Shown here: positions 1 to 64,000 of the stretch, piece after piece
How positions within the stretch are numbered: position 1 is the stretch's first letter
Layout of the letters: each line of letters starts with the position of its first letter
Source of the DNA: Patescibacteria group bacterium
Lineage (GTDB): Bacteria > Patescibacteriota > Patescibacteriia > Magasanikbacterales > UBA922
Length of the DNA stretch: 64,000 nucleotides
Assembly: GCA_041658785.1 (NCBI GenBank)
Contig: JBAZZL010000001.1
Span: 5,478 to 69,477, forward strand
Direction: 5' to 3'
Notes under the pieces: generated by a model
Seen by the model: only the letters and a program-made list of their open reading frames with translations
Database searches by the model: none
What the model was told of the DNA's origin: nothing
Program-made: the position numbers and the translations under genes

Positions 1-29
1 ATTATTTCAAAAAAATAGTGAAGTACTTT

Positions 30-110
30 GAATTACGAAACAGGCGTAAACTGTCATTCCCGTCCGCCAGCTGGCGGACGGGAATGACAAATGATGACGT
101 TTCGTAATTC
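30..110. repeat. Nested palindromic MITE-like element, family 1 (gaattacgaaac...gtcattcccg..cgggaatgac...gtttcgtaattc)
   Basis: Outer inverted repeat gaattacgaaac/gtttcgtaattc encloses inner inverted repeat gtcattcccgtccgccagctggcggacgggaatgac. Related copies at 1808-1935, 8767-8893, 51724-51829. Confidence 0.7.
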
Positions 111-376
111 AAAGGAAGTAGAAAAAAACGCCTTTTGCTTAATGGCATCCCTCCGCTATTTTTTATTCGCCTACGCCTGAATACCGCGGGGCTTGCCCCG
201 CGGATAAAAGGCGGAGCGAATCCGCCGATGAGGCAGATAAACCACGGGTGCTTCGGCGAATGAACTCTTATTTGCCTGATACCCCGAGGCTTGCCTCGGG
301 GAGGGGTTCATTGTTTATATTATAACATAATGTATTTAATAGCGCCAAATGGCCGAACTAGCATGATTTCAGACAG

Positions 377-405
377 TTGATATTTATCTCCCAAAGGCGT
401 ACAAT
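377..405 (+). promoter_or_regulatory. Sigma70-like promoter for ruvB (TTGATA-N17-TACAAT)
   Basis: ttgata at 377-382, 17-nt spacer, tacaat at 400-405, 9 nt before the ATG at 415. Confidence 0.45.
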
Positions 406-414
406 ACCCCTGCT

Positions 415-1455
415 ATGCCCAAAAATACACCTGAAACAAAGACCCGGCGCGTCGTGGCTCCAGAAGACAATGAAGAGGAGCTTATTTTTGATCTGACGCT
501 CCGTCCCCAGTGGTTAAAAGAATTTGTGGGTCAATCTCATATCAAAGAGCCTTTGTCAATTTCCATGCAAGCGGCCAAAAAACGCAACGAGCCGATTGAA
601 CATGTCTTGTTGTATGGAAACCCCGGGCTGGGAAAAACTACTCTGGCTCATATTATCGCGAAAGAAATGGGCAGCAGTATCAAAATGACCGCGGGTCCGG
701 CGCTGGAGCGGGTGGGAGACCTCGCGGCCATTCTTTCCAATCTGCAAAAAGGCGATGTCTTTTTTATTGACGAGATCCACCGGATGAACAAAACGATTGA
801 AGAAATTTTGTACACCGCGATGGAGGAGTACGCGCTTGATATTATTGTGGGAAAAGGCCCGGCCGCGCGGATCCTGCGGATGGCTCTTGAACCATTTACC
901 CTGATTGGAGCGACAACAAAAGTAAATCTTCTCTCCAGCCCCCTGCGCGATCGATTTGGCCATGTTTATCATTTGAATTTTTATGAGGTGGATGATATAG
1001 AAAAAATCGTTGCCCGCAATGCCAAATTGCTTGATGTAAAAATAGACCAACCCGCCCAAAATATAGTTGCCGGCCGATCCAGGCGAACGCCGCGGGTGGC
1101 CAACCGGCTATTGAGGCGCATCCGCGACTTTGCGGAAGTGCGGCATGATGGTATAATAACCGAGGCGATTGCCGAAGACGCCCTTGACATGCTAAACATT
1201 GACGCGCGCGGCCTGGACGAAGTTGACCGCAAAATTTTGCTCGCCATTATAGAAAAATTCAATGACGGGCCGGTTGGTTTGAATACTCTGGCGGCGGCAG
1301 TGGCAGAAGACATGGATACAATAGAAACTGTTTACGAGCCGTATCTCTTGCAGATCGGAATGATTGAAAGGACGCCGCGCGGCAGAAAGGTAACAAAGTT
1401 GGCCCATGAGCATTTGAGAAAAAATCAGGGACAAGCGCAAGAAACCCTTTTATAA
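415..1455 (+). CDS. ruvB: Holliday junction branch migration helicase RuvB
   Basis: Walker A GNPGLGKTTLAHIIA, AAA+ sensor motifs, winged-helix C-terminal domain; 346 aa, full length. Confidence 0.93.
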   Translation: MPKNTPETKTRRVVAPEDNEEELIFDLTLRPQWLKEFVGQSHIKEPLSISMQAAKKRNEPIEHVLLYGNPGLGKTTLAHIIAKEMGSSIKMTAGPALERVGDLAAILSNLQKGDVFFIDEIHRMNKTIEEILYTAMEEYALDIIVGKGPAARILRMALEPFTLIGATTKVNLLSSPLRDRFGHVYHLNFYEVDDIEKIVARNAKLLDVKIDQPAQNIVAGRSRRTPRVANRLLRRIRDFAEVRHDGIITEAIAEDALDMLNIDARGLDEVDRKILLAIIEKFNDGPVGLNTLAAAVAEDMDTIETVYEPYLLQIGMIERTPRGRKVTKLAHEHLRKNQGQAQETLL

Positions 1456-1462
1456 ATTATTT

Positions 1463-1720
1463 ATGATAGAAGTTCCACTCTACCTCTTTCTCTTCCTCTA
1501 CTTTATATTTCTCGCGTTATTCGCCGGCTTTTATTTGGCGATAATGTACCACATTATAAGCAGCGCTTCTTTTACCTTGGCCAGTTTTTTCGCCTCTTTT
1601 TTTATTTTTGCCCTGACAGCGCTGACATTTTACGCCACTAGGCAGCTTTTGCTCGAAGTGGATTGGCGGCAGATCGTCTTTAGTGTTGATATGAGTTATT
1701 TATACTCAATTGTTATTTAA
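1463..1720 (+). CDS. Small hydrophobic membrane protein (hypothetical)
   Basis: 85-aa ORF 8 nt after the ruvB stop, with two or three predicted TM helices. No recognisable family. Confidence 0.3.
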   Translation: MIEVPLYLFLFLYFIFLALFAGFYLAIMYHIISSASFTLASFFASFFIFALTALTFYATRQLLLEVDWRQIVFSVDMSYLYSIVI

Positions 1721-1807
1721 TTCCGGCACTGGTAGGCGTTTTAGGGGCTGCCAATGAATAAATAATGTAAATAAACTGTTAATGTTGAGAGCGTTAAATA
1801 ATTCAAC

Positions 1808-1935
1808 TGTCATTCCCGCCCCCGTTTCCACGAGGGTAAACTCCGGCGGGAATCCAGTCGCCTCGTATTATAGCTTAGCCATGTTTCTGGATTCTGCCGG
1901 AGTTTATCCTCGCGCAGGCGGGGGCGGGAATGACA
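1808..1935. repeat. MITE-like family 1 copy (gtcattcccgcccccg ... cgggggcgggaatgac)
   Basis: Inverted termini gtcattcccgcc/ggcgggaatgac; internal ggtaaactccggcgggaatccagtcgc block shared with the copy at 51724-51829. Confidence 0.7.
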
Positions 1936-2048
1936 TATCCACCGCGAACCCCGGGGCAGAGCCCCGAGGAATTAGTTGATTAATAAAGCGAAGGGGCATA
2001 TCCGGGATGTTTTAGTCCTTAATCCGCGCCAGCCGAGGGCGGCAATTT

Positions 2049-2606
2049 ATGAGCATACCCAATCTTATCAGACAAAAAGCGTACGAACGCGTTGAATACA
2101 TCTTGCGGCGGCATCCGATTACCTTCCTGCCGATTTTATTTTTATTTTTAATTTTGCTTGCCGCGCCGGTGGCTGTTTATTTTTTGATCCACGCCATTTA
2201 CCCGGCGCTGTTTGGCAATGAAATATTATTTTCGCTGGGAGTTTTGCTTGGCAGCGCTTATTATCTCGGCATTTACTTGTTTTTTTACGCGCAATTTATA
2301 GAATATTATCTGGATATCTGGGTGGTTACCAATGATCGCATTATTGATGTGGAACAGCTTGGCCTTTTTTCTAAAACAATCTCGGAATTAGACTTATTCA
2401 GAATTCAGGATGTAACGGCCGATGTTCATGGTTTTTTTGCGACCATCTTCAATTATGGGAATTTATCAGTCAATACCGCGTCTGCCAATGTCGGTATTAT
2501 TTTCCGAAATATATCGCATCCAAACGAAATACGCGAGAACTTGATCCGTCTGTCTCATGAAGACAGGAAACACCATTATTTTACCCCGGGCGACGAGCAC
2601 GACTAA
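2049..2606 (+). CDS. Membrane-flanked bacterial PH-domain protein (YdbT/DUF304-like)
   Basis: Two N-terminal TM helices followed by a roughly 100-aa domain with the bPH_2 pattern (IIDVEQLGLFSKTISELDLFRIQDV...). Confidence 0.55.
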   Translation: MSIPNLIRQKAYERVEYILRRHPITFLPILFLFLILLAAPVAVYFLIHAIYPALFGNEILFSLGVLLGSAYYLGIYLFFYAQFIEYYLDIWVVTNDRIIDVEQLGLFSKTISELDLFRIQDVTADVHGFFATIFNYGNLSVNTASANVGIIFRNISHPNEIRENLIRLSHEDRKHHYFTPGDEHD

Positions 2607-2647
2607 ACCCGATGCGCGGATCAACGCGTCGCAACGGAATCCCGAAT

Positions 2648-2938
2648 ATGAATTATTTTTTTGAATTGCCGCTATTGAGCCAGCTCGCGCTGATATATTT
2701 TGTTGCCATCAATATCCTGGCCTTTTTTTATTATGGAATTGACAAATTAAAGTCGCAATTCGGCAAGCGGCGAATTTCTGAAAAACACTTATGGCTGCTG
2801 GCGCTCTCCGGCGGATCTCTCGGCGCCATTGCGGCAATGGAATTTTTTCATCACAAAACAAAAAAAACTTCGTTTCAGACCATATTTTTGATAATCTTTT
2901 TTGTCCAAATTGCCGCGCTGACATTATTGATACAATAG
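2648..2938 (+). CDS. DUF1294 family membrane protein
   Basis: Motif DKLKSQFGKRRISEKHLWLLALSGGSLGAIAAMEFFHHKTKK is typical of DUF1294. The ORF opens at 2612; the MNYFF start at 2648 seems more likely. Confidence 0.55.
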   Translation: MNYFFELPLLSQLALIYFVAINILAFFYYGIDKLKSQFGKRRISEKHLWLLALSGGSLGAIAAMEFFHHKTKKTSFQTIFLIIFFVQIAALTLLIQ

Positions 2939-3060
2939 AACGCCAACCGCAAGCAACAAAAAATCCGCCCCGAGTATTCGGGGCGGATTTTTAATTCTTT
3001 CCCTATTTTTTTATCCATCACCCATGACTTATCGCTCTATCGCTTATGGCTTATCGCTTA

Positions 3061-3627
3061 TTACTCGCTCGCTCTCCCGGCATATTCTCCAGTCTCGGTA
3101 TTAACCAGCACCTCTTCGCCTTCTTTTATAAATATCGGAGCTCTTATTTTTAATCCATTGTCCAGCGCTATTTCTTTGGTAACATTGCCGCTCGCCGTGT
3201 CCCCTTTTACCGCCGGAGGCGCTTCTGCCACACTATACTTTATTTTTTTTGGCAATTCTATCGCCACCGGATTGCCATCATGCAACGCCATTACCACTAC
3301 CAGTCCGTCTTTCAAATATTTCGCGTCCTCGCCGATTATATTCAAATTAACATCCAAAGTTTCATAATTTTCTTGATCCATAAATGAATAAACCGCGCCG
3401 TTGTTATAAAGATATTGCATGCTTTTTCTGTTTATATAAACGGTGTCAACCGCTTCTCCGCTTTTGTAGGTAATTTCAATCGTCTTCCCCGAAGCAATTC
3501 CCTTCATTTTTGTTTTGGTAAAAGCCGCGCCCTTTCCCGGATTTACAAATTGAAAACCAACCACAGCATAAAGCTCGCCATGGCGGCGGATGACCGATCC
3601 CTTTTTAATGTCGTTGGTGTCTCCCAT
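3061..3627 (-). CDS. efp: Elongation factor P
   Basis: 188 aa. Conserved loop VNPGKGAAF carries the modifiable Lys (equivalent to E. coli K34). Three-domain EF-P layout. Confidence 0.93.
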   Translation of the reverse strand: MGDTNDIKKGSVIRRHGELYAVVGFQFVNPGKGAAFTKTKMKGIASGKTIEITYKSGEAVDTVYINRKSMQYLYNNGAVYSFMDQENYETLDVNLNIIGEDAKYLKDGLVVVMALHDGNPVAIELPKKIKYSVAEAPPAVKGDTASGNVTKEIALDNGLKIRAPIFIKEGEEVLVNTETGEYAGRASE

Positions 3628-3628
3628 A

Positions 3629-3760
3629 AAGCATTAAAGCACTAAAGCACTAAAGCACTAAAGCACTAAAGCACTAAAGCACTAAAGCACTAAAGCACTA
3701 AAGCACTAAAGCACTAAAGCACTAAAGCACTAAAGCACTAAAGCACTAAAGCACTAAAGC
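3629..3760. repeat. 9-bp microsatellite (gcactaaag) x about 14.5 in the efp upstream region
   Basis: Perfect tandem copies read directly. A second AT-rich repeat (ttttaatgttttaaag x3) lies at 3853-3897, overlapping the epmA 3' end. Confidence 0.9.
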
Positions 3761-3871
3761 AAAAAAAACATTCATTTTTGATTTTAATATTTGTTTGTAA
3801 TTATCTGTCACACGCCTTATTTTATTTTGCTTTTTTATTTTCTTGCTTTTATGTTTTAATGTTTTAAAGTT

Positions 3872-4891
3872 TTAATGTTTTAATGTTTTAAAGATTATAG
3901 ACGCTGGTAATACTAGCACATCATCAATATTTTTGCAACCGGCAAAGACTTGGACCAGACGATCAATGCCCAGAGCGATTCCCGCCGATGGCGGCATCAG
4001 GGCTAGCGCCCCGATAAATTCTTCATCAATGTCATAAACATCTTTCCCCGCCTTTTCGCGCTGCCGCTTTTCTTCTTCCAGACGGCGGAGCTGCTCCACA
4101 GGGTCGGTCAATTCAGAAAAAGCGTTCGCCAGTTCAATGCCATTGATATAAAGCTCAAATCTTTCCGCGTACTTTGGTTCTTGATCAGAAATTTTTGACA
4201 AGGCCGCCATCCGGGCGGGATAATGATGAACAATTTGCGGATTTTCTCTGCCCAAATGAGATTCAATTTCATTAAGAAAAATGCGGTAAAACAAATCTTC
4301 ATAATTCTCATTTTCCCCGGCATTGTATCCTTTATCAATGCACAATTGGCGCAAAGAAGCCGGTTCTAGATATTTGTCCAGATCAGCTTTGGCGTATTTT
4401 TTCCAAAGGTCTCGCATGTGGGTTCTTTCGCATTTTTCAAAATTAGCGACCTGGGCCGAGCGATCCCTTTTCAAACCGGAAACAATTTGGCCCAAAAGCA
4501 GATCAATATCATCCATGATTTTCCAAAAATCAACGTTGGCGCGGTACCATTCAATCATGGTGAATTCCGGGTTGTGCAATCCGCCAAAACTTTCATAATC
4601 GCGAAAACATTTGCAGATAGAAAAAATATTCTCAAATCCAACCGCCAGCATTTTTTTCATTGCGTATTCAGGCGAGGTATGAAGATAGCCGCGGCGCTTC
4701 TTCTTTGTTTCATCATGAATATCAATCGGCATTGGGGACAAGTGCGGTTCTTGGCCCGGGAGCCTGACGATCTGCGGGGTTTCTACTTCAAAAAAATTGT
4801 TTTGCCAAAAAAATTCGCGAATGGCGCGAATGATGTTAAACCGAAGTTCAAAATTTTTTTTATTTTTTTGAAGATGTGTTAGTTCGTTCAT
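3872..4891 (-). CDS. epmA: EF-P-lysine lysyltransferase EpmA (PoxA/GenX, truncated class II LysRS paralogue)
   Basis: 339 aa with no anticodon-binding domain. Class II motif 2 FRDYESFGGLHNPEFTMIEWY and motif 3 GIALGIDRLVQVFAG. Immediately upstream of efp on the same strand. Confidence 0.75.
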   Translation of the reverse strand: MNELTHLQKNKKNFELRFNIIRAIREFFWQNNFFEVETPQIVRLPGQEPHLSPMPIDIHDETKKKRRGYLHTSPEYAMKKMLAVGFENIFSICKCFRDYESFGGLHNPEFTMIEWYRANVDFWKIMDDIDLLLGQIVSGLKRDRSAQVANFEKCERTHMRDLWKKYAKADLDKYLEPASLRQLCIDKGYNAGENENYEDLFYRIFLNEIESHLGRENPQIVHHYPARMAALSKISDQEPKYAERFELYINGIELANAFSELTDPVEQLRRLEEEKRQREKAGKDVYDIDEEFIGALALMPPSAGIALGIDRLVQVFAGCKNIDDVLVLPASIIFKTLKH

Positions 4892-4919
4892 ATCAAAATA
4901 CTAGTGTGTTGGCGCGCTG

Positions 4920-5888
4920 TCAGTAAATTTTTACTGGGTTCATTTTATAAATTTTTAACAAACGATTAATCTGCGCTCTATTCAACAGCCCTTTTTGCGC
5001 GCCGAATTTTTGAATTACACTGCCGGCATTAACCGTGCCCCACCGCATCGCTTCTGGAATCGTTTCGCCTAAAATTATCGCTGACAAAAACCCGCTGGTG
5101 TACGCATCCCCGGCGCCGGTCTTGGCGATCGCTTTCACTGGAGAAGCCGGCATGCGCCAGCACGCCTCCCCATCAAACGCGTATGACCCGTTTAGGCTGT
5201 CAGTGATCACAACCGTTTCCACACCTTGTTTATGAAGCGCCAGGCACAATGCCCGCGCGTCTTTTTTCTTGCCAGCGATTTTTTGCGCTTCTTCTTTGTT
5301 TACAATCAAAAGACTGGCATGGGGTATTATGGACTTAATCGCCGGCAATCCTTTTTGGATTTGATACGACCCTGGATTCATGGCCAATTTTACATCAGGA
5401 TTATTTTTTAAATGACGCAATAATTTTTTTTGCAATTTTTCAAAAGAAGCTCCGAGCGAAGTGTAATAGATCCATTTTGTGCGTGGTAATTTGGGTAAGG
5501 AATAATTTCGTTTGGCGTGATAAGAAAGGATAGTGCGTTCACTTTGGTAATTCAACACCACTGCGTAGCGGGTTTCTCTGCCTCGCAGGCAACGAACCAA
5601 TCTGGTATCCACGCCTGCCTGCGCCAGATCCTCTTTTATCGTATAACCGTTGATATCATCTCCCAGTTCGGTGACGATGGCGGTTTTCAATCCGAGTTTT
5701 TTCGCGCCCGCCGCCACATTGGCCGCGTTGCCGCCAACCGACTGCGCGGAGTGTTTAATCGGGATTTTTTCCGCGTAATTAAAACAAAGCTGGCAATGTT
5801 CTTTTTTCAAATCACAATGCAGGGTTGCATCATCAATAATCAAAAAAGTATCAATGGTGCTATCGCCGATGGTGATGAGATCGAACAT
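4920..5888 (-). CDS. PfkB-family carbohydrate kinase (ribokinase-like)
   Basis: N-terminal GG motif (SVGGNAANVAAG) and C-terminal GAGDAYTSGFL anion-hole motif. The ORF extends to 5972; MFDLITIGD at 5888 is the likelier start. Confidence 0.8.
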   Translation of the reverse strand: MFDLITIGDSTIDTFLIIDDATLHCDLKKEHCQLCFNYAEKIPIKHSAQSVGGNAANVAAGAKKLGLKTAIVTELGDDINGYTIKEDLAQAGVDTRLVRCLRGRETRYAVVLNYQSERTILSYHAKRNYSLPKLPRTKWIYYTSLGASFEKLQKKLLRHLKNNPDVKLAMNPGSYQIQKGLPAIKSIIPHASLLIVNKEEAQKIAGKKKDARALCLALHKQGVETVVITDSLNGSYAFDGEACWRMPASPVKAIAKTGAGDAYTSGFLSAIILGETIPEAMRWGTVNAGSVIQKFGAQKGLLNRAQINRLLKIYKMNPVKIY

Positions 5889-5889
5889 A

Positions 5890-6204
5890 TTATTTTTTCC
5901 CAATATACTTATAAACTTCCACATCTTTCCTTGTATGGTGATGATAGCCGAGATAAATCTCAATAAACTCAATGAGCGAGGCGATAAAAATACCGAACGA
6001 GGCGATGATGAAAATGAGATTTAAGAGGGAGAGCGAATAAACCAAAAGACCCATCGCGCCAATCATGCGGATAAGATCGCGCCGATTTTCGACCTCCACG
6101 AATTGAGAGTAAATAAGCATGATAACGCCAAGGACGGCGATGATAAAAATCATTGTTTCCAATGGTCCTGCCGGCAATTGCGGGAAGAGGGATTCTAAAA
6201 ACAT
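5890..6204 (-). CDS. Small membrane protein (hypothetical)
   Basis: 104-aa ORF with two hydrophobic helices between trxB and the kinase. No family recognised. Confidence 0.35.
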   Translation of the reverse strand: MFLESLFPQLPAGPLETMIFIIAVLGVIMLIYSQFVEVENRRDLIRMIGAMGLLVYSLSLLNLIFIIASFGIFIASLIEFIEIYLGYHHHTRKDVEVYKYIGKK

Positions 6205-6379
6205 ATTTTTAGTGATCAGTGATTAGTGAACAAAGATCAATGGCAGTGTCGTTGTAATAAAATAAGTATAGCATAAAGTTGAATAAAATTGAACAAAATT
6301 AGATAAATTGAACAAAATTAATTATTTTATTATAAAACCGCTGTGAGGCGGTTGTTTGGTATGTGTTGAGTGGTACCTG

Positions 6380-7348
6380 TTAATTCTCCATTTTGTTAAT
6401 ATACTCAATCGCGCTTAAAGCCGCGGTAACTCCGTGTCCGGCGGAGATGGCGATTTGTTTGAATGGAATATCAGTAACATCGCCGGCGGCAAAAACACCA
6501 GGGCAATCAGTCTGGCATTTGGTGTTGACCATAATTTCCCCCAATTTATTTTTTTTGCCGCAAGTGACAAAATCTGAATTTGGAATCATGCCAACATGCG
6601 CCATCACACCCTGAACGGCAAGCCCTTTTATTTCTTTCGTCTTCTGATCTTCATATTTAACGCCCGCGACCATTTTGTCGCCGACAATTTCTTTGGTATT
6701 CGCGTTATAGACAATCTCTATATTTTTGAGTTTTTTAACTTTATCCACCAAGATGTTTTCCCCTTTGGGAAAGCCCCAACCGTTTTCTTTGTCATTGGGA
6801 TATTTGGTGATTAAATAAACTTTTTGGGCGATTTCGCCCATCATGAGAGCCGATTCCAGCGCCGCGTTGCCAGCGCCGATAGTCGCGGTGATTTTGCCAT
6901 GGAATAGAGGCCCGTCGCAGACCGTGCAATAAGTAACGCCCAGCCCGCGGTATTTTTTTTCTCCCGGAATTTTTAATTCGCGCGGATGAATGCCGCTCGC
7001 GACAATTACGGCCTTGGTTTGGTACTGCTTTTCTTTGCCCAGCGAGTCTTTGGCGCTTACTATGTGGTAATTTTTTTCTTTTTTAATGCTCGCGACTTCC
7101 ATTCCTTCGTCAATTTTAACCCCATAGCTTTTCATGTGCTCATGGAAATTTTTGGCAAGTTCAATGCCTGTGGTCTTGATGATTCCGGGCCAGTTTTCCA
7201 CTTCGCCGGATAAGGCAACCTCGCCGCCAATGTCTTTGGCGACGACTACGAAGTTGAGTTTTCTTCGAGCGGCGTAAACAGCGGCCGAGGATCCAGCGGC
7301 CGCGGCGCCGATGATGACGAGATCTAGCAGTTCATTTTTTTCAACCAT
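6380..7348 (-). CDS. trxB: Thioredoxin-disulfide reductase
   Basis: N-terminal FAD GxGxxG (VIIGAAAAGSSAA), redox-active CTVCDG, second NAD(P) GxGxxA motif; 322 aa. Confidence 0.9.
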   Translation of the reverse strand: MVEKNELLDLVIIGAAAAGSSAAVYAARRKLNFVVVAKDIGGEVALSGEVENWPGIIKTTGIELAKNFHEHMKSYGVKIDEGMEVASIKKEKNYHIVSAKDSLGKEKQYQTKAVIVASGIHPRELKIPGEKKYRGLGVTYCTVCDGPLFHGKITATIGAGNAALESALMMGEIAQKVYLITKYPNDKENGWGFPKGENILVDKVKKLKNIEIVYNANTKEIVGDKMVAGVKYEDQKTKEIKGLAVQGVMAHVGMIPNSDFVTCGKKNKLGEIMVNTKCQTDCPGVFAAGDVTDIPFKQIAISAGHGVTAALSAIEYINKMEN

Positions 7349-7455
7349 AGATTAATGGGTATTGGGTTAGGGTTAAGAAGCCGGATTTTTTGTATTTTTC
7401 GAAATTTCTGGCTTCTTAACCCTTACCCTTACCTTCGGGAAAGAATAGTTAACAT

Positions 7456-8103
7456 TCACCACTGCGTCAACTTGTCAATTATCTCTCTCATCCTTTTTAT
7501 ATTCTCTGCCGGTTTTCCATTTTGCCAAACCGCGCTACCCGGGCAAATCGCATCTACTCCGGACATGACAATTGAAGGCAGAGTTTCTTCATTTACCGCT
7601 CCATCCAGCTCAACAAAATGATTGGTTTTTTTTGCTTTGAATTCTTTTATCCGGTCAATCGTTTGGGGAATAAATTTCTGTCCCTGAAATCCCGGGTAAA
7701 CACCCATAAACATCACTCCTTCTATTTTGTCCAGATAAGAATCAAGCGCGCCAACCGGCGTGTCGGGATTTAAAACAATACTCGCCTCCCAGCCGTTCGC
7801 GTGAATGGCGGCGATTGTTTTTTCAATATCGTCTTTTGCTTCAAAATGGAAAAGCGCCCGTTTAACTTGCGGCACATTTTTCCATTTTTTTATTTCCGCA
7901 ATTGGATGTTCAACCATCAGATGCAGTTCAACATTGATTTTTGCTTCTTTTTTTACCGTTGCTGGTTCCGCCCACGTGGTATTGGGAACAAACTTGCCGT
8001 CGGCGATGTCCAGTTGGATTTGATTGAGGGTGTTTTCAACAGCGTGTATTTGGGCGGTGAATTCCTCTGCAGATTGAACTAAAATTGAAGGAATTATTTC
8101 CAT
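7456..8103 (-). CDS. rpe: Ribulose-phosphate 3-epimerase
   Basis: 215 aa. PSIL..D.....HLMVEHP pattern and a C-terminal GAD/G block typical of RPE TIM barrels. Confidence 0.85.
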   Translation of the reverse strand: MEIIPSILVQSAEEFTAQIHAVENTLNQIQLDIADGKFVPNTTWAEPATVKKEAKINVELHLMVEHPIAEIKKWKNVPQVKRALFHFEAKDDIEKTIAAIHANGWEASIVLNPDTPVGALDSYLDKIEGVMFMGVYPGFQGQKFIPQTIDRIKEFKAKKTNHFVELDGAVNEETLPSIVMSGVDAICPGSAVWQNGKPAENIKRMREIIDKLTQW

Positions 8104-8196
8104 AATCTAACAAAATTATACAGAATTGGACAAAATTAAACAAAATTTTTACAAAAATAATTTTGTATAATTTTGTATAATTTCGTTTAATTTTCT

Positions 8197-8655
8197 TTAA
8201 TTCCGTTTCTCATACTCCTCAATCTTCTCATTCCTCCGCTCATACTTCCCTCCAAGAAACTCGGTCGTTTCCAACCACTTCTTCACTATCGCCATAGCGT
8301 GGTCTTCGGTTAAGACTCTGCCAGCCAAAGCAAGCCCGTTGGCGTTGTTGTGTTTAATTGAGAGTTCCGCCGCTTCAATGTTATAGCCAAGGGCGCAACG
8401 CATTCCCGGCACTTTGTTGGCCGCGATAATGTCTCCTGTGCCGCTGCCGCAGATAAAGATTGCCCGGCCGTTCGTTTTCACCGTTTTTTGCGCCGCCGGA
8501 ATAATATAGTCGGGAAAATCGTCTTCGGCATCATATTCATGCGCGCCAAGGTCTTCCACTTTAAGATTGAGCTCATTTTCAATATAACGCGCGATTCGTT
8601 TTTTAAGCTGGTAGCCGGCGTGGTCCGCGGCGATGTAGAGATAGCCTTGGTACAT
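8197..8655 (-). CDS. rpiB: Ribose-5-phosphate isomerase B (RpiB/LacAB family)
   Basis: 152 aa. IAADHAGYQLK start and ICGSGTGDIIAANK active-site region. Confidence 0.88.
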   Translation of the reverse strand: MYQGYLYIAADHAGYQLKKRIARYIENELNLKVEDLGAHEYDAEDDFPDYIIPAAQKTVKTNGRAIFICGSGTGDIIAANKVPGMRCALGYNIEAAELSIKHNNANGLALAGRVLTEDHAMAIVKKWLETTEFLGGKYERRNEKIEEYEKRN

Positions 8656-8766
8656 ATGTTTAAGAGGGGTTTAAGAGGGTGGTAGCGAGAATTTAACGAA
8701 ATTATACAGAATTAAACGAAATTAAAGTAAATTATAAAAAATTTTGTTCAGTTTTGTTTAATTTCT

Positions 8767-8893
8767 GTGAATTACGAAACTATCTCTTTTTGTCATTCCC
8801 GCGGAGGCGGGAATCCAGTCGTAAGGTGAATCTGGCTCGATTTCTGGATTCCCGCCTCCGCGGGAATGACAGACAATGCATTTCGTAATTCAC
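8767..8893. repeat. MITE-like family 1 copy with outer gtgaattacgaaac/gtttcgtaattcac inverted repeat
   Basis: tgtcattcccgcggaggcgggaatccagtcg ... gattcccgcctccgcgggaatgaca, nested inside the outer inverted repeat. Flanked by AT-rich aattaaacaaaat-type degenerate repeats (8105-8195, 8690-8765). Confidence 0.75.
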
Positions 8894-9019
8894 AATAATT
8901 TAGTAAGTTATTTAAGTTGATTGAATTGTAGCATAGATTGGAGCTCGGGGCAATAATTGACTTTTGACGTTAGATTTATTATTATTAAAGAACAATTTAC
9001 ACTAATGAATCAGTAAGTT

Positions 9020-11989
9020 ATGCCATACAACGCCGACCAAAACGAAAAAGAAATTCTTGCGTTTTGGGATAAAAATAAAATTTTTGAAAAATCTATTTCA
9101 GAGCGTCCGGAAAACAAGCCGTACGTGTTTTATGACGGCCCGCCGTTTGCGACCGGGCTGCCTCACTACGGACATATTGTCGCATCATTAATGAAAGATG
9201 TTGTTCCTCGTTACTGGACAATGCGGGGATATAGGGTAGAACGCGTTTGGGGTTGGGATTGTCATGGACTGCCGATTGAAAATATTATTGAAGAAGAACT
9301 TGGGTTGAAGACCAAACAAGATATTGAAAAAATGGGTGTGGCAAAGTTCTGCGATGCTTGTAGAAATACGGTTTTGAAATACGCCGAAGAATGGAAAAAG
9401 ACAATTCACCGCATGGGGCGATGGGTGGATATGGACCATGCTTACCAAACTATGGATTTGGGCTACATGGAAAGCATTTGGTGGGTTTTCAAACAACTTT
9501 GGGAAAAAGATTTGATTTATGAAGGCAGGAAATCCATGCATATTTGCCCGCGCTGTGTTACTCCGCTTTCCAATTTTGAAGTAACGCAGGGGTATAAGGA
9601 TGTGAAGGATATTTCAGTGGTGGTGAAGTTTAAAGTCATAAATCATAAGACTAAAGTCAAAAGTCTAGAGAATTTGGATAATTTATATATTTTAGCCTGG
9701 ACAACCACTCCGTGGACGTTACCGGGAAATGTGTTGCTTGCGGTGGGAAAGAGTATTCAGTATTCAGTAGTGAGTATTGAAGGCGAAGATGGATTGTTTG
9801 TGGTAGCCAAAGATAGAGTGGAGAAAATGATGGGAAATAAGAAATTTGAAATAAGAAATAGTATTTTAGGGAGTAACCTTATTGGATTAGAATACGAGCC
9901 GTTGTTTCCTTATTTCGCCAATACAGAAAATAGCTTTCGCGTGGTAGAAGGCGGAGATTTTATTACTACCGAAGAAGGAACGGGCGTGGTGCATATTGCG
10001 CCGGCTTTTGGTGAGGACGATTATCAAGTAGGTTTGCGAGAAAAGACTGGCTGGGTACAGCACGTAACCATGGAGGGTAAATTTATTCCAGAAGTAACTG
10101 ACTTTGCCGGCAAAGAAGTAAAGCCAAAAGAAGATCCGACAAAAACAGACGTTGAGATTATTAAATGGCTGGCGGCTAATGGCAAATTGTTTGCTAAAGA
10201 AAAAGTTGAACACAGCTACCCGCATTGCTGGCGCTGTGACACCCCGCTTCTCAATTATTCTACCTCCTCGTGGTTTGTAAAAGTGACAGAATTAAAAAAT
10301 GATTTATTAAAAAATAATAAAGATATCAATTGGGTGCCGGCACACATCAAAGACGGCCGGTTTGGATTATGGCTGGAGGGAGCGCGCGATTGGGCGATTT
10401 CGCGCAATCGGTACTGGGGCACTCCATTGCCGGTTTGGAAATGTGAGGAAGATTGTAAAAATGTCGCAGTCGTCGGTTCAGTGGAGGAATTAGAAAAGTT
10501 GACTGGGAAAAAGGTAGACGATTTGCATAAAAATAAAATCGATAACCTAGTTATTAAGTGCGACAAGTGCGATGGGGAGATGAAGCGCATTACCGAGGTG
10601 CTGGACTGCTGGTTTGAATCCGGCTCCATGCCTTATGCCCAGTTTCATTATCCATTTGAAAATAAAGAAAAAGTAGAAGCCGGTTTTCCCGCAGAATTTA
10701 TTGCCGAGGGCCAAGATCAGACGCGCGGCTGGTTTTATACTTTGCATGTCTTGGCCACCGCCCTGACTCGGGGCAAAAAGCCGCCCATTCCAGTGAAAAA
10801 AATGAGTTCGTCATTCAAGAATGTGATTGTGAATGGCATCGTGCTGGCGGAAGACGGCAAAAAAATGAGCAAACGTTTAAAAAATTATCCTGATCCAACA
10901 GAAGTGCTGGCAAAATATGGAGCCGACGCCATGCGTTATTATTTGGTTTCTTCACCAGTCATGTATGCGGAGAATTTGAATTTTTCTGAGAAAGAAGTGA
11001 GAGAGATGTATAATAAAGTGATGAATATTCTCTGGAACGTATTTGAGTTTTATCAGCTGTTCTCTAAACATGGAACATGTAGCATGAAACATGTAACAAG
11101 TGACAAAAACATCCTTGACCTGTGGATTTTGGCGAAATTACATTTATTGATTAAAGAAGTGACGGAGAGGATGAATGAATATAAACTTGCCGAGGCAAGC
11201 AGGCCGATTGGGGAATTTATTACTGAATTATCGCAGTGGTACGTTCGCCGTTCGCGCGATCGCTTTAAAGGCGAGAATGAAACCGACAAACAAAATGCGC
11301 TCGCCACTTTGCGCGAGGTATTACTGACGCTGTCAAAAGTAATGGCGCCGTTTACGCCGTTTATCGCGGAAAAGATATTTAGGCAAATCATAAATCCTAA
11401 ATCCGAAACCATAAATGACGATTTGTCGGTGCATTTGGAGGCGTGGCCGGAGGCGGACGAGGGGCTGATTGATGAAAAATTATTAAAAGAAATGGCCCAG
11501 GCGAGAAAAATTGTGGAGATGGGGCACGCGTTACGCAAAGAGGCGGGTATTCCGGTAAGGCAACCGCTGGCAGGACTTACGGCTTACGGCTTACGGCTTA
11601 CGGACGAGTTGAAGCAAATCGTAGCTGAAGAGTTGAATGTAAAGAGCGTTGAAATAGGAAATAAAGAAATAGGAAATAATTTTGTAGTTAAAGAAGAAGG
11701 TGGTATTAAGGTGGCTTTGGATACAAAAATTACTGATGAACTCAAAAAAGAAGGTCTGGCGCGCGAGATTGTGCGGGCGATAAATCAGCTGAGGAAAAAA
11801 CAGGGGCTCACCATTCAGGATCAAATTGCTGTTCAGTATCACACTGATGATAAATTATTAAAGCAAGTATTTGCAGAATATGGCGGGAAAATTAAACAGG
11901 GAGTATTGGCAGTGGAGTTGAAAACAGGCGCTGGAGAGGCGGTGGAGATTGGTGGAGTTAAAATTCAATTAAACATCCATAAAGTTTGA
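9020..11989 (+). CDS. ileS: Isoleucyl-tRNA synthetase
   Basis: HYGH (PHYGHIV) and KMSKR (KKMSKRLKNYPDP) class I motifs, editing domain, 989 aa. Carries in-frame tandem repeats at 11576-11603 (cttacgg x4) and 11648-11680 (gaaataggaaataaa). Confidence 0.95.
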   Translation: MPYNADQNEKEILAFWDKNKIFEKSISERPENKPYVFYDGPPFATGLPHYGHIVASLMKDVVPRYWTMRGYRVERVWGWDCHGLPIENIIEEELGLKTKQDIEKMGVAKFCDACRNTVLKYAEEWKKTIHRMGRWVDMDHAYQTMDLGYMESIWWVFKQLWEKDLIYEGRKSMHICPRCVTPLSNFEVTQGYKDVKDISVVVKFKVINHKTKVKSLENLDNLYILAWTTTPWTLPGNVLLAVGKSIQYSVVSIEGEDGLFVVAKDRVEKMMGNKKFEIRNSILGSNLIGLEYEPLFPYFANTENSFRVVEGGDFITTEEGTGVVHIAPAFGEDDYQVGLREKTGWVQHVTMEGKFIPEVTDFAGKEVKPKEDPTKTDVEIIKWLAANGKLFAKEKVEHSYPHCWRCDTPLLNYSTSSWFVKVTELKNDLLKNNKDINWVPAHIKDGRFGLWLEGARDWAISRNRYWGTPLPVWKCEEDCKNVAVVGSVEELEKLTGKKVDDLHKNKIDNLVIKCDKCDGEMKRITEVLDCWFESGSMPYAQFHYPFENKEKVEAGFPAEFIAEGQDQTRGWFYTLHVLATALTRGKKPPIPVKKMSSSFKNVIVNGIVLAEDGKKMSKRLKNYPDPTEVLAKYGADAMRYYLVSSPVMYAENLNFSEKEVREMYNKVMNILWNVFEFYQLFSKHGTCSMKHVTSDKNILDLWILAKLHLLIKEVTERMNEYKLAEASRPIGEFITELSQWYVRRSRDRFKGENETDKQNALATLREVLLTLSKVMAPFTPFIAEKIFRQIINPKSETINDDLSVHLEAWPEADEGLIDEKLLKEMAQARKIVEMGHALRKEAGIPVRQPLAGLTAYGLRLTDELKQIVAEELNVKSVEIGNKEIGNNFVVKEEGGIKVALDTKITDELKKEGLAREIVRAINQLRKKQGLTIQDQIAVQYHTDDKLLKQVFAEYGGKIKQGVLAVELKTGAGEAVEIGGVKIQLNIHKV

Positions 11990-11992
11990 GGC

Positions 11993-12146
11993 ATAGAACT
12001 CACATTCCAAAATCGGACTGAAAAGCCAGACACAACCGATAATCATTTCTGCCGCGAGGACTGTTTGAGTGAGAATACACGAGTTCCGCAGCAAAGAAAT
12101 GATTAGCGGTTGTGCGGCCAGTCCGATTTTGGAATGTGAGTTCTAT
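11993..12146. repeat. 154-bp near-perfect palindrome (28-bp perfect outer arms) downstream of ileS
   Basis: atagaactcacattccaaaatcggactg ... cagtccgattttggaatgtgagttctat, with further complementary inner segments. Confidence 0.85.
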
Positions 12147-12243
12147 ATGTCTAAAACGAACAAAATGGAAGCGAACAAGATGGCGGATCATTAAGTTGAT
12201 GATTTGAAAGTCCGTTGTTTTAATCGCGTGTTGACTATACGTG

Positions 12244-12271
12244 TTGACTATAATTGTATAAGCGGTATAAT
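12244..12271 (+). promoter_or_regulatory. Sigma70-like promoter (TTGACT-N16-TATAAT) upstream of the ATP-grasp gene
   Basis: A direct repeat gtgttgactata x2; the second copy supplies the -35 box, with tataat at 12266-12271. Confidence 0.45.
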
Positions 12272-12433
12272 AATATCTGAACATAAAGTTCCTCTCCGCA
12301 TGCCCCCAGCCTGCGGATTGCGGCCATTACCCATTTTATTTTTATGAACCTTAGCGGTTCGCAAATAGAGGATCCTCTACCAATAAAATTTATCCAACTG
12401 ATTTAAATTATAAACCCAAGCCGATGAGTCAGC

Positions 12434-14917
12434 TTGGTTTTTGTTACTATTATGCCCTCTGATAACCAAATAAAAAATAATGGCAAGCTTCGCGGCAGCA
12501 ATAAATGCTTGGAAGGTAAAACTATCCTTTTAGTAAATACGGGGTCTCCAAAAAAAAAATTTATTATCCAGCGACTCAAAAAACTGGATCTCAATTTGGT
12601 TATTTTGAATAAAAATAAAAATTGGGCGCAGATATATGCTGATCACTGGATTATCGCCGACACCTACAATCACACCGAGTCAATCCAGGCGGTAAGAAAT
12701 TTTATCAAAGAAAATCCGCAGATAAAAATTGAGGGGGCTCTGACTTTTTGGGAGGATGACGTTTTGTTAACTTCAAAAATTATTGACCGATTCAATTTTA
12801 TCGGCATACCATTGAGTGTGGCGAAAAAAGCCAGAAATAAATATAGCTTTCGCGATTTTTGCAAAGCCAACAGCATCAATGCCCCGCGCCACATTTTAGC
12901 CAGGACGGCTGCTGATATTAAATTTGCCTGTGATAATTTTAATTTTCCGGCGGTAGTCAAGCCTGTTTATGGATCTAGCAGCGCTGGTGTCACCAAAGTA
13001 ATGGACAAAGAAAGCCTGTCTCGCGTCTATACGCAGATTAAAAATAGTCTGTCAACGAATGTGGAAAGCGCCCTGACCGACGGCATGGATATTTTGGTAG
13101 AAGAATTTATTGATGGCGATGAGGTTGATATTGATCTGGTTTTACAGAATGGTAAAGTAAAATTTTACTGTATTTCTGACAATTACGACAAAAGCAAGGA
13201 CGAATTTTTTATTGACCGCGGCCAAGCCACGCCTTCCAGCCTGCCAAAAAAAACGCAGGACGAACTTTTTGCCATGACCGAAGAGGTCTTGGAAAAACTG
13301 GGCATCCAAAATGGTATAATTCATTTTGAAGCCAAAACAACTTCCAAAGGACCGTTTCCGATCGAGGTAAATCTCCGCATGGGCGGTGATTATGTTTATT
13401 CATATATAAAAGGCGCTTGGAATATTGACTTAATAGATTGCGCGGCAACAATAGCTTTGGGGAAATATCTGAATATAAAAAAGATAATTGAACCCAAAAA
13501 ATATATTATTGGCTGGGACTTTCATGCCGAAAATTCTGGAATTTTGGTGGAATTGAGCATAGATGAGGAGCTGTACAAAAAACAATATTTTGAAGACTTG
13601 CAGATAAATAAAGAAATCGGCGATGCCGTGCTGGTCCCGCCCGAAGGTTATGATTATCTAGGTTGGATAACAGTTTCCGGCGATAATATTCTTGATACCC
13701 AAGATAATCTGAAAAAAGCTTTGGAGTTGATAAAATACAATGTGGCTCGATTCCACAAAGCATCGTCAATCGGCCGAACTTTGCGCAAATCCAACTCATC
13801 GGTAGCGATGCTCAATAAAAGCATGCTGCTGGGCGCGGCAAAAATTGAAAAAATCAGGCGACTGACAAGCAAAAACCAGAGAAACTTAAAAGTTGGCATT
13901 GCTTGCAACATCTATGATGATTCCACCGGAGAAAAAGTGGAAAAGGAGCTAATGACAGTAGGAAAAAACATTGAGGCTACTCTGAACTCCAGGGGTTATC
14001 GGACAGAATTCTTGGATTTCAACAATATTGACAAAGTCTTTAATGAACTCAAGCGAAGCGATATTGATTTGGTGTTTAATGTCTGCGAAAGAATAAACGA
14101 CTCCAGCCTGCTTGAACCACACGTTGCCGCGTTGCTGGATATTCTGCAAGTGCCATATACCGGGTCCAATCCTTTCACATTGGGGCTCTGCATAGATAAA
14201 ATTAGAGTCAAAAAACTTTTGGCTTATCACAACATCCCAACACCTGATTGGGACTATGCTTATACGGTGGATGATAAAATCAGAAATGATCTGGAATATC
14301 CGTTGATTGTAAAACCAGCGAACACGGACAATTCAATCGGCATAACCAATGAATCGGTGGTCGTTGATGAGCCGGGACTCAAAAAACAAATAAAAAAGAT
14401 TATAATTGATCTAAACAGTCCGGCTTTGATTGAAGAATATATCGAAGGCGACGAGTACGATGTTCCCATTCTGGGCAGCGATGAAAATGATTTGCGAGTC
14501 ATGCCATTGGTTCGTTCAATTTTTGACCGCATGCCGAAAGGAAAGTGGCATATTTTTTCTTATGATTCAAAGTATGGCGAAAAGGATTTCAAAAATTCTG
14601 GAATCACGCAACAATACCCGGCCAAAGGCGTAAACAAAAAATTGATTTCCCTGATTACCGAAATTTCTCTTGATACTTACAATATTTTGGACTGCCATGA
14701 CTACGGCCGGATAGAGGTAAGAGTTGATGAAAATGACAACCCCTATGTGCTTGAGTTGAATCCAAATCCTTCTATTAATATTGGCAACTGTCTGCCGAAA
14801 GCGGCCGAACTAGCTGGCATGGATTATGGTGATTTTATAGAAGAAATAATTAGAATGAGCATCAAAAGGTATAAAAATCGCCCTCCCTATTATCATTTAC
14901 AAGGCGGCATAATATAA
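12434..14917 (+). CDS. Tandem ATP-grasp ligase (two D-Ala-D-Ala-ligase-like ATP-grasp modules in one polypeptide)
   Basis: Module 1: FPAVVKPVYGSSSAGVTKV, EEFIDGDEVDIDLV, IIHFEAKTT...EVNLRMGG. Module 2: YPLIVKPANTDNSIGIT, IEEYIEGDEYDVPILG, DYGRIEVRVDENDNPYVLELNPNPSI. A hairpin plus T-run (12415-12445) overlaps the predicted start; an alternative start is at 12452. Confidence 0.7.
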   Translation: MVFVTIMPSDNQIKNNGKLRGSNKCLEGKTILLVNTGSPKKKFIIQRLKKLDLNLVILNKNKNWAQIYADHWIIADTYNHTESIQAVRNFIKENPQIKIEGALTFWEDDVLLTSKIIDRFNFIGIPLSVAKKARNKYSFRDFCKANSINAPRHILARTAADIKFACDNFNFPAVVKPVYGSSSAGVTKVMDKESLSRVYTQIKNSLSTNVESALTDGMDILVEEFIDGDEVDIDLVLQNGKVKFYCISDNYDKSKDEFFIDRGQATPSSLPKKTQDELFAMTEEVLEKLGIQNGIIHFEAKTTSKGPFPIEVNLRMGGDYVYSYIKGAWNIDLIDCAATIALGKYLNIKKIIEPKKYIIGWDFHAENSGILVELSIDEELYKKQYFEDLQINKEIGDAVLVPPEGYDYLGWITVSGDNILDTQDNLKKALELIKYNVARFHKASSIGRTLRKSNSSVAMLNKSMLLGAAKIEKIRRLTSKNQRNLKVGIACNIYDDSTGEKVEKELMTVGKNIEATLNSRGYRTEFLDFNNIDKVFNELKRSDIDLVFNVCERINDSSLLEPHVAALLDILQVPYTGSNPFTLGLCIDKIRVKKLLAYHNIPTPDWDYAYTVDDKIRNDLEYPLIVKPANTDNSIGITNESVVVDEPGLKKQIKKIIIDLNSPALIEEYIEGDEYDVPILGSDENDLRVMPLVRSIFDRMPKGKWHIFSYDSKYGEKDFKNSGITQQYPAKGVNKKLISLITEISLDTYNILDCHDYGRIEVRVDENDNPYVLELNPNPSINIGNCLPKAAELAGMDYGDFIEEIIRMSIKRYKNRPPYYHLQGGII

Positions 14918-15081
14918 ATCATCAACTGCGGCGGCTGCTTTGGCCTTGTTTTTTTTGCCGCCAGAACTATGCTGAGCTGCTAGCCGTCGGCTTTTTCGAT
15001 TTTGACGATGGCGCCGGCGGCGGTTTGACTAAAAGCGTAATCTAGGCTAGAATAAGAACAATTTATTATTAACAAATATCT

Positions 15082-16047
15082 ATGCTGACAATAAACCAAA
15101 TTTTTGATCTGGCAATCAAAATGGCCGTCAAAGCTGATCCTCGCGGCGAAAAAGGAATCAAGGAGTATTTGAACGCCGTGGGCAAAGAGTATGAGGACGC
15201 CAAGCCAAAGGATAAAAGATTTTTTGACAGCGAAAAATTGACCAACCCTTACGCCGACAGCCGCGTTCATTTAGACGACGGCAAGACCGCGGTCAAACGG
15301 GTTTTGGTCGGCATTGACATTGACGGAGCGGAAATTATTTTGGCCAGCCAGCTAAATGAGCGGGGCAAAAAAATTGATTTGGTTATGGCCCACCACCCGC
15401 TTGGCCGCGGGTTGGCGGATCTGCATTCGGTAATGGATATGCAGGTGGAGATATTTTTGAAAGCGGGCGTGCCGGTGCATGTGGCGGAAAAGGTGATGGC
15501 CGAGCGGATAAAAGAAGTGGGGCGCGGCCTGCACCCGATCAACCATTCCAAAATTATTGACTTGGCGCGCCTGCTTGGCATCAATCTTTTGAACGTCCAT
15601 ACGCCCACCGATAATTTGGTGTATAAATATCTGAATGATTTTTTGATTAAAAAGAAAGTGCGGATCATCCGGGACGTAATTGACGCCCTGCTGGAGCTGC
15701 CGGAATACGAAGCGGCGGCGCGCCTGGGCGCCGGTCCGAAGATTTTTTCCGGCGATCCCGGTCATAAAGTAGGTAGATATATTTTGGAAATGACCGGGGG
15801 TACCAACCCTTCAGAAAAGGTTTATAAAGAATTATCTCGCTATGGAATCAGTACCACGGTCGGCATGCACATGAAAGAACCCGCCCGCGAGTTGGCTTCC
15901 AAACACCACATGAACGTGGTAATTGCGGGACACATGGCATCAGATTCTTTGGGCATGAATTTATTTTTGGATGAGTTGGAGAAGAGAGGAGTAGAGATTG
16001 TGCCGTGCGGTGGGTTGATACGAGTGAGCAGAGTGAAGCAGAGGTAA
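15082..16047 (+). CDS. Nif3-family dinuclear metal centre protein (YqfO/YbgI-like)
   Basis: DLVMAHHPLGRGL and C-terminal AGHMASDSLGMN blocks match the NIF3 HHP and GHYxSE motifs; 321 aa. Confidence 0.55.
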   Translation: MLTINQIFDLAIKMAVKADPRGEKGIKEYLNAVGKEYEDAKPKDKRFFDSEKLTNPYADSRVHLDDGKTAVKRVLVGIDIDGAEIILASQLNERGKKIDLVMAHHPLGRGLADLHSVMDMQVEIFLKAGVPVHVAEKVMAERIKEVGRGLHPINHSKIIDLARLLGINLLNVHTPTDNLVYKYLNDFLIKKKVRIIRDVIDALLELPEYEAAARLGAGPKIFSGDPGHKVGRYILEMTGGTNPSEKVYKELSRYGISTTVGMHMKEPARELASKHHMNVVIAGHMASDSLGMNLFLDELEKRGVEIVPCGGLIRVSRVKQR

Positions 16048-16209
16048 GGGTGAGGCAGGTGGAATTAAAAGTGTGGGATTGCAAGATACAGTTTTGAAGA
16101 TTGAAAGATTACGATTTTTTGTTGGACAAAGTATTAGGATACAAAATGATCTTTTAATCTTCACTTCGCCAATAATCTTTTAATCTTTTAATCTTCTAAT
16201 TTTTGAACC

Positions 16210-16785
16210 ATGATTTCCTCAATCCGCGGCACAACCGTCGCCAAAACCGCCACCAGCGTTCATATTCAAACCTCCGGCGGTGTTGGCTATGAAATTTCTT
16301 TAACTCCGCTCCACGCGGCGAAGCTGGTTTTGAATAAGGAAGCGGAATTGCCGACTTATTTGCGGGTGACGGAAAGCGCGCTGGATTTGTTCGGTTTTCA
16401 GAATGATGAAGAGAGAGGTTTTTTTATTTTATTGATTTCCGTTTCCGGCGTCGGCCCGAAGACCGCGTTGAACATTTTGTCTTTGGGATCGTTATCGGAA
16501 ATAAAATCCGCCATCGCCCGCGGGGACGCGAAGTATCTTTCGGCGGTCAAGGGAATCGGGAGGAAGACGGCGGAGAGGTTGTGCGTGGAGCTTAAGTCAA
16601 AAATCACGAGGCACGAGGCATACAGCACGACGCAAACGAACGGCGGAGTGCTATCTGAAGTAATAGACGGACTGGTTGCCTTGGGATATTCTCGGGAAGA
16701 GGCGCGGGAGGCGGTCGCGGGGGTGGAGAGCGAAGGGAAGACGACGGAGGGGATTTTGAGAGAAGTTTTGAAGAATAAAAAATGA
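16210..16785 (+). CDS. ruvA: Holliday junction DNA helicase RuvA
   Basis: OB-fold N-terminus, two HhH motifs (LISVSGVGPKTALNIL; LSAVKGIGRKTAERL), C-terminal RuvB-binding domain. Confidence 0.88.
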   Translation: MISSIRGTTVAKTATSVHIQTSGGVGYEISLTPLHAAKLVLNKEAELPTYLRVTESALDLFGFQNDEERGFFILLISVSGVGPKTALNILSLGSLSEIKSAIARGDAKYLSAVKGIGRKTAERLCVELKSKITRHEAYSTTQTNGGVLSEVIDGLVALGYSREEAREAVAGVESEGKTTEGILREVLKNKK

Positions 16786-16981
16786 TTAGAAATTGGTAAT
16801 TGGTAATTGGTTACATTGTTAAATTGTTGTCGTGTTGTGGCGTTGCCGTGTTGCAGTATTGTTGTGTCATGGTTGAAAAATAAATTGGAAACAAAAACCC
16901 CGGCCGCTCGGTCGGGATTTGTATTTTATTTCATTATTCATTATTCATTTTGAGTCGTGTTGCGCGCCTCGTGCTTTGTGA

Positions 16982-19477
16982 TTACAAAAGCGCGATACTC
17001 GCCACCTTATCCCCCTCTTCCTTAAACCGCATCACGCGCACGCCTTGGGTGGCGCGGCCGAGAGTGGATACGGAATTGAGCGGAGTGCGGATCACCTGGC
17101 CTTTGACCGAGATCATCATCAGATCTTTTTCTTCGGTTCTGTTAATTACCCGCGCGCTGATAATTTTGCCGGTCTTGTCAGTAATGGCCATGGTCTTGAT
17201 GCCAGAGCCGCCTCTGCCTTGCACTTTGTATTCATTCAAATTAGTGCGCTTACCTAGGCCGTTTTCCGAAATTACCAAAAGCTCCAATACTTTTTGTCCT
17301 ACCAGCTTGGGATCAATAATTTCCATTCCCACTATCGCGTCTTTGTTTGATTTAAGCCTAATGCCGCGCACGCCAGCCGCCGCCCGGCCCATGGCCCGCA
17401 CATTTGTTTCCCTGATGCGGATTGATTGTCCGCCGGCAGTAACCATCATAATTTCGTCTTTGCCAGCGGATGGGTGCACCCATTCTAGCCTCTCGTCTTC
17501 TTTGAGCTTGACCGCGATTAGGCCTGATCGGCGAACATTGACAAAATCTTCTATCTTGGTTTTTTTGATGGTTCCTTTGTTGGTAACCATTACCAAGAAC
17601 GCGAATTTATTTATATCACCCATGGAGAGCATCACTGCCACTTTTTCATTCGGCGCCAGTTGCAAAAAGTTTACCATTGCTTGTCCTTTGGAAGTGCGGG
17701 TAGCTTGGGGAATATCATAAGCCATGAGTTGGAAGACTCGGCCGCGGCTGGTGAAGAACAGCATGTTATCATGAGTGTTGGTAGAGATGATTTGTTCTAC
17801 CACATCCTCTTCTTTGGTAGTCAATCCAATTACGCCTTTGCCGCCCCGGCCTTGGGTTTTGAAAGTGTCGGGCGGCAGGCGCTTGATGTAGCCATCGTGA
17901 GTCATCATGACGATAGTTGGTTCGTTGGGGATGAGATCTTCCATGCTAAAGTCGCCTACGGCTCCGGCGACAATTTTGGTGCGGCGCTCATCGCCGTATT
18001 TTTCTTTAATTTCTTTAATTTCTTTTTTGATTAAATTCAAAACTTTTTTTGGACTAGCCAGCAATTCTTGCAATTCTTTAATTTGAGTTATTTTCTCTTT
18101 AAGCTCATCCAAAACTCTTTGCCTTTCCATATTAGCCAGTTGTTGCAGGCGCATCTCAAGAATAGCCGCCGCCTGGCGGTCAGTAAACTTGAATTTGCTC
18201 ATCAAGTTTGTTTTGGCGATATCTTTGTCTTTGGATTTGCGAATGACGCTGATTACCGCGTCGATTTTATCAATCGCCTTTTTCAGACCTTCAAGAATGT
18301 GGGCGCGTTCTTTGGCCACATTCAAATCAAACTGGGTTCGGCGGGTAATTATTTCTTGCCGGTGTTTGATATATTCTTCCAAGACTGATTTCAAATTCAT
18401 CAGGCGCGGCTGGATTCTTTCTACTAAAGCAATCATGTTTACGTGGAAAGTAGTTTGCAGTTCAGTAAGATTGAACAAGCGATTCAAAACTTTTTTGGGA
18501 TAAGAATCTTTTTTAAGGTCAATTACCACGCGCACGCCATCTTTGTTGGATTCATCGCGCAGATCTTTGATCCCATCAATTTTTTTCTCTTGCACCAAAG
18601 AAGCGATTTTTTCAATCAATTTCGCCTTGTTGATTTGATAAGGAATTTCGGTGATCACAATCTGAAATAAGCCGCCCTTATCTTCTTGGATTTCTGTCTG
18701 TCCGCGCAGGACAATGCCGCCGCGTCCGGTGGCATACGCGGCAATGATGTCTTTTTTATTATAAATAATACCGCCCGTAGGAAAATCCGGTCCTTTGACA
18801 AATTGCATCAATTCTTCAATCGTGGCTTTCGGGTCGTCAATCAAATGGGCGGCGGCAGCGCATAACTCTGACAAATTGTGCGGCGGAATATTCGTCGCCA
18901 TGCCGACAGCAATACCCATGCTTCCATTCAAAAGTAAGTTTGGCAGCTTGCTTGGCAGCACCCTCGGCTCTTTGGTGGAGCTGTCATAGTTCGGGGTAAA
19001 ATCAACCGTTTCTTTTTCAATATCAAAAAGCATTTCTTCGGCAATTGATTGCAGTTTGGCTTCGGTATAGCGCATAGCCGCGGCGCTGTCTCCATCCATA
19101 GAACCAAAATTGCCCTGGCCATCAATCAAGGGATTTCTCATGCTAAAGTCCTGCGCCATTCTAACCAAAGAATCATAAATAGCGGCATCGCCATGGGGAT
19201 GGTATTTAGCCATTACTTCACCCACCACATGAGCCGATTTTCTAAATTTTGCGTTGTGCCTTAGGCCGATTTTCCACATGGCATAAAGAATTCTACGGTG
19301 AACCGGCTTAAGACCGTCTCGGACATCGGGCAGGGCGCGCGACACAATGACACTCATTGCATAATCCAAATAGGAACGTTTCATTTCATCAACCAGCTGG
19401 ATTGGCTCAATTCTGCCGGTCGGCGCTTTTGGCTCGCCTGGCCGCGGCATGGATTTTAACATTTGTTTCTTTGGCAT
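16982..19477 (-). CDS. gyrA: DNA gyrase subunit A
   Basis: [28 protein letters not shown] with the active-site Tyr region; GyrA box QGRGGKG in the C-terminal beta-pinwheel; 831 aa. Confidence 0.95.
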
Positions 19478-19484
19478 AAAAAAA

Positions 19485-20066
19485 TTAAAATTCAGTTGTT
19501 GTGTTTTCGGTTGATGTTGATGTTGATGTTGATGTTGCAGTACTGGTCACTGCCCCAAACAGTCCTGCCAACGTTTCTCTAATTGCTTCTTCGGCGGTTA
19601 TTTGCCTCGGCTGTTCTGGGACTCCATTTTCTTTTTTGATTTCCTGTTTTACGCCTTCTGCGTTCTCAGCAATCGCTTCCTTGCTTTGTTGTGAAAGTCT
19701 GGAAAAAATCGAGCCAAGATCTTCGCCAGCCGAACCCAAAATTTCGCTTTTTATATTTTTCTGGCTGAAGTCGTTGATCATCGTTTTAACATTCCAGCTC
19801 CACATGATAAAAATCGCTGCCGCGAGCGCAATCACGCCAAACCACATCAACCCTCTCCCCTGTTTCGGGGGTTGATAATAAGTTTGCCTGCCTCGTTTTT
19901 GGTTCTCAGCCTTGCTCGGGGGCGCCGCTTGGTCCGACGGTCTCTCTTGCCTGAAGACGGCCTCTTCCAAAATAAAACCGGGAATTGATTCGACCGCATG
20001 GGCAATGTCTTTTTTAATCTTGCTTTTGGCCGCGCGCTTTGCTTTTTGTCTAATTCTTCTTTTCAT
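19485..20066 (-). CDS. Hypothetical membrane protein (basic N-terminus, one TM, C-terminal (ST)n tail)
   Basis: 193-aa ORF, 8 nt upstream of gyrA on the same strand. The C-terminal [13 protein letters not shown] is encoded by a gttgat hexamer repeat at 19505-19535. Confidence 0.45.
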
Positions 20067-20090
20067 GATTATCGGGGTTATCGACGCTAT

Positions 20091-20702
20091 TTATTCCTTG
20101 TATAATAAGGCGACTGTTGTTTCTTCTTGCGGTAATTCTTTTTTCTTTAAAATTATTTTCTTTTCAGGTTTTAGGCTGCAGCCAATTTCTTTGAGAAACA
20201 TTTGCTCCGTGCCTGCCTGCGGATCGTTGTCAGATCTAAATGCTGTTGGAATAATTATTCGAGGTTCAATAATACTAACAACCTTCATCGCTCCTTCTGG
20301 CGTCAAAGCATCCTTCGCTCCAACCGGCAAGCACAAAACATCCACGCCGGATAACACATCAAGGGCTTGGTTTGGCGGTGTTTGGCCAATTAATCCGAGA
20401 TGCCCCACGCTTATGCCTTCGGCATCAATACGGACAACAATTGTCCCGGGTTCCCGTCCTGCCGCCGCAGTAACCAAAACGCCTTTTGTTTCGCATTCTC
20501 CAGGAGCTGAAAGTATAAATGGATCGCCAGAAAGCGTAATTGATCCTTTTTCTCCCCGAGTAAACAGCGCGATGTCCGGCGCCAAGCTCCTGGGAAAGCT
20601 GCCATGCGCTGGCCGATATGGATCAATAACAACAACCACATCCTTGCCGGCGTGCTTGGTCTGAATTTTTATCGCTGTGGTTCCGAGCCAAGTAAAATGC
20701 AT
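20091..20702 (-). CDS. MBL-fold metallo-hydrolase (putative)
   Basis: Pattern HFTWLGTTAIKIQ...VVIDPY...SVGHLGLIG...VLCLPVG resembles the UPF0173/beta-lactamase-fold hydrolases. Confidence 0.5.
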   Translation of the reverse strand: MHFTWLGTTAIKIQTKHAGKDVVVVIDPYRPAHGSFPRSLAPDIALFTRGEKGSITLSGDPFILSAPGECETKGVLVTAAAGREPGTIVVRIDAEGISVGHLGLIGQTPPNQALDVLSGVDVLCLPVGAKDALTPEGAMKVVSIIEPRIIIPTAFRSDNDPQAGTEQMFLKEIGCSLKPEKKIILKKKELPQEETTVALLYKE

Positions 20703-20788
20703 ATGTGTTCAAACTTTAGCTAAAAAAACGAAAAATGTAAGATTGTGGAGATATTATAGAGGATTTTAAAGGAGTTTGCAAGAGGCGC

Positions 20789-20817
20789 TTGCCACGCGAC
20801 AACTGTTATGTTATAGT
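20789..20817 (+). promoter_or_regulatory. Sigma70-like promoter for rpsA (TTGCCA-N17-TATAGT) with a roughly 135-nt GC-rich leader
   Basis: ttgcca at 20789-20794 and tatagt at 20812-20817. The leader 20818-20951 contains G-runs (gggcggggcggcggg). Confidence 0.45.
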
Positions 20818-20951
20818 ATTCTGGCTCCAAAACCCAAAACCTTTTGTACAGCCAAAAAGGGCGGGGCGGCGGGCAGTGCATATACCCAAGTCCAGGCACA
20901 AGGACGCCCTCTTTTTGGGGGGTTAAATTTAAAAGTGGGGGGTAAGTATTT

Positions 20952-22244
20952 ATGATGGCAATAAATGAAAAAGTAAAGGGGCAGTTTGCCGAACTGCTCA
21001 AAGATTATTCCGTCAACATCCCAAATGTTGGTGACATAGTTAAAGGCACGGTCATTTCTATCGATCGAGGCATAGTGCGAATTGACATTAGCGGTATAGC
21101 CACAGGTGTGGTGCGCGGCAAAGAATTGTTTGCCGAATCGCAGGAATATACTAATATTGCGGCCGGGGATGAGGTTGAAGCAACCGTCTTGGAGCAAGAA
21201 AACGAAACTGGCGAGATGGAGATGTCTTTTCGCAGCGCCGGCAATCAGCGCGTATGGAATCGCATGGAACAATTTCTAAAAGACGGCATCACCCTTTCTT
21301 CCAAAGTGCTGCAGGCCAACAAAGGCGGGCTGATGATGCAGGTTGACGCGCTGGCTGGATTTCTGCCAGTTTCTCAACTCAACCCAGACCACTATCCTCG
21401 CGTTCCCGGCGGAGACAAGAATCGTATTTTGGAACACCTCAAACAACTTATTGGCAAAGAAATTCAGGTTAAAATAATTGACGTAAATCAAAAAGAAGAA
21501 AAATTAATAGTTTCAGAAAAAGCGGCCTGGGAGGATGACCAAAAAGCGGTGCTGGACGCATACAAAATTGGCGATACGATCGAGGGCGAGATAAGCGCGC
21601 TTACTTCATTTGGCGCCTTTGTAAAATTTGGCGACGGGCTGGAAGGTTTAGTTCATATTTCCGAAATTGTTTGGCAGCGAATTGACCACCCTAGAGATAT
21701 TTTAAAAGTCGGCGACATTGTCAAAGCCCAAATAATTGATCTAAATAAATCCAAAATCTATTTATCAATCAAGCGGCTGATCAATGACCCCTGGAAATCG
21801 GTAAAGGATAAATATAAAACCGGACAAATCGTAGAAGGCGAAGTGCACAAGATAGAACCTTTTGGCCTAATGGTAAAATTGGATGAAGACATTCACGGAT
21901 TGGCGCATATTTCCGAATTATCAAACAAACAAATTCATTCTGTTGATGAGCTGAGAACCGTGTTTGAAGTTGGAAAAAAATATCAGTTTGAGATTGTCAG
22001 CATTGAGCCTGCGGAGCATAGATTGGGATTAAAAATCGGGGGCGTAAAAGGAAGAAATGAAAAATTTAAAGACCAAAAAGCAGGAGAAAGCGAACCACCA
22101 GAAGCGCCGGAAGCAAAAGAGAGGCCGGCAAAAGAATCAAAGCTAAAAAAAGAGAAAAAAAGAGCGCCAAAAATATCAGGTGATAAAGCACCGCCAGCAG
22201 AAAAAAAAGAGGAGAAGAGTGAGGCTGAAGAAATAAAAAGTTAA
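20952..22244 (+). CDS. rpsA: 30S ribosomal protein S1
   Basis: Four S1 (OB) repeats (GDIVKGTVISI..., GDTIEGEISAL...GLVHISEI, GDIVKAQIID..., GQIVEGEVHKI...GLAHISEL) and a Lys/Glu-rich tail. Confidence 0.85.
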   Translation: MMAINEKVKGQFAELLKDYSVNIPNVGDIVKGTVISIDRGIVRIDISGIATGVVRGKELFAESQEYTNIAAGDEVEATVLEQENETGEMEMSFRSAGNQRVWNRMEQFLKDGITLSSKVLQANKGGLMMQVDALAGFLPVSQLNPDHYPRVPGGDKNRILEHLKQLIGKEIQVKIIDVNQKEEKLIVSEKAAWEDDQKAVLDAYKIGDTIEGEISALTSFGAFVKFGDGLEGLVHISEIVWQRIDHPRDILKVGDIVKAQIIDLNKSKIYLSIKRLINDPWKSVKDKYKTGQIVEGEVHKIEPFGLMVKLDEDIHGLAHISELSNKQIHSVDELRTVFEVGKKYQFEIVSIEPAEHRLGLKIGGVKGRNEKFKDQKAGESEPPEAPEAKERPAKESKLKKEKKRAPKISGDKAPPAEKKEEKSEAEEIKS

Positions 22245-22258
22245 AACAACAAATAAAA

Positions 22259-22283
22259 CACTCCAGACCAGCTGGAGTGTTTT
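22259..22283 (+). terminator. Rho-independent terminator after rpsA
   Basis: cactccag-accag-ctggagtg hairpin followed by tttt. Confidence 0.7.
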
Positions 22284-22311
22284 GATTTCTTGAGATGCGG
22301 CGGGGTATCCT

Positions 22312-22917
22312 TCAAAGCATCCTTGCGGCTTTGAGCGCCCTCGCCCACCAGAGCAAATCATCAAAGAATATTTGTACGCGATCCCCCATCACGCCCTCAT
22401 GGATTGGCTTGAACATTTCATTGCCTGTCGGTCCCTTGCCCATCATCGCCGCCATAAAGATATCAACTGGAATATGAATAGCATTTCTGATCGGAGCCAT
22501 TTGGAGCTCAACCGCGACTTGGCGAAGCTGTTCAACCGAACGCGCGCCAAGCGCGCTGCCGTAGCTTACAAAACCGACCGGCTTTTTGTTCCACTCCGGG
22601 TAGATAACATCCATTGCGTTTTTGAGTACCGCGGAATAGCCGTGATTATATTCTGGCGCGACGATGATAAATGCGTCTCCATCGTTTATTTTTTCTGCCC
22701 ATTTTTTGACAAATTCGTCTGAGTACTGCCCCTTCGCCATTGAAGGCGACATCGGGCTGTCAAAAAACGGCATCGGATAATCGCGCAAATCCAAAAGCTC
22801 GGCTTCCACGCCCTCCAGCTTCTTTGCTTCCTCAAAAATCCACTGTGCGGGCTTTTCACTGAAGCGATTTTGCCGCACGCTGCCAAGAATGATTTTAATT
22901 TTGATTAAGGTATTCAT
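22312..22917 (-). CDS. NAD(P)H-dependent FMN reductase (flavodoxin-like fold)
   Basis: IKIILGSVRQNRFSEK..., IVAPEYNHGYSAVLKNAMD; 201 aa. Confidence 0.75.
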   Translation of the reverse strand: MNTLIKIKIILGSVRQNRFSEKPAQWIFEEAKKLEGVEAELLDLRDYPMPFFDSPMSPSMAKGQYSDEFVKKWAEKINDGDAFIIVAPEYNHGYSAVLKNAMDVIYPEWNKKPVGFVSYGSALGARSVEQLRQVAVELQMAPIRNAIHIPVDIFMAAMMGKGPTGNEMFKPIHEGVMGDRVQIFFDDLLWWARALKAARML

Positions 22918-23059
22918 ATAAATTTATTTACTCTTTTTAATAACCTCGCGGATCGTATCTAATCAACCCGAAAGATGCGACGCGAACTGTTCAACCTTCA
23001 AGAGCTTGGCGAGCGCGATCATGTCGCGCCCCATACCAAACACAAGGAGCTTGTCTCCT

Positions 23060-23650
23060 TTATATTTTCCCTACCAAATCTGAACCGGGTTTGAGGGTTT
23101 TGCCGCCGGGTTTCCAGCTGGCGGGGCAAACAAGACCGGGGTGTTCTCGGACAAATTGCGAGGCTTGGAGTTTACGAAAAATCTCTTCTATGTTGCGGCC
23201 GATAGAATTATCATGGATATCATAAGATTTGATCGTCTGATCAGGATCAACAATAAAAGTGGCGCGAAGAGACAGGCCTTCTTCTTCTATAAAGGTGCCG
23301 AGAGCATGGCAAAATTTTCCGGTTGGATCCGCTAACATCGGGTACTTTACCTTTTTAACGGACGGAGAAGTATCATGCCATGCTTTATGAGCAAAGGCAG
23401 TGTCGGTGCTGATACTGACGATTTCGGCGCCGATTTTCTTGAATTTACTATAATATTCAGCCGCGTCTTCAAGTTCAGTCGGACAGACAAAAGTGAAGTC
23501 GGCTGGATAAAAAAGAAGCACAAGCCATTTCCCTTTATAATCGCCCATGGTGATATCTTTGATATCATTTTGGTAATAAGCGGAAAGAGTAAACTTTGGG
23601 AGCTTCTTGCCAATTAGTGGATAAATGAGATTGTTGTTATCTTCAATCAT
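23060..23650 (-). CDS. Peroxiredoxin (AhpC/TSA 2-Cys family)
   Basis: Peroxidatic Cys motif FTFVCPTE and resolving Cys near the C-terminus (GLVCPASW); 196 aa. Confidence 0.9.
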   Translation of the reverse strand: MIEDNNNLIYPLIGKKLPKFTLSAYYQNDIKDITMGDYKGKWLVLLFYPADFTFVCPTELEDAAEYYSKFKKIGAEIVSISTDTAFAHKAWHDTSPSVKKVKYPMLADPTGKFCHALGTFIEEEGLSLRATFIVDPDQTIKSYDIHDNSIGRNIEEIFRKLQASQFVREHPGLVCPASWKPGGKTLKPGSDLVGKI

Positions 23651-24042
23651 ATTTTTAGTAATTAATTTTTTTAATTATATCAGTCGATCTTATTTCAAAA
23701 TAATGGATATTATTCCATCGCCACGCCGAAAAACTTGTTGAATTCCATAAGAAAAACAATCATGAAATCCCGCCAAGCTGGGCTTTATCCAACGATTTTT
23801 ATGAAATAAAATCATTGACGGAAAAAATTGGAACGAACCGCCGTTTGCTTTCCCGAAAAACTGAATTTGAATTTGTCCGCCCCTTTGATTTAATTCCGAA
23901 ATATTTACCCGCCGTAGCTGAAAAAGCGCAGGAGGGCAAGGCTTTCTGCGAAGCGAGACCCGCTCCCGCATCGCCGTGCGGGATAAACTCCGGCGGGGCG
24001 AGCGAGCAACCAAATGCTCCTCAATTTTCAAAATGTCTATCT

Positions 24043-24119
24043 TGGTCGGGGTGAAAGGACTTGAACCTTCGGCCTTCTGGTCCCAAACCAGACGCTCTAG
24101 CCAACTGAGCTACACCCCG
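24043..24119 (-). tRNA. tRNA-Pro (TGG)
   Basis: Hand-folded reverse complement: CGGGGTG acceptor, anticodon loop TTTGGGA, T-loop GGTTCAAGTCC, 3' ACCA encoded. Confidence 0.85.
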
Positions 24120-24206
24120 AAAACATGATGCACGAGGCACGTAGCACGACTCATTTTGGACAATTTGTCGTGCGTCGTGCTGTGTGCATCGTGCCTCGTG
24201 AATAAG
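24120..24206. repeat. MITE-like family 2 (catgatgcacgaggcacg ... ttggacaatt ... cgtgcctcgtg), between tRNA-Pro and tRNA-Phe
   Basis: Imperfect inverted repeat around the ttggacaatt core. Homologous copies at 50968-51059 and 52640-52790, partial at 51136-51175 and 43640-43680. Confidence 0.65.
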
Positions 24207-24278
24207 TGCCGAGGGCGAGGATCGAACTCGCGACGCAAGGATTTTCAGTCCTTCGCTCTACCACTGAGCTACCTCGGC
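24207..24278 (-). tRNA. tRNA-Phe (GAA)
   Basis: Reverse complement GCCGAGGTAGCTCAGTGGTAGAGC...anticodon loop CTGAAAA...GAGTTCGATCCTCGCCCTCGGCA. Confidence 0.85.
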
Positions 24279-24279
24279 G

Positions 24280-24358
24280 TTACGGATTACGGATAATCCT
24301 GATTTACGGATATGGCGAAATTGTCATCCGTAAATCAGGATTATCCGTAATCCGTAAG
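24280..24358. repeat. Perfect 35-bp-arm hairpin (ttacggattacggataatcctgatttacggat ... atccgtaaatcaggattatccgtaatccgtaa) between tRNA-Phe and tRNA-Ala
   Basis: Read directly. Contains the ttacgg/aatccgta motif that recurs at 11576, 26300 and 46160. Confidence 0.85.
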
Positions 24359-24361
24359 CAG

Positions 24362-24434
24362 TGGACCCGAGCGGATTCGAACCGCTGACCTCCGCGATGC
24401 AAACGCGGCGCTATACCAGCTAAGCTACGGGCCC
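24362..24434 (-). tRNA. tRNA-Ala (TGC)
   Basis: Reverse complement GGGCCCGTAGCTTAGCTGGTATAGCGCCGCGTTTGCATCGCGG...GGTTCGAATCCGCTCGGGTCCA; G3:U70 present. Confidence 0.85.
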
Positions 24435-24544
24435 ATATCAGTTAGAGAGTTCATAAAGTTTATGAACTTTATGAACTTTTTGAACTTCGGGGCAAATTAT
24501 AACAGCTAAAAGACCCAAATGTCAAGGAAGTTAGAAGAGTGTTA

Positions 24545-26239
24545 TTAGTGATGAGTTCCCGCGGTAAAGCGCAGTTTCATTTCTTCTTTTTGTTCGCGGC
24601 GTAGAAGTTCAAAAGTTTTTTTGGTCCAAGGAGAATCTTTGAGCACCGAGGCTACCCAGTTGCCGCCAAGAAGATGCGGCATCATTACATAATCGGCTCC
24701 AGCGTCATATAGTTCTTTGAGATAAGTATTGTGGTAAAGATTCGCGATGATGTTAGTTTTAGAATTCAGGCTCTTGATGTGTTTGATCATAACTAATTGA
24801 TCGTCAGGTTCGGGCAAAGTAGAAACCACTAGTTTTGCTTCAGACAGCGGTAAAGAAGAAAGAAATTCAACATCAGCCGCATCGCCAAAATAACAAGGAA
24901 TACCGCGGTGTTTTAATTTTTGGATGGCATCAGGATTAAAGTCCACGACCGCGAAAGTAATTTTCTTTTCCGCCAAGGCTTCACACAGCTTCCAGCCAAT
25001 GCGGTGGTAGCCAAAAATAATTACCTCATATTTTTTGCCCACATCTTCTTTTTGGAGATGTTTATCTTTACCAAAGATATTGAAAAAAGGAATTAAGAAA
25101 CGATATAGCTCTTCATTGTAGGTAATAAGGTAAGAAGAAATAAAAATAGTGATCAGCGCGACAATCGTAAAGGTGGGCAATTCTAATCCACCCAGATGGC
25201 CCGCCAGCCCGCCGGTAAAAATTAAAATAAAACCAAACTCGCTTACTTGCGCGCCAGTAACGCCAGCCAAAAAACTATTGCGGCGGGAGAATTTTTGCAT
25301 TCTGAATAAATGATATAGGATGAGCGGTTTAATAAATAAAATGAAAGCGGCCAAAATCAAGCCGGGCATTAAAATTTTATTTATTCCCGCCAAGCTCATT
25401 TCACTGCCTAAAATGATAAAGAACAAAATAATGAAAAAGTCGCGCAAAGGCCTGACGCGGCTCGCGATCTGTGTTTGATATGGGGAAGAGCCTAGTGATA
25501 ATCCCGCAATTACGGCGCCTATTTCTATTGAAAATCCCGCCCAGTATAGCAGGCTGGCAACGCCAAAACACCAAGCAATGGTAAAGATAAACAAAAACTC
25601 GCTGGATTTGGCGACATGGTCAAGCAGTCTTGGCAAGAGATAACGGGATAAAAAGAAAACTATAGCGACTAAAATAAATCCTCGCACCAGCAAATCTATC
25701 GCGCTGCCAGACGGCATCCCCGCGCCGCTGGCAGAAGTAATAAAAAGCATGAGGATGATGGCGATAATATCTTGGACAATCATGAGACCGAGGGTGTGCC
25801 GGCCATAAGCGGATTCAGCGTCTTTTTTTTCATTCAGAAGCTTGACAATAATAATCGTGCTGGAAAAAATGATCGCGACGCCAAGATATAAAGCGGATAA
25901 TACCGGGAAATTTAGATAGCGCAAAAGTAAAAAACCGATCGCGCCGGTAAGAACAAACTGAACCAGACCAGTAACCACAGCCACCCGGCCGATTTTTTTA
26001 ATATGGCTGATATTCAAACTCAAACCGACAACAAAAAGAAGCAAGACCACGCCGAATTCAGCGAAAGCGTTGTATGCTTTTTGATCTCCGGCAACGAGAT
26101 TCAAAAAAAGCGGGCCAGCGATTATTCCGGCGACAATATACGCGCTCATCAGTGGTTGGCGAAGCAGGCGCATGACGGCGGCAATTGTGACGGTGATGCC
26201 GAGGAGAATGCTGAGTTGGAAGAAGATGTTGTCAATCAT
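24545..26239 (-). CDS. Kef-type cation:proton antiporter with C-terminal TrkA-N (RCK) domain (CPA2 family)
   Basis: About 12 TM helices, then Rossmann GYHRIGWKLCEALAEKKITFAVVDFNP; 564 aa. Confidence 0.8.
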   Translation of the reverse strand: MIDNIFFQLSILLGITVTIAAVMRLLRQPLMSAYIVAGIIAGPLFLNLVAGDQKAYNAFAEFGVVLLLFVVGLSLNISHIKKIGRVAVVTGLVQFVLTGAIGFLLLRYLNFPVLSALYLGVAIIFSSTIIIVKLLNEKKDAESAYGRHTLGLMIVQDIIAIILMLFITSASGAGMPSGSAIDLLVRGFILVAIVFFLSRYLLPRLLDHVAKSSEFLFIFTIAWCFGVASLLYWAGFSIEIGAVIAGLSLGSSPYQTQIASRVRPLRDFFIILFFIILGSEMSLAGINKILMPGLILAAFILFIKPLILYHLFRMQKFSRRNSFLAGVTGAQVSEFGFILIFTGGLAGHLGGLELPTFTIVALITIFISSYLITYNEELYRFLIPFFNIFGKDKHLQKEDVGKKYEVIIFGYHRIGWKLCEALAEKKITFAVVDFNPDAIQKLKHRGIPCYFGDAADVEFLSSLPLSEAKLVVSTLPEPDDQLVMIKHIKSLNSKTNIIANLYHNTYLKELYDAGADYVMMPHLLGGNWVASVLKDSPWTKKTFELLRREQKEEMKLRFTAGTHH

Positions 26240-26246
26240 AATAATA

Positions 26247-26310
26247 CATACGAATTATACGAATGTACGGATACCATTATAAAAATTCGTACATTCGTAT
26301 AATTCGTAAT
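26247..26310. terminator. Long perfect hairpin (atacgaattatacgaatgtacg ... cgtacattcgtataattcgtaat) 3' of the LTD surface-protein gene
   Basis: Stem of 21 bp or more, read directly. Lies between the stop of the 26354 gene and the start of the kef gene. Confidence 0.55.
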
Positions 26311-26353
26311 CCGTATGTTGAGTATTATAGCAGAAAATGAGTAAATTGTCTTT

Positions 26354-29300
26354 TTATTTTTTCCTCCTCACCACCGCCACCGCCACTCCGCCAAATCGTT
26401 TAACCAATCCAGCGACCGCCGCCCCCCTTGCCCTGGCGAATAGGCCGGCCAAGAGGGCAGTGAGTCCGCCGGCCGTGGCGGTTAAGTATGTTTCAGCCAC
26501 GTCTTTTGACGAGGCCGCGCCGGAGTCGGGCAGATTATTTATAGCCGACTCGGCTACGCCGGTTTTGACGATGTCGGCTTGGCCGCGGGGCAGGAGTTGG
26601 AAGCCGTCTTTGGTGCGGCTGACGATGCCAGTAACTTGGGCCAGGTCGCCGAGCTGCAGTGTTTGGCGATTGATGCCGGCGCCGCGTTTGAAATAAATCC
26701 GTACTTCTTCAGTGCCGTCGTCAACGTACATGTAAGATGATTTTATTTCCGTAATTTCTCCGTGTACTTGCGCCAGCCAGCCCTCGTAGCCCTCGCCGAC
26801 GTCCGTAACATCAAGCGTTTTTGCTTGAGGTTCGCCCGGGTGGTCAATTTTGACGATATCGTCTTTGGTCTGGGTTTTGAGGCGGGCTTCGCCGTTGATC
26901 TGCGAAATCTCGCCGGTTACTTCCACGCGGTCGCCGACTTTTAAATCCGACGGGAAGTCCTTTTTGTAAGAATAAATTTGCACGCCCGGGCTTCCCACAA
27001 TGTAAAAATACTGCGAACCTAAAACGCCGGGCAGAACCGCCACAATGCCGGCCACTTTTACGCGGTCGCCGACGTCTTCTTCGCGGATTTTTTCCAAGGT
27101 AGTGTTAATGACCGGCTTAATATATTTGCTTTTGTTTTTGGTTATTTTTGTTCCAGCCACCGCTTTCGGAACGGAGATAATATTGGCTTCGCCCGGGGTG
27201 ATGCTCGCGGTCCAGGTCCAGTTTTCATCCGTATCCGGCGCATAGCTCGCGCCTTCGGGCGCGTCGTCGTAGCGGACTTCGGTTAAAATTGTTCCATCCG
27301 GGTACAGTATTCTGACCGAGTCGCTCACATTATTCAGCGCCAGTTTTGTCTCCTGCTTGCCAAAGACCTTGTACTCGCCGGCCGCGATAATCGTGCCGTC
27401 GGGAATCGTATAAGCGCGCGAGCCGCCCTCTTCATCATCCAGTTTTAATTGAGAAATATCAATTTCCTCCGCAGTCGGATTCCAGAGTTCAATAAATTCC
27501 GCGGCGTCCGAGCCGGCCGGGTTGGGAATGAATTCGGAAACTCTGATTTTTTCCACCGGTTCAGTTGATAAATATCCGCCGGCGAAGTCCGCCTCGTTTT
27601 TTACCGTGATAATCACGTTTTTTTCTGATTCATTACCGCTCGTATCGGAGACGGTCAGTTTGATCGTATAAACACCCATCGCGATAAAACGATGTTCCAC
27701 GAGCGCGCCTTCGCCCCCGCCGCCATCGCCAAAATCCCAGACAAACGTCATTTCATCGCCATCCGGATCAGTTGTGTCCGACGCGTCAAACATTACCGGC
27801 TCGTTTACGGCGACCTCGGTATCCACATCAATCGCGATAATCGGCGCCGCGCTTTTTCCTTCTAAAATATTTTTTGTTCCGGGCGTGGATTTAACGGTCC
27901 AGGCCCAGGAATTATCATCGCGGCGGGCGTAGCTTTCGTTTTCTCCGGCGCTACCGGTGTATCTTATTTTGTCCGCGACGGCGCCGCTCGCGCCATACAG
28001 AGCAATTTCATCGCCGCCGGTGTTATTTAGCGCGATGCCGGTCATTGAGCGTTTGAAAACAATAAAGCCGCCCGCGCTTAATGTTCCCTGGGTGATAGTA
28101 TAACGTTTGCTGGAGCTGTCTCCGAGCTTCCAACCGGCTAGGTTGATTGTTTCCGCGCCGGTATTTTTTAATTCAATCCATTCCCCGTCATCATCGGCCC
28201 CGGCCGGATTGGGCAGAAGTTCGTTAATAACGACATTGGTTGGCATGGTTGCCGGAGCGACTGTTTTGCCCTCTGGCGTCGTGTTGGTGATGATATTCGC
28301 GCGGCCGGAAGTAATCGTGGCCGTTAAAACAAAATCATAATAATCATTGTTGCTGTCTTGGCCGTTCACTTTTCTGATCAAACTCGTGGGGTCGGCCGGA
28401 ACAGGCGCGTTGTCCGCCAGATTGCCATCGTCCCAAGTTCCATAAGTAACGCTGTCTATTTCTTTTCCGCTCGGATCAAAAATTTTTACAATGTCGCCGC
28501 TATTATTCAAACTGCCTTTCGGTTCTTCAATGACAAAATATCCTTTTGCAGCGACACTGCCAGCAAGCGCGGTTTTGGTTTCGCTGCCATCCTCAATCCA
28601 CCAGCTGTCAAGAGCGATCATGCTGCCGGTAGTGTTAAAAATCTCCACGAACTCTTCCGCGTCGTCGGCCGGATCGCTTACCAATTCATTGATCACCAAG
28701 CTCCCGGGATTAAACGAAGGCAAAAGAGCGCCTCCGCCGCCGGCAGGAGGCGGCGGCGCGGGCAAAGCCGGCGCGGTGATTTGATTATCCGTTCCCTTGG
28801 TCGGCGTTGCGGTTTCGGCAAAATCATTTTTGTCATTATTTGTGTCTTGCCCGTCTACGATTCTGGCAACAGTGTTCGGATCACTTACCGCCGGCGCATT
28901 GTCCGCGGTGTTTCCGTCGTCCCAATTGCCATAAACCGCTTTGTCAATAATTTCTCCAGTTGGATTTTTTAAAATAATAATATCGCCGCTGTTATTTAAT
29001 TTACTGCTAGCCAAAGCAATCACCGCGAAGCCGAGAGTTTCAATCGTATTTGTCGGGGAAGAAATAGTACCTACGCCATCAGCCAAAGTCCAACCGGTTA
29101 AATTAACAGTTAAAGTGGACGCATTGTACAGTTCAATCCATTCATTTTGGCCTTCAGGCGCGTCGCTGACAAATTCATTAATTACAATTAAAGCTGGTGT
29201 TGAAGTTGGTGTGGGGATTGAATCGCTAACCACAATGTTTAAAGTTTCTAAATCAGTCGCGCCATCATCATCCGTAACAGTAAGAGTAACCGCAAATGTT

Positions 29301-30055
29301 CCTGCCGTAGTGAAAGTGTGGGTAATTGTTGCTTCGTTACCGATAATGGCATCCTCTATTTTCCATTCATAACTAATTATTGTTCCATCAGAATCAGTTG
29401 AATTATTGCCGTTTAGCGCGACTGGAGTATTGACATCGGCTGTGGCGCTCGCAGAAATAATTGCCGTAGGAGGATTGTTCGCTGGTGGTGTAAAACCTGA
29501 CCAATAGTTTTGAACGCCGGCAGTATTTCCGTTCGGGTGTTCTATCCAGTTTGAGCTGGTGTAATCTGGCAAAGAGGCGTCTTTTCTTTCCAGCGAATAA
29601 TCAAAGGCCGGGACATAGGTAAATTGTTCAACAAAATTGCCATCAGCGTCTTTTAAGCCGATTTCTTCTCCGCTTTCGTTCAGCGTACTCCATGAGCTAT
29701 CAAAAATAGTAACGCTTACACTCGGATAATCCGCTCGAAAATTAATATCGTTTTGGGTGATGACCGCATATTCTCCCGGGCCAATTAAATAATCATCTCC
29801 CTGAATTAAACTAAGTCCATGATTGGTTGCTTCTTCCCAAAATTTCCAGTCTTCCATATTTATTGGTTCGGTTCCTTTGTTAAAAATTTCTACCCATTCA
29901 TGCCCGCTGGATTCGTAATTGCCAATTTCATTAATTACAATGTCCGCATTATTTCCTAAAACTTTCCCGCTAAATAAAAAAACGCTCCCAAGCATTATAA
30001 TACTCGCGAGCGCTATACCCCCGTTTCTTTTCAGAATATTTATTTTACTATCCAT
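26354..30055 (-). CDS. Large secreted surface protein with five lamin-tail (LTD) domains, two PKD domains, an OB-fold-like module and a C-terminal TM anchor
   Basis: Signal peptide. LTD pattern repeated (VINEIGNYESSGHEWVEIFNKG..., VINEFVSDAPEGQNEWIELYNAS..., VINELVSDPADDAEEFVEIFNTT..., VINELLPNPAGADDDGEWIELKNTG..., VSEFIPNPAGSDAAEFIELWNPT...). PKD-like segments with WDFGDG. Terminal hydrophobic helix plus RRKK. Confidence 0.85.
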   Translation of the reverse strand: MDSKINILKRNGGIALASIIMLGSVFLFSGKVLGNNADIVINEIGNYESSGHEWVEIFNKGTEPINMEDWKFWEEATNHGLSLIQGDDYLIGPGEYAVITQNDINFRADYPSVSVTIFDSSWSTLNESGEEIGLKDADGNFVEQFTYVPAFDYSLERKDASLPDYTSSNWIEHPNGNTAGVQNYWSGFTPPANNPPTAIISASATADVNTPVALNGNNSTDSDGTIISYEWKIEDAIIGNEATITHTFTTAGTFAVTLTVTDDDGATDLETLNIVVSDSIPTPTSTPALIVINEFVSDAPEGQNEWIELYNASTLTVNLTGWTLADGVGTISSPTNTIETLGFAVIALASSKLNNSGDIIILKNPTGEIIDKAVYGNWDDGNTADNAPAVSDPNTVARIVDGQDTNNDKNDFAETATPTKGTDNQITAPALPAPPPPAGGGGALLPSFNPGSLVINELVSDPADDAEEFVEIFNTTGSMIALDSWWIEDGSETKTALAGSVAAKGYFVIEEPKGSLNNSGDIVKIFDPSGKEIDSVTYGTWDDGNLADNAPVPADPTSLIRKVNGQDSNNDYYDFVLTATITSGRANIITNTTPEGKTVAPATMPTNVVINELLPNPAGADDDGEWIELKNTGAETINLAGWKLGDSSSKRYTITQGTLSAGGFIVFKRSMTGIALNNTGGDEIALYGASGAVADKIRYTGSAGENESYARRDDNSWAWTVKSTPGTKNILEGKSAAPIIAIDVDTEVAVNEPVMFDASDTTDPDGDEMTFVWDFGDGGGGEGALVEHRFIAMGVYTIKLTVSDTSGNESEKNVIITVKNEADFAGGYLSTEPVEKIRVSEFIPNPAGSDAAEFIELWNPTAEEIDISQLKLDDEEGGSRAYTIPDGTIIAAGEYKVFGKQETKLALNNVSDSVRILYPDGTILTEVRYDDAPEGASYAPDTDENWTWTASITPGEANIISVPKAVAGTKITKNKSKYIKPVINTTLEKIREEDVGDRVKVAGIVAVLPGVLGSQYFYIVGSPGVQIYSYKKDFPSDLKVGDRVEVTGEISQINGEARLKTQTKDDIVKIDHPGEPQAKTLDVTDVGEGYEGWLAQVHGEITEIKSSYMYVDDGTEEVRIYFKRGAGINRQTLQLGDLAQVTGIVSRTKDGFQLLPRGQADIVKTGVAESAINNLPDSGAASSKDVAETYLTATAGGLTALLAGLFARARGAAVAGLVKRFGGVAVAVVRRKK

Positions 30056-30318
30056 ACCCCCTAATGTTAAGAACTAAAAATAAAATTATTTTGATTATAG
30101 CATTTTTTAAAAAATAAAAAAATACCCGCTGGCCAAGCAATCTATCCACCTGTCCTCCTTCCTTTTTGAAAGGAAGGAGGAACGTGGTAAAAATGTTATT
30201 GTTAAACCAACTTTTTTTGAGCAAAAATGAGAGAGGACTTTAGAAAACTTTTATTAACGGGTTCCCTTTCCCCTCATAAGGGAAAGGGGCAGGGATAGAG
30301 TTGTCGGGCTACCACGAT

Positions 30319-31383
30319 TTAGTTGTTATCTAGTTCACCGTGATAGTAGCAATTATAGATGGAGATAATAGCCAAAAACAACGAGGCGATAATCGGCCCG
30401 ATCACAAAACCGGAAATACCAAAAAGAAAAATGCCGCCCAAAGTAGTAAAGAGAATAATGAGCGGATGCATTTGAGTATCCTTGCCAATGAGCGGCGGAC
30501 GGATAATATTGTCTATGGTGCTGATGAATAATCCGCCAATGAGGATAACCAGCCCTTGCCAGGTATTTCCAAGAGCAAGCATAATGATGCCGGCGGGAAG
30601 CCAGATAACAAACGAACCAATGGCCGGGACTACGGACAAAGCGATCATAATAATACCCCAAACCAAAGCTCCTTGAATGCCGGCAATCCAAAAAAAGATT
30701 CCGCCCAAAGTGCCTTGCAGACCGCCGACAATGAGCGTGCTTTTCAAAGTAGCTCTAGCCGTAGAAGTGAACTTCTGATAAAGCATTGCTTCATATTTAT
30801 CGCCCAAGGGAGAGACGCGCATGAGAAATTTGAGCAGGCGCGGGCCATCTTTGAAAAAGAAAAACAAAGTGTAGAACATGATAAACAGCATGAAGACAAA
30901 CTTGACTGACACTTGTGTTAAATTTTTAACATTATTAAATAAAAAGATGCTGATTACCTTGGTCGCGTTTGTGGCATAACCTGTCCATTCCGTTTTGATA
31001 TTTTCCACATAAGGAGCAAGGGGGGTGGACTCTAGCCATGCCGTAGCGCCTTGAACATTATTGATAAGACCGTCTCCTCGCGAGACTCGCGTGTACAATT
31101 CAATTGATTCATTGACAATGAGAATAGAAAGCAAGGTAAGGGGAAGGAATATGGTTACGATCACTAAAACCAAAACAAAAACGGAGCTTAAGCGCGGCAG
31201 TTTGATGTGTTTGTCCAGCCAGCTATATATCGGATAAAACAAAATTGCCAATACCGCGGCCCAGAAAATCGGATAAAAAAACGGACGAATGAGATAGAGC
31301 ATGGCAATGGTCAAAATGATGATCAACCCGAAAAAGAAGGCTGAGCGCATTGTGCTAAAATTTACTTTCTCGTTTTTCGGCAT
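30319..31383 (-). CDS. AI-2E family transporter (YhhT/PerM-like)
   Basis: Eight TM helices with the AI-2E conserved C-terminal region. The ORF extends to 31578 across a repeat; MPKNEK at 31383 is the likely start. Confidence 0.75.
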   Translation of the reverse strand: MPKNEKVNFSTMRSAFFFGLIIILTIAMLYLIRPFFYPIFWAAVLAILFYPIYSWLDKHIKLPRLSSVFVLVLVIVTIFLPLTLLSILIVNESIELYTRVSRGDGLINNVQGATAWLESTPLAPYVENIKTEWTGYATNATKVISIFLFNNVKNLTQVSVKFVFMLFIMFYTLFFFFKDGPRLLKFLMRVSPLGDKYEAMLYQKFTSTARATLKSTLIVGGLQGTLGGIFFWIAGIQGALVWGIIMIALSVVPAIGSFVIWLPAGIIMLALGNTWQGLVILIGGLFISTIDNIIRPPLIGKDTQMHPLIILFTTLGGIFLFGISGFVIGPIIASLFLAIISIYNCYYHGELDNN

Positions 31384-31394
31384 ATTTTTATTTT

Positions 31395-31500
31395 TTAATC
31401 CGTCTACGCCTGTGGGCTGCGCCGGACAAGAAGGTGGTTTAATTCCCCGCAGCTTGCTGCGGAACAAGAGTCCAGAGCTTGCTCTGGGGTTCATACCTTT
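31395..31500. repeat. Palindromic repeat family 3 (cttaatccgtctacgcctgtgggctgcgccggacaag ... ccgcagcttgctgcgg ... ccagagcttgctctggggttcatacc)
   Basis: The reverse-complement copy at 51238-51440 is interrupted by a family-1-like insert of about 100 bp. A partial copy lies at 31931-31975. Confidence 0.7.
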
Positions 31501-31657
31501 GATTTTTTTTAAGGCCCTTTGAGGTTTGGGGCGGCAATCGAACGAACTACGCCCCCTTTCCCTTTCAAAGTATAGCACAATTTACAAATCCACAAAATAG
31601 TCCAGCTTTTTGGTTGTCGGTTTTCCGCTCGTTATACCACTCAATTGTTAATCAAAA

Positions 31658-31690
31658 AACCCCGGAGTCCGGGGCTTTTTTATTATCTTG
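31658..31690. terminator. Bidirectional rho-independent terminator (ccccggagtccgggg flanked by A/T runs) at the rpmH 3' end
   Basis: aaaaaccccggagtccggggcttttttatt. Confidence 0.7.
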
Positions 31691-31859
31691 TTTTTCGCGT
31701 CCTTTTGCCAGTCTTTTCATCACTTACTGTCAGCTTGGCTCTGGCTTTGTTCCTGCGCCGTTTCAATACGTCTCTGCCGTTTTTTGTCTTCATTCGAGAA
31801 CGAAATCCGTGGGCTTTCGCGCGTTTCCTTTTTTTGGGTTGGTAGGTTCTTTTTGGCAT
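31683..31859 (-). CDS. rpmH: 50S ribosomal protein L34
   Basis: Hand-translated 58-aa [48 protein letters not shown]..., matching the L34 consensus MKRTYQPS.RKR...HGFR.RM.T..GR.VL..RR.KGR. Too short for the ORF track. Confidence 0.85.
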
Positions 31860-32139
31860 AAAAATTTGTTATACTCAATTGCTAATTAAATTCCGTATAA
31901 TACTCCGTTTTCCCGGCCGCCGACTTTGTGTCGGGATGGAACAATAGTCCAGAGCTTGTTGTAAGGTTCATACCTTCATACCATTGATTAATTTTTTATC
32001 TCTCTACAATTCCCCGCCTTTCCAGCTTCCTAACAATTAAACAGTTTACTTGAATTATAATATTTTGTCAACATCCCATCCTAACTCCTTTCCCAACATA
32101 CTCAAGAAACCAAAATATCCGTCGTTTTATTTTAAAAAT

Positions 32140-33258
32140 TTACTGCCTGATTGGCATTATAATATATAAATAATCCTCTTTTCCTTTTTCTTTTATTAAG
32201 CATGGGGCGTCCGCGCTGTTCATCAACAATTCAATATCACCGCTCATCTGCAGCAAGCCGTCAAGAAGATACCGGTGATTGAGTAGAATTGAATTCTCTT
32301 CGCCCGTTACATCAGCATCAATTTCTGAACTATGTTCTCCTTTTTGCGTGCTCATAGAAGAAATACCAACAGTATTATTTGACGCGTTAAAATCAAAAGA
32401 AACAGCATTCACTCCTGCGGTAGTAAACAAACTGGCGGCCTTTATTTTGTTTATCATTACTTCTAAAGGAAAAGTCGCTGTTGTTTTGAAAGCTGCTGGA
32501 ATTATCTGCGTGTAATCTGGGTACTTTCCATCAATCAGCCTGGTGCTAAATTCGTAATTATCATATTGAAAGAGAAGTTGTGTATTGCTGATCAAAACAC
32601 GCGCCTGTATTTCATCATTCTTTTTTTCCAAACCAAGCAACCTCGCCATTTCATACGCTGCGCGAGCAGGCACTATGCAATTACACCCATCTTCTCCTTG
32701 CGCTACAGATACTTTTTTTTCCGCCAGACGATAAGAGTCTGTTGCCGCCAAAACCAACCCGCGGTATCTCTCGGTAAAAAATGAAAAGTTGACGCCTGAC
32801 AACTCAGGTCTTATTTCATTTTTTGCGGCGGCTATCGCTGTTTGAGACAGCGCCTGCCGGAATGGTTCTCCCAACAACAGATAAATGTGCGACGCTTCCA
32901 CCTCTGGCAATATGGGGAATTCATCCGCGGGTGTTCCTTTTATTTTTGTGCTTGAATTCCCGCAAGATACTTTTAATTCGTTTTCTTTTAAACTTATTTC
33001 AACCTGATCTTCTGTGAGCAGGTGAATATAATCACTCAATGTCTTTGCTGGCGCGGTAAATGTCCCTGCCTCTTCTATTTTTGCCCTCAGGTTTGCTTTT
33101 ACTGACATTTCCAAATTTGTTGCTACAAATTCAACTTTCGACTCGCTTACAATAATTAAAATATTTACCAAGATTGGCAGATTGACCTGTCTGCCAGCCA
33201 CAGAACTCACAATATCTAGAGTGTGTGACAAATTTTCTCGCGTGCATGTAAATTTCAT
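32140..33258 (-). CDS. dnaN: DNA polymerase III beta sliding clamp
   Basis: 372 aa with the three-domain beta-clamp pattern, directly downstream of dnaA. Confidence 0.9.
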   Translation of the reverse strand: MKFTCTRENLSHTLDIVSSVAGRQVNLPILVNILIIVSESKVEFVATNLEMSVKANLRAKIEEAGTFTAPAKTLSDYIHLLTEDQVEISLKENELKVSCGNSSTKIKGTPADEFPILPEVEASHIYLLLGEPFRQALSQTAIAAAKNEIRPELSGVNFSFFTERYRGLVLAATDSYRLAEKKVSVAQGEDGCNCIVPARAAYEMARLLGLEKKNDEIQARVLISNTQLLFQYDNYEFSTRLIDGKYPDYTQIIPAAFKTTATFPLEVMINKIKAASLFTTAGVNAVSFDFNASNNTVGISSMSTQKGEHSSEIDADVTGEENSILLNHRYLLDGLLQMSGDIELLMNSADAPCLIKEKGKEDYLYIIMPIRQ

Positions 33259-33589
33259 ATTTTAATTATTTAATTTATTTTCTATTATCACTTTCTTTAT
33301 TTATTATTAATAATATTGTTGTGTATTGTAGAGGAGTGGATAGAGTGGATAAAACATGAAATTGCTTTTTATTGAGTCTAAAATTGAAGGTGGCGGACGT
33401 GGTGTGTTTGTGTTTTTTTGTTGATTAATTGTTTATATTTTTTTGTATTATTTTTTGTTTGTGTATAAGGTGTTTTTGATTTTTATATTTTTCAACAGGC
33501 TGGCGGCAGTTTAATTTTTTTTTCAACAATATTATCCACCGATATATTATTTTTTTAAATCAATTCAATCTGCCTGCGCCGCCTTGAAA
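33259..33589. other. Candidate oriC segment (dnaA-dnaN intergenic, AT-rich, DnaA boxes)
   Basis: Near-consensus DnaA boxes gtggataaa (33345-33353), agtggatag (33335-33343) and ttatccacc (33533-33541), in very AT-rich sequence. Confidence 0.6.
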
Positions 33590-34972
33590 TTATAATGATT
33601 GGGAAAATAATTTTTGTTTTATCAGTTCCAAATCTTGTTTTAACTTTAGATCGTTGTCAATATTGGTGGCAATTTTTGTGTGGGCATGCATTGCCGTGGT
33701 GTGGTCTCTTCCTCCCAGCTCATTTCCGATTGCTGGGTAAGAAAGTTTTAATTCCTCGCGCAGAAGAAACATTATTATCTGGCGGGGGAAAGACACTCTT
33801 TTCTCTCTGCTTTTTCCCAACAGATCCTCAAGAGCAACATCATAAAATTTTGCTATGCCAAAGATAAGCTCTCTTGGCGTTACCGATTTTTTTAGGGTTT
33901 GGCTTTCAAAACTGGCCAAGATTGATTTTACTGTTTCTTCGGTAGGTGTGCTGTTTTTGAGATCATGGTAAGCGGCGATTTTATTCAGCGCTCCTTCTAA
34001 TTCGCGGATATTGCTTTGGATAGAAGACGCGATAAGTTGCAACATTTCTTCCGACAAATCAAATTGTTTTTCTTGGCATTTTTTTTGCAAGATCGCCACT
34101 CTTGTTTCCATATCCGGCGGAGCGATGTCGGCAATCATCCCCCACTCAAAACGGCTGCGGAGCCGATCTTCCATCGCTGGAATGGCTTTTGGCGGCCGGT
34201 CGCTCGTAAGAACAATCTGGTTGCCATTTTGGTGCAGTTCATTGAAGGTGTGGAAGAATTCTTCTTGTGTTTGTTCTTTTCCGCTGATGAACTGGATGTC
34301 GTCGATGAGCAGTAGGTTAACATTCCGATAGCGCTCCTTGAATTCTTTTGCCCTGCCTTCTTTTACAGCGTTTACAAATTCGCCGGTAAATTTTTCAGAG
34401 CTTACATAAAGTACTTTTATTTGCGGATTATTTTCTAGCATTTTGTTGGCAACAGCCTGTATTAAGTGTGTTTTTCCAAGGCCGACGCCGCCATAGATAA
34501 ACAGAGGATTGTACGCATCTCCCGGACGGTCGGCGACCGCGCGCGCAGCCGCGTGCGCGAGCTCGTTTCCTTTGCCCACAACAAAAGAAGTAAAATTATA
34601 TTTTGCGTTTAGACCGAATTGAGAAAGTATCTGTTTTGTTTCACGAGAGTAAATCGGAGTTTGGATGCTGGAAACAGAAGCGTCCTTGGAAAAGGTACAC
34701 TCCAACTCCTGAATATGTTTAATGTTTTCAACCTTATATTCAATTTTTTTAATCCGTTTGTCGGTAATGCGCTCCAGAAGTCTGACAACATCAGGGTGGT
34801 ATTTTTTTTCTAGCCAGCTTTTTGTGAAAGTGTTTGGAACGCAGACAACCACTTCTCCATCTTTTGAAAATTGGCCAATTCCAGTATTTCTAAACCATGT
34901 GGTAAAGTTGGCTTTGGAGATTTTTAGTTCAAACTCAGCAAGAACAGCCTGCCAGATTTCATGATTAGTCAT
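33590..34972 (-). CDS. dnaA: Chromosomal replication initiator DnaA
   Basis: Walker A GGVGLGKTHL, sensor and arginine-finger region, C-terminal DNA-binding helix-turn-helix (ELKLSYPAIGNELGGRDHTT); 460 aa. Confidence 0.95.
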   Translation of the reverse strand: MTNHEIWQAVLAEFELKISKANFTTWFRNTGIGQFSKDGEVVVCVPNTFTKSWLEKKYHPDVVRLLERITDKRIKKIEYKVENIKHIQELECTFSKDASVSSIQTPIYSRETKQILSQFGLNAKYNFTSFVVGKGNELAHAAARAVADRPGDAYNPLFIYGGVGLGKTHLIQAVANKMLENNPQIKVLYVSSEKFTGEFVNAVKEGRAKEFKERYRNVNLLLIDDIQFISGKEQTQEEFFHTFNELHQNGNQIVLTSDRPPKAIPAMEDRLRSRFEWGMIADIAPPDMETRVAILQKKCQEKQFDLSEEMLQLIASSIQSNIRELEGALNKIAAYHDLKNSTPTEETVKSILASFESQTLKKSVTPRELIFGIAKFYDVALEDLLGKSREKRVSFPRQIIMFLLREELKLSYPAIGNELGGRDHTTAMHAHTKIATNIDNDLKLKQDLELIKQKLFSQSL

Positions 34973-35234
34973 AGAAAAATTATAACACCAAGGCTACGAA
35001 TTTATACTAATGATACCCAATATTGCTCCGTCTTTTTTACTTAGCGCAATCTGATTAAAGAATATTTGCGGCACTGGCATTTATTTGTAGATTTGTATTA
35101 TTTTGGAGCAACTGTCGTATTTTAACACACTTTCAAAAAACAAAAAATGGCTTAAAATAGCCAAAAAGTGGGTAAAATGGGGATAAGCTGTGGATAGTGG
35201 GGATAACAGCTTGCGCCACACTGTATCAGCTTAA
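34973..35234. promoter_or_regulatory. dnaA upstream region with clustered DnaA boxes (second candidate oriC half)
   Basis: tggggataag, tgtggatag and tggggataac within 35179-35210, preceded by an AT-rich stretch of about 180 bp. Confidence 0.55.
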
Positions 35235-38200
35235 TTAGTTGATAACAATAGAATGTCTTTCCCCTTCTCGTACAGCGCCATTTTTTAGCTCTACCTCCGC
35301 AATCAGCGCCCACTCCCCCTCCGAGGGCAGACTGTTTAATACAAAAGTAATTTGATTATTAAACAAGTTTGAAAAATCATTAATAGAGGAAAGAAACAAT
35401 TTTTCTTCTCCCGATTTTTGCGCATAGAGATTGATTTTATTGATTTGTTCAAGCTTAAACGGACTGAGGAAAAGCGTGTGTGGAAAATCACCGCGTGAAA
35501 GCGCAAGGTCTTTTCCAATCCACGACACCCCCGGGGGCTCTTCTGGCACGTCTAGGATAAAAGGCACTTTTTCTTCCAAACGATTGCCGATGTCATCTTC
35601 TACCAAAATTGTTAAGGTGTGGGCGCCAGGCGCAAAGTCGCGGGCGTAATAATCCAAATTAAATGGGTATTCGCGCAAAACACTCACAAAGCGCTCGTCA
35701 AGCTTATAAGTGACTTTTGTTACGCCGCGGGGGGCGTTGGCGCGTATATCAGTTTTAATTTGTCTGGTTTTGATGGTAGAGCTTGGAGCAGGGTAAATTA
35801 CACTAAGGCTTGGCATGAGTTCAATTGAATATTCGTCATCCTCTGCGGTTGGCGGTTCTTCAAACGAGATTTCCCACTTCGGCTCTTTTTCTTTTTTCCT
35901 TTTTATCCAATCTTGAATGGCCGCTTCCCAAATATCATACTGGGGATCCTCTCCGGGGCTCGTTGGATAATCTCCTCGCGGGTTATCTTTGTCAACATAA
36001 TGAAGAATGCTGTGTGGCTGAATAAAACTCCTTTCAACAATCAGATGCTCTGGTGTTGAACTGGTTGCCAGCCTGCCGGTCACTTTATTTATTTTCAAAG
36101 CAACACTGCCGTCGGTGGATCCGCGAAGCGTTGGTTTTTTGGCGTCGTTTGCGGGCGGCTCAGGGAAGCCTTCTACGGGCGAGTCTTTGAGAGCCTCCTT
36201 CATAAAAGCGTTCCAAATTTTTGCTGCCACCATGCTGCCGCCGGACCCTTTTTTCATTGGAGCGTTGTTTGTGTTGCCTGCCCAAACTCCAACAGCAAGA
36301 GACGGGGTGTAGCCTACGGTCCAGGCATCAACATAATTATCCGTTGTACCGGTTTTTGCCGCTACTGGCCGATCGGGCAAAGTCAATACTCCACCAGCGC
36401 CAAAAATATATGATCGAGCGCTATCATCACTGAGAATATTTGACATCAAATCAGCAATTTGTTCGTCAAGTACCTTTTCTCCTTTATTTTTTTTGTTTTC
36501 CAACAAAACATCACCACGATCATCCTCTACCAACAAGATGCTTACCGGCTGGTGTCGTATGCCGCTGTTTGCAAACACACCATAAGCGGCAACATGTTCC
36601 AACAATTTGACCTCTCCTCCGCCCAAGACTAAGGTCAAGCCAAAATTGCCCTCGCTTAAAGTGGTATAGCCCAAACGTTCAGCGAATTCTACGCCCTTTT
36701 TTGACCCGACCAGATATAATGTTTTTACTGCGGGGATGTTTAACGACCCTTGTAATGCTTGGCGCATAGTAACCGGGCCGCGTTCTTCCAAATCATAGTT
36801 GAGGGGACGGTAAGATGGCCCGCTTACCGCAAAGTCAGTCACCACATCATAAAGTATTGTGTCAGGAGTGTATCCTTTTTCAAAGGCGGCAGCATAGACA
36901 ATCGGTTTAAATGAAGATCCTGGCTGTCGTTTACCCAATGTGGCAACATTAAATTGACCATTGATTTCTTCATTATTAAAGTTTTTTGAACCAACCATGG
37001 CCAAAATTTCACCATTTTGAGGGTTTAGGGCGACGAGGGCGGTATTATTTGCGTTTGCCTCTTCTAAAATTTTCGTTCCTGGGTCTTCAATAATTTTTTC
37101 TGCTATTTTTTGCATTTCCCAATCTAATGTGGTGATTACTTTATATCCGCCGATGTCTACCGCCTGTTCGCCAAATTTGCTTACCAGCTGCTCTTTTACA
37201 TAGAGAACAAAATGCGGCGCTTCAATTTCGCCGTAATGCTTTTCAAGCGTGAGCGGCCATGCTTGCGCGGCATTTTTTTGTTCCTCAGTAATATATCCCT
37301 CCTCAAACATTCGGCGGAGCACAAAGTCGCGGCGCTGTTTCAAGGCAATAGGATCGTTCAAGTAGCGCGTGGGCGCCTTAGGCAGGCCGGCCAATGTAGC
37401 TGATTCTTGCAGATCAAGCTCTGACACATGTTTGCCAAAATAGCTTTGAGCCGCGGATTCGGCTCCGTAGTTGGTAGAGCCATAAGGAATTTCATTGAAA
37501 TAAATTTTAAGAATTTGTTCTTTTGAATATTTTTGTTCCAGCCGGAGGGAAAGAATTATCTCTTTAAGCTTGCGGCCGACTCGGCGCTCGTTGGTCAAGA
37601 TAGCATTTTTAACCAGTTGTTGGGTGATTGTTGACGTTGCTTCTATCCGTCTGCCGGGCAACAGGCTTTTGACAAAAGCCCGAAAGATGCTGAGGGGGCG
37701 TATTCCTTTGTGTTCATAAAATTTTGTATCCTCGGTGGCAATAACGGCATTGATAAGATTTTGCGGAATATTTTCCCATTCTACGATGGTTCGTTTTTCA
37801 TTAGAAAAAATTTCATAAAGAAGACGTTTTCCTGTTCGGTCGTATATTTTTGTGCTTTGGGCGACTTGGCGGTCGGTCAATTTGTCTGGATCCGGCAGAT
37901 CTTTGCTCGCCCAAGCGATAACAACTGTTCCGCTCAAAAAAGAGAGTACCGCCAAAACTATGATTGCCATGATTAGTTTTTTAAGCAGTTTTTTTTTGGC
38001 GCTTTTTTTGAGCATTGGGCGCTTTTTCCAGATTTTCCATATTTGAGCAAGGAAGAAACGAGTAATTCTAAAGGGTAATAATAAAAAAATGATCAAGGAT
38101 GCTGTTGTTCTGCCAATTATTCTTTTTTTTTGTTTAAAGGCTGCCTGCGGGATTTGCTGTTTTTGGTCGCCATAACTGCGAGATTCTCTGGTTGGGGGCT

Positions 38201-38327
38201 TGTTTATAAATCCGTAGGAGCGCTTATTGGATTGATTGTCCCGCATAAATTTTTTGAGTATTTGACTATAATACCGCCATATCCGTCTTCCATTATAGCA
38301 CGGACAGGGGCGGCTGAACACTTGCAT
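35235..38327 (-). CDS. Penicillin-binding protein 1A (bifunctional glycosyltransferase/transpeptidase) with long terminal extensions
   Basis: GT51 motifs (ATEDTKFYEHKGI; RRIEATSTITQQLVKN), transpeptidase SSFKP, SxN and KTG(T) motifs, a C-terminal extension of about 250 aa. An alternative start MLKKSAKKK (basic stretch plus TM) is at 38015. Confidence 0.85.
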   Translation of the reverse strand: MQVFSRPCPCYNGRRIWRYYSQILKKFMRDNQSNKRSYGFINKPPTRESRSYGDQKQQIPQAAFKQKKRIIGRTTASLIIFLLLPFRITRFFLAQIWKIWKKRPMLKKSAKKKLLKKLIMAIIVLAVLSFLSGTVVIAWASKDLPDPDKLTDRQVAQSTKIYDRTGKRLLYEIFSNEKRTIVEWENIPQNLINAVIATEDTKFYEHKGIRPLSIFRAFVKSLLPGRRIEATSTITQQLVKNAILTNERRVGRKLKEIILSLRLEQKYSKEQILKIYFNEIPYGSTNYGAESAAQSYFGKHVSELDLQESATLAGLPKAPTRYLNDPIALKQRRDFVLRRMFEEGYITEEQKNAAQAWPLTLEKHYGEIEAPHFVLYVKEQLVSKFGEQAVDIGGYKVITTLDWEMQKIAEKIIEDPGTKILEEANANNTALVALNPQNGEILAMVGSKNFNNEEINGQFNVATLGKRQPGSSFKPIVYAAAFEKGYTPDTILYDVVTDFAVSGPSYRPLNYDLEERGPVTMRQALQGSLNIPAVKTLYLVGSKKGVEFAERLGYTTLSEGNFGLTLVLGGGEVKLLEHVAAYGVFANSGIRHQPVSILLVEDDRGDVLLENKKNKGEKVLDEQIADLMSNILSDDSARSYIFGAGGVLTLPDRPVAAKTGTTDNYVDAWTVGYTPSLAVGVWAGNTNNAPMKKGSGGSMVAAKIWNAFMKEALKDSPVEGFPEPPANDAKKPTLRGSTDGSVALKINKVTGRLATSSTPEHLIVERSFIQPHSILHYVDKDNPRGDYPTSPGEDPQYDIWEAAIQDWIKRKKEKEPKWEISFEEPPTAEDDEYSIELMPSLSVIYPAPSSTIKTRQIKTDIRANAPRGVTKVTYKLDERFVSVLREYPFNLDYYARDFAPGAHTLTILVEDDIGNRLEEKVPFILDVPEEPPGVSWIGKDLALSRGDFPHTLFLSPFKLEQINKINLYAQKSGEEKLFLSSINDFSNLFNNQITFVLNSLPSEGEWALIAEVELKNGAVREGERHSIVIN

Positions 38328-38345
38328 AGCAAAGGAGTTTCAGTC

Positions 38346-38374
38346 TTGACACAATTGAGGGGATATGGTATAGT
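38346..38374 (+). promoter_or_regulatory. Canonical sigma70 promoter TTGACA-N17-TATAGT for the 3D-domain gene
   Basis: ttgaca 38346-38351 and tatagt 38369-38374. Confidence 0.55.
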
Positions 38375-38492
38375 AGAAGCACCAAAAATATAGTAATAGT
38401 ACCCTGGGTATATTCCTAGGGTATTATATTTGAACGGTATTATTGAATTAAAAAATTGGCTTAATTTAGCCAAAAAAAGTAAATAAGAAAAT

Positions 38493-39029
38493 ATGGCCAT
38501 ATTTAAGCGAAAAATATACCAAAGCATATATGAAGCCTCAATCTCTGTTGTTTTGGTTGTTAGTTTGTCTATATCAATAACTACCCCACAGGTGGTAAAT
38601 GCCGAAACGCAAGAGGATGCAGGGCATGATTTGATGATTTTAAATGTTCCGTTTGAAGCGGAAGAATTAAATACATTTTCAGGAGCTTTTCCTCTTTCGG
38701 CAGACCGAAAGCCAGTAAAAACCATCAAAGCGGTTGCTACTGCTTATACTAGCCATGTTTGGCAAACAGACGATACGCCATGTATTACGGCTAATGGGTT
38801 TGATTTATGCGAGTTTTATGAAAAGAAAGGTTTTGGCAACACCATTGCCTCCAACTTTTTGCCTATGGGGACGCAAGTTCGTTTTCCGGAAATATTTGGT
38901 GACAAGATTTTTGTCGTACGTGACCGGATGAATGCCAGATATGGATATGGCAGAATTGATATCTGGATGCCAGAATTGCCCGAAGCCAAGGTCTTCGGCG
39001 TGAAGCGGTTGGTGATGGAAGTATTTTAA
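38493..39029 (+). CDS. 3D-domain protein (MltA/YuiC-like cell-wall-binding domain)
   Basis: Signal peptide plus a C-terminal 3D domain (...TASG...VAVDP..IPLGT.V...G.....A.DTG..I.G..IDIW...). 178 aa. Confidence 0.65.
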   Translation: MAIFKRKIYQSIYEASISVVLVVSLSISITTPQVVNAETQEDAGHDLMILNVPFEAEELNTFSGAFPLSADRKPVKTIKAVATAYTSHVWQTDDTPCITANGFDLCEFYEKKGFGNTIASNFLPMGTQVRFPEIFGDKIFVVRDRMNARYGYGRIDIWMPELPEAKVFGVKRLVMEVF

Positions 39030-39093
39030 TCATGAGGCAGGATGCACCCTTCGGCTTCGCTCAGGGCAGGCTCCGCACGACTCATAACAGAAT

Positions 39094-39120
39094 AAAAATC
39101 CCCTGATGGGGATTTTTATT
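39094..39120 (+). terminator. Rho-independent terminator (aaaaatcccctgatggggatttttatt)
   Basis: Perfect hairpin followed by a T-run. Confidence 0.75.
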
Positions 39121-39155
39121 GTATTGTGCTGCGTGTATCGTGCACCGTGATTCAG

Positions 39156-39227
39156 AGGTACGGGCGGGAATCGCACCCGCGTATAAAGGTTTTGCAGACC
39201 TTTGCCTTACTGCTTGGCTACCGTACC
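39156..39227 (-). tRNA. tRNA-Cys (GCA)
   Basis: Hand-folded: perfect 7-bp acceptor stem GGTACGG/CCGTACC, 3-bp D-stem, anticodon loop CTGCAAA, discriminator U73 (a Cys identity element). The T-loop TGCGATT is atypical (G55). Confidence 0.6.
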
Positions 39228-39468
39228 GTTTGATTTTAGATTTATGATTTTAGATTTCAGATTTTGTAGACCTTTCTCTGGATTTATCTGCCGCAGTTTT
39301 GTTGGGTGAAGAAATAAACGGAAAACACAAAACAAGAATATCATGTTTCTTGTCTTTTTTCAAGGCTATAAACACTCCCCTATTCTTGACACTATTTTCA
39401 TCCTTTGTTATTATTATAAAAGTATGTTTTGGACGGGGCCGAAGGCCCCTCCATGGAAGGAGGGAAAC

Positions 39469-39594
39469 ATGGAAGTGGTGGGATATGGAGTGGTCGGGTA
39501 CTTGGCTGTTGCCACGCTATTTGCGATCGGCGGTGCGTTGCGGGAAGCCATCTTGCACCATCGGCGGTTGCGAAAGCGGACGAAGATCAAGTAA
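39469..39594 (+). CDS. Small GC-rich ORF (41 aa, one TM helix plus basic tail) with a strong Shine-Dalgarno sequence
   Basis: GGAAGGAGGGAAAC ATG. Peptide MEVVGYGVVGYLAVATLFAIGGALREAILHHRRLRKRTKIK. Followed by the hairpin-plus-T-run gcagccggaggcggctgttttttt. Local GC content is far above the window average. Confidence 0.35.
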   Translation: MEVVGYGVVGYLAVATLFAIGGALREAILHHRRLRKRTKIK

Positions 39595-39714
39595 CCGGCA
39601 GGGACGGTGGGTCTGGACGCCAACAGTCCGGTAACCCGCCCTCCCCAATTTATTTTTATGCAGCCGGAGGCGGCTGTTTTTTTGTTTGCGTAAACATGTT
39701 ACAATCTATGTGAT

Positions 39715-42432
39715 ATGCTAAAAGAGAAACAACGTTTTATCATCATTGACGGCAACGCCATTATCCACCGCGCTTATCACGCCCTGCCGCCCATGACGGC
39801 CAAAGATGGCACCATGGTGAACGCGGTCTATGGCTTTACTTCAATGTTGCTCAAAGTTATTAATGATTTGAAACCCACGCACCTCGCGGTTAGTTTTGAC
39901 GTGGCCGGACCGACGTTTCGCGATAAATTGTACGCGGATTACAAAGCTACGCGCGTGAAAGCCGACCAAGATTTGTATGACCAGATTCCGCTTTGTTATC
40001 AGATTGTGGAAGCGTTTGGGATTCCGATCTATACGAAAGAGGGATTTGAGGCGGATGATGTGATTGGGACGATAACCAAGAAACTGGAAACTGGAAATTT
40101 GAAATTAGATATTGAAGCGATTATTGTGACCGGCGACAAAGATATGTTACAACTCGTTGAAAATGAAAAAGTTGAAGTGTATTTGTTGCGCAAAGGAATG
40201 TCTGATTACCATTTGTTTGATGAGAAAAAAGTAAAGGAAGAGTTTGGTTTTGGACCGGAGATGATAGTAGATTACAAAGCCCTGCGCGGTGACGCATCGG
40301 ATAATATACCGGGGGTGAAAGGGATTGGGGAGAAGACGGCGACGGAGTTGATTACAAAGATTGGGGGGGTTGAAGATATTTACCGAAAGATTGAAAGATT
40401 GAAAGATTATAAGATTAGTGATTCGGTGATTAAAAAATTGGAAGATGGAAAAAGAGATGCGGAGATGAGTAAAAAGTTGGCAACGATTGATACGGACGTG
40501 AAAGGGCTGAAGTTTAGTTTGGATGATTGCGAGACGGGTCGGTTTGACGCGGGGAAGATTGAGGGGATGTTGAAGAAGTTTGAGTTTTTTTCACTGCTTA
40601 AACGTATCCCAGGAGCGAGCGTTGAAAATAAGTTACAAGTTACAAGTTACAAGTTACAGAATGAGAGTAGGAAAAAAATAGACGGCGGCATTGAAATAGA
40701 AATTATTAAGTCAGCCGATGAGGTTAAAAAGTTGGCAAACGAGATTAAAAAAGCCGGAGTTTTTGCGTGTAAAGAAATAGTTAGCGGGAAAAATATTATT
40801 GAAGGAAAATTTGAGGGGCTGGTTTTTGTGGTTGATGGAAATAGTTATTTTGTGGATGGGCGGTTTGACGAATTGGCGGAGATTTTTACTGATCAGAAAA
40901 TTTTACTTATCGGGCACGACCTCAAACAATTAATAAAGGTACTTCAATGTAACAATGAAACAATGAAACAATGTAACAATTTATTTGACACCATGATTGC
41001 TTCCTATGTTTTAAATTCCAGCACCAGAGCCCATGATTTGAAGGCGATTATAATGCGCGAGCTAGGCAAGGATCTGCCGGGAAGTTCTGATCAGGCCAGC
41101 TTGTTTGGAGTGAATCCAAAGATTGCGGCAGAAGAGTTAATTTTGGTTTTGCAAGTTTATCAAAAATATGACAAACAACTTAGTGAGATGGAAGATAAAG
41201 GATTGTTTGAAAAAATAGAAATGGCGCTGATTCCGGTTTTGGCGGAAATGGAATTAAACGGCGTGGCGGTTGATAAGGAGATGCTCGGGCGGCTTTCCAA
41301 AGAAGTGGTCAAAGATATTGACAAAGTTACTAAAAAAATCTGGCAAGAAGCCGGCGAAGAATTTAATGTGTCTTCGCCTGTTCAGTTGCGGGACGTTTTA
41401 TTTGAAAAAATGGGACTGCCGGCGCAAGGAATCAAAAAAGGCAAAACCGGCTATTCCACGGCCTCGCCGGAATTGGAAAAACTGCGGGGCGCGCACCCGA
41501 TTGTTGAATTGATTGAAGAATATCGGGAATTGGAAAAACTGCGCAATACCTATATTGACGTTTTGCCGAATTTAATCAACAAAAAGACCGGTCGCATTCA
41601 CACCACTTTTAATCAGGCAGTAACTACCACCGGCCGACTTTCCAGCTCAGATCCGAATTTACAAAACATTCCCATCAAAACCGAACTGGGGCGGGAAATC
41701 CGCAAAGCGTTTTTGGCGGAAAAAGGATATTGTCTGGTGGTGGCGGATTATTCCCAGATTGAACTGCGCATCGTCGCCTCGCTCGCCGAAGACAAAATTA
41801 TGATGGAGATTTTTGAACGGGGAGAAGACATCCATCAAGCCACCGCGGCGGCCATTAATGGCGTTGGTCTGGACAAAGTAACCAAAGAAATGCGGAGCGC
41901 GGCCAAAGCGGTTAATTTTGGCGTTCTCTACGGCATGGGGTCGTACGGATTATCCTGGCGGGCCGGAATTTCCCAGAGCGAAGCGCGGGAGTTTATTGCC
42001 AAATATTTTGAACAGTTTGCCGGAGTGAAAAAATATCTTGACCAGACGCTTGAATTTGCTAAAAAAGAGGGCTATGTGGAAACCCTGTTCGGCCGGCGGC
42101 GGTATATTCCGGAATTAAAATCCGACAATTTCCAAATGCGAAGCGCGGGCGAGCGAATGGCGATTAATATGCCGATTCAGGGCACGGCCGCGGATTTGAT
42201 GAAGATGGCGATGATTGAGGTGAGCGAAAAGATTAAAAGATTAAAAGATTATAAGATTGGAGAGGTGAAGATTATTTTACAAGTGCATGATGAGTTGGTG
42301 TTGGAGGTGAAGAAGGGGTTGGAAGATGAAATTTCTAAATTAGTAAAAGAAGCGATGGAGGGGGTGGCGAAGTTGCGCGTGCCGATTGGGGTGGATGTGC
42401 GGGTGGGGGCGAGGTGGGGGGAATTAAAATAA
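39715..42432 (+). CDS. polA: DNA polymerase I
   Basis: 5'-3' exonuclease domain (IIDGNAIIHRAYHAL), polymerase motifs A (LVVADYSQIELRI), B (RSAAKAVNFGVLYG) and C (LQVHDELVLEV). In-frame oligonucleotide repeats at 40385-40412, 40632-40659, 40951-40980 and 42226-42257. Confidence 0.95.
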   Translation: MLKEKQRFIIIDGNAIIHRAYHALPPMTAKDGTMVNAVYGFTSMLLKVINDLKPTHLAVSFDVAGPTFRDKLYADYKATRVKADQDLYDQIPLCYQIVEAFGIPIYTKEGFEADDVIGTITKKLETGNLKLDIEAIIVTGDKDMLQLVENEKVEVYLLRKGMSDYHLFDEKKVKEEFGFGPEMIVDYKALRGDASDNIPGVKGIGEKTATELITKIGGVEDIYRKIERLKDYKISDSVIKKLEDGKRDAEMSKKLATIDTDVKGLKFSLDDCETGRFDAGKIEGMLKKFEFFSLLKRIPGASVENKLQVTSYKLQNESRKKIDGGIEIEIIKSADEVKKLANEIKKAGVFACKEIVSGKNIIEGKFEGLVFVVDGNSYFVDGRFDELAEIFTDQKILLIGHDLKQLIKVLQCNNETMKQCNNLFDTMIASYVLNSSTRAHDLKAIIMRELGKDLPGSSDQASLFGVNPKIAAEELILVLQVYQKYDKQLSEMEDKGLFEKIEMALIPVLAEMELNGVAVDKEMLGRLSKEVVKDIDKVTKKIWQEAGEEFNVSSPVQLRDVLFEKMGLPAQGIKKGKTGYSTASPELEKLRGAHPIVELIEEYRELEKLRNTYIDVLPNLINKKTGRIHTTFNQAVTTTGRLSSSDPNLQNIPIKTELGREIRKAFLAEKGYCLVVADYSQIELRIVASLAEDKIMMEIFERGEDIHQATAAAINGVGLDKVTKEMRSAAKAVNFGVLYGMGSYGLSWRAGISQSEAREFIAKYFEQFAGVKKYLDQTLEFAKKEGYVETLFGRRRYIPELKSDNFQMRSAGERMAINMPIQGTAADLMKMAMIEVSEKIKRLKDYKIGEVKIILQVHDELVLEVKKGLEDEISKLVKEAMEGVAKLRVPIGVDVRVGARWGELK

Positions 42433-42968
42433 ACGAGCGCACACGCGTTCCTTCTCCTCGTAGGAGAAGGACAGGTAGAGGTCTCAACGAGCGCATGGTA
42501 ACAAACGAGCGTATGTCAAAAAGAGATCGTTATATCATAGACGACCTGACAAAACAAAGACGAAAACGTTTGCGAATCGGTCCGACAAAAGCAGAGTATG
42601 TGCTGTGGCAGGATTTGAGAAGACAGAAAACCGGGTATAAATTTCGCCGACAAACAAGCATCGACAAGTTTATTGTTGATTTTTATTGTCATGAATTGCG
42701 TTTAGCAATAGAGGTGGATGGATCAATTCATTTAGATGATTTTCAGGCGGAATATGATAGGCGAAGAGAAGAATTTTTACGTCGCCGAGGGTATGTGGTG
42801 ATAAGATTTAAGAATGACGAGGTTTTGTTTGAGCGGGAGAGGGTGATGGGGGTGATTGACGAGTGGTGTAGCAGGTTGGCGGTTAAATATTGAGACATTT
42901 TTTATTGTGCCTGCGCTCGTTGAGACCCTTCCCTGTCCCCCGGACGGGGGAACTCGTTTACCCTCGTT
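42433..42968. mobile_element. Inverted-repeat-flanked mini-element carrying a DUF559 gene, inserted at the polA stop codon
   Basis: Left arm 42433-42492 (aacgagcgcacacgcgttccttctcctcgtaggagaaggacaggtagaggtctcaacgagcgca) and right arm 42912-42968 (reverse complement aacgagggtaaacgagttcccccgtccgggggacagggaagggtctcaacgagcgca). Shared ends, internal hairpins with compensatory sequence. Confidence 0.55.
42513..42893 (+). CDS. DUF559 endonuclease-domain protein (Vsr-like / restriction-endonuclease-like fold)
   Basis: AEYVLWQDLRRQKTGYKFRRQTSIDKFIVDFYCHELRLAIEVDGSIH...RRREEFLRRRGYVVIRFKNDEV matches the DUF559 consensus. The ORF opens inside polA at 42414; the 42513 start is preferred. Confidence 0.7.
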   Translation: MSKRDRYIIDDLTKQRRKRLRIGPTKAEYVLWQDLRRQKTGYKFRRQTSIDKFIVDFYCHELRLAIEVDGSIHLDDFQAEYDRRREEFLRRRGYVVIRFKNDEVLFERERVMGVIDEWCSRLAVKY

Positions 42969-43054
42969 TATTTATCCCCACCCCGCTTGCATTTTAGAGA
43001 GAGAGAGAGTATCCTCCTATTATAGGGAGGATTTTATTTTTAAATTGTATAAAT

Positions 43055-43588
43055 ATGGCGGATACAATGTTCTCTAAAAATTTAGCGGAAACGCACCAGA
43101 AAGCGGAGGGAGCTAAAGAGACCCGGGCAGAACACAAAGCAGTAGAAGATTTGATGACAGCGATTGGCCTGCAAGCCAAATATAATGCCGTCAGGGAAGC
43201 ATATAATAACGGTGTTTTTTCCGGCAAAGCACTTCCAACGGCAGACTTTCTTTTAGGTTCCGAAAGCGCTACACATAGTGGAGACTGTATTAAACTCTAT
43301 AAAGATGAAGATTTTCCGGCATTAAGAAATTTATCTACAGGAGTACACACTAAGGTTGAAACAGAAGAACTATTTCTGGCTTTGCTGACTGATTTGGCAA
43401 ATATTGCCATGAGCGAGCGGGACGATGAAATATTAAATATTAAAAAATGTAAGGTCATCAAGGGTGAAAATGACCAAGCGATCTTTATGACTCGCAAAAG
43501 ATTGGCCGAAGCAGCAATCAAAAAGGTGATTGACGCCATGTATGGCTGGTCGGAAAATTACAAGCAAGAGAAAGCGCAAGTAAAGTAA
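43055..43588 (+). CDS. Hypothetical protein
   Basis: 177-aa soluble ORF with no recognisable family. Preceded by the terminator atcctcctattatagggaggat and followed by a hairpin plus T-run at about 43600-43640. Confidence 0.5.
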   Translation: MADTMFSKNLAETHQKAEGAKETRAEHKAVEDLMTAIGLQAKYNAVREAYNNGVFSGKALPTADFLLGSESATHSGDCIKLYKDEDFPALRNLSTGVHTKVETEELFLALLTDLANIAMSERDDEILNIKKCKVIKGENDQAIFMTRKRLAEAAIKKVIDAMYGWSENYKQEKAQVK

Positions 43589-43735
43589 TAAAAATTGAAG
43601 AAAATAAAATACCGCCCCGAGTCTCCGGGACGGTATTTTTGTTCGCATTGCATGCCTCGCTACATGCGTCGCGCCTCGTGTTTCTTCCCATCCTTCCACA
43701 AAAAATCAAAATACGCGCGGTAGGCCTGAGCGGTT

Positions 43736-44575
43736 ATGAGCTGTAGAAGAATATCGGACAGATGTGATAAAATAGATATGATTCTTTTTATGTTCAACGA
43801 ATTGTTTCGCAATAAATACCGTATCGCATCAGCCCGCCATCCGAATTGGAATTACACGTCCGTTGGGCGTTATTTTGTGACGATTTGCACGGGCGGACGG
43901 ATTTGCCATTTTGGCAAAATTGAAAATGGTGGTATGATATTATCCCCGACGGGCAGAATTGTTCGGGAGGAATGGTTGAAAACGCCGCGAATTCGCGATA
44001 ATATAAAATTGGACGCGTGGGTGGTGATGCCGAACCATTTGCATGGGATTGTGGTGATAAAAACATTGGGGGAAAATAAAATGGCGGTAATGTCAGGTTC
44101 AACGACAAATGGCGGTGATGAAAACGTGGGTGATGGGAATGATGCGGGCGGTGGGGAAAACGTTGGTGACGGAATAAACGTTGGCGGTGGGAATAACGTT
44201 GGCGGTAGAGACGCCCCGCCGGGGCGTCTCTACGATTGCATTCCACCAAACGATTGCATTCCACCAAACGATTGCATTCCACCAAACGATTGCATTATTA
44301 CCAACGTTGACAATGCATCCGTGAACGCAATCAACCGATCGTCCAATACCGGCGGCCCCAATCCCAATTGGAAACCCAATTCGTTGGGTTCAATTGTCAA
44401 CCAATTTAAATCAATTTGCACCAAACGGATTCGTTCGGCCGGACATTCGGATTTTTCCTGGCAGGCGCGATTCCACGACCATATTATCCGCAACGAAATC
44501 GCGTTGAATAATATCCGCCGATATATTAAACAAAATCCCCAAAAATGGGGTACGGATTGTTTTCATGTTTTATGA
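43736..44575 (+). CDS. IS200/IS605-type Y1 (HuH) transposase, REP-associated (RAYT-like), with a roughly 100-aa low-complexity and palindrome insert
   Basis: HuH motif WVVMPNHLHGIVVI; C-terminal SWQARFHDHIIRNEIALNNIRRYIKQNP block. Insert = G/N/D-rich segment, 29-nt palindrome (44205-44233) and 4x DCIPPN from an 18-bp repeat (44231-44296). Confidence 0.6.
   Translation: MSCRRISDRCDKIDMILFMFNELFRNKYRIASARHPNWNYTSVGRYFVTICTGGRICHFGKIENGGMILSPTGRIVREEWLKTPRIRDNIKLDAWVVMPNHLHGIVVIKTLGENKMAVMSGSTTNGGDENVGDGNDAGGGENVGDGINVGGGNNVGGRDAPPGRLYDCIPPNDCIPPNDCIPPNDCIITNVDNASVNAINRSSNTGGPNPNWKPNSLGSIVNQFKSICTKRIRSAGHSDFSWQARFHDHIIRNEIALNNIRRYIKQNPQKWGTDCFHVL
44205..44233. repeat. Perfect REP-like palindrome GTAGAGACGCCCCGCCGGGGCGTCTCTAC inside the RAYT ORF
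   Basis: 13-bp perfect arms. A second copy with an added 18-bp direct repeat sits at 45215-45261 inside holA. Confidence 0.85.
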
Positions 44576-45708
44576 TTATATTTTTATACGGCCCGGACAC
44601 CTTCCGTAGCCGGCAACAATTGAAAAAAATGATCGCCAAGTTCAAACATGACCGCGACCCGCAAGGGCTGAATGTGGTTCGTTTGGACGCGGAAAAAGAA
44701 GAAGACACCCGCCGGGTTACGAGCGAAATTTTGGCTACGCCGTTTTTGGCCGAGCGGCGGATGGTGGTGATTGAAAATTTGTTAAATTCTAAACAGACGG
44801 ATTTATTGGAAGGGTTATTGAAAAGAATTGAAGAAAAAAAAATGCCGGAATCAAACGTGATTATTTTTTGGGAAGCGCTGGACGATCCGGCGCAAAAGAA
44901 AAAAGGGGATGAAACGGCAACGCCAAAAACCAAGGCGGCGAAAGAACTGTTCGCGCGTTTGCAAAAAGAAAAATACGCCCAGCGGTTTGAATTATTTTCC
45001 GGCGCCAAACTGGCGACCTGGATCGCGGGCGAAGTAAAAGAACGCGGCGGCGTCATTGACCGGCCCGCGGTCGATTATCTGGCCGCGAACGTGGGGGGCG
45101 ACATGTGGCGGTTGAATTCGTTGATTGGACAATTGGTGGCGTATTGTTATTCCGAAGGCGGCGACGGTGCGTTGCGTGGGGACGCCACGGCACATGGGGA
45201 CACCCCGGCGGCGGGTAGAGACGCCCCGGCGGGTAGAGACGCCCCGGCGGGGCGTCTCTACGCCGTTGACAGGGTTGCGGAGGCAATACGGGCAAAGGAC
45301 GTCCAATTGTTTCTAGACGAACGCGCCGACGACAACATTTTCAATCTGGTAGACGCCATTGTCGCGAAAAATCCCAAACAGGTTTTTGTCATGATTCAGG
45401 AACAATATAATAAAGGCGAGGACGCGCAGTATATTTTTGCGATGTTAATAAGGCAGTTTCGTATTTTGTTGGAACTCCGAGACATGTTTGACCGCGAAGA
45501 TAATATCCAGAGCGGCGTTCTGGCGCAAAAGTTGGGGCTCCATCCGTTTGTGGTGAAAAAATCACTGCCTTTGGTCAAGCGATACACCATGGCGGAATTA
45601 AAAAACATTTACGAACGCCTGCTTGAGCTGGATATCCAAACAAAAACCGGCCAGGGCGGCCAGTCGTTGTTGTTGGATATTTTCGTTGGGAGAATCTGCG
45701 CGGAGTAG
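44572..45708 (+). CDS. holA: DNA polymerase III delta subunit
   Basis: About 380 aa, clamp-loader delta-like N-terminal (IIFLYGPDTF) and C-terminal helical domains. ATGA overlap with the RAYT stop. Convergent with rpsT, a common arrangement. Contains an in-frame REP-like insert (AGRDAPAGRDAPAGRLY). Confidence 0.65.
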   Translation: MIIFLYGPDTFRSRQQLKKMIAKFKHDRDPQGLNVVRLDAEKEEDTRRVTSEILATPFLAERRMVVIENLLNSKQTDLLEGLLKRIEEKKMPESNVIIFWEALDDPAQKKKGDETATPKTKAAKELFARLQKEKYAQRFELFSGAKLATWIAGEVKERGGVIDRPAVDYLAANVGGDMWRLNSLIGQLVAYCYSEGGDGALRGDATAHGDTPAAGRDAPAGRDAPAGRLYAVDRVAEAIRAKDVQLFLDERADDNIFNLVDAIVAKNPKQVFVMIQEQYNKGEDAQYIFAMLIRQFRILLELRDMFDREDNIQSGVLAQKLGLHPFVVKKSLPLVKRYTMAELKNIYERLLELDIQTKTGQGGQSLLLDIFVGRICAE

Positions 45709-45741
45709 GTGTGGTAAAGAGTCCAACACCTCATCCTCTGC

Positions 45742-45775
45742 CCCCTTCCCCTACGAGGGGAAGGGGAACTTTTTA
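45742..45775. terminator. Bidirectional terminator between holA and rpsT (ccccttcccctacgaggggaagggg)
   Basis: Perfect 10-bp stem followed by T-run on plus strand. Confidence 0.7.
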
Positions 45776-45796
45776 AGAAGGTTGGAGGGCAGGGTG

Positions 45797-46057
45797 TTAT
45801 TTAACTGTTTTTACTTTCTTCATCAGCCGCGACAGCTTTCTCGCCGCGGTTTGTTTTTTTATTACTCCTCTTTTAGCGGCTTTGTCCAATTTTTTCTGGG
45901 CCAGGCGGAGTTTTTCGGCCAGGTCCTTTTCGCCGGCCGCGAACGCTTTAGTTACGTCTTTGACCGCTTTTTTGTAAGCATCCTTAACAGCCAGGTTTAG
46001 AGCGGTTCTTTTTTTGATTTTACGCAGTTCTTTTTTAGCGCTTTGTTTGATTGGCAT
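45797..46057 (-). CDS. rpsT: 30S ribosomal protein S20
   Basis: 86 aa, MPIKQSAKKELRKIKKRTALNLAVK..., a Lys/Ala-rich helical protein matching the S20 pattern. Confidence 0.85.
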   Translation of the reverse strand: MPIKQSAKKELRKIKKRTALNLAVKDAYKKAVKDVTKAFAAGEKDLAEKLRLAQKKLDKAAKRGVIKKQTAARKLSRLMKKVKTVK

Positions 46058-46222
46058 AATGGGGTGAATTGTTTATTGGTTTAAGGGTTTATGAGTGATT
46101 GATTAATGATTGTTACACTGTTAAATTGTTAAATTGCTTCATTGTCTTACTGTTTTCTTATGACTTACGGCTTATAACTTACAGCTGTCGTGCGAAGAGT
46201 ATAGCGGAAATGACCGCCGCTG

Positions 46223-47065
46223 TCAACACTTTACGCAGGTTTCTTTTTTCAGCAGGTTCGTGAAGGGTTTGAGTTTTATGAATTCAGTGGAAGTGACGGC
46301 GTTGCCAAGGGTCCAAAGATGGCAGGCATTGTCCAAGGCATCGGCGGCGCAGGCATAGCCGAGGGATTTGAACGCGGTTAACAGTTCAGCTGTCGGCTCG
46401 GCATTGCTAAATAATTCAACTTGCGACCCCAGCGCGTAGCCGTTTTTGTAAACGGCCGCCAATTCGTCGTTTCGTTTTTTGCCGCAATCATCAGCCGTAA
46501 AGAATTGTCCCAGATTGCTCAGGCCAAAATAGCGCGGATGGACCGGATAGGTGGACGAGGCGGTGGCGGACGCTTTTGGATTTTCGGCGCAGAGCGCGGG
46601 GAGTTTGGCGGTTTGGTTCTGTTCGCGTTTGGCGCGGATTTCCTGCTCTTCTATTTTTTGTTTTGTTTCGCCCCACAACCGCGTGACATTTTCCAATTTT
46701 TCGGTCAGCTTTTGCCGCTGATCCTCTACCTGCTTTTTGAGCTCGTCAATCGCGCTGGTTTGTTCTTCCACGGTTTCTATTTTTGCCGCCAATTCTTTTT
46801 GCTGGGTTTTGCTGGAGACGGTCTGTTTGATATAAAGGCCGACCACGACGACAAGTAAAATTAAAAATCCGCCGGCGATCACCATTCCTGTTTTTTTGTT
46901 CTTTGCCGGCTCGCGCGCTGGCGCGATCTTAATTCCTTCTCGTTTTTTCGCCGGTGTTTTTTTCTTGGGCGGTCTTTCCAATTTTTTTTCCGCCGCCGCG
47001 TCGGTCGCGGGGCTATTTTCTTTTTTAATTTCCTCCCCAGTTCCTCCAATTTGATTTTTTGGCAT
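46223..47065 (-). CDS. Hypothetical membrane-anchored protein (coiled coil plus Cys-containing C-terminal domain)
   Basis: 280 aa. Basic N-terminus, one TM, heptad-like segment (EEQTSAIDELKKQVEDQRQKLTEKLENV), then a C-terminal domain of about 120 aa with 6 Cys. Confidence 0.5.
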   Translation of the reverse strand: MPKNQIGGTGEEIKKENSPATDAAAEKKLERPPKKKTPAKKREGIKIAPAREPAKNKKTGMVIAGGFLILLVVVVGLYIKQTVSSKTQQKELAAKIETVEEQTSAIDELKKQVEDQRQKLTEKLENVTRLWGETKQKIEEQEIRAKREQNQTAKLPALCAENPKASATASSTYPVHPRYFGLSNLGQFFTADDCGKKRNDELAAVYKNGYALGSQVELFSNAEPTAELLTAFKSLGYACAADALDNACHLWTLGNAVTSTEFIKLKPFTNLLKKETCVKC

Positions 47066-47377
47066 AAATTTGGTTATTGGATTATTAGTTTAAGGGCTTT
47101 GGATCTAATCTACCCCGCTTTAGCGGGGGTTCGTGGAGCTTTAGCTCCTGCGAACGTAACCAGAAACTGGTAATTAGTAATTGGTAATTGGTTTTAAAAA
47201 TAATCGTTAATTACCAATTATCCTGCCGCTCCGCATTGTGCGGGGTGGGACGACTTACTGTTTACTATCATCAATTTGCCTTACTCTGCTTTATTTGTTA
47301 TCGTGCGGCGAGTATAACGGCAATCACCAATTTATGTCAACAGTTTTTGGAGGCCGACCCATAAACCAATAAACCTT

Positions 47378-48496
47378 TCACTCCTCCCCCCTCGGCCCCT
47401 CTATCGCGAGCGGTTCAATCGTTCTCTCTCCTTCCGTAATTCTCATTACATCCTTATCAACTTTACCTAGCTCTTTATATGCCGTGTTATAGCTATTAAC
47501 GGTCGTGCCTAGGTTGGTGCCGAGTTTTTTCATGTAGTCCTCGTAAGCATTGATATGCTTGCCGAGCATTTCCACGTTTTTTCTAATTACCATAGCGCTC
47601 TCTTCAATTTTCAAGGCCCGCAGTCCCTGCAAGACCGTTTGCAAATACGCGGCAAAAGTGGTGGGCGAGACGATGATCACTTTTTTATTGTTAAACGCGT
47701 ATTCAATCAGACTTTTCGTGTTTACCTTTACCGCGCCCACCTCGTTGACTAACAGATCATAATAAATCGCTTCGGCCGGAATAAACATAAAAGCGAATTC
47801 CAGAGTGCCGTATTTGGGTTTAATGTATTTAGCGGTTTCGTCAATCCGTTTTTTCAGATCATTTTTAAAGTCCTTTTCATATTCTTCTTTTTGCCGCTCG
47901 TCGATCGCTTCCAAAACGCGATTATAGTTGTCTAATGAAAATTTAGCATCCACCGGAATCAGGCCGTCTTTGGTTTTCACTACTGCGTCCACGGTGTCGC
48001 CGTCTGGAAATGAATACTGCAATTCAAACGCAGTCGGCGGCAGGATATTTTCCAAAACTAATTGCAATCCGGCCTCCCCGAGATTGCCGCGCTGTTTTTG
48101 ATGAGTCAAGACCTTTTGCAGATTGTTTAGCTGTTCAGAAAAACCGATCACCTGCTGATTGGTTTTGTCCAGACTAGTTAATTTTTCCGTGATTTCCGAA
48201 ATCATTTTGGTACTCTGGCCGCTGATGCCCTGGATAATCCTGGCGTTTTGGCCAAACTGCTCCTGCAAGGTTTTATTAAGGTTCTGCTGGGTTTCGTTCA
48301 TGGTCTTGTGCGTCACGCTCATTTTTTCATCAAACACCCGCGCGAGTTCCTGCATCTGGTTTTGCAGCATGACGAAGAGGTTTGGTTCGCCTTCTTTGGG
48401 TTTATTATTTTCCGACAGTTTTTTGTATAGAATAAAAAGAATAGCGAGCGTGGCGACTAGTCCGATGGAGAGGATGATTAATAAAGTAGTTTGCAT
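47378..48496 (-). CDS. rmuC: DNA recombination protein RmuC
   Basis: N-terminal TM, long coiled coil, C-terminal RmuC domain (FSFPDGDTVDAVVKTKDGLIPVDAKFSLDNY...FAFMFIPAEAIY). Confidence 0.8.
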   Translation of the reverse strand: MQTTLLIILSIGLVATLAILFILYKKLSENNKPKEGEPNLFVMLQNQMQELARVFDEKMSVTHKTMNETQQNLNKTLQEQFGQNARIIQGISGQSTKMISEITEKLTSLDKTNQQVIGFSEQLNNLQKVLTHQKQRGNLGEAGLQLVLENILPPTAFELQYSFPDGDTVDAVVKTKDGLIPVDAKFSLDNYNRVLEAIDERQKEEYEKDFKNDLKKRIDETAKYIKPKYGTLEFAFMFIPAEAIYYDLLVNEVGAVKVNTKSLIEYAFNNKKVIIVSPTTFAAYLQTVLQGLRALKIEESAMVIRKNVEMLGKHINAYEDYMKKLGTNLGTTVNSYNTAYKELGKVDKDVMRITEGERTIEPLAIEGPRGEE

Positions 48497-48499
48497 ATT

Positions 48500-48763
48500 T
48501 TACCGAACAAATTCTAAAGATAATTTTACTGATTTGTTGTCTGACGGCAGTAAAATCACTTGATTGGGGTATTTTTCTTTTAGAGCGGAGATGAATTCGT
48601 CGGCCCACGAGGGAGTCAAGACCGCTACGCCAGAAAAATCAATCTCTATTTTTTGATCAGGCCTAACATCATTTAAAATATAGGCTCGGGTTGCCAGCCA
48701 TGCCTCTTTAGCCGCCGGCCGGGAGCTCAAAATTGTGCCAAATTTTTTTAACTCAAGTCTCAT
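48500..48763 (-). CDS. DUF4325 (STAS-like) domain protein
   Basis: 87 aa. IEIDFSGVAVLTPSWADEFISAL is the characteristic DUF4325 core. 3 nt upstream of rmuC and 8 nt downstream of the ATPase gene. Confidence 0.65.
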   Translation of the reverse strand: MRLELKKFGTILSSRPAAKEAWLATRAYILNDVRPDQKIEIDFSGVAVLTPSWADEFISALKEKYPNQVILLPSDNKSVKLSLEFVR

Positions 48764-48771
48764 AATACTAA

Positions 48772-49533
48772 TTAAAATTCTATTATTGCCGCCGTGCCTT
48801 TAACGTTTTTCTCTGCCTTTAAAAATTTTATCCCCCCATTTTCTATGAGGCACTTTCCCTGGCCGGAATAAAACGTGAGTGTCAGTTTATTTTCTTCTAT
48901 TACCCGTCTAACAAATTTCAAACCATTGCCACGGTGTTCAGGCGAGCGGCCGGAGATGATTTCGGTAAAGGCCGTTCGTAGCGCTTCGGTATCATCGGCA
49001 ATGTTCGGGCGGATTTTTTTTAAAGTTGTCAGCACTCCCTGTCCTCTGTCTGCCAGCATGATAAGCCGTTCAGGCAAATCTACTTTAAAAAATACTCCAG
49101 GGATATCGGGCCAATTGCCCAAATTATGATCATATGAATTGTTGCCTATTTCTCCAATCACGGCTACAAGCAGGTATGATAGCGATTCGTCTAATCCGCT
49201 GTCAAGTAATGCCTTTAGTATTCGTTCGGTTCTAAATTGAAAAACATCTCTTGTCGGACAATAGAAGTCTTTATTGTTAATAATTTCCGCCTGAATATTA
49301 ATCACCCACAAAATTGTTTCTTGAATTAATCTTTCCTTTGGAGTCATTGGTAGATGATAAAGCACCCGCGGAGGAACACCGCTTTTTTGGATTAATTCTC
49401 GTTCTTGGAGTTTTTTTAATTGGCGAAAAACAGCCGGGGCGCTAAAACCAATAAAATCAATAATTTTTTTAGGTGTTGTCTGCCCTTGCTCTTGAATAAA
49501 TTTATATATTTTTTCAGCAGTATTTGTTCGCAT
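48772..49533 (-). CDS. Winged-HTH plus GHKL (histidine-kinase-like) ATPase protein
   Basis: N-terminal wHTH (KIIDFIGFSAPAVFRQLKKLQERELIQK). C-terminal Bergerat-fold motifs: N box EIGNNSYDHN, D box LADRGQGV, G2 HRGNGLKFV. Confidence 0.65.
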   Translation of the reverse strand: MRTNTAEKIYKFIQEQGQTTPKKIIDFIGFSAPAVFRQLKKLQERELIQKSGVPPRVLYHLPMTPKERLIQETILWVINIQAEIINNKDFYCPTRDVFQFRTERILKALLDSGLDESLSYLLVAVIGEIGNNSYDHNLGNWPDIPGVFFKVDLPERLIMLADRGQGVLTTLKKIRPNIADDTEALRTAFTEIISGRSPEHRGNGLKFVRRVIEENKLTLTFYSGQGKCLIENGGIKFLKAEKNVKGTAAIIEF

Positions 49534-49778
49534 ATTTCATAGTTTATGGTTTATTGTATATAAAATGTATTATAAACTATATACTTAATTTTGTCAATAC
49601 ACGGGTGTGGATAAACAAAAAATCCGCCTCATCAGCGGATTTTTTTGTCCTTATTCTTTGCCTCATTTGCTTTAGAGCTGAGAAAAAGAAAGGGAAACCA
49701 GCTTGTCTTGGATGAGACTTGAATCCTGTATCGATTCCTCCCGAAAATGTTTTTGCCCGCCCCGAAGTGAATCGAGGC

Positions 49779-49934
49779 GGGCGTTGTCCTACTTCTCCGC
49801 CTTTTCGGCAGGAGGTTCGGGGTTTGGCCGCCGAATGACCTGATTCGGCGGTTGGTTGGTGTAGGTGCGCATTGACCGGTCAAGGCCGAAACCCCCGCGG
49901 ATCTCATAGTGTATCCTCGGGATCCACACTTTTT
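49779..49934 (-). CDS. Small GC-rich ORF (51 aa) with a strong SD (AGGAGG about 7 nt upstream)
   Basis: Hand-translated MTRQKVWIPRIHYEIRGGFGLDRSMRTYTNQPPNQVIRRPNPEPPAEKAEK. Followed by the hairpin gcccgccccgaagtgaatcgaggcgggcg. No family recognised. Confidence 0.3.
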
Positions 49935-50114
49935 GTCTTGTCATGGCAAAACCTCCTAATTAAAGTTTTGCATATTTGTATATTTTGTAAATCATATTTA
50001 TCAATATATAAGTATAAGTTTGTTATAATTTGCTTATTTTTTATAAAATTATAAAATAATGTAAATTAAGATTGACATAATTTAAAGGATAAATTATAAT
50101 ATCATTGATATTAT

Positions 50115-50933
50115 ATGGACAAGAATTTAGAACAACTCGGTTTGGACAAAACAGAGTCAAAAATATATTTGGCTTTGCTTGAACTTGGCCCCTCAACCGT
50201 TAGTGAGATAACTAAAAAAGCCAGTGTGACGCGCACGCTTGGCTACCATGTGCTCCAAAAACTCGGCTGGTACGGGTTGGTGGATCGGGTTTCTGGACGC
50301 GGGAGCAAAATTATTTTTTCCGCGACGCATCCGCGCCAATTGGTTCAACACTTACAAAATAAAAAAAATACCTGGGAAAAAAAGTTGAAAGAGGCAGAGA
50401 AGCTCTTGCCAGAATTGATTTCTTTGTATAAAATTGCGGAGAAGCCGACGATTCGCTTCCAGGAAGGTTTGGTCGGGATTAAAAACACTTATAGCGAAAC
50501 CTTGGAATCAAAAACAGAGATTTTTTCTATTCTTGATATTGAGGGCTGGGATATTCCGGAGTTGCGCCAGTTTGGCAAGGATTACAACCGTGAACGAAGC
50601 AGACGAAGAATTAAAGAACGTTTTTTGATATTAGACACGCCCCAAGCCCGGGAATGGATGAAATTTTACAAGGGATCGTTAAAATACACGGATTATCGTT
50701 GGATTAGGTCGGATCAGCTACCCGGAATAGCGGAGTTCGGCGGGGAAATTAATATCTATGAGGATAAAGTGGCGATGATGCTCTTGAAAAAGCCCAACAG
50801 AATGGGTATAATGGCGCAGAGTTCGGCTTTGGCGAATATTTTGAAGGGGCTCTTTGAGCTCGCCTGGCAAGCAGGAACACCGGCGCGGAGAAAAAGACCC
50901 CGTAGTTCAACGGATAGAACAAGACACTCCTAA
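50115..50933 (+). CDS. TrmB-family transcriptional regulator (wHTH)
   Basis: N-terminal TrmB HTH (ESKIYLALLELGPSTVSEITKKASVTRTLGYHVLQKLGWYGLVDRV) plus a C-terminal domain. The ORF 3' end overlaps the tRNA-Arg gene by 38 nt, so the true stop is uncertain. Confidence 0.6.
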   Translation: MDKNLEQLGLDKTESKIYLALLELGPSTVSEITKKASVTRTLGYHVLQKLGWYGLVDRVSGRGSKIIFSATHPRQLVQHLQNKKNTWEKKLKEAEKLLPELISLYKIAEKPTIRFQEGLVGIKNTYSETLESKTEIFSILDIEGWDIPELRQFGKDYNRERSRRRIKERFLILDTPQAREWMKFYKGSLKYTDYRWIRSDQLPGIAEFGGEINIYEDKVAMMLLKKPNRMGIMAQSSALANILKGLFELAWQAGTPARRKRPRSSTDRTRHS

Positions 50934-50967
50934 CGTCTAGATACAGGTTCAATTCCTGTCGGGGTCA
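50896..50967 (+). tRNA. tRNA-Arg (CCT)
   Basis: Hand-folded: perfect 7-bp acceptor GACCCCG/CGGGGTC, D-stem GTTC/GAAC, anticodon loop CTCCTAA, T-arm ACAGG-TTCAATT-CCTGT, discriminator A. Confidence 0.75.
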
Positions 50968-51059
50968 CCGAGTTCATGATGCATGATGCACACAACACGA
51001 CCCAATTTGGACAATTCGTGATGAATCATGCTGTGTGCATCATGTATCGTGATAAAAAC
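50968..51059. repeat. MITE-like family 2 copy between tRNA-Arg and tRNA-Ala
   Basis: catgatgcatgatgcacacaacacgacccaatttggacaattcgtgatgaatcatgctgtgtgcatcatgtatcgtg aligns to 24123-24205. Confidence 0.65.
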
Positions 51060-51132
51060 GGGCTCGTAGCTCAGCTGGTAGAGCACGGCATTCGCATTGC
51101 CGGGGTCAGGGGTTCGAATCCCCTCGAGTCCA
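51060..51132 (+). tRNA. tRNA-Ala (CGC)
   Basis: GGGCTCGTAGCTCAGCTGGTAGAGCACGGCATTCGCATTGCCGGGGTCAGGGGTTCGAATCCCCTCGAGTCCA; G3:U70 pair present. Confidence 0.85.
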
Positions 51133-51237
51133 CTGTTTCGTGTTCATGATGTATAATACATGTAGCGTAATACATTACAATTGTATACACTAGTGTATAC
51201 AAAAATTGGTCAAAAGCCAATTTTTTATTATTTTGTC

Positions 51238-51440
51238 ACACGTGAAATAATCAATGGTATGAACCCCAGAATAAGCTTTGGGTCCTTGTTCCGCAACAAG
51301 CTGATGAGAATTAAATTGTTTTTTTGTCCGGCCCGTCTTCTCCAGCCCGCCAGCTGGCGGACGGGCGACGCAGGGTAAACTCCGTCAACTGGCGGAGACG
51401 GAACTTGTCCGGCGCAGCCCACAGGCGTAGACGGATTAAG
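51238..51440. repeat. Family 3 repeat copy (reverse complement of 31395-31500) split by a family-1-like insert (about 51300-51410)
   Basis: Termini align to both ends of 31395-31500. The insert carries cccgtcttctccagcccgccagctggcggacggg, related to 45-95. Confidence 0.65.
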
Positions 51441-51723
51441 GATTGATAAAATGTGTACAAATCTGTGGTTATGAGTGGTAGTATGTTAATAACTTTATCT
51501 GACTGGCAATAATAATCCTGCTATTTAAATTAAAAGGTTTTTTGTGGAACAAGAATTTAGAGATAAGTTTAAGATAAATAGGCGATTTAAGTTGAAAGAT
51601 AATAGATTTACGAAGCTATTTTAGATATAATTTATAAATTATTATTTATAATTTAGATATAAAATAATGTCGTACAATATAATATAGTTTATAAAGTTGA
51701 GAGCAGCGTTGAATAATTCAAAT

Positions 51724-51829
51724 GTCATTCCCGCCCCCGCCTGCGCGAGGATAAACTCCGGCGGGAATCCAGTCGCAATGCTGGATAAATTAGCCAATTT
51801 TCTGGATTCCCGCCTCCGCGGGAATGACA
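51724..51829. repeat. MITE-like family 1 copy
   Basis: gtcattcccgcccccgcctgcgcgaggataaactccggcgggaatccagtcgc ... ggattcccgcctccgcgggaatgaca. A related outer-arm remnant tttcgtaattcac lies at 51933-51946. Confidence 0.7.
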
Positions 51830-51993
51830 AATTAAAGCAAAATATCAATTATTCAACGGTCTAAAAGTTAAAAAGAAAGTAAGCAATCTGTCATTATGTG
51901 GTTGTCGCCGAATGACAATAAAGAGGTGGTTTCGTAATTCACAGTAATTACCAAACTTTTTAATAATCTTATTTTGTGGTATAATTTTTTTGT

Positions 51994-52650
51994 ATGAAAA
52001 AAATATTCACAGGATTAATAATCACTGCGCTGGTTTTGTGGACACAGCCAGTAAATACCGCAATGACTGGCGGGAGTTATAATATTCCTGTTGATAGTTT
52101 GATAATGTCAGAGGGTGATTTAATAATAGGCGGCAATTATTCGTTGGAGGGGGCGGTTGAGGGTATAAGCGCAGATGACACCAAGAGCGGAGGCGTCTAT
52201 TCATTGATTGGCGGTTTTGCCGGAGCGACTGGCTCCGGCTCATTAACCGTTTCTTTTAATAAAAGCTCTATCAGTCTGGATTTTGGAAGCAGTCCTGTTT
52301 CGATTGTTGCTAGCGACAGCTTGATACTTACTGTTACAGCCGACTCTATCACTGGATATGGCGCGACGATCTCTGAAAGCGGCAATTTGGCGTCAGGAGC
52401 GAATGATATAAACGACGTTTCCGATGGATCGGTTACGGCTGGTACAGAAGAATACGGAATTAGAACCAGCAGCGGCGATGGGTTGCTTGTAAGCGATACA
52501 GCGATTAATGGCTCGGTAGTAGTCGCATCTTCATATGTTCCAGTCTCAAATAGCCAAACTGCGGTTGTATTTAGCGCCGCCGCCTCGCAAAATACCAAGG
52601 CAGGCGCGTATTCCCACACTGTAACATTTACTATTACGGCCAATCCGTAA
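51994..52650 (+). CDS. Secreted protein, WxL-domain-like (C-terminal AGAYSHTVTFTITANP resembles the second WxL motif with W>F)
   Basis: Signal peptide. G/S/T-rich 218-aa beta-type sequence. C-terminal motif similar to AGxYxGTLTWTLxxxP of Gram-positive WxL surface proteins. Confidence 0.45.
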   Translation: MKKIFTGLIITALVLWTQPVNTAMTGGSYNIPVDSLIMSEGDLIIGGNYSLEGAVEGISADDTKSGGVYSLIGGFAGATGSGSLTVSFNKSSISLDFGSSPVSIVASDSLILTVTADSITGYGATISESGNLASGANDINDVSDGSVTAGTEEYGIRTSSGDGLLVSDTAINGSVVVASSYVPVSNSQTAVVFSAAASQNTKAGAYSHTVTFTITANP

Positions 52651-52766
52651 AAACATGATGCACGATTCACGCAGCATGACCCATGACATGATACATGAGG
52701 CAGATAGCATGAGGCAAGACGCGATGCATAATACGCGCAACAGGACTCAATTCGCCGTAATTCGTT

Positions 52767-55460
52767 ATGCATCATGCCGCGTGCGTTGCGCATCAGGTAG
52801 TTTGTATGTCTCGTTTTACCACAATCCTTTTATTTACTTCTCTAGTTTTGGGCAGTCTTTTTTTGGCCATGCCGTCCGCCATGGCCGTTACCATTTCTCC
52901 TGCGCGGCAAGCGGCAGTGATCAATCCTGGGCAGAGTCAGACAGTAATGGTGGAAGTGTTTAATGATGAAAGCGAGAGCAAAATTTTTGTTCCGGAGATT
53001 GATGCTTTTGCGATTGATGAGACAACCGGCGCGGCGATTTTTGGGCAGGAAGATGAAGCAAAAAATTGGATATCAGCGAACCCGCAAAAAATAGAACTGC
53101 GCCCCAATGAAGAGGGTGAATTTAATTTTATTATAGCTGTTCCTCTGGATGCCGAGCCAAGAAGCCGTTATCTTGGATTGTTTGTAAAACAAGAATCAAA
53201 AGAAGGCCGTGTGGCAGTAGATTCAAGGACAGGTTCGCTGTTATTTCTTCATGTTGCAGGCGTTGTTAATGAAGATTTAACGCGAGAAATATTTTCATTT
53301 GATCAAGATTGGACAACGAGCGGTCCTATTCAGCTGTCATTACGTCTGCGAAATAATGGCAACATCCATTTGATCCCCAAAGGACAGATTGTTGTTCGCG
53401 ACAGGCAGAACAATGAAATCAGAATTTTCACTATTAATCCAAGACAACGAAAGGTGCTGCCCAACGGCGCATGGGAAGATAAGTACGTTTTAGAAAGCGA
53501 GACAATAAAGGGGGCTTATGGTCCGATTCAAGCAACAGCGGAAATTATCTATGGGTTATCAGAAAAAAAAATTATGGATGTGGCAGTATTTTGGTTTGTT
53601 CCCAAATGGGCAATTGGTTTGGCTTTCATTCTAGCGCTTGGCGCAGCCATTATTTTTATTTGTTTCCGCCCGCCAAATCGGCGGGCGGGCGGCGCTCGGA
53701 ATGACAAACGCGCAAATCCTAAAAGTAATAGAAATAGAATTATGAGCCGAGATAGAAAAATTTTATTATCAACCATGAGTGTGTTATCGGCTTTCTTTTT
53801 TTTGTTTTTTGTTCATGCGGCGCAAACGGCTACCAGCCAAATTGATGTGAACGCGACAATTACCGCTATTTGCGGCAATGGGAGTATTGATAGCGGCGAA
53901 GAATGCGATGACGGTAATATTATAAATGGAGATGGGTGTTCTTCAGTTTGTAAAACAGAAAGCAGCGGAGGCGGTGCGTTGCCAGTCGCACCTCCAGTAG
54001 AGCCGCCGGTTGAACCTCCGGTTGAACCGCCAGTAGAGCCGCCAGTAGAGCCGCAGGTTGAACCTCCGGTTGAACCGCCAGTAGAGCCGCCGGTTGAATC
54101 AGCATTTCATACTTCGCCAGGCGCTGGATCATCTGTCAGCGGCGCGTATATTCCTTTGCCGGTTGAGGATGTTATTGATAATGAATTGAATCTTAATCAA
54201 AGCGAACCCGAAAAAAAAATTGTTAATATTTTTCAGAAGAAAGCGAGGGAATTTGTCCAAAATGCGTTTAAATTTTTAGGTCTGGAACAGACTGCTAAAA
54301 AAATTGGCGAGCAGGCGGTGAAAATGATTGGGATGTTCAAGAGAACAGCAGATAATCCTATAGTTGAAAAAACAACAAGAAGACTGATTGCGCCAGGTGT
54401 TGTGGCCACTTCTGTTATTATAGTAACGCCATCGTTGTGGAGTATTCTTTTTCCTTTGCTGCGTTTTCTATTTCTGCAGCCATTGCTATTGCTTGGCAAA
54501 AGAAAGAGAAAAGAGTGGGGGGCGGTGTATAACAGTTTGACAAAAATGCCGCTTGATTTAGCAACTGTTCGGCTGATAGATCCAAAGACGCGCAAAATTC
54601 TTCAATCTCGGGTTACGGATAGAAAAGGAAGATTTTTATTTATTGCCGAGCCGGGCGACTATACGTTGGAAGCGGCCAAGCAAGGATTTCAATACCCAAC
54701 GAAATTGCTGGCAGGAATTAATGAAGATGGAAGAATTACGGATGTGTACCATGCCGAGCTCATACATGTAGAAGAAGCAAATACAAGCATAACTCCAAAT
54801 ATACCTGTTGATCCTGACGGGGAGACAAAACCTATTCGCCGCGTTGTCTTGGAGAGCAGGGTGCGAGTGGTACAGCATACGGTCTCCGTTTTTGGCATCG
54901 CGGCGACACTCATCGCTTTTTACATTAGTCCGGTGTGGTACGTGGCGGTTTTTCTCGCGGCGCATATTGGTTTGTATATTCTTTTCATTCATTATGTTAA
55001 GCCAAAGAAACCAAAGGGTTGGGGCATTGTCTATGATCAGTATGATAAAAAACCAATTGGCAGAACAGTCGCCAGGCTGTTTAGCAAAGAATACAATAAA
55101 TTGGCAGCGACAGAGCTGACTGATAAAAAAGGCCGGTACGCCTTTCTTGCGGGGCCAAATGATTATTATGTGACATTTGAAAAAGAAGGGTATAAAGAAG
55201 GGCGCACCAAGGACATCAATTTGAAAGAAGCAGAAGATGTTATTGTCAAAGAAGATGTTTCAATGGAAAAGAAAGGTGATGATTCAGCAAGTTTGTCTGG
55301 CAAGCAAATGCTGTCCAGCTATGAGAAAGTTTCTGATTTTATTGATAGCCAAAAGAGCGGAGAAGCAACAAAAGTAAAAGTAGACGAAGAGAAAAAAGCT
55401 TCGCCCGTTTCTCCTGCCGATAAATCTGAAGAGAGCGAAGACGCTGGTAATAAAAAATAG
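52767..55460 (+). CDS. Large surface/membrane protein: signal peptide, ectodomain of about 270 aa, TM, myxo-type Cys-rich repeat, (PVEPP)n linker, TM helices, two carboxypeptidase-regulatory-like domains, acidic tail
   Basis: CGNGSIDSGEECDDGNIINGDGCSSVC (TIGR02232-like). PPVEPPVEP x about 10 (54000-54100). VRLIDPKTRKILQSRVTDRKGRFLFIAEPGDYTLEAAKQGF and ARLFSKEYNKLAATELTDKKGRYAFLAGPNDYYVTFEKEGY (CarbopepD_reg-like). Confidence 0.7.
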   Translation: MHHAACVAHQVVCMSRFTTILLFTSLVLGSLFLAMPSAMAVTISPARQAAVINPGQSQTVMVEVFNDESESKIFVPEIDAFAIDETTGAAIFGQEDEAKNWISANPQKIELRPNEEGEFNFIIAVPLDAEPRSRYLGLFVKQESKEGRVAVDSRTGSLLFLHVAGVVNEDLTREIFSFDQDWTTSGPIQLSLRLRNNGNIHLIPKGQIVVRDRQNNEIRIFTINPRQRKVLPNGAWEDKYVLESETIKGAYGPIQATAEIIYGLSEKKIMDVAVFWFVPKWAIGLAFILALGAAIIFICFRPPNRRAGGARNDKRANPKSNRNRIMSRDRKILLSTMSVLSAFFFLFFVHAAQTATSQIDVNATITAICGNGSIDSGEECDDGNIINGDGCSSVCKTESSGGGALPVAPPVEPPVEPPVEPPVEPPVEPQVEPPVEPPVEPPVESAFHTSPGAGSSVSGAYIPLPVEDVIDNELNLNQSEPEKKIVNIFQKKAREFVQNAFKFLGLEQTAKKIGEQAVKMIGMFKRTADNPIVEKTTRRLIAPGVVATSVIIVTPSLWSILFPLLRFLFLQPLLLLGKRKRKEWGAVYNSLTKMPLDLATVRLIDPKTRKILQSRVTDRKGRFLFIAEPGDYTLEAAKQGFQYPTKLLAGINEDGRITDVYHAELIHVEEANTSITPNIPVDPDGETKPIRRVVLESRVRVVQHTVSVFGIAATLIAFYISPVWYVAVFLAAHIGLYILFIHYVKPKKPKGWGIVYDQYDKKPIGRTVARLFSKEYNKLAATELTDKKGRYAFLAGPNDYYVTFEKEGYKEGRTKDINLKEAEDVIVKEDVSMEKKGDDSASLSGKQMLSSYEKVSDFIDSQKSGEATKVKVDEEKKASPVSPADKSEESEDAGNKK

Positions 55461-55623
55461 TTTTTCTTAAAAAAAAATGACTTATTAACATGTCATTTTT
55501 TTGTTATTTATGATAGAATATAGATGAAATCATCAATGAATGCATCATTGAAGATTTCATTAATCAGCCCTGCTCGCGCGGCAAATATTTGTGAACGCGG
55601 CAGACGCCTAACTTACGAAATCC

Positions 55624-58600
55624 ATGTTTGTTCGTAAGCTTTTTTGGGCAATAAACAGAAAGGTTCAGAAAACAGATGAGAACCGCTCGTTTGTGTTTTT
55701 GGTTATTTGTATTACAGCATTTGCGAGCTTGTTTACTTTTCTCTTTTTGTTTGGCCTGCAGGGCAATCGGGTTGAAGCGGCTTCTCCACCAAGCATTATC
55801 ACTTATCAAGGCAAGCTTTTGCAAAGCAGCGCTTCGGTTACAACAACGAAAAAAATGGGGTTTTCTATTTACGATTCTTTGACCGGAGGCAATATTCTTT
55901 ATACGGCATCTGGAACTTTGGCTGCTAGCAATACTGTTAACATTATTCCGACTAATGGAGTTTTTTCAGTAGAAATTGGCAAGACTACAGGAGCGACCAG
56001 CACCAATTCTCTGGGTTCATCAATATTTCAAAATAATCAAAGTCTTTATCTTGAAGTAATTGTTGTTGATAGCGGGGCAACCACAACATTGTCGCCAAGA
56101 AAGCAACTGACTACTGCCCCTTACGCATTTAATTCTGAATACTTGGCAGGCGCGGCTGCGACGAGCACTGCTTCAACCACAACTTACATTCCTATTTCAG
56201 GCAGTGATGGCAGTTTTTCTTTTAATACCACAACGATTTCAAATTTAATTGTTTCTGGATTTGTCAGAACCTCATCAACTTTATTGTTGGGCTCGGCTGG
56301 CGGCAATGATGATTTGTTTATTGACGGAACGCGGGTTTTTGTCGGTACAAGCACTTGGGGCGGCGGCGCTGCCGGCTTGCTGGCGCTTGATGCTGACAAA
56401 GCGAATTTAATCGGTCTCTCCATTCGCGCCAATTCGTCAAAGAATGCTCTGGTCATTGAAGGCAGTAACGCGTCTTCTGTTTTCGTGATTGATGCCGCCG
56501 GCGGAGTTTCTGCCTCAAGCTCAATACGCGCGTACGGCAATGTTACTTCCACCGGTATTTTGTATGCAAGCAACGGTTTAATTTCCAGTGCGAGTTCAAC
56601 ATTTGCTTCCAATCTGCAAGTGACTGGCGGGGTCTGGGCATCTTCCACATTACAGGTTACCAACACCTCCACGCTATATAATGATTTACTTCTTGGCACT
56701 GCGGCCTTCGGTCATCTCACCGGCACCAACAATCTTTTGGTCAACGGCCAGTCCGAGTTTGACGGCACGGTTTGGTTTGATGGTTCGCTTCGCGCTTCAT
56801 CTACTTTGCTATCAACGGGACTTATCACTGCCTACGATTCAGTCTCGGTGGCGAAGAATGTAACTTCCACCGGCATTATCTACGGCTTGGGCGGGCTGAT
56901 TTCCAGCGCTTCATCCTCATTTGGCGGACTTTTGACTGCCTCCGGCGCTTTGGATGTGGAGGGAGCGATTACCGCGTCGTCTACTTTTCTTGTTGGCGGA
57001 TCATCCGGCTCTGACGATTTCTACGTGTCGGACGGATCGTCCCGTTTTGGCAATACTAACGCCAGCAGTAGTTTGGCGATTTATGGTTATGTAACTACGA
57101 CCGGCAACATTGAACCGCAGCATAATAATGCTTATGATCTCGGCAAATATAATAATGCCTGGCGGAATGTTTACGCGTCCGGCACTCTGATTGTCGGCGG
57201 CACGGGGACTTCCACTTTTGGCGGGGGCGTTCAGACCGCGACGTTGGATGTTACTTCCCAGAGCGCGAGCTCCACTTTTGCCAATGGTATTATTTTATCT
57301 AAAGGTTGCGTGCTCGTTGGCGGAACTTGTTTATCTGCCGGCGGTTCTGTCGCCGGTTCCGACGGTCAGATTCAATACAACAACGGCGGGGCATTTGGCG
57401 GCGCGAGCGCGCTGGTTTATGACGACGGCACCAATCGCGTGGGCATCAACAGCTCAACGCCACAGGCGCGGCTTTCGGTTGAAGACACGGCTGAACAATT
57501 CCGGCTCGGTTATAATTCTGGAAATTATGCGTCGTTTACTGTCGGCTCTAATGGGGTGCTTACTATCAACCCGTTAGCTTCAGGAACATCTGTCACCACC
57601 ACGTTGTCTGGCGGATTAACAGTTGACTCTAATAGTTTAATAGTTGATTTTTCAACGAATCGGGTGGGCATTTCAACATCTTCTCCCTCGGCTCTTTTTG
57701 CCGTCGGCGGCAACGCTTTTTTCTCCGGCGATATTTCCAATGTCGCGAACATCACCGCCACCGGCACGGTTAATTTCACCGGTGCGGCGGTAACAACGAC
57801 GATCTCGGGCGGATTGGTGGTGGATTCTACGACGTTGGTGGCGGATTATTCGACGAGTCGAGTGGGGATTGGGAACGCATCACCGGGGGCACCACTTCAT
57901 GTTTTGACTAATTCAAGTGGCAGAACAATACGATTAGAAGAAAATTCTGGAGGGGAATATGTGGAGTTTGGAATCAATAGCAGCGGCGATTTTACCATTT
58001 ATGATGATATAAACCTTCCATTATTTACCGTCAACAATCTTAATGGCTATGTGGGAATAGGAGATACGGATCCGGATGGGATGTTGGAGTTATCGTACGA
58101 CGGCGGGGTAAAGCCGTCCTTCTTGGTCAGTTCTTTAGATAATAATGATGGCGATGTTTTTGTTATTAATTCCAGTAAATATGTTGGTATTAACTCTTCT
58201 ACCCCCCAAGTCCGATTGGCGGTAGAGGACACGGCCGAACAATTCCGCCTTGGTTATAACTCTGGCAATTACGCTTCGTTTAGCGTGGTTGCCGACGGCG
58301 CGCTAATTATTACTACGGCCGGTACGGATGAAGATATTACTTTGCAAACAGGCTCGTTCAGCAATGCTTTGTTTATTGACGATTCAGCCACTACTGTCGG
58401 AATCAATTCATCAACTCCTTGGGGCAAGTTTTCTGTGGAAATGGATACAGTAAATCCAGCGTTTGTTGTCGCTAACAGCGGTTCATCAACGCCGGCACTG
58501 TTTGTCTCCGGCGTTAACAAGATGGGCAGAATCGGCATGGGCACGGTCGCCCCGGGAATATCAACCGGCAATGACCCAGTCCTTACTTTGGAGAGCGCGA

Positions 58601-60444
58601 GTTACGCGCCGAGTATTGAAATTTCGCGTAAAAGCGATGGTTTAACAGACGCGGAGACAGTCGGGGTATTACGATTTTTCAGCGGCTCCAACACCCAAAG
58701 ACAATTAGCGGCAATTGAAACCATTGTTGACGGTACGAATGAGGACGCCGGAGAACTGGTATTTTGGACAACACCCACTGGCGGTTCTATCACCCGGCGC
58801 ATGACCATATTGGATACCGGTGAGATTGGGATCGGCACTACCGCACCGGTCCGTCCATTGGATGTTAGCGCTTCCGATGGCCAAAATTTACGTTTGACGC
58901 ATGATCAGTCCGCTGTTAATTATACTGATTTTCTTACCAACGGCAGTGGCGAGTTGGGTATTTTTCCAAGAGGCAGCGCTCCTTTGGTTATGATTGACGC
59001 TAATTCCAATACCGCGGCACTGCGCCTGCGCGGCGCGGACGATCCGGTTGAGGTCGTTGATATATACGTTGGCACAAGCGGAGAATTAATTCTTAACGCT
59101 ACCGCGGGCACTGGCGCGGCCGCTTTTATTGATCTGCGTCCCGAAGATAATCAGTATGGTGTGCTTATCCGCGAGTCAGACGGCACGGGCACGGCTACTT
59201 ACGCCAATTTGTATGTTACGGACGCGACTGATGATTATTTGACGATTAATGTTAATTCGGTTACTGATGGAGACGCTTTAGTAATCACGGCGGCTGATTT
59301 AGTTGGTGTGGGGACTTCAACTCCGTGGGGTAAATTTGCGGTGGAGATGGGAACAACCAATCCGGCGCTGGTCATTTCTAACACCGGTTCATCAACGCCC
59401 GCCTTCTTTATCGGCGGGGTGAATCAGAATGGCCATATTGGAGTAGGTACGAGCACGCTTTCGCAGGCGCTCACGGTGGAAGGTTCAATTTTGGCTTCTA
59501 ACTTGTATGGCGGGGCAGTGAATGTGACGGTTGATGCCGGCGGCAAAATTATTAGAGACCCGTCCGACGTGCGGCTTAAAGAAAATATAAACACGATTCA
59601 AGGGGCATTGGATAAAGTGCTGGGGTTGCGGGGCGTTTCTTTCAGTTGGAAACCCGAATCCAATATGGGCAGTCAGACGGATTTTGGTTTGATCGCGCAA
59701 GAGGTGGAACAGGTGGTGCCGGAATTGGTTAGCCATCCGTCGGTCGGCTGGATGGGTGTTAAATACACCAATATGGTCGGTTTGCTTATTGAAGCAATCA
59801 AAGAACAGCAAACACAAATTCAATCACTCGCTATTGGCAATAATTTGCAGGGAAATCTAAATGGAAACATTACCGCGGATAAATTAACGGTGCGCGGAGA
59901 GGCCGCGTTTGGCCGCGATACTGTGGGCCAGGCGAAAATTTTGGCTGGCGCGACCGAAGTCCGCGTTACTTTTGCAGAGGAATATGAACATCAGCCGATT
60001 GTTACAATTACCTTGCGCGGTGAAGAAGGGCTGGCGGCTGATGTTAATTATGCGGTGGTCAATGAAAACACGCGGGGATTTATCATCAAGATCAGCCGCG
60101 CGGTTGATGTTGATTTGTCATTTAATTGGCACGCGTTTGGCAGCAGCGGCGGGAAAGTGTTTGTGAGCGATGGGGGGGTGCTGGATTTACAGATTGTTGT
60201 GGAGGAAGAGATCGCTGGTGGTGCGGGTACCGCCGATGATACGAGCGATAGGACGAATACGACGGATGGGACGGATAGGACGAATGTGGACGCGGTCGAC
60301 ATGGTGGATGCGGTGGATACCGCTGACGCGACGAATACGGCGAATACAGTGGATATGACGAGTGGGACGGATGAGACAAATATGACTGACGATAGTAACG
60401 GTGAACCAGCGGAGGAAAGTCCAGATGGAGAAGGATCACTATGA
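55624..60444 (+). CDS. Giant tail-fibre-like surface protein (1606 aa) with an internal peptidase-S74 intramolecular-chaperone domain and an acidic Thr/Asp-rich C-terminal tail
   Basis: N-terminal TM. Ser/Thr/Gly-rich beta-helix-like repeats with internal duplications (VGINSSTPQ[AV]RL[SA]VEDTAEQFRLGYNSGNYASF x2; VG..TSTPWGKF[SA]VEM.T.NPA x2). S74 motif DPSDVRLKENINTIQGALDKVLGLRGVSFSWK...FGLIAQEVEQVVPELV...VKYTNMVGLLIEAIKEQQTQIQSL at about aa 1290-1400. Confidence 0.8.
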   Translation: MFVRKLFWAINRKVQKTDENRSFVFLVICITAFASLFTFLFLFGLQGNRVEAASPPSIITYQGKLLQSSASVTTTKKMGFSIYDSLTGGNILYTASGTLAASNTVNIIPTNGVFSVEIGKTTGATSTNSLGSSIFQNNQSLYLEVIVVDSGATTTLSPRKQLTTAPYAFNSEYLAGAAATSTASTTTYIPISGSDGSFSFNTTTISNLIVSGFVRTSSTLLLGSAGGNDDLFIDGTRVFVGTSTWGGGAAGLLALDADKANLIGLSIRANSSKNALVIEGSNASSVFVIDAAGGVSASSSIRAYGNVTSTGILYASNGLISSASSTFASNLQVTGGVWASSTLQVTNTSTLYNDLLLGTAAFGHLTGTNNLLVNGQSEFDGTVWFDGSLRASSTLLSTGLITAYDSVSVAKNVTSTGIIYGLGGLISSASSSFGGLLTASGALDVEGAITASSTFLVGGSSGSDDFYVSDGSSRFGNTNASSSLAIYGYVTTTGNIEPQHNNAYDLGKYNNAWRNVYASGTLIVGGTGTSTFGGGVQTATLDVTSQSASSTFANGIILSKGCVLVGGTCLSAGGSVAGSDGQIQYNNGGAFGGASALVYDDGTNRVGINSSTPQARLSVEDTAEQFRLGYNSGNYASFTVGSNGVLTINPLASGTSVTTTLSGGLTVDSNSLIVDFSTNRVGISTSSPSALFAVGGNAFFSGDISNVANITATGTVNFTGAAVTTTISGGLVVDSTTLVADYSTSRVGIGNASPGAPLHVLTNSSGRTIRLEENSGGEYVEFGINSSGDFTIYDDINLPLFTVNNLNGYVGIGDTDPDGMLELSYDGGVKPSFLVSSLDNNDGDVFVINSSKYVGINSSTPQVRLAVEDTAEQFRLGYNSGNYASFSVVADGALIITTAGTDEDITLQTGSFSNALFIDDSATTVGINSSTPWGKFSVEMDTVNPAFVVANSGSSTPALFVSGVNKMGRIGMGTVAPGISTGNDPVLTLESASYAPSIEISRKSDGLTDAETVGVLRFFSGSNTQRQLAAIETIVDGTNEDAGELVFWTTPTGGSITRRMTILDTGEIGIGTTAPVRPLDVSASDGQNLRLTHDQSAVNYTDFLTNGSGELGIFPRGSAPLVMIDANSNTAALRLRGADDPVEVVDIYVGTSGELILNATAGTGAAAFIDLRPEDNQYGVLIRESDGTGTATYANLYVTDATDDYLTINVNSVTDGDALVITAADLVGVGTSTPWGKFAVEMGTTNPALVISNTGSSTPAFFIGGVNQNGHIGVGTSTLSQALTVEGSILASNLYGGAVNVTVDAGGKIIRDPSDVRLKENINTIQGALDKVLGLRGVSFSWKPESNMGSQTDFGLIAQEVEQVVPELVSHPSVGWMGVKYTNMVGLLIEAIKEQQTQIQSLAIGNNLQGNLNGNITADKLTVRGEAAFGRDTVGQAKILAGATEVRVTFAEEYEHQPIVTITLRGEEGLAADVNYAVVNENTRGFIIKISRAVDVDLSFNWHAFGSSGGKVFVSDGGVLDLQIVVEEEIAGGAGTADDTSDRTNTTDGTDRTNVDAVDMVDAVDTADATNTANTVDMTSGTDETNMTDDSNGEPAEESPDGEGSL

Positions 60445-60995
60445 TAGTTCAGCAGACGAAATTGGTTCCGGCACATGGAGGGTATAGAAAATTGCGTTCG
60501 TATCAGAATGCGACGATTGTGTATGATCTTACAGTAGTGTTCTGTGATTTGTACATTAACAAGTTTAGCAGGACAAAGGATCAGATGGTTCAAGCGGCTC
60601 GCAGTGGAAAGCAGAACATAGTAGAAGGCAGTATGGCATCGGGCACCTCAAAGAAGACGGAGATAAAATTGGTGGGGGTGGCGCGGGCCAGTTTAGAAGA
60701 GCTGCTTGCGGATTACGAGGATTTTTTGCGACAGCGGAGGATGGCGGCTTGGGGGAAAGATGACCCCAAGGCGCGAGGAGTCCGGCAGTTGTCCTACGGG
60801 TCGGATAGGTCATATATGACTTATAACGCCTATTTGGAGAGTCCTGAAGAAGGAGCCAATATGATGGTTTGCCTTATTCACCAGACAAACTATTTACTGG
60901 ACCAACAACTGCGCGCGTTGGAAAAGCAGTTTTTGCAAGACGGTGGCTTTACAGAAAGACTTTACCAGCAAAGGAAAAGCTACCGTGGCTATTAG
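60441..60995 (+). CDS. Four-helix-bundle protein (TIGR02436; Avd / 23S-rRNA-intervening-sequence-protein family)
   Basis: YRKLRSYQNATIVYDLTVVFCDLYI...TKDQMVQAARSGKQNIVEGS...ARASLEELLADYEDFL matches the family pattern. ATGA overlap with the giant gene stop. Confidence 0.65.
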   Translation: MIVQQTKLVPAHGGYRKLRSYQNATIVYDLTVVFCDLYINKFSRTKDQMVQAARSGKQNIVEGSMASGTSKKTEIKLVGVARASLEELLADYEDFLRQRRMAAWGKDDPKARGVRQLSYGSDRSYMTYNAYLESPEEGANMMVCLIHQTNYLLDQQLRALEKQFLQDGGFTERLYQQRKSYRGY

Positions 60996-61018
60996 TTTGA
61001 CATCTAAACTAGCGCCTC

Positions 61019-62692
61019 TTGACAGGGCGTTTTTTTTGTGTTAATTTAGAATTAAATCAGTTCTTTCTGCGTTCGGCTGCGCGAGTCGCGGTCGGCGCAT
61101 ACAAACCTAAGAGGGACATCATGGTAGCGAAGCGTCAGGTGCGATTTCTTTGGGCGCTGACTTTCGTCCTCGTCGCCGTCATGGCGGCGAGGTTCTGGAT
61201 GTACACGGTAGATGACGCGTTCATCTACTTTCGGTATGCGGCTAACTGGCTGGCCGGGCTTGGCCCGGTGTTCAATGCCGGCGAGCCGGTGGAGGGCTAC
61301 ACCAGCCCGCTCTGGCTTGCCGAGTTGACAATGTTGGGCTGGATTGGGTTGTCTCTGCCGCTCGCCTCCAAGGTTCTTGGATTGTTGTACTTGGTGGCGA
61401 CCATCCTTTTCTTTCTGCTCCAGTGTGATCTGAAAATGAAGGTGGGGGCGCTCCTCGTCGCTCTTTATGGCGAAGCTGTTCTGTGGGCTGTAGGAGGGCT
61501 GGAGACATTGGCGGTTGCGGCACACCTTCTCACCGCTGTCGTGATGTTCTTCAGGATGAAGAACGTGCGGCAGGCGAGTGGTGTCGGAGTACTTCTTGGT
61601 CTCGCCTACTTAGCCAGACCGGAGGCGGTGTTGCTTTTCGGAGTGTTGCCGTTAGTCGCTGTCAGTTCCGCGAGAACTGACAGGATGGTGAGGCGGTGCA
61701 TTCTTGCGGTCCTTGGGATAGGTGGAACCATCGTCATCAGTCACCTCGTTTGGCGGTATTCCTATTACGGGGAGTGGCTACCGAACACGTTCTTTGCCAA
61801 GGCCGGCGGACCAGAAATGGTGCCGCTTGGCCTTGAGTACGTGGAGGGATGGCTCCCATGGGTTCTACTGCCTGTGGCTATGGTAGTGGCGGGGCTGGCA
61901 TATCCGGAAGTGCGCCGATATGCATGGGCCGTTTTGCTCATCGCCCTACCATGGACAGCTCACGTGGTTTGGGCCGGCGGCGACCACATGCGGGCACACC
62001 GTTATTTGGTGCCGCTCTTTCCCCTTTTCATTTGGGCAGCGGCAAAGACGGCGAGCTACCTCTGGCAGAAGACCGCCAGGTTGCGGCCGGCGATCATTGT
62101 GTTGGTTCTTATCCAGGCCTGTTTGCAGGCGTGGCTGGGAACCAAGTTGAACGACCAGTCGGAGATGACTGTTGTCCAAGGCAGGTTCATCGGCGAGTGG
62201 CTTGATGATAATCTGCCGGAGGACGCGGTCGTTGCCGGCAACATCGCCGGAGTAATTCCGTATTACTCTCGGCGGGCGTTCATTGACATGCTGGGTCTCA
62301 ACGACATGGTGATCGCCCGCACCCCCGCGGTAGAGCTTACTATCCGGCAGCTCGCGCGGTTGAGCGCCTGGGCCAATCGGCCGGGGCATCTCCGTGGAAA
62401 CGCGGAGTATGTTCTTGGCCGGCGTCCGGATGCTATCATCGTCGGTGCGACCAACGGTTGCGGCGGGCTGCTTTCGCATCACTCCCAGCCGTTTTTTCGA
62501 GCGGACTTTCCTCTGCTCGCCGAGCTCCAACCGCTCAACGGTTTGGTCTATCAACCGCGAACGGTTGAAATCAGACCAAGTCAGGAGGATCTTGCCGCCG
62601 CAGCGCGATACTTTGACCCCGGGCTCCTGGATCCCATCATGTTCTGTTTTTGGGAAAGGATTCCGGGGCAGCGATTGGTTATGGTGGAATGA
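61019..62692 (+). CDS. GC-rich polytopic membrane protein, putative GT-C-fold glycosyltransferase (ArnT/PMT/arabinofuranosyltransferase-like)
   Basis: At least 10 TM helices. First-loop motif YTVDDAFIYFRYAANWLAGLGPVFNAGEPVEGYTSPLW (DD motif typical of GT-C enzymes). GC content far above that of neighbouring genes. Confidence 0.5.
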   Translation: MTGRFFCVNLELNQFFLRSAARVAVGAYKPKRDIMVAKRQVRFLWALTFVLVAVMAARFWMYTVDDAFIYFRYAANWLAGLGPVFNAGEPVEGYTSPLWLAELTMLGWIGLSLPLASKVLGLLYLVATILFFLLQCDLKMKVGALLVALYGEAVLWAVGGLETLAVAAHLLTAVVMFFRMKNVRQASGVGVLLGLAYLARPEAVLLFGVLPLVAVSSARTDRMVRRCILAVLGIGGTIVISHLVWRYSYYGEWLPNTFFAKAGGPEMVPLGLEYVEGWLPWVLLPVAMVVAGLAYPEVRRYAWAVLLIALPWTAHVVWAGGDHMRAHRYLVPLFPLFIWAAAKTASYLWQKTARLRPAIIVLVLIQACLQAWLGTKLNDQSEMTVVQGRFIGEWLDDNLPEDAVVAGNIAGVIPYYSRRAFIDMLGLNDMVIARTPAVELTIRQLARLSAWANRPGHLRGNAEYVLGRRPDAIIVGATNGCGGLLSHHSQPFFRADFPLLAELQPLNGLVYQPRTVEIRPSQEDLAAAARYFDPGLLDPIMFCFWERIPGQRLVMVE

Positions 62693-62721
62693 GATGAAGT
62701 TGGAATGAATTGGAATGTAGG

Positions 62722-62812
62722 TGCAAGCGAAAACCCCCGTTCGCTTCACCTGCTTTCTTTCTGACAGTTTGTTGGAAAAAAAGCAGGGAGGATTAGCGAA
62801 CGGGGGTTTTGT
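62722..62812. repeat. 16-bp perfect inverted repeat (aaaacccccgttcgct / agcgaacgggggtttt) separated by about 45 bp, 3' of the GT-C gene
   Basis: Read directly. Probable terminator or structured element. Confidence 0.6.
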
Positions 62813-63030
62813 AATTGGCAAAGAATTATTTTTTTGGTATAATGACACCAATAGGACTTACGCATTTGAGGAATAGCGGATTGAGTCCCGATTCGCATCG
62901 GGACGAAATCCGCGCTGTTCGAGTGCGAAATTCTCCCGATTCAATCGGGATCATTTCGCTACTCCGCGTAAAATAACCAAACGCGTAAGTCATAACCAAA
63001 TGTAGATATCATAAAACAAGAAAAAAATCT

Positions 63031-63816
63031 ATGCCAAAAAAAGAAAACGCGGCAAAAGAAATAAAATCTATTGCAGACGGTAAGCCGCCCCGCACTCGGA
63101 GTTCAGGTTCAAAATGGATAGGGATATTAATTATATTATTACTAATCTCTTTGATCGGCCTGTTCTGGTCTTTTTATAAATACCAAACAACCAAAAAGCA
63201 GATTGCTGTTTTGTCCGCGCAGACGGGACAGGCCCAACTGTCTGATCAAGAAATAGACGAACTATTAGGCAAAGTAAGCCGTCACATTTTACTGCCTAGC
63301 GAAGAAAAACCGACCGTCGCCACCATTGTGAACGCCGCGGTTTTGGCCGAACAGCAGGATTTTTATCGTGACGCTCAAAACGGAGATCGCTTATTGATTT
63401 ATAAAAACAAAGCGATAATCTACGATCCGGATAACGATATTATTGTTAACGTGGGGCCGGTTATTATTCAAAACAGCGGCCAGCCCGCGAGCGGAGACAT
63501 CCCCGTCGCGCCCGCCGTGGACGGACGCGTCAGCGTGGAATTGAGAAACGGCACGGAAACAAGAGGGCTGACCAGAACGCGAGCGCCGGAGTTTGACGCC
63601 AATTTATATAATATTATCAATATCACGACTGCGGCGAGGACCGATTACGCGGAAAATATTGTCGTTAATTTAAAAGGCGCGGAGGTGGGCGCGCTGGCGG
63701 ATCAGTTTGGCGCCGCGGTGGTTGACGTTCTGCCTGAAGGAGAGGCGGATTCAACCGCGGACGCGGTGGTAATTTTTGGTCAAGAACAGTATGGCAATGA
63801 AAATACCAATCAATAA
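63031..63816 (+). CDS. Membrane protein with LytR_C (LytR/CpsA/Psr C-terminal) domain
   Basis: N-terminal TM. C-terminal RVSVELRNGTETRGLTRTRAPEFDANLYNIINITTAA...IVVNLKGAEVGALADQFGAAVVDVL fits the LytR_C pattern. Confidence 0.6.
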   Translation: MPKKENAAKEIKSIADGKPPRTRSSGSKWIGILIILLLISLIGLFWSFYKYQTTKKQIAVLSAQTGQAQLSDQEIDELLGKVSRHILLPSEEKPTVATIVNAAVLAEQQDFYRDAQNGDRLLIYKNKAIIYDPDNDIIVNVGPVIIQNSGQPASGDIPVAPAVDGRVSVELRNGTETRGLTRTRAPEFDANLYNIINITTAARTDYAENIVVNLKGAEVGALADQFGAAVVDVLPEGEADSTADAVVIFGQEQYGNENTNQ

Positions 63817-64000
63817 AAAAATCGCGGCGTTGATTTTAGTTGTCGCGATTGTTATTTTTGCTTCCGTCTCGCTCGCCATCTGGCTGTCGGCGCGATCCGC
63901 GCTGTCGGCGGAAAAATATCAGGCGGTTTTTCTCGCGAACGGCCAGGTTTATTTTGGCCGCGCGGAGAAAATAAACAGCCGGTATGTGCGGCTCTCGGAC
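63810..64000 (+). CDS. Partial ORF (N-terminal TM protein), truncated by the window end
   Basis: MKIPINKKIAALILVVAIVIFASVSLAIWLSARS... continues beyond 64000. Confidence 0.3.

Follow-up and report, generated by a model that had tools for sequence, protein, structure and literature searches.

The 860-bp spacer on the 3′ side of a tRNA-Ala(CGC) gene in a Magasanikbacteria-like Patescibacteria genome is probably occupied by clustered selfish DNA repeats that are rich in G+C, form hairpins, and belong to the REP/NIME/RPE kind, and that lie on a conserved tRNA-trailer backbone. The cluster is an ordinary kind of pile-up with members of known repeat kinds, and it is no new kind of system. A streamlined Patescibacteria genome has a widespread REP class (CGTC-1/dRS3 type) together with a lineage-specific RPE-like element.

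Layout of the tRNA-Ala spacer

Positions refer to the window, the whole stretch of 64,000 nucleotides that was analyzed (Table 1). No other intergenic gap in the window is as long as the spacer at 51133–51993, and the description of this spacer in the initial annotation as a pile-up of repeat families without coding sequence was upheld. The order of the TrmB-like gene, tRNA-Arg, and tRNA-Ala on its upstream side is kept in three other Patescibacteria loci. A remnant of a further repeat, family 2, had been proposed at 51136–51175; the similarity is weak yet above chance, with 18 of 22 positions identical between 51139–51160 and 50969–50990 and a score of 14 against a shuffle maximum of 12.8. 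The backbone that follows (51181–51248) contains a perfect 22-bp palindrome (TTGTATACACTAGTGTATACAA, 51181–51202), an AT-rich hairpin (AAAAATTGG-N7-CCAATTTTT, about 51201–51226), and TCACACGTGAAAT. The AT-rich spacer at 51438–51706 has no match to any other repeat family.

Table 1. Positions of the repeats and of neighboring features in the window
Feature	Position	Strand	Description
Family-1 short copy	52–89	.	Single 38-nt palindrome TGTCATTCCCG-TCCGCCAGCTGGCGGA-CGGGAATGACA
Family-3-like long variant C	165–313	+	Family-3 5′ and 3′ ends; interior differs, three strong hairpins
Family-1 dimer	1808–1935	.	24-nt expanded loop in both units
Family-1 dimer	8791–8871	.	Two canonical units, each exact ATTCCC-N8-GGGAAT
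Family-3 copy A	31397–31504	+	Intact, 108 nt
Family-3 partial copy P	31909–31989	+	No 5′ box; alternative hairpin cassette CCGACTTTGTGTCGGG; second hairpin decayed
TrmB-like regulator gene	50115–50870		Upstream of both tRNAs
tRNA-Arg(CCT)	50896–50969		Precedes tRNA-Ala(CGC)
tRNA-Ala(CGC)	51060–51133	+	Upstream neighbor is tRNA-Arg(CCT)
tRNA-trailer motif (formerly family 2)	51139–51160	+	Like the start of the palindromic tRNA spacer 50968–51052
Backbone motifs	51181–51248	.	Same motifs 3′ of tRNA-Ala in relatives L050, L052, and L054
Family-3 copy B	51249–51437	-	189 nt, probable double box; body, extra segment, first box
Copy B body and 3′ box	51249–51323	-	Decayed, both hairpins weakened
Copy B extra segment	51324–51404	-	81 nt, read as a second 5′ box
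Copy B first 5′ box	51404–51437	-	AATCCGTCTACGCCTGTGGGCTGCGCCGGACAAG; 100% identical to boxes of copy A and the dnaX copies
AT-rich spacer	51438–51706	.	14–29% G+C; AT palindrome at 51609–51674
Family-1 element	51707–51858	.	Inverted dimer of CGTC-1/dRS3-type REP units, core 51723–51829
GAATTACGAAAC motif	51929–51940	-	Only the right half intact; partner with 2 mismatches at 51605–51616

tRNA genes are common integration sites, and the repeats could in principle be scars or attachment sites of integrative elements that used the tRNA-Ala gene. A recombinase-fragment element is integrated at tRNA-Gln in the same genome, with the 3′ end of that tRNA repeated at its flank, and the length of the spacer relative to all other gaps in the window points the same way. 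However, 51133–51993 contains neither a repeat of the tRNA-Ala 3′ end nor an integrase gene or fragment, and the same repeat families occur away from tRNAs (52–89, 1808–1935, 8791–8871, 31397–31504, and inside dnaX and a GT2 glycosyltransferase gene), which makes an integrative origin extremely unlikely. The insertion hotspot that the initial annotation had seen beside the tRNA is at most a candidate: no empty site was found at the TrmB–tRNA-Arg–tRNA-Ala loci of other genomes, in which the relatives are 68–74% identical in TrmB and the downstream genes are not shared. A replication origin at the spacer was also considered and rejected: relatives have DnaA boxes 3′ of tRNA-Ala, but the window has none there. 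Its dnaA, dnaN, and DnaA-box clusters are located at 32–35 kb.

Family 1 consists of CGTC-1/dRS3-type REP units

CGTC-1 units are defined by a CGTC tag that is often TGTC (CCTC is also accepted), an 8-bp AT-first stem, a 4-nt loop, and a CCA tail, and the published examples are mostly inverted dimers with a spacer of 20–100 bp (PMC3733652); the dRS3 consensus is ATTCCC-N8-GGGAAT (PMC1797815). All eight family-1 unit ends in the window read TGTCATTCCCG, the TGTC variant. The stem and loop ATTCCCGC-GGAG-GCGGGAAT is present at 8795–8814, 8848–8867, and 51806–51825, and the units at 1812–1853, 1890–1931, and 51727–51768 have the same stem with a loop of 24 nt. Every dimer unit carries the tail as GCGGGAAT-CCAG, and the dimers at 1808–1935, 8791–8871, and 51723–51829 are inverted, with spacers of 25–38 nt. 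Family 1 has all the defining features of CGTC-1/dRS3-type REP units, a class common to many bacteria and listed from five phyla in the published survey.

The full family-1 copy that had been placed at 51724–51829 is indeed there, at 51723–51829, bounded by perfect 12-nt terminal inverted repeats. The loop of its left unit is expanded to 24 nt, the right unit is canonical (TGTC-ATTCCCGC-GGAG-GCGGGAAT-CCA), and an outer inverted repeat, CGTTGAATAATTC (51707–51723 and 51842–51858), surrounds this core. Elsewhere, GAATTACGAAAC forms an inverted pair around family-1 copies at 30–41/99–110 and 8769–8780/8880–8891. The loop of the short copy at 52–89 is itself a 16-nt palindrome. By BLAST, the dimer architecture was also found in Legionella (78.7% over 93% of the query), Azospirillum, and Neisseria, and the exact 24-base unit pattern occurs in more than 120 IMG/VR contigs.

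Family 1 thus resembles CGTC-1/dRS3 elements in tag, 8-bp AT stem, 4-nt loop, CCA tail, and inverted dimers with a 25–30-nt spacer, and it can be aligned column for column with the Neisseria, Legionella, and Azospirillum elements. It differs in that the host belongs to the Patescibacteria (CPR) and is not a proteobacterium, half of the units have a 16–24-nt insert in place of the loop, and several copies are surrounded by the extra outer inverted repeat GAATTACGAAAC. NIMEs consist of dRS3 units flanking 50–150-bp RS elements, typically in long arrays (PMC1797815). Family 1 has single dRS3-spacer-dRS3 units with spacers of only 25–38 nt, and about 84 kb of the contig showed no long arrays of the NIME type. 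GTAG REPs and REPINs, which RAYT transposases mobilize, also have G+C-rich palindromic units and dimers, and the biology of single-stranded hairpins is probably common to them and the repeats described here, but the elements at 51133–51993 do not end in a GTAG tag. Among the genes of the roughly 130 kb covered there was no RAYT (Y1 transposase). A different palindrome that does start with GTAG lies at 44204–44234 and 45214–45262.

Family 3 is a modular hairpin element

The initial annotation had described 51238–51440 as the reverse complement of 31395–31500, and formal alignment bears this out at a level well above background. Copy B aligns with copy A in two blocks, 51245–51332 with 31421–31508 (88 nt, 80%) and 51404–51453 with 31381–31430 (50 nt, 88%, the inner 36 nt being 100% identical), and the local alignment score of 66.2 compares with a mean of 9.5 (SD 1.6, maximum 16.8) for shuffled sequences. 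In family 3, a 5′ box with CCGTC at its start and a 3′ box with TTGATT at its end flank two hairpin cassettes that can be exchanged; this module model, like the termini and any target preference, is drawn from few sequences, about six copies in roughly 130 kb. The 5′ box starts at (T)CCGTC, a boundary confirmed where two bodies join head to tail (TTGATT/CCGTCTCC). Lengths of 108, 114, 123, 141, or 189 nt were found for the full copies, and the module steps are all multiples of three (+6, +9, +33, +48, and +105 nt), intergenic copies included. The alternative cassettes are stable hairpins throughout, and those of copies B and P are decayed: in copy B the two hairpins have RNA energies of −2.0 and −4.3 kcal/mol, and in the intact copy these are −10.3 and −9.3 kcal/mol. 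Copy A lies upstream of an AI-2E transporter gene (30319–31383, minus strand) and ends 13 nt from the ATG. A program-made open reading frame, 30319–31578, extends through this copy.

Two further hairpin regions had been likened to family 3. Variant C has the family-3 ends, 5′ CGYCTACGCCTG and 3′ GGGGTTCAT, and the two-ended pattern, for which chance predicts 0 occurrences in the window, was found twice, so that 165–313 is probably related to family 3, judging from these shared termini. The hairpins at 47110–47150, on the other hand, are unrelated, with a similarity at the level of shuffled sequences. Three other ideas about family 3 were discarded. Its 5′ box is not a canonical CGTC REP, with only an interrupted 4+3-bp pairing and no CCA tail, against the 8–9-bp AT-first stem, 4–5-nt loop, and CCA tail of such units; a GC-to-AT decay signature in copy B fits only 6 of 14 substitutions; and the template and variable repeat of a diversity-generating retroelement do not apply, as copies A and B differ by substitutions that show no adenine specificity.

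The extra segment of copy B is better explained by box duplication

Copy B had been noted as interrupted by an insert of about 100 bp with family-1-like palindromes. The interruption is real, but its size is 81 nt (189 versus 108 nt). Family-1-like palindromes are present in it: CCGCCAGCTGGCGG at 51347–51360 is identical to 64–77 in the short family-1 copy, and AGGGTAAACTCCG at 51372–51384 is 92% identical to 51748–51760 in the family-1 copy. The segment is bordered by TTGTCCGGC at 51324–51332 and 51405–51413.

A perfect 9-nt direct repeat with copies exactly 81 nt apart is what a target duplication leaves, and a simple nested transposition would account for it if a family-1-related miniature transposon of ~72 nt had entered a family-3 copy and duplicated a 9-bp target (TTGTCCGGC). 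The segment is an imperfect palindrome with the ends CCGTCTTCTCC...GGAGACGG that folds well (z = −2.6), it has 19 nt in common with the short family-1 copy, and elements within elements are known from pneumococcal repeat clusters (PMC10969869). We nevertheless consider such an insertion unlikely. Where the first box meets the extra segment, the 29 nt of GGCTGCGCCGGACAAGTTCCGTCTCCGCC recur without a change at the tandem-box junction of copy E, the GT2 copy, a plain duplication of the 5′ box without foreign insert; therefore, the TTGTCCGGC repeat is better read as a duplicated box end with an enlarged hairpin. Conservation of the flanks is also sharply unequal, with the first box identical to other copies at 36 of 36 positions and the opposite body at 80%, a contrast that would not result had one old element been split by a single old insertion. 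In addition, the segment is without the family-1 ends TGTCATTCCCG, about 130 kb of the host genome yielded no second copy of it, and a target duplication is seen in no other family-1 or family-3 copy.

It is more likely that the extra segment represents a second 5′ box (TCCGTCTCCGCC...GCCGGACAA) whose center was replaced by a family-1-type expanded hairpin. Copy B would then be an old, decaying double-box copy, the second box of which gained the enlarged hairpin. What stands of the nested insertion originally proposed is extra sequence with family-1 palindromes, next to a complete family-1 element; the simple order of events, family 3 first and family 1 later, is made less likely by the shared junction and the unequal flanks.

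Family 3 lies in frame within two genes of one bacterial population

Family-3 copies also occur in frame, in opposite orientations, within dnaX and a GT2 glycosyltransferase gene; the contigs carrying these genes were assigned to the two MAGs of the window by a shared accession series and a common ENA sample. Three of the six family-3 reading frames are stop-free. In DnaX, the copy sits in a variable linker, where a peptide across the insertion reads ...KIKGMNPIPQCGTGLLFR..., and adds about 38 residues that are absent from six of seven aligned homologs, the seventh having an unrelated long linker. In GT2, the copy lies inside the domain and adds about 43 residues that split the Pfam match in two (residues 5–46 and 103–176 versus profile positions 3–44 and 58–131). 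Family 3 is therefore found in frame where homologs have none, as expected of an RPE-like protein-coding palindromic element. The gene copies also vary: two strains compared over 3,757 bp differ by 5 SNPs and a hairpin-cassette swap in dnaX, and the GT2 gene has one or two head-to-tail 105-nt bodies, depending on the assembly.

These in-frame copies bear on whether family 3 and linked hairpins could be a structured non-coding RNA, or a cis-regulatory leader, common to several loci, a module that the initial annotation had put forward. CUUG is a known stable RNA tetraloop, and four hairpins have CUUG loops, all on the same element strand; variant C folds with z = −5.7, far beyond shuffles, and copy A is directly upstream of a start codon. 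However, the reverse strand of variant C folds equally (z = −5.0), the stems of copy B are decayed, and loops are not kept between alternative cassettes. Orientation varies as well, being antisense in dnaX and sense in GT2, and copy A faces away from the transporter gene, whereas variant C faces ruvB; the opposite orientations of the in-frame copies argue against an RNA gene. Rfam searches returned only tRNAs for the whole window at gathering thresholds and no RNA family besides tRNAs for the three family-3 regions at E ≤ 5, so that the repeats have no match even at E < 5; the best sub-threshold match near a repeat was HgcC, which scored 24.8 bits where the threshold is 50. With 47110–47150 unrelated, the shared RNA module is not supported, and a common RNA function is very unlikely. 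Family 3 probably acts at the DNA level, and its orientation to transcription is not fixed.

The two-ended family-3 pattern was searched in 185,579 species genomes, which gave 39 matches, about the number expected by chance, none of them element-like by BLAST. In JGI metagenomes there were three two-ended matches, all from the Patescibacteria population of the window. The box pattern had no match in IMG/VR, and public phage and viral collections contained no family-3 match. At the protein level, no real homolog was found for a concatenated three-frame peptide among 5.8 billion proteins or for a one-frame peptide among 1.84 billion cluster representatives. By these searches, family 3 is a lineage-specific element, known from one Patescibacteria population only.

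Relation to known elements and possible spread

In-frame insertion into genes is on record for RPEs (PMC10969869), and the likeness of family 3 to them is one of architecture and location: it appears as a 100–190-nt hairpin-rich repeat with stop-free reading frames that is intergenic and also in frame in unrelated housekeeping genes, at tolerated linkers and loops. It differs from RPEs in being modular, with exchangeable hairpin cassettes and box duplication, and in a copy number that looks low (about 6 in 130 kb). Pneumococcal BOX, RUP, and SPRITE families cluster in common spacers and are sometimes nested (PMC10969869). Like BOX, family 3 is conserved in its 5′ and 3′ boxes and variable in between, with a module number that differs from copy to copy, but its sequence and host are unrelated to the pneumococcal elements, its middle consists of alternative hairpins and not of repeated boxB units, and in-frame intragenic copies are prominent. 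As with MITEs, it is small, non-coding-sized, multi-copy, structured, and mainly intergenic. Its ends, AATCCGTC... and ...TTTGATT, share only the 4-nt AATC/GATT, however, against an expected 15–30 bp; copies A, B, D, and E have flanks without common or duplicated sequence (five sites only); and no parent insertion sequence was found in the part of the genome covered, the L003 and L061 insertion sequences having unrelated ends.

Duplication of the 5′ box, exchange of cassettes between copies, and head-to-tail amplification are all seen among the family-3 copies, and we infer that recombination between copies would produce them. Stop-free copies persist in frame in dnaX and the glycosyltransferase gene. 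New copies may arise through hairpins or through recombination, a route in which classical terminal inverted repeats and target duplications play no part, and this would be consistent with the published CGTC-type REPs, for which there is no dedicated transposase (PMC3733652). No mobilizing transposase was found in the window, and the ends of the only insertion sequences seen, one of the rve type (L003) and one of the IS110 type (L061), are unrelated to the family-1 and family-3 repeats. Neither an empty site nor a transposition event was detected, all assemblies of the host population being identical across 51133–51993. The repeats may have a host function in termination, mRNA stability, or as recombination hotspots. 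A bolder and quite improbable reading is that family 3, as a hairpin-cassette element compatible with coding, is actively mobile in candidate-phyla-radiation bacteria and is a dedicated generator of linker and loop variation. If so, it would vary the linkers and loops of housekeeping and cell-surface-synthesis proteins, and a hairpin-specific enzyme, rather than passive recombination, might drive its change.

Protein-coding palindromic repeats are now seen beyond Rickettsia and a few other groups, with a lineage-specific element that is kept in frame in dnaX and a glycosyltransferase gene and differs between co-occurring strains. This makes family 3 a tractable population-level case for how palindromic elements change. 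The repeats also matter for annotation, as family-1 and family-3 copies fill the longest intergenic gaps of the window and give rise to spurious open reading frames and N-terminal extensions. They may add to assembly breaks as well; one Logan contig begins 8 bp past the family-1 copy.

The spacer after tRNA-Ala(CGC) is a repeat pile-up

The 860-bp spacer at 51133-51993 is the longest non-coding gap of the window, and the non-coding repeat pile-up that the initial annotation placed there is real. The proteins of the window have homologues labeled Magasanikbacteria or Patescibacteria, and the sequence is also present on a 125.8-kb contig of ENA assembly ERZ27247322, in JGI metagenome 3300028032, in Logan SRR8449812, and in two NCBI metagenome-assembled genomes (MAGs).

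Features of the repeat spacer, family-2 and family-3 sites, and motifs recurring after tRNA-Ala(CGC). Family-3 lengths are counted from AATCCGTC to TTGATT.
Feature	Position	Strand	Length	Remark
TrmB-like regulator gene	50115-50870			upstream of repeat spacer
tRNA-Arg(CCT)	50896-50969			
tRNA-Ala(CGC)	51060-51133			
First gene past spacer	start 51994			
Family-3 copy A	31397-31504	plus	108 nt	intact
Family-3 copy B	51249-51437	minus	189 nt	
Family-2 sites	24117-24201; 50968-51052; 16601-16635; 52650-52750			
Recurring post-tRNA-Ala motifs	window 51181-51248; L052 6140-6400; L054 6230-6370; L050 9540-9580			L-numbers, loci of relatives

The segment 51238-51440 had been described as the reverse complement of 31395-31500, which formal comparison of family-3 copies B and A bears out: gapped local alignment scored 66.2, compared with a mean of 9.5 (SD 1.6) and a maximum of 16.8 in 500 shuffles. 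In reverse complement, 51245-51332 matches 31421-31508 over 88 nt at 80% identity, and 51404-51453 matches 31381-31430 over 50 nt at 88% identity, with the inner 36 nt identical. The lengths of the two copies (table) therefore put the extra material in copy B at 81 nt; the segment said to split the element is present, but it is smaller than the ~100 bp claimed. It is bordered by TTGTCCGGC at 51324-51332 and 51405-51413 and does carry family-1-like palindromes, namely CCGCCAGCTGGCGG at 51347-51360, identical to 64-77, and AGGGTAAACTCCG, with 92% identity to 51748-51760. The full family-1 copy reported after the split element was confirmed at 51723-51829, and the family-2 remnant was recovered as a similarity (18/22) between 51139-51160 and the beginning of the post-tRNA-Arg spacer, marginally above shuffles.

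Family 2 itself is a palindromic element with ~8-nt periodicity (CATGATGCACGAGGCACG…) that occupies tRNA-tRNA spacers and also forms three 33-nt tandem units immediately past the stop codon of the gene at 51994-52650. Many spacers in this genome are filled by short periodic repeats with a period of ~8 nt. Repeats at 44232-44303 and 3595-3790 vary among assemblies: the 18-nt tandem repeat ACGATTGCATTCCACCAA is one unit longer or shorter in the ENA assembly than in the window, and assemblies also disagree on a 17-copy array of the octamer TAAAGCAC.

Family 3 is a modular element that changes between strains

The framework of the aligned family-3 copies is almost invariant, in the order 5' box (AATCCGTCTACGCCTGTGGGCTGCGCCGGACAAG), linker, hairpin 1, AACAAGAGT, hairpin 2, and 3' box (GGTTCATACCTTTGATT). 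The hairpin cores occur in alternative versions, CAGCTTGCTG or CCCCGACTTTGTGTCGGGA in hairpin 1 and AGAGCTTGCTCT or AGTCCCGCATTGCGGGAT in hairpin 2, all of them stable (RNA energies -9 to -17 kcal/mol).

Family 3 is remodeled on a strain-level timescale, and three kinds of change were seen: cassette exchange, duplication of the 5' box, and tandem amplification of the body. Two strains that are identical over 3,757 bp apart from 5 SNPs carry different hairpin-1 cassettes at one position in dnaX (+9 nt; SKL to PDTKSG), and the alternative cassette is also present in the window's partial copy P (31909-31989). Copy E, in a family-2 glycosyltransferase (GT2) gene, has a tandem duplication of the 5' box (+33 nt). 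In the other MAG, the GT2 gene contains two 105-nt bodies head-to-tail, and their junction, TTGATT/CCGTCTCC, puts the CGTC motif right at the beginning of the family-3 unit. Full copies are all divisible by three in length (108, 114, 123, 141, and 189 nt), the two intergenic ones included. Four of the five strain SNPs occupy every third base across four successive codons of dnaX (1113-1122 of its contig, L048); all are silent, and the run looks like a very short conversion tract.

Copy B is best read as a decaying double-box copy

The initial annotation took the extra segment of copy B for a nested insertion and ordered the events accordingly, family 3 first and family 1 later. That order is not supported as stated because the junction is the box1-box2 junction of copy E, which has no foreign insert: 29 nt over the first-box junction of copy B (GGCTGCGCCGGACAAGTTCCGTCTCCGCC) are identical to it. 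On the element's own strand, the extra segment starts with TTCCGTCTCCGCC and ends with GCCGGACAA, the start and end of the 5' box. Compared with copy E, the second box of copy B has ~48 extra bases at its center, a hairpin of family-1-type pieces. The first box shows 36/36 identity with other copies, whereas the body past the extra segment shows 80% and its hairpins are weakened; this reflects either constraint on the box or an age difference between the two parts. Because of the box-like segment ends, the junction shared with copy E, and the contrast in conservation between box and body, copy B is probably a double-box copy in decay, with an enlarged hairpin acquired by the second box. The 9-nt "target duplication" would then be the repeated end of the box; a true insertion with a 9-bp duplication, at this single locus, seems unlikely.

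Family-3 copies are carried in frame by two genes

Copy D lies in reading frame inside dnaX, in the variable linker that joins domain III to the C-terminal domain, where it adds ~38 residues that are absent in six of seven aligned homologues. Copy E, in the opposite orientation, adds ~43 residues to the GT2 protein and divides its Pfam domain match in two. Both contigs share their two MAGs and their ENA sample with the window, and the intact element is stop-free in three of six frames. The elements are multi-copy and hairpin-rich, have no fixed orientation, and are tolerated as in-frame parts of proteins. The copies in dnaX and GT2, both outside the window, are the main interest of a finding that is modest overall.

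A two-ended family-3 pattern gave 39 matches in one genome each from 185,579 species, close to the chance expectation and none like the element; in JGI metagenomes it gave three loci, all of this population. Family 3 was not found in IMG/VR or phage records, and protein searches with its translation gave no real match. As a family of the RPE/BOX kind it is new and specific to this lineage, and it is notable for its in-frame copies and cassette swapping.

A likeness to the hairpins at 170-330 and 47110-47150 had raised the possibility of a shared structured-RNA module. The first likeness holds, as 165-313 (long variant C) shares both family-3 ends, a non-chance combination, but 47110-47150 is no more similar to family 3 than expected by chance. 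The module, and with it a reading of family 3 as an RNA gene or regulator, is not supported as stated: CUUG loops in four hairpins, all on the same element strand, are the sole hint in its favor, but orientation is inconsistent (antisense in dnaX, sense in GT2; copy A points away from the transporter gene and variant C towards ruvB), both strands of variant C fold equally well (z = -5.7 and -5.0), loops vary among cassettes, and no Rfam model came near threshold.

The mechanical ORF of the AI-2E transporter (30319-31578, minus) gains 65 codons of upstream extension through the open frame of copy A, and its Pfam domain begins directly past the ATG at 31381-31383; gene callers could add a spurious N-terminal extension here. 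Copies A and P are found just downstream of dnaN. The stretch 32140-35206, with dnaN (32140-33258, minus), dnaA (33590-34972, minus), and flanking DnaA-box clusters (33344-33540 and 35178-35206), is probably the chromosomal origin.

Family 1 belongs to a known REP class

The canonical family-1 unit is TGTC-ATTCCCGC-GGAG-GCGGGAAT-CCA, and units are paired face to face across a spacer of 25-38 nt. CGTC-1 repeats are defined as mostly dimeric units with a terminal CGTC (often changed to TGTC), a stem of 8 bp that begins with A and T, a loop of 4 nt, and a CCA tail; they have been equated with Neisseria dRS3 units and Rickettsia RPE-6, and no dedicated transposase was reported (PMC3733652). Family 1 agrees with every point of this definition (PMC3733652) and fits the dRS3 consensus ATTCCC-N8-GGGAAT of neisserial intergenic mosaic elements (PMC1797815). 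Its presence here adds a new host to a well-described REP class.

In half of the window's family-1 units, the place of the 4-nt loop is taken by a 24-nt insert (CCCGYYTSCRCGAGGRTAAACTCC) or, in the copy at 52-89, by a 16-nt palindrome (TCCGCCAGCTGGCGGA). An outer inverted repeat, GAATTACGAAAC, frames several copies; at the 51-kb copy only its right half (51929-51940) is intact, and a second inverted repeat, CGTTGAATAATTC, surrounds the core. The exact 24-base unit pattern occurs in >120 IMG/VR contigs. When plasmid records were searched by BLAST with the 8785-8880 copy, the same dimer turned up in Legionella adelaidensis (93% of the query aligned, at 78.7% identity) as well as in Azospirillum, Cupriavidus, Sphingopyxis, Photobacterium, and Neisseria; in the alignment, the ends are conserved and the spacer is variable. 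The Legionella homologue directly follows an IS110-family transposase gene. IS110-family elements reportedly target REPs, and this arrangement, a lead, is consistent with such published targeting. The locus (plasmid NZ_LR134420.1, 79406-79797) is the closest family-1 homologue in annotated records and starts 28 nt past the transposase stop codon.

The tRNA-Ala neighborhood in relatives

The region flanking the tRNA gene, marked as an insertion hotspot in the initial annotation, is a candidate for one. In three relatives with the order TrmB-tRNA-Arg-tRNA-Ala, the space after tRNA-Ala is 217-450 bp, a range that leaves out a locus of the closest TrmB homologue (P0002), and families 1 and 3 are both absent from it. 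It shares with window 51181-51248 a TGTATACA palindrome, an AT-rich hairpin, and a TTTCACGTG motif, which look like ancestral backbone. The relatives are only 68-74% identical in TrmB and are therefore too distant to stand in for an empty site. Assemblies from the population itself are not polymorphic at the repeat spacer, and families 1 and 3 also occur at several tRNA-free sites.

Distant Patescibacteria repeatedly have, downstream of tRNA-Ala(CGC), a palindrome TTGTATACA-N-TGTATACAA, a hairpin of the ttagccaaaa type, and the TTTCACGTG motif (table), usually adjoining TrmB paralogues; these may be an operator or other conserved signal. Sequences resembling tRNA halves (…gcattcgca / cctgcccgcc … ggcgggcagg / ttgcggaggtaagg…) flank or follow tRNA-Ala(CGC) at L052 5870-6075 and L050 9365-9490; they may represent either another tRNA-like gene, its anticodon loop enlarged by a long insert, or a pseudogene. 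Elsewhere in the window's genome (L049, 4193-8615), an integrated element with direct repeat GCCAAATTGTATGTT adjoins tRNA-Gln(CTG); it has ~130-nt inverted repeats containing CCGCCAGTTGGCGG and carries a recombinase zinc-ribbon fragment, an HTH gene, an endonuclease VII-like gene, and a methyltransferase.

Possible routes of remodeling and spread

Remodeling may proceed through recombination or gene conversion between copies, together with slippage at hairpins, and new copies would arise by a route that leaves no long terminal inverted repeats and no target duplications, as discussed for CGTC-type REPs. The window contains no transposase gene; an rve-type and an IS110-type insertion sequence occur elsewhere in the genome, with ends unrelated to the repeats. 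A separate perfect palindrome starting GTAG (GTAGAGACGCCCCGSCGGGGCGTCTCTAC), at 44204-44234 and 45214-45262, is similar to REPs with a GTAG tag; the available sequence showed no RAYT gene. The IS110-family (DEDD) insertion sequence (contig L061, 3700-5010) is flanked by GGGGATATAGTTAGTT and sits 360 bp downstream of the GT2 gene with the family-3 array; a non-coding stretch of ~300 nt upstream of its transposase could encode a bridge/seek RNA.

Follow-up and report, generated by a model that had tools for sequence, protein, structure and literature searches.

Three kinds of bacterial adhesion system are the closest described relatives of the locus reported here. The first is the mosaic adhesive trimer (MAT) of Bdellovibrio bacteriovorus, in whose S74 subgroup a signal peptide is followed by a beta-rich conserved N-domain of ~130-150 aa, a long variable fibre and an S74 domain with an SDxxxK motif. 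MAT paralogues have the N-domain alone in common and hence form a mosaic family; this domain 'would presumably tightly bind a surface element', the element itself being still unknown (Caulton et al., 2024, PMC10769870). The second is the Pam pilus of CPR bacteria, found in Saccharimonadia and Microgenomatia, whose secreted pilin contains a truncated Ig-like domain, whose chaperone-like proteins have two domains and a TM helix at the C-terminus, and which lacks an usher; pam operons are accompanied by a co-localised 'tail fibre-like protein' (Troman et al., 2026, bioRxiv 10.64898/2026.03.03.709456). The third is exemplified by the WxL/WxLIP (DUF916-DUF3324) clusters of Lactobacillales and Bacillales, which are made up of a membrane-anchored two-Ig protein, a small secreted beta-sandwich protein and a large adhesin, a strand of WxLIP completing the sandwich of its WxL partner (Hassan et al., 2023, PMC10599100; PDB 9i1y, 9i25).

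The window analysed here, a 64-kb stretch of DNA from a Magasanikbacteria-type Patescibacterium, contains four co-oriented ORFs exactly where the first-pass annotation had placed them (Table 1), but five genes' worth of coding sequence, gene 2 being a fusion of two. The earlier description, of a group of surface-protein genes including one for a giant tail-fibre-like protein with an internal S74 domain, holds good, and the S74 domain is apparently catalytically competent. The cluster is probably the cell's host-attachment gear, combining the three kinds of system outlined above; attachment had already been proposed and, with MAT fibres, Pam pili and WxL clusters taken as analogues, is still the best reading. 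Our specific proposal, to which we give about an even chance, is that this is a chromosomal, lineage-conserved surface adhesion locus whose fibre, serving host attachment, is anchored or assembled by a strand-complementation module.

Table 1. Features of the adhesion locus (nucleotide positions are those of the window)
Feature	Position	Strand	Remarks
Promoter-like site TTCACA-18-AATAAT	51938-51967	+	27 nt 5' of g1; consensus scan alone, not evidence of function
g1	51994-52650	+	ORF, 218 aa
g1 signal peptide	start of g1	+	ends VNTA
g1 N-segment	aa 24-79	+	conserved; three GGxYx[IL] motifs; disordered in isolation
g1 beta-sandwich	aa 84-216	+	AF2 model
g1 C-terminal strand	ends at g1 C-terminus	+	YSHTVTFTITANP; strictly conserved
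Gene 2	52767-55460	+	ORF, 897 aa
g2N	52806-53741	+	chaperone-like (WxLIP/PapD-like) part of the 897-aa ORF
g2N signal peptide and beta-sandwiches	sandwiches: aa 33-150 and 158-264 of segment	+	cleavage after AMA
g2N C-terminal end		+	TM helix, then basic cytoplasmic linker
Fusion junction	53666-53744	+	G+C-rich hairpin (53666-53688) inside basic linker, then ATTATGAGC
g2C	53742-55460	+	polytopic membrane protein
g2C second signal peptide		+	cleavage between VHA and AQ
g2C Cys-rich DUF4215/TIGR02232 repeat	53865-53963	+	Pfam, NCBIfam
g2C (PVEP)x9 linker	53982-54100	+	
g2C CarboxypepD_reg 1	54519-54701	+	preceded by TM block, then KRKRKEWG
g2C CarboxypepD_reg 2	55056-55229	+	preceded by TM hairpin, then KPKKPKGWG
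g2C C-terminal tail		+	Lys/Glu-rich
Promoter-like site 5' of g3	55485-55514	+	consensus scan alone
g3	55624-60444	+	ORF, 1606 aa; NCBI name 'tail fiber domain-containing protein'
g3 N-terminal conserved domain	55765-56241 (aa 48-206)	+	right after signal peptide (cleavage between RVEA and ASPP); homologous to Bdellovibrio MAT N-domain
g3 S74 intramolecular chaperone/autoprotease domain	59491-59829 (aa 1290-1402)	+	Pfam, PHROG, structure alignment
g3 catalytic residues	Ser1314, 59563-59565; Lys1319, 59578-59580	+	codons checked
g3 post-S74 domain	59830-60258 (aa 1403-1545)	+	divergent H-type-lectin-like beta-sandwich
g3 acidic tail	60259-60441 (61 aa)	+	Thr/Asp-rich low complexity; loose 9/18-bp periodicity
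g4	60441-60995	+	ORF; starts on ATGA of g3 stop
Terminator-like hairpin and T-run	61011-61039	+	16 nt past g4; fold -15.7 kcal/mol, z = -3.4

Conservation of the gene order

The order of the genes and its conservation are established. In 43 of 56 informative species-level genomes, mostly of Magasanikbacteria type, g1-g2N lies directly 5' of a fibre with the same N-domain, so that co-conservation in related genomes, a point earlier marked for checking, is found for genes 1 to 3. The position of g2C is less constant, lying between g2N and the fibre in 28 of these 43 loci and after the fibre in two, with none seen in 13. The neighbourhood is likewise conserved on the chromosome (PBP1, PolA, holA, RmuC).

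These comparisons bear on a rival reading, in which two independent adhesion systems share only a surface-protein neighbourhood. According to this, g1, g2N and g2C would make either a short pilus of Pam/WxL type or a wall-associated complex, complete in itself, in which g1 polymerises via its N-terminal segment, and g3 would be anchored separately by its own uncleaved signal-anchor. Module and fibre can indeed exist apart, because 13 fibres have no g1-g2N module in the upstream DNA available and in one genome (L002/L003) the module has no fibre beside it; g3 also has its own promoter-like site, and the conserved N-terminal extension of g1 resembles the donor strand of a chaperone-usher pilin. 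However, so many genomes keep these genes in one order and orientation, separated by short gaps, that this would be difficult to account for without a functional link, the N-domain encoded beside the module is the only fibre segment conserved family-wide, and shaft pilins of the PamA/B/E type are missing from the cluster. We therefore regard two separate systems as rather unlikely, and favour a single system in which the module serves the fibre. No g1-g2N-type module was found near the MAT-N proteins of Verrucomicrobia, Armatimonadota and Kiritimatiellae.

The g1 and gene 2 proteins

The product of g1 is predicted, from family matches and an AF2 model, to be a small secreted pilin-fold protein with a PamT/WxL-like incomplete Ig domain, having PamT and the Pam pilin C-domain as distant relatives. 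Its own match to NCBIfam CPR_Pam_pilin_C has E = 5e-5 and 23.4 bits (cutoff 55), and among 29 relatives PamT matches 26 (38-57 bits, cutoff 240) and Pam_pilin_C 27 (16-35 bits, cutoff 55), every score being far below the cutoff. The model (pLDDT 79.8, rising above 90 across the beta-sandwich) retrieves from the PDB, by Foldseek, almost exclusively donor-strand pilins or TasA-like proteins (E 3.5e-3 to 7e-2). The first-pass annotation had called the protein WxL-like on the strength of its C-terminal motif. The spacing agrees with the distal WxL pattern that has been published, YXXX(L/I/V)TWXLXXXP, given W to F and L to I replacements, but the Trp is absent from every family member and Pfam WxL does not match g1, matching just one of the 29 relatives (E = 0.088). 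The HMM searches thus give no WxL membership, and in sequence g1 stands nearer to the Pam pilins of CPR bacteria.

The DUF916 and WxL searches were fruitful elsewhere, the N-terminal third of gene 2 proving to be WxLIP (DUF916/DUF3324)-like. On sequence grounds, this gene is an in-frame fusion of g2N and g2C, which are separate genes in all 46 relatives scored. An internal ATG at 53742 opens the g2C part in the same frame as g2N, with no stop between, and the junction is identical in two further assemblies (L084 from ENA and L085 from Logan). The start of g2N at 52806, rather than at the beginning of the listed ORF, is supported by gene callers and relatives.

The g2N part is predicted to be a membrane-anchored two-Ig-domain, chaperone-like (WxLIP/PapD-like) protein. 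Its closest folds by Foldseek are the Enterococcus faecium WxLIP structures 9i1y and 9i25 (E = 3e-10), followed by the chaperones of chaperone-usher systems, and its C-terminal TM helix is like those of PamC, PamD, PamR and WxLIP. Pfam WxLIP_PGBD matches six of nine g2N relatives and the window's own g2N at E = 0.22 only, in all cases below the curated cutoffs.

Several features earlier assigned to gene 2 fall within g2C and were recovered there: the Cys repeat (TIGR02232, 44.6 bits, cutoff 20.8; DUF4215, 28.7 bits, cutoff 27), two carboxypeptidase-regulatory-like domains (CarboxypepD_reg in two stretches, 50.6 bits, cutoff 32.3) and, in gene 2 as a whole, several hydrophobic segments corresponding to the TM helices. 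The linker, by contrast, had been misread as (PVEPP)10 on a perfect 15-bp repeat. It comprises PVAP, (PVEP)x8 and PVE with one P-to-Q change, encoded by an imperfect four-residue, 12-bp unit with synonymous differences, and its DNA matches itself at 78% with period 12 and 98% with period 48. The Cys repeat is probably an ectodomain and the two CarboxypepD_reg-like domains are probably cytoplasmic; the C-terminal 380 aa are homologous to part of separate genes of 767-1345 aa in relatives.

The g3 fibre and its C-terminal end

The third gene encodes a mosaic trimeric fibre of the Bdellovibrio MAT type, with a signal peptide, conserved N-domain, unique shaft, S74 domain, lectin-like domain and acidic tail. 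NCBIfam Bdello_MAT_N scores 32.6-40.3 bits against g3 (cutoff 60) and matches 35 of 42 related fibres, again below the cutoff, no other family doing so, and approximately aa 1-200 of g3 is the sole part common to all 42. With this established mosaic structure and its S74 domain, g3 fits the MAT definition of a signal peptide, an invariant N-domain and a variable fibre with or without S74 (PMC10769870). The signal sequence could remain uncleaved and itself anchor the fibre.

The domain identities are equally well established, and the S74 domain lies where it had been annotated (Peptidase_S74, aa 1314-1369, 60.6 bits, cutoff 22). The catalytic dyad, whose integrity had been in question, is intact: Ser1314 and Lys1319 (PSDVRLKEN) align with the dyads of phage S16 gp37 (6f45) and MYRF (7dc3). 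Phage tail-fibre profiles (PHROG) match this end of g3, and the DNA immediately 5' of the locus contains two tRNA genes and repeat-rich non-coding sequence, as might be expected of a prophage or tailocin remnant, with g3 as a phage tail fibre that stayed behind in the chromosome. We consider this very improbable, however: the phage profiles cover only the last ~200 residues before aa 1403 and stop at about aa 1402, no other phage gene is present, g3 carries a Sec signal and a cellular MAT N-domain, the position between RmuC and downstream housekeeping genes is kept across many species, and the viral contig collection yielded no close relative.

As the first-pass annotation had estimated at about 200, 204 residues follow S74, the last 61 of them Thr/Asp-rich. 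It had also called the internal position unusual, which is true of phage spikes but not of S74 combined with the post-S74 domain, where it is the rule, S74 lying directly upstream in 102 of the top 148 proteins bearing that domain. The domain is found in 1101 representative clusters at E <= 1e-3, and the ending composed of S74, lectin-like domain and tail is widespread. Pfam H_lectin matches 29 of 38 members, at best with 1.7e-4 and always below the 24-bit cutoff, and the g3 domain itself with E = 0.13-0.18; searched against PDB sequences, it has no match.

The acidic tail is ordinary low-complexity sequence. The hypervariability suspected across strains was not seen, the tail being identical in two assemblies of the same population, a comparison that covers the window and the ENA assembly L084, as the Logan contig L085 ends at window position 54037. 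These observations bear on the idea that the tail is the hypervariable target of a diversity-generating retroelement (DGR), with an Avd-like g4 as part of the diversification machinery. It is true that g4 overlaps the g3 stop codon and is a member of the same four-helix-bundle superfamily as DGR Avd, as earlier stated (TIGR04258, 75.4 bits, cutoff 40; TIGR02436, 28 bits, cutoff 24; the protein also has a suffix domain). Yet no template/variable repeat pair occurs anywhere in the window, the absence of a DGR being judged from repeats alone, and homologues have tails of other compositions and unrelated low-complexity sequence. Moreover, none of 34 other fibres examined has a g4-like neighbour, and the genes that precede close g4 homologues elsewhere are SecA, DnaK and other, unrelated ones. 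A DGR is thus exceedingly improbable, and g4, once taken for a translationally coupled partner of the fibre, is an unrelated neighbour and not a conserved part of the system.

Proposed working and comparison with known systems

For the favoured reading of a module-anchored fibre, we infer the host-attachment role, the processing step and every physical interaction as follows. The Sec pathway would export all proteins of the system. The C-terminal helix of g2N would keep this protein in the membrane, where one g2N strand would complete the g1 sandwich, much as WxL is completed by WxLIP and pilins by PapD-like chaperones. The fibre would dock through its conserved N-terminal domain onto a base made of g1, either alone or together with g2C, the remainder of the fibre being a shaft and tip that may be freely exchanged. 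S74 would nucleate trimer folding from the C-terminal side and then cut at Ser1314. The resulting 293-residue piece, consisting of chaperone, H-type-lectin-like domain and acidic tail, would be either shed as a soluble trimer or retained non-covalently; if cutting occurs, the lectin-like domain would leave the fibre. The processed fibre would contact the host cell.

g3 resembles the MATs in each of the features listed at the outset. It differs in its lower N-domain score (40 bits, below the NCBI cutoff of 60), in belonging to a monoderm-type CPR bacterium rather than a diderm predator, and in an S74 domain that is not terminal but followed by the H-type-lectin-like domain and tail, leaving 292 residues past the Ser compared with 140 in Bd3182. 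It also lies behind a pilin/chaperone-like module, none being reported for Bdellovibrio.

The features of the Pam pilus described above, including the nearby tail-fibre-like gene, recur here, and the g1 family matches its PamT and pilin C-domain models, far below cutoffs. Unlike the Pam loci, the cluster belongs to the Parcubacteria group (Magasanikiibacteriota), has neither two-domain shaft pilins (PamA/B/E) nor an ATP-synthase neighbourhood, and includes an extra conserved polytopic membrane protein, g2C. The three-part make-up is also that of the WxL/WxLIP clusters, WxLIP being the best structural match of g2N and the g1 C-terminus having the distal WxL spacing. Here, however, g1 has no Pfam WxL match and no motif Trp, g2N reaches just E = 0.22 on WxLIP_PGBD, and the large protein, in place of a WxL domain at its C-terminus, has a MAT-type domain at its N-terminus.

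Finally, the S74 domain is like those of phage endosialidases and tail fibres and of eukaryotic MYRF in scoring above the Pfam threshold and in having the same Ser-Lys spacing and a helical end segment. The MYRF domain is likewise internal. In phages, by contrast, S74 forms the C-terminus and is discarded, whereas in g3 it precedes a folded domain and a tail, an arrangement that is widespread.

Gene order and chromosomal setting

The four plus-strand open reading frames of the surface-protein cluster lie exactly where the first-pass annotation had placed them, in chromosomal DNA of a Patescibacteria MAG and surrounded by PolA, holA, RmuC, a class A PBP and tRNA genes.

Genes of the cluster and the two halves of g2
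Feature	Position	Strand	Description
g1	51994-52650	+	218 aa ORF
g2	52767-55460	+	897 aa ORF
g2N	52806-53741	+	first half of g2
g2C	53742-55460	+	second half of g2
g3	55624-60444	+	1606 aa ORF
g4	60441-60995	+	184 aa ORF

Among 70 CPR loci, 56 have enough upstream DNA for gene order to be judged. The co-conservation expected of a functional cluster holds for the small secreted protein g1, the first half of g2 (g2N) and the giant fibre g3, which occur together at 43/56 informative loci, in the order g1-g2N-g2C-fibre at 28, g1-g2N-fibre at 13 and g1-g2N-fibre-g2C at 2. The other 13 carry the fibre alone, a count that includes second fibre copies of the same MAG, and tandem fibre pairs are present at three loci. 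Record titles are mostly Candidatus Magasanikbacteria or Magasanikiibacteriota (Parcubacteria group). The flanking housekeeping genes are found again in relatives, so the locus belongs to the core chromosome rather than to an island. A prophage origin is rejected on the conserved synteny, the absence of phage genes and the failure to find a viral relative. The main rival to a joint function holds that the module (g1 and g2N, with or without g2C) and the fibre are independent neighbours. It is reasonable because each can be found without the other; set against the adjacency at most informative loci, we consider it rather unlikely. The MAT-N proteins of Verrucomicrobia, Armatimonadota and Kiritimatiellae have no module.

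Several further features of these regions were recorded. The 860 nt upstream of g1 (51134-51993) are non-coding and made of repeat elements found again in other intergenic regions of the window, with related sites at 1790-1936, 31381-31508, 24117-24201 and 50968-51052; one 41-nt segment is the perfect reverse complement of 1896-1936, another element of 85 nt is common to two tRNA spacers, and no Rfam family matches these elements. At 3627-3766 the 8-nt unit TAAAGCAC is repeated in tandem about 17 times, immediately beyond the start codon of a minus-strand ORF (3061-3627). A minus-strand gene at 26354-30055 encodes a 1233-aa protein with five lamin-tail domains, PKD domains and a C-terminal OB-fold, and a relative of it lies near the module in locus L006. 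Over 41976-62649, the ENA assembly of the same population (L084) differs from the window by two indels, one of them a 1-nt difference within the g2-g3 spacer, and by zero substitutions. The gene for a TPR protein of 762-774 aa adjoins the start of the g1 homologue in some relatives (L002 7709-9997, L003 812-3100, L006 7674-9998); in L002 and L003 the module is followed by a YchF GTPase gene instead of a fibre.

A pilin-like protein and its putative WxLIP-like partner

At NCBI a protein identical to g1 is listed as 'WC862_00265 [Patescibacteria group bacterium]'. The AF2 model of g1 contains a confident beta-sandwich at aa 84-216 (pLDDT >90); the conserved stretch before it (aa 24-79), which carries three GGxYx[IL] motifs, has no structure in the monomer. 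Nearly all Foldseek matches in the PDB are donor-strand-complemented subunits (FimA, CfaB, the PapG pilin domain, FimG, Csu, CS17/CS20, TasA/TLP), with weak E values (3.5e-3 to 7e-2) in a very consistent list; the sequence profile has no meaningful match there. The NCBIfam model 'CPR_Pam_pilin_C' matches g1 below threshold (23.4 bits vs cutoff 55). Of 29 relatives, 27 match this model and 26 match 'CPR_pilus_PamT' (best 1.6e-15), no competing family being found, and all score far under the curated cutoffs (16-35 bits vs 55 and 38-57 vs 240, respectively). The putative homology to Pam pilins is supported by these profiles at family level only. Proteins of the g1 type have a single domain; the exceptions are variants of 344-362 aa whose N-terminus carries an additional region, inserted or duplicated (L005 10001-11035, L019 4636-5724), and which could be two-domain pilins nearer PamA/B.

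The C-terminus of g1 had been likened to the WxL anchoring motif. This C-terminus, YSHTVTFTITANP, agrees with the distal motif published as YXXX(L/I/V)TWXLXXXP once W->F and L->I are allowed, but the Trp is absent in all 29 family members, and agreement is confined to the spacing. As Pfam WxL (PF13731) does not match the window protein and reaches a single relative of the 29 at E = 0.088, membership in the WxL family is rejected, and g1 shows only a resemblance.

The WxL/DUF916 lead from the first-pass annotation is thus a resemblance for g1 and probably right for g2N, given the top structural match of the latter to WxLIP and the below-cutoff family matches of its relatives. The AF2 model of g2N (pLDDT 82.8) comprises two beta-sandwiches and a C-terminal TM helix. 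Foldseek places E. faecium WxLIP on top (9i1y and 9i25, the latter 'bound to long WxL'; E = 3e-10), followed by the chaperone-usher chaperones CfaA, CsuC, Caf1M, FimC, CupB2, DraB and EcpB, and also by RbmA. Pfam WxLIP_PGBD (formerly DUF916) is matched, below cutoff, by 6/9 g2N relatives (best 4.4e-6) and by the window protein at E = 0.22; WxLIP_HBD gave no match, and the g2N sequence profile no meaningful match in the PDB. One WxLIP strand is predicted to complete the WxL sandwich (WxL/WxLIP literature; cf. Hassan et al., 2023, PMC10599100), and the candidate g2N strand for insertion into the g1 sandwich is GSRTGSLLFLHVAG.

In neighbourhoods of g1 homologues and a scan for the fibre N-domain (one genome per species), scored with custom HMMs, the first third of g2 corresponds in 46/46 relatives to a gene of its own (281-341 aa), whose product has a signal peptide and some 250 residues, then a TM helix and a short basic tail. 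The rest is a second gene of 767-1345 aa, often with a 4-nt overlap. In the window the two share one frame with no intervening stop, and the linker RPPNRRAGGARNDKRANPKSNRNRI leads directly into MSRDRKILL..VHA-AQTA, the signal peptide of the second protein. Sequencing error is an unlikely source of this fusion, the junction being identical in the ENA and Logan assemblies; since both could come from one sample or from related ones, what they exclude is an artefact of a single assembler. Topology is preserved in the fused protein (out, TM, in, signal sequence, out), and signal peptidase could separate the halves again. Within the basic linker of this otherwise A+T-rich gene lies a G+C-rich perfect hairpin, CCGCCCGCC-AAATC-GGCGGGCGG (53666-53688), which may mark the event that removed the stop codon.

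The second half, g2C, runs from its signal peptide through a Cys repeat and a PVEP linker to a conserved block of about 380 aa, made of TM segment(s), KRKRKEWG with a CarboxypepD_reg domain, a TM hairpin, and KPKKPKGWG with a second such domain. Family scans bear out the Cys repeat (TIGR02232/DUF4215) and both CarboxypepD_reg stretches seen at first pass; the perfect 15-bp repeat encoding (PVEPP)10 was a misreading of (PVEP)x9, whose 12-bp unit varies synonymously (78% at period 12, 98% at period 48). In the g2C of relatives, several fn3-like and Ca-binding-type repeats occupy the Cys repeat/PVEP region. To judge from the basic stretches, the two CarboxypepD_reg domains may both lie on the cytoplasmic side; none of the libraries searched assigns g2C a function.

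The fibre, its ending and the gene behind it

The fibre, which NCBI names 'tail fiber domain-containing protein', begins with a basic n-region, a hydrophobic core and RVEA-ASPP. Residues 48-206 match NCBIfam 'Bdello_MAT_N' (NF053851; E = 2.7e-10, 32.6-40.3 bits vs cutoff 60), as do 35/42 related N-domains, which match no other family. In the MAT fibres of Bdellovibrio, an invariant N-domain (about 130 aa) follows the signal peptide and leads into a long trimeric fibre with a terminal S74 or other tip; these fibres stand on the predator surface and recognise prey, and the partner of their N-domain is unknown (Caulton et al., 2024, PMC10769870). In BLAST against 42 related fibres, g3 shares only aa 1-200 (74-98% of fibres align there, 0-6% elsewhere). 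To judge from these alignments, its mosaic build, with an invariant N-domain and exchangeable shaft and tip, is the same as that of MAT fibres, and g3 is read as a predicted trimeric surface fibre of putative MAT type.

The S74 domain reported at first pass is confirmed at aa 1314-1369 (PF13884; 60.6 bits vs gathering score 22), and its dyad is intact: in PSDVRLKEN, Ser1314 and Lys1319 (SDxxxK) align with phage S16 gp37 (6f45) and MYRF (7dc3). PHROG tail-fibre profiles match g3 at aa 1133-1403 only and end at their own C-termini, so that S74 ends near aa 1402 with 204 residues after it, in agreement with the 200 or so first claimed. In Bdellovibrio, Bd3182 S74 (SDxxxK) cuts at S782 of 922 (Caulton et al., 2024). 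The internal position had been called unusual, which is true relative to phage spikes and untrue of this protein class. Exhaustive HMMER with g3 aa 1403-1545 finds 1101 representative clusters at E <= 1e-3 and 293 at E <= 1e-10, whereas a word-index search finds 3 fragments only. Almost all matches lie near the C-terminus of 600-4300-aa proteins, and S74 is directly upstream in 102 of the best 148 (median gap 6 aa), followed after the domain by a low-complexity tail (median 87 aa); an internal S74 is thus normal here.

As to the identity of the post-S74 domain, Pfam H_lectin (PF09458) matches 29/38 family members over its full length (best 1.7e-4), none at the 24-bit cutoff, and the window domain at E = 0.13-0.18 (12-13 bits vs 24). 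No other recurring family was found, the profile has no meaningful match among PDB sequences, and a single-sequence scan of viral contigs found nothing. Collectively, S74, a lectin-like domain and a low-complexity tail make up a widespread fibre ending without a family model, a combination not found in the literature searched. At 77 genome loci S74 is present in 5 fibres only; four have the SDxxxK motif, with 292-409 residues after the Ser. A second type of terminal beta-sandwich (..GFVV[RK]E..F[DN]W[VMI]V..) replaces the H-lectin-like domain in the C-terminal 150 aa of the L009, L044 and L073 fibres, again with a low-complexity tail at the end; an insertion of about 400 residues separates this sandwich from S74 in L073.

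The last gene, g4, starts in ATGA overlapping the g3 stop codon, and its assignment as a four-helix-bundle protein with suffix domain stands (TIGR02436 28 vs 24, TIGR04258 75.4 vs 40; NCBI 'four helix bundle suffix domain-containing protein'). Its inclusion in the cluster does not, a g4-like neighbour being present at 0/34 other fibres examined: g4 is a real gene of a known family and is not part of this system. Homologues with 61-71% identity, better conserved than g1-g3, were found by scan at 393 metagenome loci in unrelated contexts, directly after SecA (C-terminal CPCGSGLK motif; L125, L139) or DnaK (L120, L121), or after membrane proteins and other giant surface proteins. A 4-nt overlap with the stop codon of the preceding gene is frequent in the family (loci L086-L165). 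Similarity at the DNA level is confined to the ORF, with no conserved flanks as a sign of a mobile element, and the family behaves like a freely relocating small gene. A terminator-like hairpin lies 3' of g4. The DGR (Avd) reading is rejected on these contexts, on the lack of conservation of g4 with fibres and on the absence of a template/variable repeat pair in the 64-kb window; no reverse transcriptase was seen in the part of the window ORFs scanned.

A proposed role in host attachment and the relation to Pam, WxL and MAT systems

To our knowledge, how CPR bacteria find and hold their hosts is largely unknown and has so far been tied only to type IV pili and, very recently, to Pam pili. The first-pass proposal of a host-attachment locus remains the best-supported reading, argued from conserved adjacency and from the published WxLIP-WxL, Pam and MAT systems, from which the likely interactions, processing and biological role are likewise drawn. 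What the analysis itself establishes is the identity of the domains, the intact dyad, the order of the genes and the mosaic build of the fibre. On this proposal, g1 and g2N would form a strand-complementation pair that, with the membrane protein g2C, anchors or assembles the mosaic trimeric fibre. The conserved order, in a further CPR lineage, offers concrete candidate partners for what holds MAT-type fibres on the cell, and also bears on the role of the 'tail fibre-like' gene beside pam operons.

A bolder extension is speculative and, taken as a whole, unlikely: g1 and the WxLIP-like g2N (with g2C) would be a dedicated membrane anchor or assembly adaptor for MAT-type fibres, WxL/WxLIP clusters, Pam pili and these loci would be one ancient monoderm strand-complementation system, and S74 self-cleavage would release or unmask a trimeric H-type-lectin module. 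Were this true, the adaptor would be the missing partner of the MAT N-domain, and cleavage would free or unmask the lectin module and not discard a chaperone.

Relatives of every component have been described before (MAT, 2024; WxLIP, 2023, structures 2026; Pam, 2026; S74). New with respect to the literature searched are their occurrence together, in a single conserved order, in another CPR lineage, the widespread S74/lectin-like/tail ending, the g2 fusion in this genome and, on the models, a putative structural connection of a Pam-like pilin with a WxLIP-like partner; WxL goes unmentioned in the Pam preprint (Troman et al., 2026, bioRxiv 10.64898/2026.03.03.709456).

The locus unites three systems described separately, CPR Pam pili, Firmicute WxL/WxLIP clusters and Bdellovibrio MAT fibres, and departs from each. 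Pam pili are most prevalent in Saccharimonadia and Microgenomatia (Troman et al., 2026), classes different from that of this mostly Magasanikbacterial locus; their two-domain shaft pilins PamA/B/E, donors of linker strands, are absent from this cluster and 50 related loci, and g1 and its relatives stay below the curated Pam cutoffs. The two-domain build with a C-terminal TM helix of the chaperone-like Pam protein is found in g2N (AF2; Foldseek CfaA, CsuC, Caf1M, FimC). The Firmicute WxLIP is a DUF916-DUF3324-TM protein encoded beside one small and one large WxL protein (Hassan et al., 2023). It is the best structural match of g2N, with PGBD below cutoff and HBD unmatched, and where a WxL domain has two Trp-x-Leu motifs, g1 keeps only the spacing of the distal one. 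Against the MAT model, the N-domain of g3 scores 40.3 bits with a cutoff of 60; the mosaic build is common to MAT fibres and the g3 family.
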